Source of the DNA: Podarcis melisellensis
Lineage: Eukaryota
Strand: one strand, 5' to 3'
Assembly (NCBI GenBank): GCA_964234715.1
Contig: OZ174276.1
Length of the DNA stretch: 64,000 bases
The notes under the pieces: generated by a model
What the model was told of the DNA's origin: nothing
Database searches by the model: none
What the model saw: the letters and a program-made list of their open reading frames with translations, nothing else
Translations under genes and position numbers: made by a program
Shown here: positions 1 through 64,000 of the stretch, piece after piece
How the letters are laid out: each line of letters opens with the position of its first letter
Numbering within the stretch: position 1 is the first letter of the stretch

Positions 1-181
1 TTCCCGCTGGAGCGGTACCTATTTATCTACTTGCACTTTGACGTGCTTTTGAACTGCTAGGTGGGCAGGAGCAGGGACCAAGCAACGGGAGCTCACCCTG
101 TTGCGGGGATTCGAACCCCCGACCTTCCAACTGGCAAGCCCAGAGGCTCAGTGGTTTACACCACAGCCCCACCCGCATCCC
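1..181 (-). mobile_element. Sauria SINE, 5' half (cut by window edge)
   Basis: Matches copies at 13267-14002; B-box ggattcgaacc. Confidence 0.85.
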
Positions 182-455
182 CGCTCACCCATATACTTGC
201 AATTAACTCAGAGCAACATATGCAGAAATAATATTCATACAGCTGCAGATAGTGAAGTTAGCAAGTCCTCTTTATTTAAAAGCTGCTAAACAACTCCGCT
301 TTCCTTCGCAAATTCTACCCTGCCCTCCCTTATGGGTCCACATGCCAAGCTTTGGCTTTCTTTTTCCTTAGAATTAACATTTAAAGCACAAGCTACTATG
401 CCACGGTTAGCCATGGAGAGTCCTGGGAACTATGCTAGCAACTATACCTGTCACG

Positions 456-579
456 CAGGCATGGTCAAACCTGACCCTCCAGCTGTTTTGGGACTACAAT
501 TCCCATCATCCCTGACCACTGGTCCTGTTAGCTAGGGATAATGAGAGTTGTAGTTCCAAAACAGTTGGAGGGCCAAGTT
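456..579. mobile_element. hAT-type palindromic MITE, right TIR truncated
   Basis: Near-identical to the intact copy at 26144-26279. Confidence 0.75.
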
Positions 580-759
580 AGCAGCACTCTTTAATAAACT
601 ACAGTTCCCAGGATTCTCCATGTATGTAAAAAAAGGAAAAAAAGAAAAGGCATAATCACGCTTTTCAAATGTATGGTGTGAATGCGACCCTCAGGTTTTT
701 ACGTTGCTATTTAAACTTCTCCTTTCTCCCCGCTGTTAATCACTTCCTGCTCCAGCTCC

Positions 760-1500
760 TTGCGTGGACCTCTCGCTCGAGCTTCCTCAGAGCCCAAAAT
801 CCAGGCAGCCTGTTCAGTTCACCTTCCCGCTGGCCTCTCCCATTGCCATAAGAATGGCGGGAACTCACGGGAACTCAGTCCCGGCACCTCAGGTGGGTGC
901 CATTGCCCTTCTAACGAGGGAGGTGTTTGTGGTGAGTCCCGGCAACTCTTTATGGGGGGGGGGGGAGCACTGAAAAGCTATACAATTATTTCTTTTAACT
1001 GATAACGGCTGAGGAATGTGTGCTCTTCTGGGGCTTGAAATTTGGATGTGATGGTTCTTTCACTCCACTTTACTCAGCACTCAAAAAAAGCCTAGTCAGG
1101 TTTTGAGTTGAAAAGATGTGGGCGCGCCTGTAGTTCTCCTCAGAAGCACTGGGAGAGAGAGAGAAACTATTTTTACCCCATTCCCCGCCCGCAGGAGGGA
1201 TATTTTATGGATGTCTAATATCTTGACCCAGGTCACGTCCCCGCAATTCAGAGGCTCCCTTGTCCTGCCTCGTGCTGCCGTGAGTAGCACTGGCGTTGAG
1301 CGCGCGGGCGCGCGGATTTCCAGTTTAAAATGGTTCCTTTTGTGAGGCTTGTCGGTCAGCGGCCTCTTGCGGCGTCGCGTCAGATCTGTGGTGAAGAGAA
1401 ACGCTCTCTCTGAGGAGGCGCCGACACAGGAGTCGAAACTTCTCTCTGCCCAGCCTTCGTTTGGTGGTGGGGATTCGAAGTGCGCCAGTTAGACCCCGCC
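760..1500 (+). promoter_or_regulatory. CpG island, probable C5orf58 promoter / first exon region
   Basis: Dense CpG (e.g. gcgcgcgggcgcgcgg, gcggcgtcgcgt) in a CpG-poor window, about 1.3 kb upstream of the C5orf58 coding exon. Confidence 0.6.
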
Positions 1501-2780
1501 ATTTAGAGTATTTCCCAATAATAAATTATCTGATAATTATAAACCGTGTTCGCTTATCCCTCCAGCACTCTCATTTCTGGTTTCCCTCAGCCACTCAGGA
1601 ATTTTAATCCGCTCAACTCTTTGTTTCCATTACGTTCATTTACCTCAACATTCATCCCCTTTATTGAATTTCTGTCTTATATCTATATCTATATGCACAC
1701 ACTAAAAAAAACCCCGACCCAGCCATTTCTTTAAAATAACAAAAAACAAAAAACAACCCCTGGGGCTCAACTAGCAATTTTACCTTTGGACAAAATGTTC
1801 TAAATTCTGTGAGCTTTCCTGGAAGTAATATTTTATACAAGTCTGGAAAGAAAAGTCACTATATTTATAATCCACAAAAAATGTTTTACATTTCCCCGAT
1901 GATTTAAGGGGGAAATGACTTTACATTTGATTCCATAGAGCATACCTGATTAGTCCTAAAGTGTTCAGTGAGAAATGTAATAAAATGTCAACAATGAACC
2001 TATGATTAACTTCCAAAGATGACAATATTATTACTGCAATATGATGGCACCCTCTTGTGGTTAAGGATTTTTATAAAAATGGCTGTAGCTAGTTTGAACA
2101 CAAACTTCTCAGTGTTTGTTTCCCTTTACAAACAGTAAGGAAGAATTTTTGTCTTCGGCAGGTGAACTTCTTTTTATTTTCATAGCATATGCTTTCTAGG
2201 GAAACCATACAATGCCTTTTAGATAAGTAGCTACAGTCACAGACTTGGAGATGTCATAAAACCTCTAATTTCTCCTTGGGATTATTCACATTCCCTAGTT
2301 CAGAAGGATTTCATCCACACACAATGAAAATCTGATTCTTCTTTAGTCAGAGGAGCTTTTTAAAATGATGCCTCCACCAGTAAGTACCTAACATACTTGT
2401 GGCTTGCCAGATGCAAAATTCCTTATTCCAGTGAGGTCTAAATCTCTAGCTGGTGCCAACTATACTTGTTCATTACAAAATAGTTACAGCTGTATGCTTG
2501 TATTGTGTGAACATATACTTAGACTAAAATTATCTTGCCACTGGCTTTTTTTTTTTAGTCGTGTCAGAAGAGTCTGCTCTCTGTTTGGGGAAGGAGCTGG
2601 TTTTCTCATCACAGCTATTTTCCAATTTAGATTATACAGTTTTTAAGCCCTTTGAACAAGTGATCCTTGTAAGGATGTTTTAACACATGAAAATAAAATG
2701 TAAGCATATAAAGCCATTTCTTATATAATTAACCCTAAGAAAGTTACTGATTCTCATCCTGATTTCTTGGTCTTTTTTAG

Positions 2781-4359
2781 ATGTCAAAGAATGATGATGA
2801 TCAGCAGTTTACTATTGACAATGCAATTAAAAATATGGATAAAATGTCATCTGAACTGAATAAACTTATGGGTAATTATTAATGCTACTATTGTCAGAAT
2901 GAAGATAATGATTTATTTTCCTATTATGTGATGATTACTGCCTGAAGAGTTCTAGGAAATGATGTATTGTATATGAATCAATATATACAAACCTAACTGC
3001 ATAATAAAATAAAGTATTATTCCACTTCCTCTTAATGCATGATGGTTATAACCTGTGCATCTCCTGTTGAAGTCACAATTATTCAGGAACACATTATTTC
3101 TGTTAATGTTAAATGTTATTGCTATGTGTCTGCAAATTTTATTTACTACTTTCAAAAGGGGGGAAAGCTACAGGTTTCCCCTGCTCCTATTTAGTGAATG
3201 CAGGAGGGGATGAGTATGGGCTGTGGACCAAATTTGGCATTCTAGGCCTCCCCATTTGGCCCACCAGGCTGTTTTCACCAAGCCATGAACAACTGCCCTA
3301 TACATGACACCAGATATCAGGTAATGGCAAGACTTGGTTGAAAGGGGGTTTGTGGGCCCTACCAATTGGCAATGCCTGCAAAGTCTGCACAGTGCTTCCC
3401 AAGGGATCAAAAACCAGCTAATTGTTGGACACTGGAAGTACTGAGCAAAGATTGCAAGCCCTGTGCTCAGCAGTTCCCAAGCATGGGGCTTGCAAAGCCC
3501 TCTTGGAATATTTTCCAAGTGCCTGAAAACCAGCTAACTGTTGGGAAGCTCTGTGCAAAGCCCAAACCTTGACAGTTGTCAATCACCAGGCATCATTATG
3601 ACAACAGATGATTGACTAGTAGATGGTCCCAAACTCCAGTGAAACCCTGCTGAGATGGAGAGAGAAAAAGATGTGGCCAATGGGCCAAAAATGTTCCCTA
3701 CTTTTGCTGTAATGGCTGTCCTTGTGGGACAACTGTTGCAGCTATCCTTCTGACAATTGATAGGTTTCATGCCCTCGGAAGCGTTACATTTGCCTGCAAA
3801 TGTCTTCCAATTCTCCCCCAAATGAAAACGTCGTAGCCATTTTTTAATTTCCCAATAGTGAATACAATGGTACCTCGGATTAAGTACTTAATTTGTTCCG
3901 GAGGTCTGTTCTTAACCTGAAACTGTTCTTAACCTGAAGCACCACTTTAGCTAATGGGGCCTCCTGCTGCCACCGTGCCACCAGAGCACAATTTTTGTTC
4001 TCATCTTGAAGCAAAGTTCTTAACCCGAGGTACTATTTCTGGGTTAGCGGAGTCTGTAACCTGAAGTGTATGTAACCTGAAGCGTGTGTAACCCGAGGTA
4101 CCACTGTAGAGGGTTTGGAGGGGAGGAAGGAAGTAGATTTACCAATAGTGAAAGGGGCGTGTGTGTTGAAATTAGGTGCTCCCTTTCACATGGTTATAAA
4201 TTTAACAGACTAAATGAATAAATACAGAAATATTGTTGTTCTACAGTAAAAACCCAACTGCTGCTTTGTGATCTTATTCTGAACTTCAGCCATCCAGCTC
4301 TAACAGATGTTTCAACAGAAGCTGATGAAAAGAAACGTGAGGAGTCCACAAATCTGTGA
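2781..4359 (+). CDS. C5orf58: C5orf58 orthologue, coding exons 2781-2871 and 4247-4359, 67 aa
   Basis: Spliced MSKNDDDQQFTIDNAIKNMDKMSSELNKLM/VKTQLLLCDLILNFSHPALTDVSTEADEKKREESTNL* resembles human C5orf58 (IKNINTISSELKKIKELSQLLLCDLILHFNHP). GT-AG phase-1 intron; convergent with LCP2 as in human. Confidence 0.85.
3865..4106 (+). mobile_element. Tc1/mariner (Tigger/pogo-like) MITE, ~242 bp, in the C5orf58 intron
   Basis: TA TSD; TIR ca(a/g)tggtacctcg...cgaggtaccactg; five family copies in the window. Confidence 0.85.
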
Positions 4360-5697
4360 GTTCCATTTATTGTCCCTCTTCATTAACACTTTGTCAGTAG
4401 TTGGTGCTACATTTAAAAGGGCAAGCTGAAAGATAAATTTTATCTTTCCTAACTTTTTATGCCCCTGGACAATATTGTTCCTTTGAGACACTTTACAAAG
4501 TATGTCAAGTGTTGAGTTTTTGAATTGCATGCTATATTTGATTACTAATTAAATTACTGTTTTTGTGTAGTTGGCGTTGGTGTGTTAAGTTAGCTGGTGC
4601 TATTCTTTTATTTACTGCACATAGTAGGTGTGTAGAGCAAGCTAAGGAATAAATGGATACAAAAATATATCACCCAAATCCTCAATTTTCAAAAAAAAAA
4701 AAAAGGAGCAGCGAGCTTTTACTAGAATAGCTTCTTCTCATCCCTTGCATCTCCACTGTGCTCTACTTTTACTGGACACAAAACTGTGCACATTTAATGT
4801 TCTTAAATAACAGAAAGAAAATATGTGTATAGTATCTTACCTTATCAGAACATAAGGATGGATTTCTTAATAAAGTGCTGCAGAATTAAGGCCAATAATC
4901 CAATCCAATTTAACGATTCAGTAAGATTTACAAAGTACTGTGATTGGTTTTGATTTTGATTTTTGAACTCAAACTGACTTTTAGACTGGGCTTCACCCTG
5001 CCATGTGATGGTAACATAATTGCAAATTTGTCCTTGATAAGTCAGATGGACAGTGGCTTAAAGTTAGTGCTAAGCCATTTTTTATGTTTGTGAAGTCTAG
5101 GCAGGAATTTGAAATAATAGGAATTATTGGTACTGGATAGAATCTATGAGTATATGATTTCCTATATACGGTACATAAAAATGTACAGCTGTCATGCTGC
5201 AGTTTATGTAGCTGCCAACAGGTGGCCATGCCCGTTCCAGATGAGCAAGCGGGAACTGCAAACCACTGTGTGCAATGTCTGCCCCCTCCATTAAATGTGG
5301 CTGCAACGAGATTTACAGAGGGGGAGGCACTTCAGAAGCCACTCTTTGAAGCACCTTCTCTTCCTTTAAAAAGTGGTGGGACTTGGGGTGAGCTGTGCTG
5401 TTAGGCAAGGTAAGGTATAAAGGGAGGAGGGGTTGGCCAGGTGCGGCTGAATAGTTGGCAAAGAGGTTGGTGTGTAGGTGGAGTTGATGAGTGGAAAGAA
5501 CGGGGGCAGCAGCTCCTAGTAATTATATGAGGACTAAAGCAATACTTAAAGGGTTGTCATTTGTATTATGGGAGTCCATCTTGTACAGTGGCTAACTTGA
5601 AAAGATACATAAAGAGAATGGAAGTTTATTTGTGTGAGAGAAATGGGTAGTAATAAAGGTTAGCAGTGGAAAAAGGAATATAAAAACAGATAGATAC

Positions 5698-5703
5698 TTT
5701 ATT
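5698..5703 (-). terminator. Candidate LCP2 poly(A) signal AATAAA
   Basis: tttatt on the plus strand about 490 nt past the stop; a second one at 5625-5630. Confidence 0.4.
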
Positions 5704-6195
5704 GATTCTAGCTGCATCTGAAAATGCAGCATCTTAAACTAATTGCTGTTATCATATGTGAAATATAGTACACAGATATAGTTCCCACAAACATTAAACA
5801 TTAGCATGGATACTGTGTTTGAGAGCATCAAACAACTTGAATACACCAAGCTATTCTCAGGTGAATATGTCTATTGTATTTTATACAACACTACTCCACA
5901 AAAAGCATTCACAAGTAAAGAAATATGTACACAAATTGTAAGACCACACAGTTATTTTCAGTCTGTGTATTGTTGCATTTCAGACAGTGGCTATCACACA
6001 CATGATACTCTCATGAAGCGTATGCTTAGTGAGAAGTAATACACTGATGTTTTCAGTTTGAGAACTTAAGGCAAGAAATGAACTTGCATTTTAACATGAA
6101 AATAAGAGAAGTTCACCAAATATAAATCAGTTACTCTTCTGGCTTTCTCTTTCAAAGATAAATAGGTGATCCTCCAGGAAATTTTCTGTTATCTT

Positions 6196-6318
6196 TTAAA
6201 GAGATCCAGCCGTGTATGTCAGCAAGCACTGCTTTCTTGAACACCGATCCTTTCCGTCTATCAGTCGAAGAGGCATTCTTCTGAAGTAATCAATTATATC
6301 AGCCACTGAAGCAAAATC
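6196..6318 (-). CDS. LCP2: LCP2 exon 21 coding part (123 nt including TAA)
   Basis: DFASVADIIDYFRRMPLRLIDGKDRCSRKQCLLTYTAGSL*. Confidence 0.96.
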   Translation of the reverse strand, partial: DFASVADIIDYFRRMPLRLIDGKDRCSRKQCLLTYTAGSL

Positions 6319-9300
6319 CTGTGTGGTTTACAGAATGTCAATCAGTCAATGATTCTGACTATAGAGAAAGTTAAAGCAACGTAATTTTGGCTCTTTGTTT
6401 TATACAAATTGTTCTTTAGGGACAGTAAATAAACTATCTTTGGTTCTAGTTTTTGCTATTAGCCTAGATTTGATTCTGCTCAGTTACTGCACTCTCATTT
6501 GAGAAACCTTGAAGGAGAAGTAGTAAGAAGAGTTGTCATTATGTAGAAAGTATTATATTTAATAAGTAATAAATATTTAAATAAATAAATAAATAAACAA
6601 ACAAACAAACATACCTCATTCCCTTTTGAGCTAGTTCCTAATATATACACTTTATCTTCCAGTTGGAAACGTATTGGAATATTGTATACTTTAGCACTGT
6701 AAAGCACCATCAAGACATAGGGTTGATCAGCGGCCTTCGTTGAGCTGTCTCTTACTAAGAAAGTGCCATCCTAGAAAAGTAACACATTAAAATATTTTTA
6801 AGACAAATGTAATCACAACTGTGAACAGAATTGATTGCATTTCGAAGCAAATGTGTTCAGGATTAGTCTTGGAGTGTGTGTTCAATTTCAATATTTTTCT
6901 CAAATTACTATATTGATGTTATAATTTAACTCTTCACCTGGTTTATGGTCCTAAGAGCAGCTTCTGCATCTGTCCGGGTTATATCAGCCGCATACCATTC
7001 CTGATTTAGCGGGAGCTGGTTATACTTGAGCCACATGAAAAGAGAGACAAAGAGCTGTTTATTAGTGAGAATATGGTATTAACAGTGTAGGGCAAAGGAG
7101 TACAGAGCTTTGAAAGGCAGGTATGGTATTTATTAACTGAATATGTTACTTGTAAGGTACCCAATCATTCTTTTCTCCTCTTTATGTTTATAACTGAAGC
7201 CATTGTTTCTTTTGGGGGGGGGGTTGCTTATGGAAGTTTGATGTGAAATTGCTGCAGCTCTTGCCCACCAGTCCAGCCCCTGTGTTAATATGACATCAAT
7301 AGCAATAGCAAAATGCCAGCCCATTTTTAATTATTATTTTCTGACATTTAGTTTAGCTTTCTCCTTATCATGAAAAACAGATAAGTAAAAATAACCTGTT
7401 GTATATCTGTAGTATATATGAGTGGAAACTCCTACGTGTGTTGTTGTTAATGGGCATTTTGTCATGAATGTAGTGATGGATTTGGTGGGAAGTCTCTATA
7501 ACCACACTTATTATCCACACTTCCTCTTATTCTGCTGTTTTCTCCTGGGAAAAACTGCTTTTTAGCACTTAATTGTAGTAAATGGCAATTTTCTCTGGAT
7601 TGATACTTGCTCTGGATTGATACTTGCTCTAAAATGATAGTTTTTCATGGGAAAGGAGCAGGCCAAGTGGGAAACTACTCAGACCCATGATTTTTAGGCA
7701 CAGGACAAGCAGAAGTGTGGATGAGTCCTTATGCTTGCATTTGTTCCTCACCGGAGCACAACCTAGCCATTTTATTTCTAATGGCTCCAAATACCAAAAG
7801 AAACACATCTATGTGCACTGATTGCTGCATGTTGATTGCAACAGCGCACTCAGTTTAGAGAATCTATTTTCACAAGATGTTTATACAGTATAAGACTTTA
7901 ATTTCAGTACCTACAAGGGATAAATAAATAAATCCTTGCAGAATTGTTCTACAAGCTGTCGCTCCTTGCTACATATGGACTGTTTTTCTTCAGCTTGTCT
8001 TACCCAGCTTTCCTATGCTTTGCTCATATGTATTCTGTTATTGGTCCTTATTGGCATAAGTTTAAAAAATAAAATCATAAAATCATACAAAGCCATCCAA
8101 ATACATTAGTAATCCAAACACATACAATATATAAAATACTAGATAGTCACCGTTGAGCAAATCAGGCAACTTTTGATTTAGCTTTAAAAATCTCAGCTAA
8201 ATACCCTGAAACAATCTTGGTAGTTTTGGGAGTATCATCCCTCAACAAATATTGGATTATAGACTCTTTGTAAATCTATATTTTAAGCTATAAGGGAGTT
8301 ACCACACCTATCAGCCAATCACCCATTCCTACCACCCTTCTGAGTAATACCCCTCCCCACCCTCTCACTATATATATAAGGGTTTGGTGACTTCTGTTTC
8401 AGTGATCTGAAGAATTGTGCATGCACATGAAACTCATACCAATAACAAACTTAGTTGGTCTCTAAGGTGCTACTGGAAGGAATTTTTTTATTTTGTTTCA
8501 ATTACGGAAGACCAACACAGCTACCTACCTGTCTCAATAAAGAAGTTAGGAAACTTTCTGGGTATGTATTAATGTAAATTTTTAACCAGAATTTGAAAGT
8601 CATAATCCAGCCCCTAGATTCTAAGAGATGCCGGCCTAACTGCACACATAGCTAAATACAGTGGTACCTCTGGTTATGAACGCTCCTGGTTATGCACACT
8701 GCGGGCTACGAGCTCCACTAACCCAGAAGTAGGCGCTTGTGGTTGCGAACTTTGCCCCAGGATGCGGGCGGAAATTGCACGCAGGAGGCGCCATTAGCGA
8801 AAGCGCGCTTCAGGTTAAGAACGGTTTCCGGTTATGAATGGACCTCTGGTACGGATTCAGTTCATAACCAGAGGTACCACTGTAGGAGACGCATTTTGGA
8901 GCTCCTAGAATTTATTGGAAGGATGCTTGTACATCCTCGACTTTGTTGTTAAAGTCAGTTATCCATAAGGGAATCCCATAAAAGAGTTGAAAAACACTTT
9001 TGCACTATAGACCCTAACTGCTGTAGGCACATTCTGGTTACCATCAAAAAAATTAGAATCCTTTAATTCATGCTGCAGTGCATTTAGCTAAGTTGGTTGT
9101 CCTGTTACAATGGGTCACCCATTTTAGATTGTAATAAAAGGTGATCCCTAAGTATTTAAAGCTTTTTACCTGTTCGATTTAACTTGTTCCATTTCTTGAT
9201 CACCAATACGCTATTTATATGGGAGCCATTTGAAAATACTAAGATCTTGGATTTTGAATAATTAGTCGCTAGGTGATTTCCTTGGCAGTAATAAAAGAAT

Positions 9301-12300
9301 GCTTTTAGATACCTTTGGAGCGCAATTCTGGTGCAGGAAAGGAGAGTGTCATCCGCATATAAAAGTATGGGAACTGCCTTAGGTCCTAATCTAGGAGGGT
9401 GGCCATTCACAATGAGTAGATGTTGTTTCATATCATTCAAAAATAGATTAAATAGATGTGGGGCAAGAATACAGCCTCATATGTATGCCTTGGAAGGAAC
9501 TGGGTCTGGCATTCTATCACATAAATTGTTCGCTTGGAATTCACAATATATTAAACATTTTTGATGCTATTATTGTACCTTGTGGTACTGATCCATCGCT
9601 TCATTTTCAGCATTGAGAGAATGTGTGAATGGTCTGTTAGGAATTGGTAATGGTGGTCTTCCATCAGCAGGGCCTTTTGAAGCAGTTCTGCCAATATTAC
9701 CTTCAGAAAAAATGAACATATTTAAAAATTAAATCCAGATGACTTAATGGACATTGGAACATGATTCTAACGAACCACACAAGCTTGACAGGGTCTTGAC
9801 AAAGTAAAAATAAAATTGACTTCTGATGAGAAGATGTTTCATTACAACTTAAATGCTTTAAGCAGTAAGTGGCAAACTGAAGGGAAAGAGTACACAAGTC
9901 TGATAGAAAAACAGGCCGCATAACTCACAAAATCTCACAGAAATGCAAAGGGTCAAACATGAGAAGCATTATGACAGACATTCCTAAATGCATTTATTTG
10001 ATTTATATCAAGGTTAAAGAACCTGGTTCCATCTATTTGCTGCTGGACTATAATGTCCATTATCCCTGGCCATTGTTCATGCTGGATGGGGATTATGGGA
10101 ATTTGAATCTAAAAATAACTGGTGCGCGAGATCCCCCATTTCTGATTTAGGTTATTTCATTACTATACTGCTCTAAAACCTTGTAATTCAAGAAACAAAA
10201 CAACTTGTGTTCAGACAACCCATTCCTCATAAATTTGCATTGTCGCAAAATATTTAATGGAAAAGCTGTTAGTTTGTACTGGCAGCAATCATATGTTTTG
10301 AAAATCTAAGCCTGAATATTTATGAGGTATTTATACAGTACATACTTGGCTGAAAATGTGGTGGTAGTGATCCACTTGATGAAAGAGTGCTGTAAAAATA
10401 AACAATGATTAGCATGTACAAATGAGATCTGATACTTTGTAAGTGACTAGTTTTATATCTTAGAAATGAGGCCAGAAAATACTTGCTGGTATAGCAGAAT
10501 TGGTTGCAGGTTGCAACTCTTCTCTTGTTTCAAATTGTTTGTGGGAATCCACAGGATGAATAAAGGAACTATCCGGGACAATGTGTGTGTATGTATATGT
10601 GTGTGTGTACGTACTCTTATCTATATTATGGGAACATAGTCATTCCAGAACTATGCCCACAGAAGCCAGTTTTAAACTGGTATAGCTGGGTGGGGAGGGA
10701 GTGGAAAATAGTTACAGTGGTACCTCGGGTTAAGTACTTAATTCGTTCCGGAGGTCCATACTTAACCTGAAACTGTTCTTAACCTGAAGCACCATTTTAG
10801 CTAATGAGACCTCCTGCTGCCGCCGCGCCGCCAGAGCACAATTTCTGTTCTCATCCTGAAGCAAAGTTCTTAACCTGAAGCAATATTTCTGGGTTAGCGG
10901 AGTCTGTAACATGAAGCGTATGTAACCTGAAGCGTACGTAACCCAAGGTACCAGTGTACTGGAGTTAGTCTCAATCATGTGAGCAGGATGAATTGCCCTT
11001 ACTGCATTTGATTCTCATAGAATTTAATTCTGTTATAGAATTAAGAATAGCAATGAACAAGTTCCACATAATGTATAATAGCACACAACTAATGGTCAGT
11101 TCAATTCAACAAACCTTTCTGCACCAGGTATCGTCTTGGGTGGTAAAAGGCTCTGTTTAGAATGCGGCTTAGGAGATCTGATTGGAAATGTGTTACATTG
11201 CAAAAATGGCTGGGGAACTGACCTGTGGTGAATATCTGCAAAACACACACACCAAAAACAAAAACACAGTTAACTGACTCAGATTAGGACAGTGAATAAG
11301 AGATTTGTGGAACTACTCAGTTTGTTTTGGAAAAGCGTAGGCATTTCTGACTCATATTCTGGAATTCATTGCAGATTCAAAATGCTGTAGTTCCAGCATA
11401 AAAACTATGAGTGTTGAGGTTCCAGCAGATCTTCAAGTTTCACTGACACAGTAGGCTTCACCTTGCATGAACAAAATAACACATTGCATTTACTATTACT
11501 ACTACTATTATTGTTACTTTTAGTTTTTAATAGCCCACCTTTTTCCCTGACAGGGACTCAAGGCAGCTTACAGATAAAAATAAGAACTGCTAAAAAATTA
11601 ATCATTCAAAACTATTAAATCCTGATAGAATTAATGCCACATTAAAGCGCTTGCACAAATTTAGTATAGTAAGTTTCTGCACAAGAAACCTCTGTCAGTG
11701 GCAGAGGAACCCTCTCCGGCACCCAAGGTGGCGCAGCCTGTATGGACTGTGCATGTGTGGCATCCTGCATGTGCATCTGTATGGAATGCCGCATATGTGC
11801 AGTCTATATGGGCTGCTGCTCGCAAGCGGCATCCCGTATGGACGGGATGTGCCGCCCATGTGCGGCGACCGTACGGGATGCTGCACATGCGCAGTCTGTA
11901 TGGGATGCCACTTGCGCACGGCGGCCATATGGTCTGCCACTTGTCCGTATAGGCTGCCGTGCGAGGGGATTCGAACCGCTGACCATACGATTGGCAAGTC
12001 CTAGGCATTGAGGTTTTACCCACAGTGCCACACGCGTCCCAAATTAAGGATTAGTTTGACATAATTTTTCTGGAGTACAGTTGCTGAAAGAAAATAATCT
12101 TGGCTACCATTACATTTTAGGATTCCACGCATGGAGATGGGTCCAGTAGTATTCCAATGTGGCAATCCTGAAAGCAGTTTGAGTTCCAGTGAAATAAAGT
12201 GGAATTTAGTATCACCTTTTTCTTCCGTCAGATTTCCTTAGAAATTTGCCAACTTTTGGGGAAGCCTTTTACTTAGCTCCTTAGTGGTCATCCATAACTG

Positions 12301-15300
12301 GAAGAAGGCCTAAGCAAGCTGAACTGCATGTTGAAATAAATATCAACAATAATGATAGGAATAGGAATAATTAAGAAATACATTACATACTGCCATCTTC
12401 CATCTGAAAGAAGAAGAAGAAAAGTTAGCATTAGGGTTGTCACTTAATTAAAGATATTTGCTGATTATCATGGGCTGTATTCAAAGCAGTACTAAGCAAT
12501 GCTTGCCTGATGGAAAAATCTTCCCTCTCGTGCAAGCGCTTTAATGAACTAAATAGCTTTAAAGGCAAATAAGCATTATTTCTTCTTTTAGATAATGCAC
12601 ATGTGGCACAGCAGGTATCATCTTAGAATAGTTATTTTCTCTAGTTTCATTTTCTCTAGCCTTAATTCAGGAAAACAGCTTGTTTTATTAGAAGGTATGT
12701 GATATAGTTCTTAAAGTTAGGCAGATGTCAGCCTACTCTTTCCTGAAGCAGGAAATGTTTTCAGATCAAGTACAGTGAGATTTAAACACTTGGCTCTCCC
12801 CAAAATAAGATTCAATTGTAGCAAATTAAATATAGTTTCTACACTTTCTCAAAATGCATACTTACTTCTGTCTTCCTTTCAGCTATCTGATTGTTCCTAT
12901 AGGAAAGAAAGATAAAAATAATTGTATGTATCATGAGACTAGCTGGTACACTCAATATTTAAGAAAAAATATTGCTTGCAATTTACTGCCTAGTTATTTT
13001 GCTAGTCAACCTCCATCAAAGAGGCTAGAATTTAAAATTTTAGTTTCTAGGTGAAAATGTGTTTGTTATAAGCAAGGATCACCCATCTTGGGCACTGAGC
13101 ATAAAAGAGCCTTGAGGGATCAGAAGTCCCATCTAGGCTATCATCCTGTTCTCACAGTGGCCAGGTGCCTATGGGAAACTTGCAAACAGGACTCAAGTGC
13201 AACTCTCCGCTTGTACTTCCAGCAGCTGGTATTCAGAGGCATACTGCCCCCAGCAGTAATAGCTTAAAGGTAAAGGTACCCTTGCCCGTACGGGCCAGTC
13301 GTGTCCGACTCTAGGGCTGTGCGCTCATCTCACTTAAGAGGCCGGGGGCCAGCGCTGGCCGGAGACACTTCCGGGTCACGTGGCCAGTGTGACGAAGCTG
13401 CTCTGATGAGCCAGCACCAGCGCAGCACACGGAAACGCCGTTTACCTTCCCGCTATAAAGTGGTACCTATTTATCTACTTGCACTTAGGGGTGCTTTCGA
13501 ACTGCTAGGTGGGCAGGAGCTGGGACCAAAAGACGGGAGCTCACCCTGCCGCAGGGATTTGAACCGCCGACCATACGATCGGCAAGGCCTAGGCACTGAG
13601 GTTTTACCCACAGCGCCACCCGCATCCCCAATAATAGCTTAAAGGTAAAGGTAAAGGTACCCCTGCCCATTCGGGCCAGTCTTGCCAGACTCTAGGGTTG
13701 TGCGCTCATCTCACTCTATAGGCCGGGAGCCAGCGCTGTCCGTAGACACTTCCGGGTCACGTGGCCAGCGTGACAAGCTGCATCTGGCGAGACAGTGCAG
13801 CACACGGAACACCGTTTACCTTCCCGCTGGTAAGCGGTCCCTATTTATCTACTTGCACCCGGAGGTGCTTTCGAACTGCTAGGTTGGCAGGTGCTGGGAC
13901 CGAACGACGGGAGAGCACCCCGCCGCGGGGATTTGAACCGCCGACCATGTGATCGACAAGTCCTAGGCGCTGAGGTTTTACCCACAGCGCCACCCGCGTC
14001 CCTTAATAATAGCTTAGCCCTCCATTAATTTATCTGATCCTTTTAAAGTCATCCAATTTGGTGGCCATCACTATATCTTGTGGGAGAGAATTTCAGAGTG
14101 TAGCTGTGTGCTGAGTGAGGAAGTATCAGCCCTGAATTTTCCAACATTTAGCCTCATTGGATGGCCTTAAATTCTAGTATTACGAGAAAGGGGAAAAAAC
14201 CCTCTATCCACTTTGTCTGTACCATGTATAATGTACACCTTTATCATGTCTCCTGTTACTTGCCTTCTCCCCCTAAACTGAAAACTCCCACATATTGCAA
14301 CCTTCTCATTTTAATGCCCATACACTTGGTCTGGAAAGTTCCTTTTGGAGCTCCTCATAATCCCTTTTTATTTTAACCATTCTGACCAATTTGATCAGCT
14401 AATCTGACTACCTTACTGCTTACCCTCTAACTCTAAACTACTAATGAACAAGTTAAAAAGCACAGAACCCAATACTGAACTTTGGAGGACACCCACTTCC
14501 TACATCTTTCCATTGGGAGAACTACCTATTAATTCCTACTCTTTTCTTGTTTCTTAACCAATTCCTGGTCCATAAGAGGGCTGTCATCTTATCCTATATA
14601 ACACTTTAATCTTGCACATTTTCCTCCAGTTTAACTTTCTTAAAGATGTCTCTCTGCTAAATCATTACTCTTTGCCTGAACATTCAGTTACAAAATGAAC
14701 CCACCCACCTACCACTGCAAAATATGTTATTATATGGCAGAAAAAAGCCTGAGTATTCATCTTCTGACAAGTGGACCAAAGGCATGCTGGATATTAGAGC
14801 TATGCAACCAATATATTAGTAGGAAGGTCAGGAAATAACAAATCACTATATTACATATTTTGTATGCTTCCACTAAGTTTTATTTTAAAATTGTAAATGT
14901 AGGTTTACTTTATAGGTGGTGGCATCCTTCTAGAGGCAGCATTGTTTCTGTCATAGCTATCAGCTGATGGTACTGGAGGCTTCTGTATCTTTTCTAACTC
15001 TTTTCTAAAATAAAAGAAAAACAGCAAAGAATAGGGTTGATTACTTTTGGTCTGTCATGCTAAGCAGTTAATTGTGATAATCTGTGTCACAGAAAATAAA
15101 ATATTTACCTCAGCTGAGGGGTCAAAGGCTATAAGGAAGGAATAAAGGAAGGTCAAATTAAATGAAAGGGTAAAATATATATTTAAAACGGATTAAAATG
15201 TAAATACAGTAGAAGTGAAGACTTTTCTTACCATTTTGCCTGAAAAGATGAAATAAAAAGAAAAAAAATTAGTTAAAGGAGCTAATTGTGATCGGTGACT

Positions 15301-18300
15301 ACTGTCATGATCAAGTTTAATTGTGTGACTTTAGGACTGTCACAATTTGACTCTGAGAGTATGTTTGTTAACCTACTGCATAGAATACAAAATAGGTGGT
15401 ATTTTCTCTTCTCTCTCTCATAAATCTAAGACATCCTATATGGTATCTCTGAAAATGAATGTGTTCAGGTGATTATTTCCTTTTCACAAAGCAAGTATGT
15501 CACTGACAACTGAGTTGTAAATCTCTCTTTACTTTGGCATCTCTGAGGATAGGAATATACAGTGCGTCAACCCTATCTATTTCCTTTTACCAGCTTTTAA
15601 ATGTTGTGATAACCTCTAGAGAGGCAATAAGGTAAAACATTTCATACTTGTATTACTGAAGCTAAACTGAATTAATTTATAAGCATGCAACTTACTAAGG
15701 AAAGTTTGCAGTATTTGAAATGCTAAAAGACTGAGTCTTGAGAGCCTGTCTTATTGTTCAAGTCTATTCACCACTACACCTTATTAATAGTTGCTACTTC
15801 TGTTACTTTAACTGATATTTTAGATTGCCTTTTTCTGATTATCTCTCAGAATCAGGTAGTAATGTATAATGATGAAGTTTAGCTTAAAATGCTACTACAG
15901 TGAGTTACTTTTCCTTTCTAATCACCACATACAGCACATATTTGTTCATACCCTCCCCATTTATGTTACAGGTAGGTAGCTGTGTTGGTCTGCTGTAGTC
16001 GAAACAAAATAAAAAAATTCCTTCCAGTAGCACCTTAGAGACCAACTAAGTTTGTTATTGGTATGAGCTTTCGTGTGCATGCACACTTCTTCAGATACAC
16101 TGAAACAGAAGCCACCAGACCCTTATATATAGTGAGAGGGTGGGGAGGGGTTTTACTCAGGTGGTGGGAATGGGTGATTGGCTGATAGGTGTGGTAACAA
16201 CCACACCCAATCGCACCACCCTTCTGAGTAAAACCCCTCCCCACCCTCTCACTATATATAAGGGTTTGGTGGCTTCTGTTTCAGTGTATCTGAAGAAGTG
16301 TGCATGCACACTAAAGCTCATACCAATCACAAACCTAGTTGGTGTCAAAGGTGCTACTGGAAGGAATTTTTTTATTTTGTTTCCCCATTTATGGTCAGCT
16401 TATTTTAGTGCTTTGTACAATGTCTGGCAGTTTATAGCTATGAACCAATGCCTACCTGATCGTAGGATGTCTCTGTCAAATGGAGGCCCAGATTTTTCCA
16501 GTGAGGGCTTTTTGCTTCGATCTATGGGAGCTGGTGACAGTGAGAAACAAAAAATATTTTGTTAAACTTGGTGCTAATACTTTATTTTAGACTTTTAAAA
16601 CTCCTCTACATTCAGAGAATACTCAAGCAGTTTATAGTTATCTGGTACAAAACATAATACAGATCATAAAATAGTATTAAAAACTTAAAAAAGAAGAATT
16701 AAGAATGGCAGAAATAAAGTTGACTAATTTGGGACAATTTGGAAAAAAATTAAAGCTTTCAACACTGAAAACATAAAAATCTTGGGGCTTGCTTCACTTC
16801 TAAGTGAAGTGAATTCCTGACAGCTGTCTGGATATGAATTTCAGCACAGTATTTCAGTAATTCTTATAAAGTAATATTCCTTTTTAGAGTTAAAATAAAA
16901 AATTGTTCAACAATTAGTTGCAGGTTGTGGGAAATGCTGGAAGGACAGATGTAAAAATAATGCTTTATGTTTAAAGCAATGTAAATATACTAAAGGATGT
17001 AGTTTTTAAAAGGTTAAATAAAAGCACTTACGTGTAAAGGGTTTGATGCTTTTTTCTCTGATACTCTCATTATTGCTTGAAGGAGAAAGGAAATGTGGCT
17101 GCTAAAGTAATAGATTTAGTAAATACTGTGTCTAGCAGAATGGTAATTACAGATTTGATTTTAATCTATTGAGATTTCATAGCTGCCAACCAGTGTTCAA
17201 AATAACCAAGTATCACAGATCTGTATCACAGAACTGTTGCTTTCCTGTTTTACTTCCTCCACCCACCCCCCATGTCTGGATCTATTTCCAGTTAAACGAG
17301 GGTTGTGAATCTACACAATTTTGAAACATGAATTTTTTGTTTTTGTTTTGCTAGTCCAGCCCTGATTGACGTGTGCAGTGTAATCTGCACTAGATACTGG
17401 CCAACTACAATAAAATAATGCAAACAACTAGTGACATTTTCAGAAATAGGGCTGGTGAATTATTCTGGTAAGGTATTAAAAAGGCTTTTCCAAAGCTGAT
17501 ACACAGTTGTGTAGCAGTTCCTCACTGATTGACTGTGGTTTGCTATGCACTTAATCCCCAGGAAAAAAATAAATACAAAATGAAACAGTACATTCTTTTT
17601 GCACCAATGGAACCTACCCCAGGGCTTCTGCCTCCACTTGGTGGTACAGGGGAAGATTCAGGCCTTTTTGGTGGAATGGGAGGCTGAGTAGATATTTTAG
17701 ACCTTTCTGCTGGCTGTCGATCTGAAGAAAGGAATAACATTAACAAAATAACAGAATATATAGGGTGGGTGGGAATCCTTCTTGCTTGATCTCATTAAAA
17801 AGACACATCTTTATATACTTTGAGACGTCATTTGAGAGAATTAAATTAATCCATTCAGGAAATAAAGCACATTTTCAAGCTTGTAGTTGGTTTACCCAGA
17901 AGGGGGCACAAAAATGTTATGAAAGCTCAAGTAAGATGAAGTTTCAAAATGAATTATTTTAAAATTGCCAATAAGAGTTGGTATTTAGAAAACAAAAAAT
18001 GTTTTCTGTGTCTCCTTCCCAGAACTAGACAATACTCTCTAATGCATTTCATAAATGAAAAGTGTGAAAGAACATTTAACATGGTTACCTATGTATTCTG
18101 AGGCAGCTGGTATTAAAGTGGGAGGAAATAAGGTGTTTCGGTGTGTGTCATCATCATTTGATGGAGGAGGTTCATAATCTGCTTCATCTTCAGCACCATC
18201 TTGATCATTGGGTGTTTCATAGTCCACACCATCTTCATGCTCCGGGTCATCTGGGCTTTCATAATCATCATCACTTTCATCCTGTCAAAACAGAAGTATC

Positions 18301-21300
18301 AGACTGTCAAAAATATCTTAATGTAGCAAGGTTGTATTGTTACATCCCTGTGCTTTCCACTGCTGAATGAAAGTGAATTCTAGAGTTCATGAGAAATTGT
18401 AACAAAGCCTTATTCATTTAAATTGGGGAAGAATGATACATAAAAAACTCACAGGTTTGAATAAATGGGAATTGTTTACAAGTGATTGTGTTTTGATGGT
18501 GTTACAGCAGAGAAGACTAGTGTCTTCTTGGAGGCATCCTACTTTTGTGTACAGCAGGGATAGCCAACCTAGGGCCCTTCAGATGTGGACTACAACTCCC
18601 ATCATCCCTGAGCACTGGCCACACTGGCTGGTGCTGATGGGAATTTCACTCCAATACATCTAGATGGCACCATGTTGGCTACACCTGCTGTATAACATTA
18701 CATTAGAACAGTGTTAGTGTTGCAGAGGAGGGAAAAATACATTTTGTTCAATTTAGTATACTAGCAATCTACTGAATCAAGAAACGTGATATGAGGCTGG
18801 CAAGAAGGCTTAAGCTGGAGGGTGGGCACATCACTTGGATACACAGCAGACAGGCTGAAGGCCAGCTGTTTTTGCAGAAGGAAAACGTAATCACTTCCAT
18901 CAGCAACAATACTGCATCTGATACTGCAGGACTGTAGCTATCTGGGAGCTCTATACACCAGCCACCAGCAGATTGTTTATTGGGTACCACTTTAGCCTGT
19001 ATATTAGAAGAAGTTTGAGTTGTAGTACAAGTGTCTGCAGAGAGTTAGGGAACGGGTCTCAACCCAGAGCTCCCAGCAGCCACATTGATGCTCTTGTTCC
19101 TATGTGAATCTGGTATACTCAGCTTGGGGATTTATAGTGCTATTTAGGCTACAATGCTAGCCTGCCTGAGCATCCAGTCAGCCTGCACATCCAGTCAGTC
19201 TGAGTATCCAGTCTCAGAAGATCAGGCCATATAAAGTTAAGGCCCAAAAGTTTGATCAACCTGAGCAACTTGTTTCTGGTATGAAAACTTTGGGCTGTAT
19301 TCAACTACATCTTACTGTGAAGAGACCTATTATAATTAATATATTATGTTCATTAATCTCAATGGGTCTACTCTGTGCAACACCTTGTTGAATAATACCC
19401 TTTGCCTAGCCCCTACTTTTTTAATGGATGCTGCCTTGAAACACGTACTCTTCTTGACTTTGACCCCTCTGATTACATTTTTAGACCCTCCATTCACATT
19501 CAAGGAAATATGAGTAAATGCCCCTGCAGACCTTCCCTGTCATGGACTGAGCACACAGAGCAATACACACAGGGACACTGGGGTAGTGGGTGGGGCTTGC
19601 GTATGAACACAGAGTGTTCACATGAACATGCCCTCTTGTGCCTTCATATACTCAGATGCAACATCAGGGTATCAGAGAAGAAGAAAAGAGAACAAAACCC
19701 TCATAGGTGAACTCCTATGGCACTTGTCTTTTGAGCTCTAGGATTCAGTTATATCTGCCTCAAGCATTTAATTGTGCAAATCAGATAAGATTTCTCAGAC
19801 TGGACCTCCAGTGAAACATTGGTAACCAGTTAATTGGAAATATATTATTTTCATATGTGCCTCCTTCAAGCATGCCTCTATTTCCTTGAAACTGTAGAAC
19901 AGGCAAGCAGCTGGCCTTTCTGAACAGTCCCAGAGAATGAGATAATCAAGGATGTTTACTCCATCTATCTTAAAAAGTTGAAGAAATCTTATTTTTTATT
20001 TTGTCAAGTTTCAATAGCAGCTTCAGCCCCCAAACAACCTACATTGGATGCCTCTAAAGAGGAACATATGAGTGCAGTGATATTTGCCATGTCATTCTTT
20101 TAAGCTGAATACATTTGTAGTGTTGATAAAAAATACTTACAAAGGAAGACCAACCATCACCTTCATCCTGTCTATATTCTATGGAAAGGCAACAAAAATC
20201 ACACAGCAGCTATAAATCTCCAAGTTCATGATGGTTTTACAATTAACAATTAAATAACTACAAGAATAGTTGTGGCAGACATTAATGAAACAGCCAAGGC
20301 TGATTCACACATGCATGCATATTACCTGGTCAGTCACCTCAGTTGAGAAACATTGTATAAAGTGATACAAAAGCTCTCTGGGTATTGTTTGATGATGTTC
20401 ATTTCACACATATTGCCATATGAATAGGAAAATAAGGACAGTTCCAGATGCATAGCTCAGCAAATTTTAGATAACCAACACATGTGTGATTAATATATAA
20501 TGATCTCTATCAAATAAAACATGAAATATTAGGTCAAGAATTACTTTCATGTGCACATGATCCAATTTACACTAGGGAATTTAATAGAGTATTCAATTCT
20601 ACCACCAGAGGACCCAGGAAACTATCGTAATATTAGTTTATTATCAATCATCGGAAAAATCTATACTCGCTTCCTGCTAACCAGACTAACCCAATGGGCT
20701 GAAGATTCCAATCTGATAGGCCATGAACAGGCCGGGTTTAGACCAAATCGTGCTTCTATTGACCATGCAATAATTCTATATCATTTGGCGCGGAAGTATT
20801 CTTCCCCCACTCATGGTCTTCTATGTGCCGCTTTTATAGACCTGAAGGCGGCTTTTGACAGTATCTCTAGAGAGCTGTTATGGGAAAAACTGGCAAAGTG
20901 GGGCATAGATAAAAGGCTCTTGTGGCTTATGATCAAATTACATGAAGGGACGGCCGCTAGGGTGAGGTTAACACCTGAGGGCGATCTCACAAACTCTGTA
21001 CCAATAAATAAGGGGGTACGACAAGGGTGCATCCTTGCCCCCTATCTCTTTAACCTCTATATTAGTGACATGAGATCTCCCCTAGCTGAGGCCCAAACCA
21101 CCATTCGTGCACCCAGGCTTGTAGACTATTGCTGCCCCTTATTATTGTACGCTGACGATGCGGTGATCCTCTCATATTCAAGAATCGGTTTGAGGAGGGC
21201 CTTTAAGATTTTCGCGTTATATTGCCAAACAAATTTACTTACTATTAACCATTCCAAATCTAAAGTCCTAATTTTTTCCACGAGTCGTAAATTGTATAGG

Positions 21301-24300
21301 TGGGAACTCGAGGGGAAGCCAATCGAACAAGTCTACAAATTTCAATATCTAGAAATTTACTTCCAGCATAATATAGGATGGAAAGCGTATATCACATACT
21401 TACAAAATAAGGGTAAAGCCCTTATCTACGCTCTATTACGCTTCTTCTTTACAGAGGGAGGGGGCTATGCATGTTCCATCCGCCTTAAAAGTTTATAGTA
21501 CAAAAGTGGTAGCAACTATAGCCTATGCGGTCCCTTTATAGGGCGCTTTTGTAAACCTCATGCCTCTGGTGACATTGCAAAATCTTTTTCTCAGACGCCT
21601 TTTGAAACTACCCTCCTGTGTAAGCAACTCTGCTATTCGCTTAGAACTTAAGACCCCCTCCTTAGAGATCCTGATGTGGAGACATGCCTTTAATTATTGG
21701 CTGTCCCTTTGGCATAAATTGCCTAATTACCATCTTATTCAGTGCCTTTGGAGAGATGAATTTACCAGCCCATGGGCAACAAAAATCCATTCCAAACTGT
21801 TGTCTTATGGAATCTCTCCTTCCGATATACTAAATTTAGATCTAATTACAGCTAAAAAGGTCATCAAACAAAGATTGGAGGAGGTTGATTTGCAACAAAA
21901 TCTTACTACAGGTGGAGGTACATGTTCCCCGATAAATTAGGGCATTACATCTATGTCCCAGATACCTTGATATCTGTCTACCTTATCGGTTGCGTCGCAT
22001 AGATTCACATTTGTTAGAGCCAGATTTAATGTGTTCCCCTCAAATGTGCTGAGCAATAGATTTTCTAACGGTAAAACCTCTGTTTTATGCGCATGTGACA
22101 ACAAATCAATAGAATCCCTTTATCATATCTTGTTTAATTGTCCTTTATATATTGTTCCCCGATCAAGGATTCTGAGTTCAATTATTTTGGAAACCGTTGC
22201 TAAACCACCTGAATTACATCTAGCCTATTTACTCCAGGACATTGACTCTTATAGAACATTACAGGTTGCCAGATTCCTGAATTCAGTTCTTTCATATAAA
22301 AGACTTCATGGAATGCTACATGACTATTAAAAATCTAGTAAACTCTATGCATCATCTTTATATTCAAGGCCACAATACGGTACATCTAGAGATTGTATGT
22401 AATGTGAAGGAGATTATGCGTTGAAATAATTTAGTTGATATTTTAGAATGTAAAATGCTATTTTATTTATTGATTGGTTTTACCTTGTGGGCTTATAGCC
22501 AAATAAAGTATTATCTATCTATCTATCAAAGTATTCAATTCTGCAGCTCTGGCACCAATCATCAATTGGCATATATGTTAAGATAAAACCTTAACAGTAA
22601 ATTCTAGCGTCGTAAAAATCACGTTAAAATCTGACCATATGCTCTGGAAAAGGATTGTTTTGGCTATATGAGATTTCAAAAGAAGCACTTTCACTGTATG
22701 GCCCAGGCCCAGAGCTGAGGTACATACCTTGGCTTAATAAGCTGTGGTATGCATAATCCTTGTTCCTTTGTGCTCTATCCCCATGCTGCCCTTTCCTTTC
22801 TCTATAGTCACCAGGGTAAAAACAAGTTAGGATCTTAAACTAGTGTCAAGTTTCTGGCTTCTTGGTCCTGGTAACCATACCACATAACAGGAAACAACAA
22901 AGACTTCCTATTTTGAGAGAAGGGGGGAAAGCCAGCATGAGGATGGAGTACAGAGGCAAAGCGGGCCCATGCAGATATTGCCTTATTAAGTGAAAAATGT
23001 AACTCCACACTAGGCTTCTTGAGCAGCTTTACAACTGCATGAGTGTACAATTGCTTCTTTGAAAATATATAAGAATTAGCATAAGGAGAATTAGAAATTC
23101 TGTGTACATTATTAGGGATCAGTTTTTCTTGTGCTACATTTTGTTTATAAACACTAGCATGTTATATATTTCCCCACTGAATAAGAAAAGGTTTGATCCA
23201 TTTAAAACTTGCATTTAGGCTCCCCTGAAATAAATGTGAAAAATTAGACATGACTTAAGTCCCATTGATTTTAATGGGAACTAAATGCAATTAACAGGGA
23301 GCAATCAAAACCAATGATTTGTTGGGATGAGAGGGGTTTGGAAAAGGTGGATTTCTGGCTGAGCCTGGGCTCAGCTGGCGCTATGTTGGTTAAAGTCTGC
23401 TGTCCTGGCTCAACTGTACATAACAGTGTGTGAGTCTTCTATTCTGGCTCAGCTGCTTCTGCTGAATGGAAAACCAACACAGTGTATATCCAAACTCTTA
23501 TTCCAAACTCCATTCAGGTCATGTAACCTAGCAACCCAGTGGAAATTAAGTGGCAAAAAGGGTGGTGCAAGTCAAACTCAATTTTAAACATTTAGTTTCT
23601 CCTCCGCTAGTCTTGGACTGCTTCTAAAAAGCACCAGCACAGTCTACCATGGTGTAAATTACAATGTCTTCCTGTAGTTTGGATTGCTCTGCTAGTCTGG
23701 ATCCAATCCATAGACAGAGAACACTACAGAACAAAACTGAATTTAAAGAGGGTGGCTTCTAAATATCTGGAAAGTGGACACAGATATAAATTGGCAGTGT
23801 ATTTACCTGGATTTTCAGGTACCTTCTGTGTTTGTGACCTGCTGCAATTTTGGGAGGAAAATGAGAAAGTTAATAGTTCATATTTCAATTATAAATTGAA
23901 TATATTTGAGATGAGCATTATAATACCTAGCCATCATGTATCCAAATAAATGTGCCTTTTAACCGACATCATTTAGGCAAAACGTGCCGAAATACAGTGC
24001 CTAAAATGATAACATGTAAAATCCTGGCAAAGTGCAAAAGATCCGTAACATAACACCTGAAAGAATAAGGTTGTGTGGTTAAACAGATGCCATTTGCCAC
24101 TGTCCTGTGAGATTCCCCAACTCTGCCCCTCTTTGCTGCCTGTAGTTTTGTGAGGCAAAAAACTTTGCAGCACACTGACATGATGTGTTTGGTATTACTT
24201 TGTTGCCAGGGAGGAAAGCAAGGAATAAATAGAGGACTGATGTTTTTAGCAACAATCAGAGGTATCCTACAGCTTCATGTTGCTGCCTCAGATACTTCCT

Positions 24301-27300
24301 TTGAGCAAATACAGTAAAATCACAAATGAGTATCTTGTTTTGCAGTTTTGAACAACAAGCTGTTTGAGGCCAGTGCTCCTCCCATGAACATTGAGGGGGA
24401 AATAAGTTTCTCTTTTTTAAAAGCTAAAACCTCAGAAGTAGCATTTTAAAGGAGGAGCAACTGACTGCCCCAGCAAACCGTTCTCAGTTTAAGTAGCCCA
24501 ATGTGCTCCTCTGGGATATATACAAACCACAATAACCTCTGAAGTGGTTTACAAGGATACAATACAGAAAATATATATATACCGTATTTAAAACAACAAA
24601 ATCAGCTAAAAAGCCTGCTTNNNNNNNNNNNNNNNNNNNNNNNNNNNNNNNNNNNNNNNNNNNNNNNNNNNNNNNNNNNNNNNNNNNNNNNNNNNNNNNN
24701 NNNNNNNNNNNNNNNNNNNNNNNNNNNNNNNNNNNNNNNNNNNNNNNNNNNNNNNNNNNNNNNNNNNNNNNNNNNAAATTCAGTACGAAGGGTCTGACCT
24801 CAACTAGAAGGAAGTTCCAGAAAATTCAGTCTACAATGCTAAACACACTGCTCCTGGTGCGTAGGAACAGTGACTCCCCTAAAGTTGTCAGTGATTAAGC
24901 AGGGATATAAAGGATTAGGCAGTTTTTGACCCAAATTGTTAAGGCCCTTGTAATTTAATACAAGGACCTTGAACCTGGCTTGGTGGTGTATGGGCAGCTA
25001 ATGCAAATTTCTGAGCATCTGATTTATATGCTGGCAACAGTCTGGCAGCAGTCTAGATGCAGCTTTTTGCATCAGCTGGAGCCTCTGGATCAGGCCCAAG
25101 GGTAGCCCCATGCAGAGTTCATTCCAGTAATCAAGTCCTGCGGTTTCCGGTGCATGGCCCATCATGGCCAGACTATCCCTGTCCAAGAATGGCAGATGAT
25201 GTACTAGCCACAGCAGGTAAAAGGCATTCCATGCACTAATGATCTACAAACCATTTAAACAGAAAGCATCTCAATCACACTCATTTGGGATTCTAGAATA
25301 AATATCTGGGTTCATGTTCAGGTTAGATCGGGTCTTCTGAAATTTTGGACTTGTTTTTTCTATTCATTCATGGAGTATGGAAACCATATTTAATGTATTC
25401 AAATTAAGTTATACAATCGAAGGTGTACATGGTCACCTGTTTGCTGCTCCTCCACATCTCATTTAAATATAGTGGCCTTTTTTCCTCCACCCCATGGTTA
25501 AATTTGATTATGTTCTCATTCACCAATTTCTACTCCAAGAAATTCAAAAAATAACTCATTTACTGTTGTAACAAGAAAAAAAATACTGAACAATTTCCCT
25601 ACCTTTTTGGAAAAAAACTTTTTCTTTCTTCATGTCGGTTTATTTCCTGACTTAACTTGCTTAGAATTCTAAGGTAAAAAAACATGTTATTAGAGCAAGT
25701 CAATATGTTGGAAGGAGAATCTCAGTTGTATTGTACAATTCAGCCAAAGTTAAGCATTTTTATTAATGTCAATGGGAAAAAGTTAAGCACACGCTCAGGT
25801 CTATGGTTAAAAATAATGAGAATAAAAGGTGCATTTTGTCCTAGTTTTTCTTATTTGTTTTAATGTGGTAAATTCAAACTGTTGAATATAAGAATGATTT
25901 CTTTTTTAGCAGAGGAATGAAAGACAGAGACAACCAAATATATGTTTTTCTCAATTTCATGCGAACAGATAAACCTGCTGTTAAGTGGAGCTATGACATT
26001 AGAATAATTTTAACACCCAAACGAAGCAATTAGTAAACTTAGTGCAGAGCATGGCAGCTTTGGCACATTGCTACTAAAAGAGAAAAGAAAACAAATAATA
26101 AGGTAGAAACCCCATGCATTAAATACATGTTGTTTTCATAGACCAGGCATGGCCAAACTTGGCCCTCCAGCTATTTTGGGACTACAATTCCCATCATCCC
26201 TGATCACTGGTCCTGTTAGCTAGGGATGATGGGAGTTGTAGTCCCAAAACAGCTGGAGGGCCAAGTTTGGCCATGCCTGTCATGGACGAACAACACATTG
26301 TCTTCTTTCTCAAGTTATGCTAAACCATGGATTGGTGTAACATGCATGAGCAGGAATGAGCCACAGAGAGTCTCAGTCATGCTTTCCTCCCATCTCTTCC
26401 TCTTGCACAGCTGGGATCATTTGCTTTCCTTTAACCATGGTTTGTTGTGTAATTTGGCATAAAAAACTAAGATTAGATCTCTAGTTTATTTCAAACACCC
26501 AGCTTCAAACTGGTTTCTTAAGGTATTAAGAAGCTAGGTATTAATCACAATTGTGTATAAGGGTGAACTGTGGTTAACTAAATGTAGTAGTTTCTGAAGT
26601 TCTCTCTTCAGCCATGTGGAAGGACAGGGGAGGGTGTAATGTGCAAGTTGCAGGCTTGTTGGAGCTCATTCCTGCCTTTGCAAAACACACTAAACCATGC
26701 ATTTGTGTGATTTGCAAATGGGTTAGGGTTAGGGTCTAAACCACTGAGCCTCTTGGGATTGCTGATCTTAAGGTTGGCAGTTCGAATCCATGTGACAGGG
26801 TGAGCTCCCGTTGCTTTGTCCCAGCTCCTGCCAACCTAGCAGTTTGAAAGCATACCAGCGCTAGTAGATAAATAGGTACTCCTGTGGCAGGAAGGTAAAT
26901 GGTGTTTCCATGTGCTCTGGCACTCGTCACAGTGTTCCATTCACCACAAGTGGGTTTAGTCATGCTGGACAAACACACACACAGTTGTACTCAGTACTGT
27001 GCGAGGGGTTTTTCACATCCTTCCTCCCCACTGCAGATCAATGTGGCTTCCTTCAAAGTCTCCTGTGAGGGTTTGAGGACCCCCATAAAGGCCTGGGGTG
27101 TGGGATCTGCAGTGGGAATTGCCAGTAATCCTGTGCAGGCAGCTTGTGCAAATGGAAAGTTGTTGCCTTCATTTAATATTTGGTTATTTCTCCCCCACCC
27201 CGTTAATTCCTCATCATAGGCTCTGCTATGCTGTCCACAGTTTATCCTGCACTTCCCCCCTTCTTAGAACTAAGTATCTCATACATCAGATGCTACTAGC

Positions 27301-30300
27301 CTTATAGTGATGTCCCTCATGTTCACTTGTAGGAACATTTCATAGCATTCCTCATCCTAACCTTTTTAATTTGCCTCCTTGTCCTGTCAACCCCCACAGT
27401 AGGATTTGTGCACATGTTCTCATTCACCAATTCCTACTCCAAGAAACAGCTAGAAATCATAGAAAGACAACTGAGAGCTGTTTGCGTAAAACCCCATTAA
27501 TTCCTGATCTTTGTGTTCCTTCATAACTGGGAATGAGGCTTTTAACAGAGCTTCTATGAAGTGAGTCATGAGAGGTGATGTAGACATACACTTGCTGCTG
27601 TAAACAGCCGGTCTGAGGAAAATCCCTTGAATGCTTGAAGCGTTTAATGATGCTGATATTGAAGTAGTGTCAAAACATGCTACCTCCTTTTACTGAAACC
27701 GTTGATGGCTTTGTTTCCATGTAAGAATAACTTCTGCAAGCTCATGAATGCAATAACATCATTTTAATAGTGTTGTGCAATTATGATATTACCTGAAACC
27801 CAACATTACCCTGAAATCCTCTTATCCAGGCAAAATGTACCCAACTCCCTCAACCATTCATCATAAGGCTTGGTTTCCAGACGCTTGATCATCTTGGTCA
27901 CCCTCCTCTACAAGAATATCATGGGGGACTATGTCAAAAGCCTTACTGAAATCAAGATACACTGTCCACAGCATTCTCCTGATCTACCAAGCTTGTAACT
28001 ATCAGAAAAAGAAATGAGATTTGTCTGGCATGATTTGTTTTTGAGAAACCTATGCTGGGTCTTAGTAAACACAGCATACTTTTCTAGTTGCTCATAGACC
28101 AACTGTTTAATTATCTGTTGGAGGACCTTTCCTGGTATTGACATCAAGCTGACAAGTCAGTAGTTATCTAGGTCTTCTTCCCTCCCCCCCCCTTTGAAGA
28201 TGACGACAACGTTTTCCTGCCTCAAGTCTGCAGGTACCCCACCTGTTCTCTAAGAATTCTCAAAGATTATAGATAAGAGGCTCTGAGACTACATCTGCAA
28301 GCTCCTTTAGTACCCTTGGGTGCAGCTTATCAGGTCTTGCAGATTTGAAATCATTTGAAGCAGCCAGGTGTTCCCTTAACACCTCTTTTCCTATCTTGGG
28401 CTATAGCTCCCTCCTTACGTCATTTATTCTGTTATCACCAGGATGCGCACCAGAAAGTGAAGCCCACCAAAGATTGATATTGGAATCTGCGCCTTTAGCT
28501 CGTACATTAATAATCTAGAGTTAGAGGTGAGCAGTAATGAAGCTGAGTTTGCTGATACCAAATTGTTCAAAGTAGTTAAAACACAACCAGATTTAATAAT
28601 AATTTATTATTTGTACCCTGGCCATCTGGCTTGGTTTCTCCAGCCACTCTGGGCGGCTTCCAACAAAGATTAAAAATACACTAAAATGTCACACATTAAA
28701 AACTTCCCTGAATGGCTACTAATCATTATATATTTGTTCTACTTCCAGTGTTGGAGGCAGTATGTCTTAGATTCCCAGCTGCTGTGAATCACAAGTGGAG
28801 AAAGCATTATTTTGCTTGGGTCCTGTTTGTGGGTGTCCCGCAAGGCACCTGGTTGGCCACTACGAGAACAGGTTGCTGGACCAGATGGCCCTTGTGCCTG
28901 ATCCAGCAGGACCCTTCTTATGTTATTAAAACAATACTTTTAACCATCTGCAGCCTGTACTACAGATAGCTTCTATTTATCATTATTTTTCATGGCTGAA
29001 CAAAAGTTGTTTTCTGAATGTAATTTTAACATAGGCAGCTGCCTTCTACAGAGTCTGTGTAGCTCAATATTGTCTACAGTGCCTGGTTACATAGCTCTGG
29101 GTTTTCAGACAGCACCCCCACTCAGTTCTATCTAGAAAGGCCTGTGACTGAAACTAGGGCCTTTTGCATGCAAAGAACATGTCCTTGCTACATGTAAAGG
29201 GCTGCTGTGAACACACCACACACCAAGCTTTTACAGGTCCTGTGTTGAATTGTGTCCCTCTGCCCCTTCCTCCCCTATCCCTAAACAGCTGGTAATGCTG
29301 CAGCAATTATTTGATCAGTGCTACATGTGCACAATCTATCCAATGTGCATCTGTAGCTCAAAGTAAAGAGTTTTAATGCATTCTTTTATGAAATTTTACA
29401 AGGAATGGCAGTGCCTCTACACCATTTCTTTCTTGACTATTTCAAGCACGAGGCCTGTGAATCTGCAGCTAAGGAAGGAAGTATAAAAACCACACTGCTT
29501 AGTTATAAGGGAGTGGGGGTTGCATTTGATTAAGGATAAGAGCAGGCAGCAGACTTGCAGAAAATATTATTCATACTCCTGTCTCTTGTCTCCTGTCTCC
29601 CTCCCACATGGACAGGTCAAAGTTTTTGGAACATTTTAATTTTCCTCTCACTCATAATTCCAAATAGTAGGAGGTGGCTAGCTTAATTTCGCTAAAGGTT
29701 GAAGACAAAACAAAGCTTGTATCTCGAGCAGCAGTGGGAAACCTCTGTTCTGCCAACTTAATTAGACCTGCCAGGCCTCCCCACTAGGCCTATCAGGGTG
29801 TTTTGCCTAAGCCAAGGCCTTGTGCCAGTGCTTTTGTAAGAACCAACATAGCTTTGAAACAAGCTTTCCAAGCACCAACACTCACCCAATTAGCAGTGCT
29901 TACAGAGACACAGTTGCAGTTTTGTAAGTGTTGCCAATCAATGGTGCTTGCAAAGCTCTGTACCTTTACCCGTGTGGCTTTATTTTTAACCATGTAGGCA
30001 AAGGGAAATGGGTTGCTTTATATCATTGTGACACCATCGTAACTTTGGGTGACTGACACCTGTCAAAGTTGGCTCATGAAATGTGGGGGAGGTAGTGATC
30101 TGGCTGGCCAGCAAGATCCAATTCCCTTTTCCTGCATTTGTTGCCCAATTTGAAATTTCATGTAATGACCCTCTAAGTCATTCTCTGTTACTTGATTTCC
30201 AAAGAGGAAACTTCTCAAGAATGAGTAGATAAAAGGAAGTTGAAAGGGGAAATCAATAGGGTCAAATCTGTCTGGCACAGGGATGAAAAAAAAATTTGTT

Positions 30301-33300
30301 GGCTTCCATTCCAAGCTACTTTTGTTTCAGGCAGTGCTGTTCACATTAAACTGTAGTTTGGCTTCTAACAAATTGTGTTATTCATCACACTGCCCACTGT
30401 GGTGGAATGTTATTTAATTAATTATGTAACTAACTGCATTATGACTGTGTTGTTCCACACCATTCACCTCAGCAAAAAGACCGTTCATTTTAATGCAAAG
30501 GAAACACAATGCAAATGGAACAAAACATCAGCTGTGTATTGTTTAAGGACTGAAAACAGCAGCAGCAGCAAATACCAATCATGTTCACTGGATTGATTTC
30601 TATTCCAGACATGGGATGCATTAGTGAACATATCAGCCAGCATGGGTAATGATTAGGCATTAGTATTAGTGTATGATGTGGGATACTGAAGCCTTGCTGG
30701 TACTGGATTACAGTGGTACCTTGGGTTACAGACGCTTCAGGTTACATACGCTTCAGGTTACAGACTCCGCAAACCCAGATGTAGTACCTCAGGTTAAGAA
30801 CTTTGCTTCAGGATGAGAACAGAAATCATGCTCCGGCGGCGCAGCAGCAGTGGGAGGCCCCATTAGCTAAAGTGGTGCTTCAGGTTAAGAACAGTTTCAG
30901 GTTAAGAAGGGACCTTCAGAACGAATTAAGTTCTTAACCTGAGGTACCACTGTATTATTATTATTATATATATAAAAACCTTTATTTGGGATGTGGAAAG
31001 TGAAATCAGGGCAGGGCATCATAAGGCTTTGCTGGCGGTTCTGTCTTGAAGTTATGGATATTAAGAACAATAAGAACACTTTTATGTGGAACATGCCAAA
31101 TTATTCACTATGTGAGATATTATTGAATAGATTTCTGTAGAGACTTCTGGTCTTGGGGCATCAGAGTCCCTCCCAGTCTCTTCTTGTGGTGCACAGTTCT
31201 GGCTCGCTGCTTGTCTGCCTGTCTACCAATTATTTAGGACAGTTGGCAAATAATACAGATTTAATTGCTTTCTAAAACTAACAACTAAAATGAAAAAAGA
31301 GAACAACCTCAAATATAAATGGCAACATCAACAGCAACGGTGCCCGAGATAAGTGGGCTTTGCAATGCTTTCTGAGAGCTAGTGGAGATGGATGTTTGTT
31401 ACATTGAAGGTGACAATGGAAAAAGTCCTAGACATCACGTGCTATTTTTTCCCCTCTATGGCACAATAGATCCATTGCAAACAAAACAGACATCTACTAG
31501 CATGAGAAAGAAGAAGCACAGGATGGATGAACTTTAAAGGCTAAGTTGCTAACACCACTACCAACAAAACCCCAGAAACCACAAGTAGGATAGGGGGAAA
31601 ATCAAAGCACCCACTCCATCCTGCTTCCACAAGGGTGGAAATCTGGCCAGTCTCAGGTCCTGCTTGACAGAAAGCCAGCTATCAACCATATACCAAACAA
31701 GCACTGGCCAGTATGAATAAAAAAATTGACCAATGTAATTTGGCATTTACACCAAAAATGCTACCAACATCCCTTGACAAATGAAAACTCAAGCTCCTTT
31801 GCCCATTAGCTCCCAGCCAGAAGTCACTCTCTGGGCTTCAGTGATATTAAAAGGGCAGAGCTCACTGGGAAGCAAGAGTCTTAGAGAGTCTGGGTAACAG
31901 AATTACAGATTTGGAAGGGATCTTGAAAATCAATTCCTGCTCAGTGCAGAATCTACAGGATGCAACCACAGCAACCCTGACAAAAGGGCCACCCAGCCTC
32001 TGCTCAGATACCTCCAAGTGAACCAAGAAGCCTACTGTCTCTTGAGCTGCTTCTGTGATGGCTGTCTTAAAGCTGTGGGGAATGCTGGTTGGACTGGATT
32101 GTGTTTGGCAATGCCAACAAGCCAGTCCCCTTATCAAATTTATACAATCATATAAAATTAAGCAGCTGCTATTAACTTTATTTAAAAACCTGATATGCTT
32201 TATAATGACAAATGTTGTGTGATTTCCATTTGGCAGTAGCCAGAGTCAAGCATAGGTCAGCAATAAAAAAACATGGTGTTGATGCAGTTAAGTCTTTATT
32301 CAAAGAAACCAAAGCAGCACGGGCCTAGTGGTCCCAGCAACTGCTGCCCAATAGGTCTTGCTCAAATGAAACAGTCTCAAGGACTGAAGGTCCTTCCCAC
32401 CACTTTCTAATTCTCCTCCTCTCTGGTTGGTCACTGTGAAAACGGGATGCTGGGCTAGATGGGTCATTAGCCTGATCCAGCAGGCTCTCCTTATGTTCTT
32501 AAGTATTTGTTTCCCAGTTCCTACTGGCAACATTTGCCAGACATCAGGCCACATTTGTAGAACAAACTGAGTATTCTCAGTTTCACTGAAAACTGAAGTA
32601 CAGCTTCCACTGAAGAAGGTACTAGCTACAACACAACTTTCAGGCTGGAAACACTTTAGGATTTGGGATGCCTTTCTTACAATTGGATCTTCTCATGAAA
32701 AATCTTCCAAGCTAATGCAACTGAAGCAGATCAGCTAGCTTTCCTGAGAATAAGGGCTTGTCCCCATTTTAGCATCATTTAACTGTTAATCTACTCTCCG
32801 CTCTCCACATTTGAAAAAGACCAGGGTAGTCCATAAGCAAAAGCATAAAGTAAGTAAGGCAACCAGAAAATAAATGAAAATATCAAGGAAGTAGTGAGCA
32901 CATAAAGCAGCAAGTGACAATTCACCCACCCACTCAAAAACAATTGGTCTGTGACCATGAGTGGAGGGGTTTATAGCCTGATTTCCCCCAATTTATCAGA
33001 TTATCCCTGCACCAGGAAAATCTAAATTTACAGGGGGGGGGGGCTTGGGGATAATGTTATGTAGACTATGCAAACTAATGAAACACAAATAGATGCAAAC
33101 CCTAAATCTACGCATGAGGAAGCAACACAGAATCACATTGGATGAAAGGCTGGGTTGGGTGGGGAGGATATGTCTTCACTTTACATAGTAGTTCTAATAC
33201 ATTTATTTCATTTATTATGTATTTAAAACTTCTATATTTTGCTTTTACCTTCCACAAAGGAGTTGCTCATGGCTTACAAATATAAAAAACACTCATCAAA

Positions 33301-36300
33301 TGATTACAATACAAATGATCAACCTAAAAACAGCAGCAAAATACAAGAACACAACGAGCATCTCTTACAACCAATACGTTAACCAACTGAATCAAATGCA
33401 TGTTTAAAAATTAACATTTTCAGTTTCTGTCGAAACTGAAATAAAGGAAGATAACCTAGCTTCTTGGGTGAGGGAATTCCACCAGGAAAGTTATCTTGGT
33501 GTTACCACCAGTCATGCCTCAGAATAGCTTACTCAAGGGGTCCATAACAGCTGATCTTAAAGGATGGATAGATTCAGCACATATGTAATAAAGGACTCAT
33601 AAGGCCAGTGTGTGGGAGAGATAGACGTAAGATTTAGGACTTCTGTGTTTGAGGAAGTCTGATGTACTGAAGTTTCAAGATACTTCTAAATGATTAAAGG
33701 GATTTGATGACACATTCTTTGTCCTGAAAGCAAATTCCTTGAAATACAGCAAATATGTATTCTGTAGACTACTTACATAAAGTATGTAAGGGTGCTTCCA
33801 GATGGTTGTTTATTGTAGGATGTGTGCTCCTTATGCATACAATTCTTTAAATTTTACAATTACCAAACCATATAAAAGATACGAAAAATGGGATCTCACC
33901 CCTAGAGACTCAAATCTCACAGCCTTATGCTTCCAGTTGTGTGGCAACATTGGTTACAGTATACAGTCATATCAGCCCAAAAATTCTATAGTGTGAGCGT
34001 GTGTGTGTGTGTGTGTGTCCTGCCCTCTTTCCTGCAGCTGTGTATGTATGAAATGGGTACCTGAAAAGGTATCTCTTGTTTTTATTCCCTTTGGTATTTT
34101 TATTTTATTGGTTAGCTTCTCTGTTAACACTAGTTGCTAGATTTTCTTGTACTGTACCATGAAGTCAGCATGGCACCCTCCAAAAGTTTTCAATAATTGG
34201 CTATCGTTAGTCTTGCTGTTAGCAATAACTGTCCAATGTGTTTATAATGCAGGTCCATATTATCTCCTGAATAAAGGTTGAATAATGCCAACTTGGGTTG
34301 TTTAATAGCATTCTGCCCTTTTATTGCTTTGATTTCTCTGAACACCCAAACATGTTCACCTTTGTACAGGTCTACCACACGTACGGATGTAATTCCCCTA
34401 CCCCAAAATGTACATCCCCTCTGACAGGCTTGAATGCAATTTGTTTGTGGCATCCACGTGGCACTTCTGGCATCGTTTGCACAGACCTCACAAACATTGG
34501 TCTCAGTGGGAGCTAACTGCAACTAAGTCTGGATCCAGACCAATGTCTTTAATATTTCTTTTAGAAAAGGCAGCACTAGTTCAATACATTTTGCTGCCTG
34601 AAGCAGTCAAAATGATGCATTCACACTAAGGAGGACACTTTTAAAAATCTTACTGCCCCGCTTCAGTTCATCTATCCCCACTACCCTTTAGTTGTTTCAC
34701 CCTGTTGCATGAACAGGATTGGCCCCAAGAAAATGCATTTGATGAAAGCTGAGGTGAACAGATTTTATCTGTCTTCTCCATACCATACAGTAACTTTGTA
34801 CCCATTTTCCACATCCACCTTAGAATCTGATTATATCATCTGATTTACTTACGGCATTCTTAGCTTTGGAAACTTCTGAATATCATTTTCAGACATATTC
34901 TGAAACAGAAACACATGCAGTATGTTATAATGGTGCCAGTACAACATGTTTTGGTCACTGTAGTTTTGATTATTATAAAATAAAACTAAAAGTGCTGTAG
35001 TTACATAGAAGTGGTATTTAAAACTTGACAATCTGCTTAAATGTGACAGATACAATGCACCACAGAGTAATCAAACCTTCCACACCTTTTCACCACTTTT
35101 CTTAATAATTCATCCATATCTCTCTTCCTATGCAACCACACCATTTCCACTTAGCTAGTAATCCTCTCCTTTTAATCCAAAGGAATGACCATTTTTGAAA
35201 ATGTAATTTTATAGAAAAACTTACCAGAAATCTTTGTCCAGTTATGTTGTATTTCCTTGCAACTTTCTCACAGTCCTTGAAGTTTAGCTGCTGATGAAAA
35301 GACACATATTCAGGAAAACTTGATCATTTTAATAAAGAATACATTTATATCAAATAGGTCTCTGAATAACCATAGCTGACTATTATGCATGCTTACTCAG
35401 AATTAAGTCTCATTAACATAGGCACTTCTGGAATTCCTCTGTGTACATAGGATTACATCCTTAGACAAATTCATCACTAAACTCATTTATTTCATCTGGA
35501 CTTACTTTAGCAGAGCTAGTATATGGTTTTTAAGGGCACAATTTGCCAGAGCTTTTCAGCCTGCTGAAATTAGAATGGAAAAAAAACTTCAACTTAAATT
35601 TCAACAGGAATAATGTTACTAAAGGCATTGAGATGATAAAAGGCACAAAGATAAAAGTATATTAACAAAAATATTTTCCCAAGTTCTGTCCCTTGTGTAA
35701 CAATAAAATGCAGATTGACATGTACACTGATGTAAAAATCCTCACAAATTACAAAGCAACAAAAATCCCTCCCATCTAATCCTATCTTCCTGAAAATTTA
35801 GATGGCAGTGTTTAGTTATCTTCTATTAACATATTGAGCAGCTATGAGTAATTTAAATTAAAGAGAGCTTTTCCTATCATTTTAAGGGTTTAAGTACAGT
35901 GGTACCTCGGGTTAAGTACTTAATTCGTTCCGGAGGTCCGTATTTAACCTGAAACTGTTCTTAACCTGAGGTACCACTTTAGCTAATGGGGCTGCCTTCT
36001 GCTGCCGCACCACCGGAGCCCGATTTCTGTTCTTATCCTGAAGCAAAGTTATTAACCTGAAGCACTATTTCTGGGTTAGCGGAGTCTGTAACTTGAAGCA
36101 TATATAACCTGAAGTGTATGTAACCCGAGGTACCACTGTAAAACAATTCAAAATAACTGTGGTATATGAAATGGCTGACTCCAAACTGGAGTACTCTTGT
36201 AGTTTTAAGAGGAAACCTTTTCTCTACTTTGAGGATAAAATGCACTGTTGCCATGCGGTAGTAATTCACAAACGAAATCTAGTGAATTGCATTTCCTTCC

Positions 36301-39300
36301 TAAGACAATAGGTTTGTCCGAAAGATACAGCAGAGCAAAGAATCTACTCAGTTCCTTCTCAAAATGAATGTAGTTTTAGAATTTGTCACAGGTCACTTAC
36401 GGTTATAGCTAAGGCAGCAGCCACAATTTTCTAGACTTTTTTCATTTTCTATAATTCCAACAGTTAGAGAGGCAGGCAGCCATTTTGTGTAGAAAGTCTG
36501 CAGTGTTGCATTTGAGAGACTGGTGTAAGCCGATCAGTTTACAGGATCACTTGTGAGAATGGTTTGGGAAGGTTATCTGGTCTTTCCCTTTTATTATTAG
36601 CTGAAGAACTAGTGACTTTCGAAGCTTAAACTTTGATTTCAGAATCTGTTTTAACTCAGAAAAATAAATTAGTCTACGCTGTTCATAGTCTGTCCATAAT
36701 TTACTGGACACTTCATGTAGACTGTAATCCTGTGTAAATTAGCAATTTGGGCCTAAGAACATACTAGAGAATCTTAAGCACAACTTAAATTTTGCACCCA
36801 AAGTAATGATAGCCTGACATCATATTTGAGAAAATGGCTCCCAGCAGTGGCAATTAAGAGCAGAAAGGTTGGAGAAAGGGGAGAAAGTATAACAATATCT
36901 CCACTGGTGCCAATTGAAATGTTATTCCTCCCCATAAAATTCAGAGATTGCCGCTGGTAAGGAGAAGGCTTAATACTGCCCCTCCCTGTGTGCTTTGATA
37001 CTGATACCCCGCCACCTGCCCCATGCCTGGTATTTGTTCTTTTAAACATTATTTGGTTGCTAATCATATCATTACTTTCACATAGAATTTGGTCTTAAAT
37101 CATTCCCCACTTCAGTAACTGCAAAGTAAAAATCCCTGGCAGTTATAAGCAACTGTCTTCTCATTTGTGCTTGTGAGATTTAGTCTCAAAAAGGAAATTC
37201 TGGCTTCATCCAATAGAAACTCCCCAACCCAAAGCATATGCATGGAATACAGATGGATGGCACAGGACAGCAATGATTAACAGTGGATTACTTTCTTCAC
37301 TAATCAACCCAATTCCCTTTCGAATAGCAAAAACACTGCTATAGCCTGTCTCTACACACTGTGGTTAAGATAATTTACAAGAGTACCCCAAGGCTGTATT
37401 TCTGTATTTCTGACCCTTTGTTAATTCCAGAAAGGGATTTTCAAGACTTTGTTCACCATTCTGGGTAGTCAAATTGCAAAGGGGTCAGCAAACACTATGC
37501 ATTTCTTTCATGGCAGATGTTCTGCCCTTCGCCAGCAGAATCTGCGGCAGCCCAAAGAGACAGAATTCATACACCCACACAGGCATGATACTAAGAGATT
37601 CCTGATGGCTCTTTTTAGGGAAACAGTATTGGGAGAGGAATCCTTGCTCTAACTCTGCATCAATGTTAATGGAGTGTGAGCCAAATATCTGATACATGGA
37701 GTGGATTCTGCAAGATTCCTTATGGAAAACTCCCGGGTCATGTAAGCCTCAGTCTTGGGAATGGGTATTGCTGGGTCCTAATGTGATTATAGCACAGTGT
37801 TAAGTGCCATATAGAATCATTGTTTTAATTTCATTCTCAGTTGATTGCAGAATAGCAGTGCTCGTTGTAGAAAGGACCTAGGTTTAAGGGAAATTAAAAA
37901 GGCTGTGCTGGAAACTTATTCCAGGCAGTATACATAGACTTCAAGGCAGATGGGGGCCTGGAAGGTAGCAGTAGGGTGGATTGACTGGAGGGAGTGTCTG
38001 ATCAAAACAAATGTATTGGGGGTGGGGGGACTGTGCCAAGCAGGTAGGTAGATAGACCCTGCTGGATATTTGGCAGCCTGAGTAAGCAAAGCAAGGAAGA
38101 ACTCTGGATCAGAAAACCTCTCTACCGCTTTCTAAAGCAATAACTAAGCCATAGACCTCTTCCCTTGCAATTTGAACACTGCCAAAATGTGAACTACTGT
38201 GAAAGTATTCAAAGGAAAACAAACCTTATACTTTGCAAAGAAAGTTACAAGTTCCTAGATTGCTTATGTAAATTTAATATTTTATCCCATTCCCCCATGG
38301 CATGCATTTGAGTTTATTGATTGTTGCAGCAGCAGCCTGTGATGTAAGCTAGGCTAAGAGATATGCAATTTGCCTATGGAAACACACAGAACTTCATAGC
38401 CAACTGGAGTGAAAGTAACAGAGATTGTAGCCATTTACAAATACATTCAGAGTTTTGAAATTCTCTGAACCTTGGAGCTAAGTTGTATGAAAATAAATAT
38501 GAGGATTTATGAGATAAATAAATATGTGGAAATAAAAATGTATTTTCTAGGTTCTTTGGAAATACACCTTCACAGCAAAGGTTCCCCAGCATTTTAGCCT
38601 CATCCCCAGGCTGCAAACATCATGGAGGCAGCTCACTCGTCCTCTGGGCTCCTCATGCCCTGATGTGAAGCTTCTCTCTCACTTAAAGTAAAATCAAGGT
38701 GAAACCTTCTTTGACAAATGATGGAGGACAGGCCTTTGTATTGTTTCGTTGCTAGTATCTTGCCACTGGAATGGGTGGACAACCTGCGACTGATGTGCTC
38801 ATATATTGGACCAGAGTGCCCAATGAATCACTAGTGTTCCTAATTGTTTAAACAACATTCATTTCTCTCCAACTACATGCTAGGTTCTATATAGAGTTCT
38901 GAAGGGCCACAGTCCTTTGTCAGGGAGCTTACAAATCCATATTTGATACACAACGCAGAGAAGACGTGACAAGTTAGGGACTGACAATAGCCTGGCTCAA
39001 AAGGTATGGTTACATGTGCAGATGACACTTCTGCTCACACAAGGGGGGATCTCCTGGCTTTCTGTGATTCCTCCCCTCCTGTTCTTGTGCCACATATCAT
39101 GCTGTTTTGAAGGGTCCTCCAACCATCAGAAGTGGACTTTTGGGTTGCAAGGGGTGTGAGGAGGAAGACCCATTCTATAAATGGAACTCAGTTTTTATTC
39201 ACAGAACAGAAGTTAGAATACCAGTTCAGTGAAGAGAAAGGATAGGGATGGGTTGAGACAGGATCCTTTCCTTTCAGAAAAGTGAATTAGGAAGTTTCTA

Positions 39301-39523
39301 ACAAGTTCCATCACATTCAGAAGGAGGCATAAAGTCTATCAAAAAGGATTTCTCAAGGATTCATATAAAGTGATCATCTCATACATGTAACAAAAATAAT
39401 TTTTGTAGCATAAAGTTAGAGCAGCAAAACTGAAATGAAACTTACCCTCTTGAAGTAGTTTGCTAACTCATCTGGGGACCAGCGGGCCACTTCTGAGCGA
39501 TAGGGAGTGTTTCGTGAATCCAT
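6196..39523 (-). CDS. LCP2: Lymphocyte cytosolic protein 2 (SLP-76), 21 coding exons, 1575 nt / 524 aa (whole-gene span)
   Basis: Spliced translation from MDSRNTPYRSEVARWSPDELANYFKR to CLLTYTAGSL* follows human SLP-76 along its length. All introns are GT-AG, phases agree, and the total length is divisible by 3. Confidence 0.97.
6615..6770 (-). CDS. LCP2: LCP2 exon 20 (156 nt), SH2 core
   Basis: DGTFLVRDSSTKAADQPYVLMVLYSAKVYNIPIRFQLEDKVYILGTSSKGNE; FLVRDS signature. Confidence 0.97.
6938..7015 (-). CDS. LCP2: LCP2 exon 19 (78 nt), start of SH2
   Basis: LPLNQEWYAADITRTDAEAALRTINQ; human NSLNEEWYVSYITRPEAEAALRKINQ. Confidence 0.94.
8299..8532 (+). mobile_element. Penelope-like element pLTR fragment with degenerate hammerhead motif
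   Basis: Same family as 15966-16382; ribozyme region mutated (ctgaagaattgtgcatgcacatgaaactc). Confidence 0.75.
8659..8882 (-). mobile_element. Tc1/mariner MITE, divergent subfamily
   Basis: TA TSD; TIR cagtggtacctctggttatgaa...ttcataaccagaggtaccactg. Confidence 0.85.
9579..9700 (-). CDS. LCP2: LCP2 exon 18 (122 nt)
   Basis: SNIGRTASKGPADGRPPLPIPNRPFTHSLNAENEAMDQYHK; human EGRNFPLPLPNKP; donor position less certain. Confidence 0.8.
10346..10389 (-). CDS. LCP2: LCP2 exon 17 (44 nt), S376-equivalent motif
   Basis: STLSSSGSLPPHFQP; human QSASLPPYFSQ. Confidence 0.9.
10715..10956 (+). mobile_element. Tc1/mariner MITE
   Basis: TA TSD; TIR cagtggtacctcgggtta. Confidence 0.85.
11115..11235 (-). 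CDS. LCP2: LCP2 exon 16 (121 nt)
   Basis: NIHHRSVPQPFLQCNTFPIRSPKPHSKQSLLPPKTIPGAE; human VHQRPLPQP...SNTFPSRSTKP. Confidence 0.92.
11735..11962. repeat. Degenerate GC-rich tandem array, ~8 units with a C(C/T)GTATGG core
   Basis: Recurring ctgtatgg/ccgtatgg/ccgtacgg followed by gatgccgc-like words at 20-39 nt spacing. Confidence 0.7.
11963..12040 (-). mobile_element. Sauria SINE tRNA-derived head only
   Basis: Matches the heads of the SINEs at 13267-14002 (A-box, B-box ggttcgaatcc). Confidence 0.8.
12391..12403 (-). CDS. LCP2: LCP2 exon 15, 13-nt microexon
   Basis: gctaac branch point, (ttc)n tract, cag|ATGGAAGATGGCA|gtatgt; MEDG vs human DEDD. Confidence 0.83.
12866..12896 (-). CDS. LCP2: LCP2 exon 14 (31 nt)
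   Basis: NNQIAERKTE; tag/gtaagt; phase 2 to 0 fits. Confidence 0.83.
13267..13629 (-). mobile_element. Full-length Sauria SINE
   Basis: (ACCTTT)n tail, tRNA-like head, TSD taatagctta. Confidence 0.9.
13642..14002 (-). mobile_element. Full-length Sauria SINE, tandem to the previous copy
   Basis: (ACCTTT)n tail, tRNA-like head, TSD aataatagctta. Confidence 0.9.
14909..15004 (-). CDS. LCP2: LCP2 exon 13 (96 nt)
   Basis: KELEKIQKPPVPSADSYDRNNAASRRMPPPIK; human HLPKIQKPPLP. Confidence 0.92.
15109..15128 (-). CDS. LCP2: LCP2 exon 12 (20 nt)
   Basis: PLTPQLR; tag/gtaaat; aligns with human PSIPAGR. Confidence 0.8.
15232..15239 (-). CDS. LCP2: LCP2 exon 11, 8-nt microexon (G-K-M)
   Basis: ctaat branch point, long T/C tract, then cag|GCAAAATG|gtaaga; needed to move from phase 1 to phase 0 between exons 10 and 12. 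Confidence 0.75.
15966..16382. mobile_element. Penelope-like element insertion made of two inverted pLTR copies, 12-bp TSD
   Basis: 16001-16160 is the near-perfect reverse complement of 16224-16383; TSD tccccatttatg at 15954-15965 and 16382-16393; ends resemble reptile Penelope termini (ttagttggtctctaaggtgctactgga). Confidence 0.85.
16061..16098 (-). ncRNA. Minimal type I hammerhead ribozyme motif (Penelope-associated)
   Basis: GUAU-CUGAAGA-A-GUGUG(CAUG)CACAC-GAAA-GC-UC/AUAC: 4-bp stem I, core boxes, stem II hairpin, palindromic AGCU stem III. Confidence 0.65.
16456..16530 (-). CDS. LCP2: LCP2 exon 10 (75 nt), Gads-binding RxxK motif
   Basis: PPIDRSKKPSLEKSGPPFDRDILRS; human PSIDRSTKPPLDRSLAPFDRE. 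Confidence 0.93.
17032..17098 (-). CDS. LCP2: LCP2 exon 9 (67 nt)
   Basis: PHFLSPSSNNESIREKSIKPFT; cag/gtaagt; phase 0 to 1 fits. Confidence 0.85.
17618..17721 (-). CDS. LCP2: LCP2 exon 8 (104 nt), proline-rich P-I region
   Basis: DRQPAERSKISTQPPIPPKRPESSPVPPSGGRSPG; human QPPVPPQRP. Confidence 0.92.
18089..18281 (-). CDS. LCP2: LCP2 exon 7 (193 nt), acidic region with the three phosphotyrosine motifs
   Basis: DESDDDYESPDDPEHEDGVDYETPNDQDGAEDEADYEPPPSND...ASEYI; cag/gtaac boundaries. Confidence 0.97.
18555..18687. mobile_element. Old hAT-type MITE related to 26144-26279
   Basis: cagggatagccaac...gttggctacacctg termini; shared ggactacaactcccatcatccctga core. Confidence 0.6.
20141..20178 (-). 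CDS. LCP2: LCP2 exon 6 (38 nt)
   Basis: EYRQDEGDGWSSF; tag/gtaagt; human EEDNGGWSSF. Confidence 0.93.
20601..22529 (+). mobile_element. 5'-truncated LINE (RTE-X-like), RT plus C-terminal CCHC, disrupted; antisense in LCP2 intron 5
   Basis: RT motifs QAGFR, FIDLKAAFDSI, GVRQGCILAP, LLYADD; zinc-knuckle-like CACD...ESLYHILFNC; AATAAA plus (ATCT)n tail; 13-bp TSD agtattcaattct (20588-20600, 22530-22542). Confidence 0.9.
23807..23838 (-). CDS. LCP2: LCP2 exon 5 (32 nt)
   Basis: SQTQKVPENP; cag/gtaaat; phase 2 to 1 bridges exons 4 and 6. Confidence 0.85.
24621..24775. other. Assembly gap (155 N) in LCP2 intron 4
   Basis: Run of N. Confidence 1.
24780..25230 (-). mobile_element. L2-type LINE fragment
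   Basis: LDYWNELCMGLPLGLIQRLQLMQKAASRL resembles the L2 ORF2 motif LDYCNxLxxGLP...LQLVQNAAARL. Confidence 0.7.
25603..25668 (-). CDS. LCP2: LCP2 exon 4 (66 nt)
   Basis: ILSKLSQEINRHEERKSFFPKR; tag/gtagg boundaries. Confidence 0.95.
26144..26279. mobile_element. hAT-type palindromic MITE, 136 bp
   Basis: TIR caggcatggccaaact; almost fully self-complementary; 8-bp TSD tcatagac/tcatggac. Confidence 0.88.
26736..26970 (+). mobile_element. Sauria SINE, truncated older copy
   Basis: B-box gttcgaatcc and the ctcctgccaacctagcagtttgaaagc body. Confidence 0.8.
27800..28445 (-). mobile_element. CR1 LINE RT fragment
   Basis: SIPGKVLQQIIKQ...QHRFLKNKSCQTNLISF is typical of CR1 ORF2. Confidence 0.8.
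28594..28925. mobile_element. L2-like 3' tail (minus) joined to a CR1-associated 3' end (plus)
   Basis: tttattatttgtaccctggccatctggc... then gctggaccagatggccc...tgatccagcagg; related sequence at 32420-32500 and 13100-13160. Confidence 0.45.
30711..30952 (-). mobile_element. Tc1/mariner MITE
   Basis: TA TSD; reverse complement of the copy at 10715. Confidence 0.85.
34853..34899 (-). CDS. LCP2: LCP2 exon 3 (47 nt)
   Basis: NMSENDIQKFPKLRMP; cag/gtaag boundaries. Confidence 0.95.
35225..35287 (-). CDS. LCP2: LCP2 exon 2 (63 nt)
   Basis: LNFKDCEKVARKYNITGQRFL; cag/gtaag boundaries. Confidence 0.95.
35897..36138 (+). mobile_element. Tc1/mariner MITE
   Basis: TA TSD; TIR cagtggtacctcgggtta. Confidence 0.85.
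39446..39523 (-). CDS. LCP2: LCP2 exon 1 (78 nt), start of SAM domain
   Basis: MDSRNTPYRSEVARWSPDELANYFKR then gtaag; human MALRNVPFRSEVLGWDPDSLADYFKK. Confidence 0.95.
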
Positions 39524-39870
39524 TTCTCCTCTTCTTGCCTAGCCAGTTACAAGCCTGTTAATGCCTATCTTGGGAGTGATCCAAGAACAGGACTCATCCC
39601 ACACAGTGACCCTGGTAAATTCCCAAGTTTTTTTCTTTCTTCAAAACTGTGCTGCAAATAAACTGCTCAGAGCAACAGCTTCCGGTGTGAACCAAACGGT
39701 TTCTTTTCTTTCTCAGAAAACCCGTCAGCTAGTTAGTCAACTCCACCACTTCCTTTTTCTGAATCTAAATACGTAAACAAGGAACCACGGGGCTCAATCC
39801 TACCATTGCAAAAGAAGGGTTTACAGTGACAAGGAAGAAATGATATGACCCAGGAAACTTTCCCCCCTGT
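39524..39870 (-). promoter_or_regulatory. LCP2 5'UTR / proximal promoter with haematopoietic TF motifs
   Basis: Immediately upstream of the ATG: ETS ACCGGAAG (39679-39686), PU.1-like AAAAAGGAAGTG (39747-39758), FOX GTAAACAA (39773-39780), NF-kB-like GGAAACTTTCC (39853-39863). Confidence 0.55.
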
Positions 39871-40940
39871 CCAATGTGAAGCAAAGCTAGGGGTCACTGA
39901 TGTCTGGGTCTACACACATTAAAAAGAATGCGATGGCAAAGTTCTGAGCTGGTAGAGGTGTTAATACCCCCCACATTACAAGCAGGGATTATATTTTCGA
40001 ATGCTCTACTTAGAAACATAGTTGCAGCAAAGAGAAATTAGCACAGTAGAGAGAACACTAAGCCAAATCTCCCTCCCACCCCCCGTCATATTTTTTGTTT
40101 TCATTTTCTGTAGAGAGCTTTAATGTGGGGGAACATTAATATAGGGGAACATTAGAAATGTGAGGTGCATCCATACAGACTGAAATGGTACAGCCCACTC
40201 TACCAAATCAAGATTCTATCATCTTGTTCTGCTTTGTCTTTAGACCAGGCCTCAGCCTATGTCATTATCCCCAAAATGGTGAAGGTAAGGCTTATTCAGT
40301 TCTATAAAGAAAGGATTGACAGCAAATTCTCCGTATTACCACAAGAAGGCAGCAAAGTTCAATTAAATGCATTCACATACTGAATTTGTTCCTAACTTGA
40401 ACTAGGAGTAGGATAGATATGTTTGATGTTAAAAGGCCTTATTCCAGGTGTTAGAACCAAAGTGCAGAGTGAGCGGAACTTAGAGTATGAGGATAGTATC
40501 CCTAACCTATGCATCCCTTTGGCTTTTCAAACATTGCAGTCTGAAAAACGCGTGCTAGGGAGACACACTGGGGCTTAGTTCTATGTAAGAATGCATACAA
40601 GTACAGTCACCTTACTCCTTGTGATCACTGGTGGAGGAAGGCAGGTGCGGGGAGTGCGGTGTGCACCGGGTGTCAGCAGTGAGGGCGGGTAACATCGTTG
40701 CACCACCCCCCATTCTTGCTGCATGGGCGGCGGGCCACTAGGGCTGCTCAGGTGGCTAGCAGACCCCCCCATGCTCGCCATGCGGGCAGAAGGGGACTGG
40801 GGATGCTTGCCATGTGGGTGGCTAGCCCCGTCCCCGCGGGCAGCTAGCCCCACCCCCCGTGCTGCTCTGGGTGCCGGGGCAGGTAGCTCCGTCCCTGCTT
40901 GTGATTGAACCCACATTTGAAGACATCTACTGTTACATAT

Positions 40941-41187
40941 CTCCTGCCAACCTAGCAGTTCGAAAGCACATCAAAGTGCAAGTAGATAAATAGGTACCGC
41001 TCCGGCGGGAAGGTAAACGGCATTTTCGTGCACTGCTCTGGTTTGCCAGAAGTGGCTTAGACATGCTGGCCACATGACCTGGAAGCTGTACACCGGCTCC
41101 CTTGGCCAATAAAGCGAGATGAGCGCTGCAACCCCAGAGTCGGCCACGACTGGACCTAATGGTCAGGGGTCCCTTTACCTTTACCTT
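40941..41187 (+). mobile_element. 5'-truncated Sauria SINE
   Basis: (ACCTTT)n tail; TSD tactgttacatat/tattgttacatat. Confidence 0.88.
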
Positions 41188-42444
41188 TATTGTTACATAT
41201 AGCTTGTGCCTCAGACCATAATTTCAGTAGGAAATCCTTTGCTGGTCAAGTCAGTGAACAATGCTATTAGCCATAGCATTTAGCACACTAGGCTGGCAAT
41301 CCCAACCACACTTTCTGGAAAGTTGGGATGGTGGAGAAACTCAATTCAGTTTACATTTAAAGGCAAACTTGCTAAATTTATGCTTTCTGAAACAATACAT
41401 GAACCAAAACACAGCATGCCTTTGAAATTTGCACTTCTCCCAAGTTCTAGCCAAGTTGTTGCCATCCACTTCTCTTGAGAGAAAATGGAATATGCCTCCA
41501 GGGATGAAGTCAAAATGAAGTGACCTCCTTGGGTCTCAAGCCTGGGCAGTGTGTATGGAGGTTCTGGGCTGTTCCTACGACAAGACCCCCCACTTGCCCT
41601 TACTGATGTGGTCCAAAGTAAAGCAGAGCAATGCATTTGGCAGGAGCAGCGACAATGTAAGCTAACACTGTCTTAGGGACTACAGTCTGGATGTGTGTAG
41701 GATTTACTCCTTAGTTGTTTCTTTTCCCAAAGATGTCCCAAAGATGACCAAAGCATAATGGCATTCAGCACTCAGTTCTCACATGTAGCTCCTAGAAGTT
41801 ATCAGCATCTGACAGCAGCCACATCCTGGGAGACAGCTTTGACTGTCTGGCTAAGCCAGATGAGGGTAGTCAGTAGGTCTTAACACCTCAGTGAGTTAGG
41901 GACTTGTTTACCCCCTGCATGTGAAGACAGGCTCTGGCAGATTGAGCAGTGAGTTGAACAGTCAATAAAGTGGTTTCTGTATGTGCTGTACTGGGAAATG
42001 AGGGGCAGCTGGGGCTTGTTAAGCTAGGGAGGTAGCCCACCTAGGAGAAGGAAAACTTACCTTAGACCTCTGCTGCCTTGCAGCTATACTAATTTGTGAG
42101 AAAGACTCTGGAAGTAAACTCTGAATTCAGATAGACCCAGCACAGTGGTGGGTTGAGCCAAGGTCAAAATTAAGAAGTCACAGGTCTGTTGGGCAATCTA
42201 TAGTGGATTGGTGGGGTAAGCTTCGGCTTCACCACCCTTGAGCTATACAAATAAACTTAAGATCAGTCCACTCCAGACAAAGTGGATGTAATAGTAATGA
42301 GGGACTTAGTGGACTGCTTGGAAGGGGAAATGCCTTTCTAGAGTACTTCTGTATACAGACCTTTTCCTGAATAATTAAATAACCTCAGGGTGCTTTTAAC
42401 CATTATTTGACAGTACTATAACAGCACCCTCTGCTGGAATACAG

Positions 42445-42560
42445 AGGCATGACCATTGTCATCCATGCTTTAATAATCTTGAGATTCGACTACTGCAATG
42501 TGCTCTATCAGGGGCTGCCCATGAAGAAAGGTTGGAAAATGCAATAGGTACAGAACTCCA
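42445..42560 (+). mobile_element. L2 fragment
   Basis: HALIILRFDYCNVLYQGLPMK matches the L2 ORF2 motif. Confidence 0.6.
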
Positions 42561-43643
42561 GTCATATTGCTTTGGCCCTTAAATGGACCTCAGAATATTC
42601 TAGTAACCCGTGTAGCTGTTTAAGGACTAAAGCAATATGACTACAGTTCTGTACCCATTGCATTTTCCAACCTTTCTTCAGATACTGACTTTGATCTATT
42701 GTTCCCTAAAACTATACAGGAATTGTAATGAGCGCCCCAAATGAACCTCCCTAGAGTGTGTGATTAGATTTGACTTCATAAGAAGCAAACCCTTCTCAGT
42801 TGCTGCCACAGAACTTGTGTTTCCATAGGCTGTGAATTTAGCACCTGCTGTTCTAGTGTGCTGTGGGCATGTTCCGCTCAGCATGCAATATGAAGCAGCA
42901 GTTGTGGCTCCACACCCCCCCCCCCCATTGCCAGCAGCTATCTCAACAGCTGGCAGGGAACGTCATGTCTTCTCCCACCGGCAACTGGGATTTGAATTTC
43001 TCACCCACTGATCAATCACAAGCAGGCCCAGAGGCGGCGCTGACTGGGACTCTGTTGCTCCCTGGGGATATATTCAGGCCCACCTCCACGTTCGGTTGCC
43101 AGTTAGTCTCTCTCCCACCTCGTTAGCATGGTTTACTGTATGTCCTTGCTATGAAAGTTTAGGTCACAGGATTTGGGATCAGGAAGGATCAGGAAATAAT
43201 TTCTCCTCCAGGCAAATAGGGCCAGTCTGAGGTTTGTTTGTTTTTTGTTTTGTTTTTTTGCCTATCTCAGCAATTGTCACAACTTTGGGCAGATAAGGCA
43301 TTGGGTTGGATCCTTCATCAGTGGTGGAGGGAGTGTGATTTAATTGTCTGCCTTCCCCCTCCAAGGAAATGGGGGTATCTTGTTAAAAGTATCCTCGAGG
43401 AGGCTTCTGTCCCTACACCCAGATGGGGGTTGAGGGCCATAGCACTCCCCAAGGTGGCGGTCCTGATGGGTTGCTTCTATTTGATGTATGTCATAGGGCA
43501 ACCTTATCTCACAATCAACCTCCAATGGTCATCATCCATCATCCTGGATCATTCAGGATACACAATGCCTAAGCCAAAGCCTACTTACATTTGTAATAAA
43601 TAAAAGTTGTGGCCTGTATGATCCAAGAACATTGTACTATGAT

Positions 43644-43803
43644 CAGTGGCGTAGCATGGGTTGTCAGCACCTGGGGCAAGGCAAGTAATTTGCACCCCCT
43701 AACCCGTGGATTTGTGCCCCCTAACCGGTGGATTTGCGCCCCCTAACCCTAACCCCCAGATGTTGCGCCCGGCCCCCCCTGCACCCCCCACGCTACGCCA
43801 CTG
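43644..43803. mobile_element. hAT MITE with internal CCCTAA-containing repeats
   Basis: TIR cagtggcgtagc/gctacgccactg; perfect 8-bp TSD actatgat. Confidence 0.88.
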
Positions 43804-45411
43804 ACTATGATTATTCTACTTCTGCATCCCTCTGCCACCAGCTTCTTGGCAAGGGACTTACTGTGCCTGTGCGTGCAAGTAGCACTTTTCTTTCAACCCA
43901 TTTTCAGCTGCTAGCTTACATTGTCGCTGTTGGTTTGTGGTGTTAATTTTTCTGCTTTTTGTTCTTGACTTAATTTGAATCATTTTTTTGTTTTGTTTTA
44001 TGATTGCTTTATTTTTCTGTATTGGTGAAATGTGGGCTACAAAACTATTTAGTAGTGTATTATTACCAGCTGCCTGACAGAGAGAGGTAAGCTGTTACAT
44101 TAGCAATGAACTTGACTCACAGCATAGCTGGAGGTCTTGCCATGCTTGCCTCACTCAGCATATGCTGCTGCTGCATCTGTGCCAATGCAAGCCATTTTCT
44201 GGCAAGGCAGTAACCTAAAGACTTACGAAACATGTAGTATGTGCACAGTGTGCACTGGATTAGATTCTGTGCTGTATAGCTGCATCAATGGCATTCTCTG
44301 GTGTTAAATTCTATAAAAGAGTGAGTTCTGCTCAGCATTTCTACAGTACTGCCCATGAAAGATGAAAAGTCACTTTGGAATCTCTTATTTCAGCTTGACT
44401 CTGAGAATGCAACTTCGAACACAAGGTTAATATCCTTACTGAAGCTTATCTCTCTCAATATTTAAAAGTTTTGCAGAGTGATACAAAGGCATAATGAGAT
44501 TGAAAAAAATATCTATAACTTTGGAAAAGTGTCATGCATGGCAGACACCTTTTCTCCATAAATATTATGGGGCGATGATGTTGCATGCTGAGAGGTTCTA
44601 CAACTGAACTAACATCGGCAAGTATTTTATTTGCTCAGTGAAGCAGAAAACACATACATGCAAGAGCACTTTGGGAAGATGGATGCTCTTTCAGCAAGAT
44701 AGTCAAAATGAAGGAAGAAACTGGCCTTTAGCACATCAAGGCACAGCTTCATAGTTACACATGAATTTCTTTTGGGTTGCAAACTTTTCATTTTAATAGG
44801 TACGGTATGTTAATCAAATTGACATTTTAATTGATTAATTGGTGTGGGTAAAGTTTAATTAGGGGGCTGGAACTATGGACCCACTTGCTTATTTTTAAAA
44901 CTATTTTAGTTATGTTGTTCTACTTCAATTAACATTGAATAAAAGGTATAAAATATGGTCATTTCTTCTGATCAAAAGTGATTAAAAAACCTGTGCAAGC
45001 CATTTCACATGTCTTTCAACATCTCAGAAAAGTATTTATACTGGAGTTTTGATAGCATTCAATTGTATTTGCATTTAATTGGTTAACATGACAAATTATG
45101 AATCAACTGCAAATTGACCATCTTAGGACTTTTACCTGCCAGACTCAGAAGAGTGAAATGGGAACTGCAGATATCTTCTATCTGGATCTACAGAGGAGAG
45201 GCTGACCTAGGTTACACATTATTGTGCTGAATTTAGGACCCAGTATATTGTCTTTTGCCAAAGACTAAGTAAATGACTGCTTTTCTGCTGAGGCAGATCC
45301 TCTAGAATATGAAAATAGCAGTTCAAGATATTAGAAGCAAACAGCAAGAGGGTCCAATAATCTTCCAGTAAAGTTTAAATGGGTGTAATTCAGTTCGGAA
45401 GTTAATAGAAG

Positions 45412-46225
45412 TGTCAGAGCTGCCCAAGGTCCCAGCTCACAGAGGACCAACGCCAGTTCTTGTTATATACAAAAGTCTTTATTAAGGTTCAGTTTCGATT
45501 CCAAAGCCGCGGCGCGCAGCTCTACGTCTCTACCCTAGACCGCTGAATCTCCTCCCCCCAGACACCAGTTCAAGACCCTACCCTTGTTCCACCTCTTCCT
45601 TTGCTCCTTTCTCCTCTGGGTCCTTCTGCCCGCCGGGGTGTTGCCCTTTCTGGACTCTTCTGATGCTGAAGAGTCTCCGGATTCTTCCCCCTCCCTCCGG
45701 CGTGCTTTAGGACCTGGCTCCCAATCCTCGCTCCCAGCTGTCCCGCGCGCCTGTGTATTTGAACTTGGCGTGCGCGCCCAGCCTGCAACTTTCCTCCTGA
45801 CCGTTACGCTGCTTCTGTCACTGCTTCCCCCTTCGGGGGGGCTCGCTGGATCTGACTTCCCCTCTATTTCCTCACTCAGCGACAGGGGCGTGGTCAGCCC
45901 TGCCTCATCTTCTCTTTCCCCTGGAGTGGAAACCAGTCCTGACATCTGGGACTCTTCCCCCCCGCTACGCTCTGGTGGGGAAACTGGTCCCGATCTCCAG
46001 CTGCTGCTTTGGGAGTCACCGCTGGCTCCTTGCTCCTGGTGCCTCCCTCCCGGGAACCCCCTTGCCCTGGCTATGGGTGCCCCCTTCTGTGAATCTTCCG
46101 ACTCACTGGACAGACTCATGGAATCTCTTGCCCCACTGTCTTCCTCACCTACACTGCCCTCGGATTGTTCCCTTTCGCTCTCCGCTTCCTCCTTCTCCTG
46201 TGCCTCCACTCCTGAACCCCTGACA
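45412..46225 (-). mobile_element. Solo LTR, 814 bp (Gypsy- or ERV-L-like)
   Basis: TGTCA...TGACA termini; 5-bp TSD agaag (45407-45411, 46226-46230); minus-strand AATAAA at 45478-45483; CpG-rich. Confidence 0.85.
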
Positions 46226-47029
46226 AGAAGCAACAAGAACCAAGTGACCAGAAGGATTTCCTTCCTTCATACTGCACTTTCAAAGCATCTGCTGTGAGGG
46301 ATTTCCCCCCCTTTTTTGGTACCACTGTCTTTAAAAATTGTGTGTGTGTGTGTGTAAAACATGTTATATTTTTTTTAAAGGCTTAGTGTCATTCTGTGAA
46401 TATTTTTTGCGACATTACAATATATGATGCCAGACTTTACTGTCGTGAACAATGATTTGGTTCAGCTTTATAATTCGGTTTACAATGGGGTAACTTGAAC
46501 TGAGAACCAGCAACCCTCTTTAAACATTCTCTAACCAAGCTTTGTGAACACATGAGGCAGGGGGCCCATGGGGACAAGTGTGTTTTCAATCCCTGTCATA
46601 TTGGAAGTCATGTAAGACTGTCTGAAGTTGGGGCTCCTGTTCATGTGGAAGCTCCCACGCATTTTAAAACCTAGACTTTCCATGGTTCTAAAACACATGA
46701 AGAACCTCTGCAAGCCTGTTTGCTGAACTCGTTTGGAGTATTCCTGAAGAGGGCCAGTGACTTCCCCAATTTAATACAATAAGTCAATGTCTGAGAGAGA
46801 ATTTTAACTCAGCTCTGCATCCCACATCTTTCCCACCAAGCCACATAAACCACATCTCCTTATGTGTTCGCATGAAGATTAGAAATGGCAGAAGCAGCTC
46901 CCATTAAAGCTCAGCTGAAGTTGAGTAGAGAAAAGAAGCTATGGTTGATGGAGAAGTTGGATAGAGGTCTTATAAAAGTATAACAATCTGGGTACACTTG
47001 GCAAGAAAGTATGATTTCCCAATTGATAA

Positions 47030-47031
<2 letters not shown>

Positions 47032-47077
<46 letters not shown>
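47032..47077. repeat. (TG)n microsatellite
   Basis: Direct reading; other (CA/TG)n runs near 33997, 46338, 48164, 48721, 56304 and 60190. Confidence 0.95.
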
Positions 47078-47082
<5 letters not shown>

Positions 47083-48719
47083 TAACAAGCCTCAAACTTA
47101 AAGAACATGTCTGGTATGTACAGTATATAATTGATTTGTTTTGACTGTCCTTTAATTTAACAAATGTAGGTATGATTGGAATATTAAAACAGCTGTACAG
47201 AAAATGGGTTGGGTTCATTTAAAAAAAGAATGTGTTAGTGCAGAACTACATGCTCAGAAAAAGCATGTTGTACAATCCAATGAGACTGTGGTACTTCAGA
47301 ATCGAGCAGGGGGAGGGGGTGCTGCATGTTTCAGTATTCTCAGTTGTAAACACATTTCCTGCCCTTAGAAATCTAGCATGTGTCTGGTTCTTCCTGACAT
47401 GAAAGTTATTTTTAAAGCCAAATAAAAATCATTTGGAAGCATTCTAACATACCACCCCCATATTGAATTCTTCAGTGATAAAATGCCAGGAGGGTTGTGT
47501 TTCTCACATTTTTCATACCTGGTTACCAAAGGATTTCCCCTTTAAGAACAAGAATTTCTATTACCTATTAGCATTATCTGTTAGCTGGTGCCGATAACAA
47601 ACGAACATCTAAACTCCAAGAGAAGGTGTCTGGGCACTCTCCATTCATTACCAACTATACATTTTTAATAGCATTAACATAAATGCACCTTTTAGTTGTC
47701 TGCAGATAGTTTAATGAATAATTAATTACCTTGAATTTTTTTTAAGTTTGATTTTGTTTGCCACTCTCTTAGTTATATAGAGCAGAAAAGTCAAACTTAA
47801 ACAGCCCCTACTCTCCACTATAACGTCCAATTGTATGGAATTATTCATGGAAGACCATGTCGCTTGAAAAGATGCTTGTGTTAACATGGCTCAGATGGTC
47901 GGTACACGAAATGCAATGCCTGAAAGCATCTGGATGGTGCTTTAAAGAAGGTGGCCCACATCCCTCTTACATTGGCAAAGTGCTTAACATGAGAGGGGGA
48001 AGGATGTGATTGCGCTGTAGATTTAGAGCTGCCACTTTATTAAAGACATCTGCAGTACAATCATTTGGGGAGTGGTTGTTGTTTGATTGCATTGTATTAT
48101 AGTTTTACGTAATATTGCATTGCATTACACTGTAGTTTCTCAGTTTCATTGTTTGTTTTATTTACACACACACACACACACACACACAAGTTATTTTGTA
48201 AGCCACTAAGAGGCTCATAGCTGTCAACGTATCCCTTTTTTTTAAGGGAAATTCCCTTATTCCTAATAGGATTCCTTGCAAGAAAAGAGAAAAGTTGACA
48301 ACTATGAAGAGGCTATCTTAAATACTGAGCAATGTATAAATGTATTAAATAAAACATCATCAACATTCAGCCTTCCCTATATTTTTAAGATGCGGAAAGG
48401 ATCACTTCATTTCAATGTTAAAAAATATTAAAGGGGCAGCCTGCATTTTGGTGGGAGTGTCACCTACCTGCAGTTGCAAGCAGCTTTCATGCCAACAACT
48501 AAACCATTAAAATTCTAGCTTTTTATTTTCATATGTGACACACACCCACCGGTGGAATCTATACACATGATAAAAACATTGTGAAAATGCTTTTTTAAAA
48601 AAATGGTTTTGAAAAAGGCACAGAATTTGCTGCTGCTCATAGTTACCATCTAGTGCCACAATTGTATATTGCACTTTACAACACATTCAAAAAAAATTAT
48701 TTGCAGCTGTATAGCTGAG

Positions 48720-48763
<44 letters not shown>

Positions 48764-51700
48764 GGGGGAGGGAGGGAGGGAGGGAGGGAGAGAGACCAAC
48801 AGACCAGTGACTGCTTGTTTTTATTTGCATCCAGTTTGTATCATAATTGCAGTGGCCTCACTCAAGGCTTAAACGCATCATTAGGCAGTAATGGCTTTGC
48901 TTTCTGACTGAAACTGCTGTGTCTTCTGCCAGTGGCCTTTATATTTTAGTAACTGAAGCAGTAGTATATCAGGTCTTCTTTTAAACATGAGAATGTCTGT
49001 TATTCAGGGGAGGATCTGTCATGAGCCACTTGCCTCTGTTCTAGTTTTCTACCTGTATAGAATTTTGTGGTGCAGTCTACTCTACCTGTAGAAGCTGGGG
49101 TCTGAGATTTTTGCAGAAGTATGTAAAAACAACAACTTGTATTTTGAATTAGGAGCTCAGAGGGTTTTTGGGTTGGATTTAGCTGAAACTGGAGAGGGGC
49201 TGGGAGGGGGCTTCTTTGGGAATGTGGTGCAGAGTTAGCAGAACTACCTGTTAAGTAAAATGTATATTATAAAGACTCCCTAAGCCTCAGTCATCAAAGC
49301 AAATAAAAGGCAGTAGTGTTGCCCTTGGATTTCTCATTGTGTCAGGGAAAGGAGGAATGTTTAACAATATATTGGAAGCATGCCTAGGCTGCAGTTCTGT
49401 GCATGCTTACCTGGGAATAAGCTCCATTGAAAACAGTGAGACGTACTTTGGAGTAGACATGACTAGGCCTATGCTGTTAGCCAAGTTACTGCTACAAGAC
49501 TTTGAATTGTGGAATCTTCAGGGCATTGAGGGGTTTGTTTTCCAAAGAAAAATGCATTAACTGTGTTGTGTAGTTTCCATTTCCAGTTGACATCCCTCGT
49601 TGGATAAAAAAAAAACAAAAATCTGATTGCATTTACAAGCTGCTTTTGAAGTACTATGTTCAAGGGTGTTTAAATGACATCATTTGTCTACATGACTTTC
49701 ACCTTCATGGAAAAGCATTTCCACAAAGCAAACTGTTAGCAAATTGACTTCTGTTTCCTATTGCCAAGTGTTTATGAGCAGCAGTCTAATGTACTTTAAG
49801 TCCTGATAATGAGGAGGGTAGTGTGATGTTAGCAAGACCTTGACATTAAAGAGGAAAAAAGCCCAAATGATTTTGTGCGGCGATGTTATGTGATGTGAGC
49901 AGATGATAGGTACTTCAAAGAAAGCATAGTGCAAATATTAAACCTTAATGGCAAACTCTCAAGGGAAGAAGTTTCTTCTCTGCAGTTGGCATACTATTCT
50001 TATTAGTATAAAACATGGCCACATTGGAAACATCAATAATAATGTGCTTTCTTTTACGAAAAGGTTAAGCCTATTTAGATTTGCTAACTAGGTAAGAGAG
50101 GGACATTAGTCTGGTTCACACATCATTGTCTTAATGAATAAGATTTATAACCAAGCCTCCCATTGTCTCTATTGATTTCCAAAAGAAGGCAGCAATGTTG
50201 CTTCTTCCAGAAACTGGTACAGGCAGCAACAGAGGCTTCAGTCACATACCCAGCCTTGCTTTGCCCTGTAGTTTGGTATGGATAGGTTCATGCATGCACT
50301 GGTTGTTTTGCATATATGTTGCCATTGGTTATATGCTATATTAAGGCTGCAGTCCCACTTGAGCTTACTAGGGAGAAAGTTACATTGGCCACAATGGGAC
50401 TTACTTCCAAGTAAACATGCATGGGACTGTGATATAAGTTTCTGTTTATATAAACTTATAAAGATATGCTGCTGGTAGCAGTAAAGCATATTAAAGAAAG
50501 CTATAAAGAACTGTAGATCAATAATTGAGGTGTCTTGATGCCCCTTGAATATAGTAAGCAGCAAAACAGTATTTTCTCAGACAGGGTGATTCATTTCAGT
50601 TCTCTCCTTGAAGATAAAGTTATGCCCCAAAGCAATACTATTTCAGAAAAACCCAATATTTCAAAGATTTGTTGTTGACATTTGCTTACCATTTGATCAA
50701 GTGTCAGTGGCTTGATTGTTTAATGCAAACAAAGATCATCTACTGTTCAAAAAATAAAACCACCAAACTAGAGATCCATGTGCAGTGTAGGAAGCACACT
50801 GGTTTTTTTCTTCACCCACAGGCTGCCTGCACTTTTTTAGTTTAAGAAAACAGATTTCTTGTTTATATATATCTGAGTAGACATGCAAAGACTGTTCTGT
50901 TAGCCAGGTTATTGCTGCAGGGCAATTCTCACAAGCCATTGCATTCTGAAGTATCTGGAAGTTACTGCTGCTCAGGACTTCTAAAATCAGTACATTTTGG
51001 AAAATTCCTGGATGTAATTGGCAACATTTAGGAGACTGTTTTTCAGCTGGTGGTCCAGTCATAGAAAGAAAGGAAAAACTATTTGAAGCAAAAGCTGTGA
51101 CTGGGTTCTTAAGCACAGCACATACTTAGGGCTATTGTATGCATTGCATTTTTCTGGTATAATGAGAATTCTATTTGAAGTACTGTGCAGATATTCTTTC
51201 TGATGTATAGATATGGACTAGGCATTGTTGGCCTGGGTGTAGTCTGAAATTCAAGAGAGCTGCTAGCAGTCAATGTATTGATGACAATACTGAGCCACAT
51301 TGACTAATTACCTGCCTCCATATAAGGCAGCGTCCTATGTTCCTAATGAACTTACTTTCCTTGCATGACATAAAAGTCAAGCTACCAAATCAGAATGACA
51401 ACTGAGGTTTACTGATGCCCCCTTGAATATTTTTTTCTTAGCCAGTTTCTTAGCCAGTTAATTACAATCCCAGCAAGAGAGTAACAAGTTAGGCACAGCA
51501 GGTAGTATCCACTCATCACAGTTCTTCACTTATAGTAGAAGTTTTGGCCAGAGGAAAAAGTATTTTAAAAAACCCAAAATTTTAAAAAAGTAATTGTTTA
51601 AATACTTTCTTGTTCCTTCCTGAAGCATCTCTCTGTTCAGTTTTTTATTATTAGAAAACCATTATATGACGTCAGACAGGGCAGCCCTTAATTCATATTA

Positions 51701-53659
51701 CCATCACTGCTACTCATGGCACTTATCAGCAATCTTCTCTTGTTCACTCTGATCACTGAAAGCAATGAGAACCCAATTGTACAGTTTTCATGCTGAATCA
51801 GTGCGTTCTTCTTTCTGTCTCAGAATCACAGCTGCCTTCCTATAAATCAACTATTGTGACCTGAACATGCAGTTCTGATACCACTCATGCTTTTCCTCTG
51901 CCCTTGTCTTTCTCCCCGGGACACATTATTAAACAAATTACTTGAAAGTGCTGCTTCAGTTTTCATTGCTGATTCTCTACTGCTCTTCATTTGCCTCATT
52001 CCTGCTTGCAACACAGTTTGACTCTGTGACGTAACCTCAGAAGGCATAAATAATACATTCTCAGCTCAGCTCCTAAGGTGCTTTCCAGTGAGAAGCATAA
52101 CTCTATTCTGAGTTCTTGGAAGATGGCTCTGCTAAGTAGGAGAATTTTGGTAAATGACAGCAGGCAATATTCACATTGGGAGGGACAAAAGCCACTCTTA
52201 ATTAACTAAAGTGATTACAGAATTTAAAAATGTGGTGTTTTAATTAGGCTGCCATTAATTAATTATTAATGGGTGTTTGTAAACAATATTTATGCTGAGC
52301 AATCAATGTAGAACTCCTTAATCATTTGCCCCACTCCAGTGATCTGTTTCAGATGCCAATTATTCCAGTGTGTACATAGGAGGCTCCCTCAGCAGCAATA
52401 GTTTTCCAGCTAAATTAAACAAACAGAGCAGATTAGTGTGAACAACAAATCTGCTGGAATGCACATGGATCTCTGGTTCAGAGCATTGTTATTGTTGTGA
52501 ACAGTAGAGATCCATACACAATCTGCATCTAAAAGCAATCCGTTAATATGTTGCAAGAGTTGTCATATTTCTACATACTAATAATTTTGTCCAAAAATTC
52601 ATAAGCGTTGGACATTGCATAAGCATATGTTTCAAATAAGCATTTTCTTTATATCCCCAGCAACATGTTGTCTGTACAAATTGATCAGAGTCCAATAAAT
52701 TCTAAATATTATTTTTTGTTGTATAAAATGTAGTTTATAATCTAATGACACACTTGCTTCAGAAACATTACTTACATAAACTTTCAAGCTTTGCCATACT
52801 AGCTGTAGGATACGACATGTCTTTGCAGCTGAATACTTGCCACATGCCAAACATGAACTATTGTTATCAAAGAATAACATGGATTGCTAAATCTCACAAG
52901 TTGTTCTGGCGAGATGTTCTACCCTTATATTATTTTAAAGCTGCTCTTGTATAATCCTATTTTTTCTTTTCTTCTGGTCAATTCTTAGGTCTATTGCTGT
53001 ACTTGTGCCCTAGTTGTCATTTTTGTTACCTTATTATCCCTCCTGTGTGCTTCTCATCTCATCATTCAAATTTACACTCTCTGAGAACATGGATGATATT
53101 TTGTCATTTTGCATAATCTTCAGGTTGTCATTTGTAATTAAAAAATTAATCTAACAAACTAAAAGCAAGTGATAGGCGGACCAGACCTATTAATGTTTAC
53201 TTGGATTATATCCCACCACATTCAATGTATAGGTTTTGGGTTTTCCTTAAATGAAATGGGACTAAGTATCTATATTTAAAAACTAACAGCACAGTTCTTT
53301 GCATGTCTACTCAGAAGTACACCCCATTGAGCACAAGCTGCAATCCTGTACTCACATACCTGGGAGTAAGTCCCATTCAGCTTGATGGATCCTACTTCTG
53401 AGTAGGCTTGCCTAGGCACTGTAAGGGCATTATCACATCTCTTAAAGTAACATCTTCCTCTTTGGCATACACTACATACTGTTGTATTACCTTACTCTAT
53501 AATATGATACCTCTCTTTTCCCCATTGGACCCTTCTCCCATACACATACATGCACAAAAAGGCGGCATTGCTTCATGCAGGGGATGGACTGAATTACCTT
53601 ATAATTATTTCTTTAAATTCTAAGATTATTTAAGTCTAGAAAATTGAGCAGGGAGAGCT

Positions 53660-54205
53660 GCTTGCACTTCAACAAAGTAAGTTATAGTGCCACTCTATTC
53701 TGCTTTTGCCAGATCCCATCTAGAGTGCTGTGTCCTGTGCACCATAATTTAAGAAGCATATTGAAAAGCTGGAATGTGTGCAAATGAGGGTGACCAAGAT
53801 GATAAAGGGTCTGGAAACCAAGCCTTATAATTAATGGTTGAGGGTGCTATGTATGTTTAATCTGGAGAAGAGAAGACAGAGAGGTGATTTGATAGCCACC
53901 TTCAGATACTGTATCCAAAGGGTTGTCACATGGAAGATGGAGCAAGGTTGCTCTTGCTACTCCATAGGGTAGGACCATAACCAATGGATTAAAATTACAA
54001 GAAAGAAGATTCAGACCAAACATTGGGAAGAAATTTCTTACAGACTACCTTATTTGAAGGTTTTAGCCTCTCCTTCAGTGAATGTTTTTCAATAGAGGTT
54101 GGACGGTCATCTGTCAATGATTCTTTAGCTGTTATTCCTGCATTGCAGGGGATTGAACTAGATGATCCTTGGGGTCTCCTTCCAACTCTACAATTCTATG
54201 ATCCC
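53660..54205 (+). mobile_element. CR1 LINE 3' end
   Basis: ORF2 end (ttgaaaagctggaatgtgtgcaaatgagggtgaccaagatgat) and CR1 tail ccttccaactctacaattctatga. Confidence 0.8.
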
Positions 54206-57200
54206 ATGAATTGTTCCAACCAGTGGTGCATGGTCAGTAGACATGGGCAACTAGGCTAATTCCCTAAATGTTCCCAGTAAGCTTTAAAACCTGGTGCCTC
54301 CTTCCCAAAGCCCAGGAAGCTTCTGACCGGCTTAGGGAGAGAGGCATTATGCTAATGCGTGCGACGTCAAGGACATCAAGCACACTACGTCTCGTCCCCC
54401 CATCACCCTCGCAAGCACTAACCTCTGGCGCTAATTGTTCCCCTACGAAAAATTCCATTGAATACCACTGGTTCCAACTGACAGTTTCTACTTTTGATGT
54501 GATGTGTTAGTACTGGGAGGAAGTTCCTAGTCCTCATGTGCATGTACAAGGATATGCATATGCAAAATCACAGCTTAGCATTAATCACATGATACCCAGG
54601 CCTATACTTGAGTCTTGTGGGAGGAGATTGGAAACTCACAGAATCTCTCAACCGCAGCAATTGTAAAAGCTAACCTGTCCCTTGTCATTCAAATAGGCTT
54701 CCATCCATGCCACAAAGGCATCCCTTCAATTATCCCTCTGCTGCGCCCATCTCCATAATGTAAAATGTAAAATTTTCCACTCCAGAGAACCTAGCTTCAA
54801 ACAGGTTCTATTCAGATATTGTAACTAACTGCTAACTCACCTGAGGCTCCAAGTTAATGATTCCTCATAAATCTAGACTTGCAAAAAGGCCATACAGTAT
54901 CCAGACAGCCGTGTTTGGTGCCCAAAAGCCCACTTAGTGGTACAGGGATCTTGCTCTAAACATGGTTGCCAAACATTGAGCAATCCCCTCTATAACACCA
55001 GGACAAGAAACACTCATCATTTCAGCACTGGATATCCTTCACCTGAAATTCAAAGCAGAAATGAGTTAGGACACTAAAATTACTTTTTAAAAATGTTCTT
55101 CCTGAGCAATTTTATTTTTAAGACTACAGTCACAATTCTTCTGGGTAAGAACTGATGGAACACAATTAAATCTCAAACCACCACCAAAAAATCTCTTGCA
55201 GCTTCCACTATAATGCTTTTCCTCCTTGACATTATAGTGGCATATGTGTCTCAAGGGGATGGCATTTATGGGTGGGAAACACCCATCAGTCTTAATTATT
55301 TGACAGGTGGCCATACCTCTGATTCTTCCACACAGCAAGCATTGAGAATGGTGGTTTGTGCTCCAGAGAAATAGGAACATAGGAAAATGATTTGCACCAC
55401 CAGACCATCAGTCAATAGCTCACAATTTTCTACACTAACAGGGGTTCTCCAGGGTTTCAGAAAGGACATTCCCAGCCCCACCTGTAGATGCCAGGGATTT
55501 AACCTGGGACCTTCTGCATTAATAACCCAAAAAAGATACTACCATAGAAAGTGCAACAACCATGTCACATTACATTCCTCTTTGAGGGATTGCTTCTCAG
55601 ACGTCACTGTATATTAGCTTTTAAAGCCATTATATTGTTCATGCTCCCCGATCATATTTTGCATTGCCTTTATTTAGTTACTATTTTATCTATTATTATT
55701 GCAATTATATTGGATTGAACACTGTGTTTATTTATGTGTGCATGGTCACTGATTGCTTCTAGCTATTTAAAGCTTCTGCTTTTATAGATTGGATGTGTAG
55801 CAGAGGATTCAGTCCAATATTTTGTACAAATTGATAGGGTTTGGGCACTGATGCCAAGGATTCTTCACAACAGGAGGTTGAAGGAAAAAGTGATCATCTG
55901 TGCGGCAGTAGCATCTGCTCCAGCCCCTCTGGCATCCTTTTTGGGAAGGAAAATAGAGAAGAATAAGCAATTGCAGGCCGCAAAATGAAGTTAGCTAAAC
56001 ACGCACACAATTCAAGTGTGCTAATACTAAAGAGTTTTATGGTCAAATTTCCTAAACTCTAATTACAATCCCAGCAAGAGAGTAACAAGTTAGGCACAGC
56101 AGGTAGTATCCACAAAGCTGCTGATGACTTTGCTAATCCCACATTCCTCTCAAAATAAAATAATAAAATTATAATATGATAAACGTTAAATGTAGCTGGC
56201 TTATCTTTCAGAAGTCATTATAATGAAATTGTCCAGTGGTGAGAAACACCTGTATTAAATGCTTGGAAAATTCAAATTTCCATATTTCAACATTCAGATT
56301 TTGACACACACACACACACAATGTTGAACTGCTAAAATGCTTACACGGTTTATACAATCAACCATCTCTTGCAAAATAATTGTTTGTTGGGGGTGTGTGC
56401 AAGGACTTGGGCAGAAAATTATTTTTGGTGGGCACAGAATGGGCACAGTTCATTTTTGAGTTGGTGAAATATTCATGCACAAGAATGATTGCAAAACCCA
56501 CAATGCAAAGTGAAATCCATCCATTAGGATTTGTGCACCTTTTGTTCCTTAACATCACTGAACATGCATTTAGCACCCAGAACATACACATAGGCTTCCT
56601 GGTGCCACAAGTTTCATGAACCCAAGACATATTATTGGGGCCATGTTTTCCATTCATTATGTACCACCATTATTTACGTAATATTTCTACTCCACATTTC
56701 CAAAAAAAATCACAAGATGCAACGGTTGGACAAACATGATTCTGCTTTCATGTCCACGTGAGCAATATGATATACCCCTGTAGGTTTTTTTTTATTACAT
56801 ATGTAATGGCTGCTTTTGAGCCCATACATTTTTCAGACGAAAGCTTGACATGTACATAATGCACTGTGATTTTAAGTGAATCTTCATCCTTCCTGCAGCC
56901 CCCACATCTAGAACTCTGCTTCAGACAGTTGGAATAGCTGAAAATTGCTTCCCTCCCCATTATACCGAAGGAAGCCTTACCACCAGCTGAGTGACACCAT
57001 TGGATTGAACCCCATTTTTACACAATGTAGCTTAAGCTCAGAAGATGAGTGAAACTCCCTACTGATAATGCCATGGTGCTGATCAAAAGGAACTGCATGG
57101 GAGCTTTGGCCTCTTCGGTGTGCGTACTAAAGAGGGGGAGCGTGCTGCCTGCCAAAGCACTTGTGTATCTCTAGAAAGTTCCAAAATGAGGCCCAGTGCA

Positions 57201-58093
57201 GGGGCAGAAGCCATATATGTCTGCAAAGATGACTACTTGAAGAACCAGTGGTAAACAACCATGATTTAAGAGCCTCTTTTACTTTACTCTTACAATGCAT
57301 GTATGTCAGCTAGTGCTCATTCTCTTCTGAGGCCTCAGCACTGCCAAAATCTCCCCCTAGGAGTATGTGTTGGGAATCGTTCACTAGGCTGAGTGTTTGT
57401 ATTGGGGTGTTTTATGGATAGTAGGTTTGTTGGCAAAATTTAATATTTTGAAATTTATGTGAGCACCTCTAAAGCTCTGGCCTCAAACTGATCCCAGTAT
57501 TGTTCAGTTAAGCAACATGATTAGTAATGGCTATAAAATTTGCTTTAAGTCCTTAGGTCATATAATCAGGAAAGGTATTAAAAATTTAATACACTGCCTT
57601 TCTAACAAGTATACATGTTGACTTAGGTGGCTGCCGTTTATACTAAAATATTCTCTCTGTTGCTTCCTGGCATTTCTCAGAAGCATATAAACAGTTCTGA
57701 AGCATCATAGTAATATTTATTGATATATATTTTATATAGTAAGCTTGCTGTATATTATTAAAGAATCATTAGCTGAGACTCAGCTGGTCAGAACTGGGCC
57801 TAAATCCAATTCAAATCAAGCATATTTTTCTCATGGATGTTTTCAATATTTGCAATGAAATTACTTTTAAAACTCCAGTGTGCTTTATCAGTTTCATACT
57901 CTGTGCAGAATAAATCAAGTAGCTGCCTGATATTCTGTAACATTTTATTAGCCGGCAGTATGGTATTGTCCCTTCTTGGTATGCAATCCAGCTACAAACA
58001 GTGGTTTATGGAATATTGGGACAAACAATTTCAACTCCCCATTGAATGTAGCAATCATGGTTGTAAAAGAAAGCCCAAATGTTGCCATACATT

Positions 58094-59259
58094 GGGGGCC
58101 ACTAGGGGGCGCATTGGAAGATGGCCAACAATACCATCTCTCCGACCCACACGAGGTAATTAAGAGGCTGTTATGGGAGTAGGCAGCCTCCCTTGTTGCC
58201 CCAAGGAAATGGGGAACACTGCCCTTGCCTGCTGTGCCTATAAATCACCCCCTGATTTGAAAGAAGGGGGTGAGGGCCCTAGGCAGAATGCACCTGTGTG
58301 GACCTCGGCTCTCCTGGACGCTGTCTCTGATCGCGCACTAGCTGCAGCAATTTGGAATAATTAATTACTAAAGAAGCAATTGCACATATTTCAAGTGAAG
58401 AAGGGGAGTGAAGTCTGCTAATTTAAGTGACTTCTGCAAAAGAAGACGACGGGTTGGAGAAACAGGAATATTTTACGATGAAGATACACCAAAGGCTGGG
58501 TATGTTGACAATGGGGGGGGGGAACCTTTTTTACTTTCAATGGGGGGGGGGAACCTTTTTTACTTTCCTTCTATGTGATTTACAAGAACCCCTCCTCATT
58601 AGAATCGTCGGTTGAACTGACCCAAGGAGGATGATTAAGGTCTGTGTGGAGATAAACTTTAACCAAAAGTATGCTTTATGGAGATCGGGAAGCAATAAGA
58701 GCTTTTGGAATGGCGCAGCAATTAATTTGGAGTCGCCATCTTGCCAAAGGATTTATAGCCGGGAGGAAGAACGGACTTGTTTTCAGACTGCATTCCTGGT
58801 GAATCTCCTCAGAGGTTTTGAGAAAGGAGGCAGATTGGTGAAGATTAATGACGCTAAGACTGTTTTGATGTATGGAAGTGATGTTATATGGAAAACGTCT
58901 GGATATGGCTACTGGATAAAAAATAATAATATCCACGCAGGATTACAAAATGTTCTAACCAGCTTGTGGAGACTATCAGAGGTCACAAAGAGAAAGGAAA
59001 AATATATGAAAATAACAACAAGAGATGTGGAAAAATAATAAGAAAGGACTGGATAGTACTGTGAACATCATAAGGTTAGATTTGTGGACATTAAAACATC
59101 AGTAAGAAGCAAGAAGTTGATTGGATCCCCTTCGGAACTTGAAATATGAGTACCCCCAACAAAAATGTAAAATTCGGCTGTGTAATTTGGAATTTATGTA
59201 ATTTGGTTTGATTTGATGTGATTGGTCGGTTAATAAAAAATTATTCTTAAAAACCCCCA
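58094..59259 (+). mobile_element. Non-autonomous L1-like retroposon, 1166 bp, 18-bp TSD
   Basis: TSD caaatgttgccatacatt at 58076-58093 and 59260-59277; G-rich 5' end with AAGATGGC; AATAAA and A-rich 3' end. Confidence 0.7.
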
Positions 59260-60186
59260 CAAATGTTGCCATACATTTGCCCCGCAGAAAACATGTGTAA
59301 GTGTTTCCTTAAATAAACCAAAGGCTAGGTGTTACAGTTACCAATTGGACCACCTTGTAAAAATAATAGGCCCAATCCTTGTTACTCATAAAACAGATGA
59401 CACGAAAAGAGTATTGGGCAGCAGGACTAAATTTCAGATGGGTTGATCTGAATTGGGTGTGCCACTCCAGTAAAGTTAGAATGTTAAAACTCAGGGAATG
59501 AAGAGCAAGTATTTTTTGCAACTTTGATAGTTCATATTGGTTCATATTATGGAAGGACATCCTTTTGAGATTCTCCCTATGATACCAAAACCACCCAAAT
59601 ACCTTATTATCCTTTCAACACTGGGGAATTAATCTGGTGTCATTTTTTTTTTTTTTTTGCATTCAGAATTCTATAAGAGAAAAAAATATTTCTGACACTT
59701 AGGCAGAAAAATAATTATTTCCCTGATAGAGAGAGAGTTTTGATTTACAGAGTAATAATTTTTACTGATACAATTTTAAAGTCTTTATTGATCACAGCAC
59801 ACGTTAAGCAGATTAGCCAGAGCAGGATGAAAAAGATCTCATGAAACATGTCTTTGGTGGAACCAACCTTTTATCTACCAGATGCCTTCTATAAATGAAT
59901 CAAAATCTGACAAAATGTTCAGAAAGCAAATATAATAGTAAATTAAGGGAGCAGAAAGGTCAAATTATATTACAGAAGAAAACTTAATTATTTTAAAGCT
60001 CTCCCAAAGACTGTGCAGGCCACTATATTGCATATCTCCTTAAATAATAGAATCTGGGCATCACAATTAGACACAAGAACAGAGTAAGGCCACAGAATGT
60101 CATCACCCACTTACATTCAGAAGGAAGGATATTGGGAGACAGTGGCCAGTATACCTTGCAATGTGAAGTGTGTGAAGCTGCTTTAA

Positions 60187-60223
<37 letters not shown>

Positions 60224-61334
60224 CTTGAACATTCAAATCCTGCTGCACTTCCACCAGCCACACCATAACACAGCTAATCCCCAGCCATCTGTTGCAAAGC
60301 AAATGCCTAGTCCCAGGCAGCAATTGTATACTCAAGGGGTTGGAGATGGTTGATGAAGGACCCTGAGTATGATGCAGGGAAATGTTGGTCTCCCACCAAG
60401 GGTGAAAGGGTTGGAGGGGAAAGGAAAGATCCCAAGGGAGAACTAATAGGGGCTACTACCTTCTGTGGGTGGTAAGGGTTAAGAACTACCTTTAAGAGAG
60501 GACTCTGTATTTTTCTTATTTTTTGGTACTTTTTGTAGCTGTTTTGGTTTTATTAAACTTTAATAAAAATGCAGGGACCTCAACTAAAGCATACTTGACA
60601 GATGGCCATCCTGTTAAAGGATGGACCCTAGCCAGGAATAAAAGCAGAAACCCTGTTTAAAAACAGACTTTCTAAGGTACCAAAGATGTTCAAATCCCTT
60701 CTCATGAATGATTATTCTCTACACATCAAGAGTAATTTGCTATATTCTTTGCTCAGAAATAATTGGGGGTTCTTGTTTCACCTCCTGCTGTGAGTATGAG
60801 TATGACTCCCATTAGGGAGTCTGGTAATCAGATTAGGCAATGAGATTTTTTTAATAAATCCAAAATATTCTAAATTTGATTTTACCACCAAACAACTGAT
60901 ACTCAGTTATGCTCTCCAGACTGTTTGATTGGATAACAAGTAAAGACATTTGGAGATACTGATAAACATATCCTCTATGGGCACATTTAAATATGTGTTT
61001 CTTCATCGGCCAGCAGGAACTATAAATCTTTCAAGGCAAATCATTGCTCTTTTTCTAGAGACTCCTTTCTGTGTTTTTTGCTTGGCACTGATGCACTTTT
61101 ATTTCTGAGGAAAGAGGAAATTTGCATGAACCTACAGGAAGGAGACCTTGTAGAATCACCTTTCCAGAAAGAATGAAAAGGTAGTTTTTATTCTTGCTGC
61201 TAAAGCAGCACAACACTGGGAACAGATTATCCTGTTTCTGTTGAATGCATGAAGGAAGAAGGGAGATATTCTTTCATTTCTCCCATTTTTTATTATTTTT
61301 ATTATTAAATAGATGTATGTCCTACTGCTACTAA

Positions 61335-61430
61335 CATGAGTTTGACCAAACTGCAGGAGGCAGTGGAAGACAGAAGTGCCTGGCATGCTCTGGTCGGACA
61401 CAACTAAACGACTAAACAACAACAACAATA
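61335..61430 (+). mobile_element. BovB (RTE) LINE 3' end
   Basis: aaactgcaggaggcagtggaagacagaagtgcctggcatgct...ggacacaactaaacgactaaac followed by (aac)n. Confidence 0.75.
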
Positions 61431-61509
61431 ACATGTTCTACCACAAAGATGCAGAGACAAAGAGACACATGGTTAAAAATGACAGAGAATCAAAAGGGTA
61501 GTTTGGACT

Positions 61510-61870
61510 AAGGTAAAAGGTAAAGGACCCCTGGACGGTTAAGTCCAGTCAAAGGCGACTATGGGGTGTGACAGTAGGCTCACTTTTCAGGCCAAGGGAG
61601 CTGGCATTTGTGCACAGACAGGTTTCTGGGTCATGTGGCCAGCATGACTAAACTGCTACTGGGACACGGAGGACCATGATGAGTGCCACAGCACATGGAA
61701 ACTCTGTTTACCTTCCCACCACAGTGGTACCTATTTATCTATTTGCACTGGTATGCTTTCAAACTGCTAAGTTGGAAGCTGAGACAGAACAATAGCAGCT
61801 TACTCGGTTGCACGGATTCGAACTGCTGACTTTCTGATCAGCAAGCCCAAGAGGCTCAGTGGTTTAGACC
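61510..61870 (-). mobile_element. Sauria SINE, older copy
   Basis: aaggtaaaaggtaaagg tail, SINE body, ggattcgaac B-box. Confidence 0.8.
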
Positions 61871-64000
61871 AGACATTAGCTAGCTTTGTTCATGTTCGTT
61901 AAATATGCTAATCTCATGTTGCTTTTATTCTTATTCCACCTGTCTGACAAGTACTCCAAGCAGCTTTTGAAAAATTATTTTAAGAGTTAGTAGAAGTCCT
62001 CTCATCAGACTGGTATGTTGGGGAGTACACAGCCCTTAAAACAGGCAGGTAGGGAAATAATTTACAATGATTTTTCATTATAGTAAAATGGCAAGCTAGT
62101 TAGAGAAAAGACATTTGGATCTCTTGCAATAGAGTAACAACAACTTCAATTCCATTGCACAATTAAATTATTGTATTGAAAGGCTGTCTGAATACACACA
62201 AAGGCGTTTTTGTTTTTACGTTTGTAAATGTATGTTTTCAAGTGACCATTATAATCCTTGGCCTCTGATATGTGAAGCTTTGCCTTAAACCAGATGAACC
62301 AGAAGGCTCTGGCACACAGACAACAAGAGCAAAGGATGTCCAACTGGCTACCACTGTTCTTTTCTGATTCTATGAAAAAGGAAGCAGCTGGAAGAGAGAT
62401 TTTTGGTTAATTTTAGTTCTCGGTGCTGAGACTGCAAACTAGATAATATCCCAAGAGTAACTTGCAGTAGCAGGGAGGAAAAAGGTCCTTGGGGCCAGCT
62501 GTGGATACATCTTTAGAAACGATTTTAAATACAATGCAAAAGCTGGAACCGAAAATAGACTCATTTGGTACTTGTTTGGTATCATTAGAATGCCAAATGG
62601 AGGAAATAAATTATGCTTTCACAGCTGTTATAAAATGAAGGGTTTCAACAGGAGTTTCTAATCTAAGAAAAAACCAAAACAAAAATGGACATCTATCCAA
62701 GCAGTATTTGGTGTTTTTTGTCCTTCTGGGGCATCAGTGATGATCACAATGAGATGCTGAAAAACCCATTTCACCTCTTCATAGAAGATTCAGTGGGTTG
62801 GCTATATTATCTGATTGACTGTCATATGGGGAAAACATTTCCTGAAAAGTAAAATCATTATACTGGGTTAAAGTGGGAATATCTTCCACTGTAGTGCATA
62901 ATCTTGCTTGCTTGAGTTCTATACAGCTTCATTCTGTGCATGCTTACTCAGAAGTGCATTCCAGTGTGAGTTCAGTAGAGCTTAGTCGAAGTACATGTGC
63001 AGGGGCTTCTTAGAGCTATTTCTCTGCAAGGCATTTTCCAGTTTTATATCTTTTCTGTTATCACTATTTTTTATTTTCAGAGACATGTGAGGAAAATAAA
63101 GATTTTAGGTGAGAACAGAAGGGGCATTGCACTAAGCAGCCATGGAATTCTCGGATTATGATCCTGCAAACATTAAGCACCGTTAAATTCCATTGATTAA
63201 ATAGGAATGTGCTTAATCTTTTTTGTTGAAAACAATGGGATTAAAAAGAATGCAACTTTGGCTGGATTCTGCCCCTAGTCTTTACATTGGTGAAATCTCC
63301 AAATGGTGTCCAGGGTCCATTTTTCTTCTCAGGACCCAGTAAAGCAGTAATAGTGTTTCTCTCAATCTTTGGATGAGTGTGTGTATGCATTCATGAGTTG
63401 CCTCAATATACTTTCCCTTGATCATTACTTTTGGCTTGTACAAGTACAGAAAGACTAGCACATTTTGCACTTGATAGAGACCTGTGGGCTAAGGAATAGA
63501 AGTGTTGGGTAGTCAACAACTGTGGCTGCCAAGTATGTTTAGCCGAAAGGATCAATCAAAAGAAAAAGGCATTGATTATCTCTCTCTATATAATTGAATG
63601 GATAGACCAAAGAGCCCATTAACAGAATTTTGAGATACAAGAAGGTGCATTTTATCTCCTAACTAACGGCTGCTTTGGGTGCAGGGGGGGGGGTGTAACT
63701 TTGGTCTATAGTTTTCTTCCCATTGCTGTTAAGTAGAATTATCATTATTATCTGCATCTATTTAATCACTGTATCTGTAAAGCCATTAAAGTAATCCACT
63801 ATGTAGATTTGAGAGTAACTGTTTAATAGTGGCACTATGCAGTATTTTTGCAGTGCTGAGACAAGCACAATTGTTTATAATTCTTTAAGTCTCTCTCACT
63901 CTCATTGTGTTTGGCTTTCTCTGATAGATAACACATTGCCAATCTTCTTTTAAAAAAGCAAAGAGTATAACCTTGAATGTGATTAGTTTGATCAGCTGGA

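Follow-up and report, generated by a model that had tools for sequence, protein, structure and literature searches.

Location of the Insertion in LCP2

The window, by which we mean the whole 64-kb stretch of DNA analyzed, carries on its minus strand the ORF pieces of LCP2 (SLP-76), located in order at 39419-39538, 34852-35070, 18042-18284, 16456-16530, and 6498-6770. On this single strand they provide an N-terminal SAM region, three tyrosine motifs of the acidic region, an RxxK motif, and a C-terminal SH2 domain, the latter also recognized by Pfam (E = 1e-5). The tyrosine motifs DYESP, DYE(S/T)P, and DYEPP and the Gads-binding RxxK are what we take to be the hallmarks of human SLP-76. A PDB search with the SH2 exon retrieved only the SH2 domain of BLNK, as the nearest solved chain, and the identity of the gene therefore rests on the hallmark motifs. 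The ordered motifs and the SH2 domain on the minus strand agree with the preliminary description of this DNA, and the host gene is LCP2. Two of its parts flank the insertion studied here:

16456-16530, minus strand: LCP2 exon upstream of the insertion, encoding ...PAPIDRSKKPSLEKSGPPFDRDILRS, with its donor between 16456 and 16455 and an acceptor that we infer
15232-15239, minus strand: candidate microexon of 8 nt, GCAAAATG, preceded by a polypyrimidine tract and a cag acceptor and followed by a gtaaga donor

The PAPIDRSKKPSLEKSGPPFDRDILRS segment holds the Gads-binding RxxK motif of SLP-76, and a contig of sequencing run X15 breaks exactly at 16455. Joined to the preceding exon, the candidate microexon would give ...S-GKM and the frame fits, as judged from the sequence only. 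The donor is 72-73 nt away from the insertion and the candidate microexon is ~727 nt from its other end, in accordance with the position initially reported.

Anatomy of the Insertion

Two inverted arms of 160 nt each (16001-16160 and 16224-16383), 96% complementary and separated by a spacer of 63 nt, were identified in the 64-kb window. The full features, including the target-site duplication (TSD), are as follows:

15955-15965: left TSD copy, CCCCATTTATG, perhaps 1-2 bases longer, read directly
16383-16393: right TSD copy, read directly
15966-16198, minus strand: left arm, a complete unit of ~230 nt in the LCP2 sense orientation
15966-16000, minus strand: AC-rich tail of 34-35 nt, in the left arm only, delimited by the alignment of three copies
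16195-16382, plus strand: right arm, inverted copy 5'-truncated by ~11 nt and without the tail

The TSD, 10-12 bp in length, flanks the whole inverted pair, and the initial claim of a TSD-bounded insertion of two inverted copies with arms of ~160 bp thus stands. The left TSD is AT-rich and includes ATT, the cleavage motif favoured by the Anolis enzyme of Penelope-like elements (PLEs; PMC11167929). The left arm contains, in order, a CCAAT-like box (16177-16181), a G/C-rich box, a TATA box (16123-16131), the hammerhead motif described below, an ATG (16080-16078), and 38 open codons; both arms are open over the 38 codons following the ATG. The outer end of the left arm is located ~114-115 nt past the ATG of the element, and that of the right arm ~79-81 nt past its own ATG (16304-16306). 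The 5' ends of both copies abut at the center of the insertion, and there is no ORF body between the right arm (~190 nt) and the left one (~230 nt). It must be noted that two of the features looked for in a PLE insertion were found, namely an inverted 5'-truncated copy adjoining another with a single TSD around both, and two alternative 3' ends (+114/115 and +79/81) differing by the 34-35 nt tail.

Hammerhead Motifs

Minimal hammerhead ribozymes were sought with a descriptor consisting of a helix I of at least 4 bp, CUGANGA, an optional bulge, a helix II of at least 4 bp, GAAA, an insert of 0-6 nt, and UH. The sole match across both strands of the 64-kb window was in the left arm, while only 0.005 matches were expected by chance (mean of 200 first-order Markov simulations). 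Each arm contains one copy of the motif:

16061-16098, minus strand: intact minimal type I hammerhead motif matching the descriptor, with predicted cleavage between 16065 and 16064
16286-16323, plus strand: hammerhead copy of the right arm, identical except for G12 to U at 16312

From 16098 to 16061, the minus strand reads GUAU / CUGAAGA / A / GUGUG-CAUG-CACAC / GAAA / GC / UC^AUAC, as in the earlier reading, which had described an intact minimal type I core in the LCP2 sense strand. All the core positions are present (C3-U4-G5-A6-N7-G8-A9, G12-A13-A14, A15.1-U16.1, and H17), C17 being 16065. Likewise, an unpaired A (16087) lies between positions 9 and 10.1, the 10.1-11.1 pair is G16086-C16073, helix I is formed by the 4 bp of GUAU/AUAC, and helix III has one pair within the self-complementary A-G-C-U. 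The element ATG is within stem II, in loop 2. The role of G12 in the hammerhead core is established. The opposite copy had been considered core-broken, and the change of G12 to U at 16312 should indeed inactivate it, judging from its sequence.

The scan with the Hammerhead_1 covariance model proposed in the preliminary description did not provide any additional support. None of the Rfam hammerhead models (Hammerhead_1, HH3, HH9, HH10, and HHII) matched anywhere in the window at the gathering score, and the permissive scan (E<=10) of 15900-16450 did not detect any hammerhead, which is expected because these are minimal variants. The scans gave weak matches to Rfam miRNA precursors only, which were rejected as noise produced by the long hairpin.

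Other Copies and Abundance of the Family

The window contains one more copy of the unit:

8304-8532, plus strand: solo copy of the ~230-nt unit, antisense to LCP2, 92% identical, with a degenerate hammerhead

Its 5' start and its long 3' end are like those of the left arm, and its lesions (loss of 1 nt from helix I and of 1 nt from loop 3, and two changes in helix II) agree with the degeneracy previously attributed to this third copy. The near-identical 5' ends of the three copies in the window fit a discrete ~230-nt unit better than random 5' truncation. Across eight copies there were two classes of 3' end, the long one being also found in copy L002 and the short one in the right arm and copy L001. 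The helix variants of 8304-8532, L001, and L002 mostly break pairs and seldom compensate, in a set of only seven copies; this is expected because the copies are decaying. There was no head-to-tail repeat of the unit at the locus, the copies being inverted or solo, and ARAGORN did not reveal any tRNA-like SINE head in 8000-17000.

The family of pseudo-LTR (pLTR) ends is very high-copy and commonly palindromic. In sequencing runs kept as contigs, the summed word depth was ~6x10^5 over 16000-16199 vs. ~13 in the flanks, and in four runs tens of thousands of paralogous contigs piled up within the repeat. Inverted pairs with differing junction points were also found elsewhere (L001 and L004), and the joints from 16072, 16075, and 16098 to 16284 and 16286 correspond to other genomic copies with other palindrome centers, not to the LCP2 locus. 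The LCP2 insertion appears to be shared with one related species, whose contigs enter both ends of the insert, with no empty-site joint listed and an entry of only 22-27 nt, below the 31-letter rule. A 22-mer conserved in the element had no matches (0) in a scan of JGI metagenomes.

Penelope-Like Origin of the Element

The 38-amino-acid peptide following the ATG was compared with 1.84 billion proteins. It gave only seven matches, in every case short ORFs running through repeat copies, and in no case with reverse transcriptase (RT) or GIY-YIG similarity; four of the seven were traced to short contigs of a single ENA metagenome assembly. Vertebrate transposon ORFs are poorly covered by the protein library. 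Moreover, the 64-kb window does not contain any telomerase-like RT or GIY-YIG ORF linked to the pseudo-LTR. The only RT ORF, at 20551-21495 (plus strand), is of LINE type, with YADD, and far from every copy. Given the lack of RT/GIY-YIG homology, the basis of the PLE assignment is the architecture of the element rather than similarity at the protein level. Truncated or non-autonomous copies are expected to lack such an ORF, and its absence lowers the certainty about the PLE clade, not about the mechanism. The Penelope-like nature claimed for the element end is supported by its sequence layout (TATA box, hammerhead, and ATG), the hallmarks of minimal PLE hammerheads, and the anatomy of the tail and the inverted copy.

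Folding of the LCP2 Transcript

In LCP2 pre-mRNA the antisense arm would be transcribed first and would zip with the sense arm, forming a hairpin of ~180 bp. The computed fold-back had a free energy of -323.8 kcal/mol (z = -35), and the ribozyme fold ranged from -6.8 to -9.9 kcal/mol; the isolated segment 16061-16098 takes the hammerhead shape at -9.9 kcal/mol (z = -0.3). These values favour the masking of the ribozyme by the first-transcribed arm that had been suggested before. When modelled with the antisense arm, the hammerhead segment reached -64.5 kcal/mol vs. -6.8 when folded as a monomer and -11.1 in a double hammerhead, the latter being less stable than two monomers (-13.6) or a dimer with swapped stem II (-30.6). 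The motif would consequently be locked inside the long hairpin of the transcript, according to these models. In LCP2 RNA the mutated arm is simply the antisense strand and does not constitute a ribozyme. In addition, the extension of helix III in a minimal ribozyme would require another copy in the sense orientation; none is present nearby, and the LCP2 hammerhead should therefore not cleave.

Proposed Origin and Neutral Decay

The locus very probably originated from a single retrotransposition of a PLE end into an LCP2 intron, which generated an inverted pair that decayed neutrally, with no host function indicated. The insert would consist of the promoter-bearing pseudo-LTR end together with the hammerhead and 80-115 nt from the beginning of the reading frame of the element. 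In one event at an AT-rich target site, both strands of a staggered cut may have primed reverse transcription, as the anatomy and the published in vitro work suggest. One start would have taken place at the distal internal site (~+115), leaving the 34-nt tail, and the other at the proximal site (~+80), and the two cDNAs would have met 5' end to 5' end, giving the fold-back within the 10-12 bp duplication. The same product can also be obtained by twin priming or template switching.

The hammerhead would be the consensus motif of the family, passively carried with the insert. Neutral decay after insertion would have led to the loss of G12 in one arm, the other happening to be intact. One intact and one broken core are the neutral expectation at a decay of about 2-4%. 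There is no sign that this arrangement is special or selected: any inverted pair places one hammerhead in the sense orientation, copies of the family are very numerous, and the structure is a standard PLE signature (PMC8557442). Neutrality, which the preliminary description had kept as its own fallback, is the best reading, as argued from the abundance of the family and from this expectation.

Alternative Explanations

It is possible, though we are inclined to doubt it, that the insert is a discrete non-autonomous element of ~230 nt, retrozyme- or SINE-like and pseudo-LTR-derived, mobilized in trans by the PLE machinery, the insertion being equally neutral. The 5' start that both arms (the right one to within 11 nt) have in common with 8304-8532 would fit such a unit, but this end was compared in three copies only and the inner junctions are quite different elsewhere (L001, L004, and the other joints). 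Similarly, the 38-amino-acid peptide is in no long ORF, but the protein library is thin in vertebrate transposon ORFs, and the 38 codons open in both arms are what a genuine ORF start copied recently would show. The very high copy number also favours this explanation, and so does a 2026 preprint in which the non-LTR retrozymes of vertebrates are traced to PLE pseudo-LTRs and the reptilian units average 176 bp (preprint 10.64898/2026.07.22.740005), but there is no tandem array at the LCP2 locus.

It is unlikely that the fold-back acts on LCP2, its long dsRNA being edited by ADAR or sensed in some other way, masking a cleavage-competent ribozyme, and altering SLP-76 dosage or the splicing of the upstream exon to the 8-nt microexon. 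In favour of this reading, long intronic inverted repeats generically serve as substrates of ADAR, the stability of the hairpin is extreme, the donor is only 72-73 nt away and the microexon ~727 nt, and the sense-arm core is intact. Nevertheless, nothing in these traits is locus-specific in a very high-copy and commonly palindromic family, the six differences between the arms do not show any A-to-G bias, and 42-44% of the related Xenopus elements are intronic (preprint 10.64898/2026.07.22.740005). In addition, the activity of minimal PLE hammerheads is undetectable in monomers and low in dimers (PMC4209133), and RNA-seq of the Anolis PLE did not show ends at its hammerhead site (PMC11167929). 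The more specific proposal that the ~180-bp dsRNA is edited or processed, or that the hammerhead cleaves at a low rate on unwinding, and that microexon inclusion or SLP-76 dosage is thereby tuned in the lizard lineage, is more improbable still.

Finally, a DNA transposon or MITE whose terminal inverted repeats would be 160 bp long, which the long inverted arms and the TSD superficially resemble, or a fold-back assembly artefact is hardly credible and was rejected, given the solo one-orientation copy with the same ends (8304-8532), the asymmetry of the outer ends, just one of which has the tail, the inner junction varying among copies, the 96% and not 100% identity of the arms, and the independent runs of two species reaching into both junctions.

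Returning to the single PLE-end retrotransposition, the insertion is probably unimportant as a feature of the host gene, being one among very many copies of a young and abundant element. Its modest value, for transposon research, is that the locus would preserve a clean natural trace of how PLEs integrate according to the mechanism put forward on the basis of the Anolis in vitro work: one TSD-bounded event, with arms ending at the two RT start sites (~+80 and ~+115) and abutting by their 5' ends, in a PLE family and a lizard lineage other than those of the Anolis case.

Comparison with Known Systems

The motif resembles the minimal hammerheads of metazoan PLEs (Cervera and De la Pena, 2014; PMC4209133) in its type I topology with the CUGANGA...GAAA core, the extra unpaired base after A9, the G10.1-C11.1 pair, the 4-bp helix I, the one-pair helix III with a palindromic A-GC-U extendable by two copies, and the location in the terminal repeat of the element. 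Pairs of motifs on opposite strands, 100-700 bp apart, were also reported in PLEs (PMC4209133). Unlike the schistosome PLE families, in which helix II has 7-8 bp, the lizard motif has 5 bp, which together with a loop of 4 nt make up a perfect 14-nt palindrome. Unlike the families of that study, it is a predicted motif with no Rfam hammerhead match, in a sequence family specific to the lizard lineage.

The layout is like that of Poseidon_Ac (PAc) from Anolis carolinensis (PMC11167929), in which a TATA-like box is followed by a hammerhead overlapping the ORF start. They also share an AC-rich region ~111-118 nt into the ORF as the start of reverse transcription, a tail of 30-40 bp that is not always present and spans the interval between two start sites, and a target that is rich in AT and includes ATT. 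The cutting and extension of both target strands, demonstrated in vitro for PAc, would also be common to the two. Beyond the layout there is no recognizable sequence similarity to PAc, and no full-length partner was found. The cut is 16 nt past the ATG vs. 26 in PAc because the ATG is in loop 2 and not at the start of stem II.

The inverted 5'-truncated copy abutting another and the 30-40 bp tail at one end only are also found in complex PLE insertions (Craig et al., 2021; PMC8557442), although the lizard copies are very short (~190 and 230 nt) and without an intervening ORF body. Finally, animal non-LTR retrozymes (PMC7229834; preprint 10.64898/2026.07.22.740005) form head-to-tail tandems that give circular RNAs, whereas this locus is an inverted pair with a minimal rather than canonical type I motif; they have in common with it that they are short, hammerhead-bearing, non-autonomous units related to PLE pLTRs and abundant in non-avian reptiles.

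Host gene

The host gene of the insert is well supported as LCP2 (SLP-76), in agreement with the preliminary description, by five ORF pieces that are ordered and all on the minus strand. Their motifs were recognised by comparison with human SLP-76. Pfam confirmed SH2 in the piece 6498-6770, the nearest solved chain to which is the BLNK SH2 domain.

Features of LCP2 and of the inserted element
39419-39538, minus: ORF piece, N-terminus resembling SLP-76
34852-35070, minus: ORF piece with ...ENDIQKFPKLR...
18042-18284, minus: ORF piece with DYESP, DYETP and DYEPP motifs
16456-16530, minus: ORF piece with PAPIDRSKKP, the RxxK Gads-binding motif
6498-6770, minus: ORF piece, SH2 exon (Pfam SH2)
15232-15239, minus: candidate microexon of 8 nt, GCAAAATG; acceptor cag, donor gtaaga, strong polypyrimidine tract
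16123-16131, minus: TATA-type box TATATATAA, hammerhead ~37 nt beyond
16080-16078, minus: element ATG, within stem II, then 38 open codons to the element end

The candidate microexon has canonical flanks, keeps the reading frame and, joined to the final base of the preceding exon, would give G-K-M where human SLP-76 has a GKK tripeptide. A 648-nt contig of public run X15 matched 16455-16651 and departed from the window exactly at the predicted donor (16455/16456), its other side extending into the intron upstream. The contig would fit a partly spliced LCP2 transcript, X15 being a small run that is RNA by guess. An LCP2 intron also holds a fragment of a LINE-type retrotransposon (20551-21495, plus strand), which has no relation to the hammerhead element; its open frame of 315 aa includes an RT domain (Pfam RVT_1, E = 8e-33) and the motif YADD. 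At 24621-24775 lie 155 consecutive N, either an assembly gap or masked sequence.

Inverted repeat and hammerhead motifs

The insert (15966-16382) is an ordinary short Penelope-like element (PLE) end, a fold-back insertion of known kind. On the plus strand of 15950-16400, arms of 160 nt each (16001-16160 and 16224-16383) were 96% complementary with a spacer of 63 nt, and the target-site duplication CCCCATTTATG bounded the whole insert (~15955-15965 and ~16383-16393). Within the left arm, sense to LCP2, the minus strand (16098 to 16061) reads GUAU-CUGAAGA-A-GUGUG/CAUG/CACAC-GAAA-GC-UC^AUAC, the sole match on both strands of the window to a relaxed minimal type I hammerhead descriptor written for this analysis. 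Since a mean of 0.005 matches was expected from 200 Markov simulations of the window, the motif is not due to chance. The 38 nt of the right-arm motif (16286-16323, plus strand) are identical except at 16312, and this copy should be dead because U there replaces G12, the general base of the hammerhead. In the third copy (8304-8532, plus strand; 92% identity to the left arm) the hammerhead has lost a single base at two places and is substituted at two positions of helix II. The intact core on the LCP2 strand, the GAAA to TAAA loss in the opposite arm and the degenerate third copy had been read correctly in the preliminary description. The check suggested there, a scan with hammerhead models, gave no Rfam hammerhead match to the motif at the gathering score or at E<=10. 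The only Rfam matches were weak ones to miRNA precursors, set aside as caused by the hairpin.

The arms differed at 6 of 160 positions and by one 4-nt indel; with copy 8304-8532 as reference, five of the six differences were private to the right arm, without A/G bias. At 16112 both arms have G (sense orientation), where copy 8304-8532 and almost all paralogous contigs have A. This shared G traces both arms to one subfamily or template, which fits a single insertion event.

Predicted folding and activity in the LCP2 transcript

As LCP2 lies on the minus strand, its transcript carries the right arm (antisense) ahead of the left arm (sense). The whole insert was predicted to form a single hairpin at -323.8 kcal/mol, against a mean of -123 for shuffles (z = -35.5), and the 38-nt motif to pair with its antisense partner at -64.5 kcal/mol, versus -6.8 for the monomeric hammerhead and -11.1 for the helix-III-extended double hammerhead. 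An isolated 57-nt segment was predicted to take the hammerhead shape at -9.9 kcal/mol, no more stable than shuffles (z = -0.3). The only other window copy (8304-8532) is antisense to LCP2 and, therefore, no cis sense partner for dimer formation exists in the window. The masking by the first-transcribed arm proposed earlier is thus thermodynamically right in these predictions, yet there would be little activity to mask, because single minimal motifs have undetectable and dimers low activity (Cervera and De la Pena, PMC4209133) and RNA-seq ends were not found at the Anolis PLE hammerhead site (PMC11167929). A functional reading of the fold-back for LCP2 has no support beyond generic plausibility.

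Abundance and age

Contigs from four public runs were compared with 13000-18999. Summed word depth in run X4, a second individual of the species, was ~6.5 × 10^5 over 16000-16199 against ~13 in unique flanks, so the family has very many near-identical copies. Two other repeats of very high copy number lie at 13200-14000 and 18400-18800 (depth up to 10^6 and ~5 × 10^4, against ~13 in unique sequence); many joints in the former jump 379-382 nt, which suggests that members of that family contain an internal duplication or are built in tandem.

One X4 contig crossed from unique intron into the insert and covered 22 nt of its left end; the right-flank contig begins at 16389, within the duplication, and so does not enter it. 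In run X5, a related species with ~1.2% substitutions in the flank, contigs entered both ends by 22-27 nt, and no empty-site joint was listed in the X4 or X5 comparison. For this reason, the insertion most likely predates the split of Podarcis melisellensis and the X5 species, with overlaps below the 31-letter criterion. With ~28 constrained positions and 2-4% decay, we estimate that about half of the copies keep an intact core; therefore, one intact and one broken hammerhead is the neutral expectation. Any inverted pair necessarily puts one motif on the host sense strand.

Origin of the inverted pair

The left arm extends 34-35 nt (AC-rich, 15966-16000) past the right-arm end point, so the arms end at +114-115 nt (left) and +79-81 nt (right) from their own ATG. 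Two such 3'-end classes recur among the eight copies inspected, of which three are window copies and five come from contigs L001-L003, reached via spurious ORFs. In Anolis PLE, reverse transcription has its internal start in a stem-loop of AC-rich sequence 111-118 nt into the ORF, an optional "tail" of 30-40 bp corresponds to the sequence between two start sites, and the enzyme, which favours ATT within AT-rich DNA, cuts both strands and extends them (PMC11167929). The simplest mechanism would be a single integration event in which cDNA synthesis was primed from both ends of a staggered break, the two cDNAs beginning at alternative start sites and being joined 5' to 5'. Twin priming or template switching would alternatively yield an identical inverted product.

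Contigs L001 and L004 also carry inverted pairs, with inner junctions different from that of the window insert. Both belong to ENA assembly ERZ27260045 (L001, 46-344; L004, 28-194), whose element copies are presumably host (reptile) DNA within a metagenome assembly and whose short 'proteins' are gene-caller products of element repeats. In L004 the inner junction falls on the hammerhead, where it extends helix I to 8 bp.

Comparison with known Penelope-like elements

In sense orientation, a CCAAT-like box, a G/C-rich box and the TATA-type box precede the hammerhead, with the ATG in stem II; the three boxes may constitute a promoter. A search of 1.84 billion proteins with the 38-aa peptide after the ATG matched nothing but short, spurious ORFs, a JGI metagenome scan for a conserved 22-mer of the element gave 0 matches, and the one RT ORF of the window belongs to the LINE type. 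Because the 5' starts of the three window copies all lie within 11 nt of one another, a discrete unit of ~230 nt that is non-autonomous, instead of a truncated autonomous PLE, stays a live sub-hypothesis. The tie of the insert to an autonomous PLE is architectural. The Poseidon_Ac consensus of Anolis carolinensis (PMC11167929 supplement) has, head-to-tail, a TATA-like box, ~46 nt and a hammerhead that overlaps the start of the ORF, in the order seen in the Podarcis unit.

Metazoan PLE minimal hammerheads are reported with opposite-strand pairs spaced 100-700 bp and with emergent traits beyond the descriptor of that study (PMC4209133). The 16061-16098 motif has all of these traits: one base left unpaired between positions A9 and 10.1, the G10.1-C11.1 pair, a short helix I and a palindromic helix III (A-GC-U). 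Stem II and loop 2 form a perfect 14-nt palindrome, GTGTGCATGCACAC (16073-16086 and 16298-16311), and pairing between two copies of the RNA is predicted to go through it (-30.6 kcal/mol) rather than via helix III. This stem-II-swapped dimer differs from the arrangement usually drawn for these minimal hammerheads.
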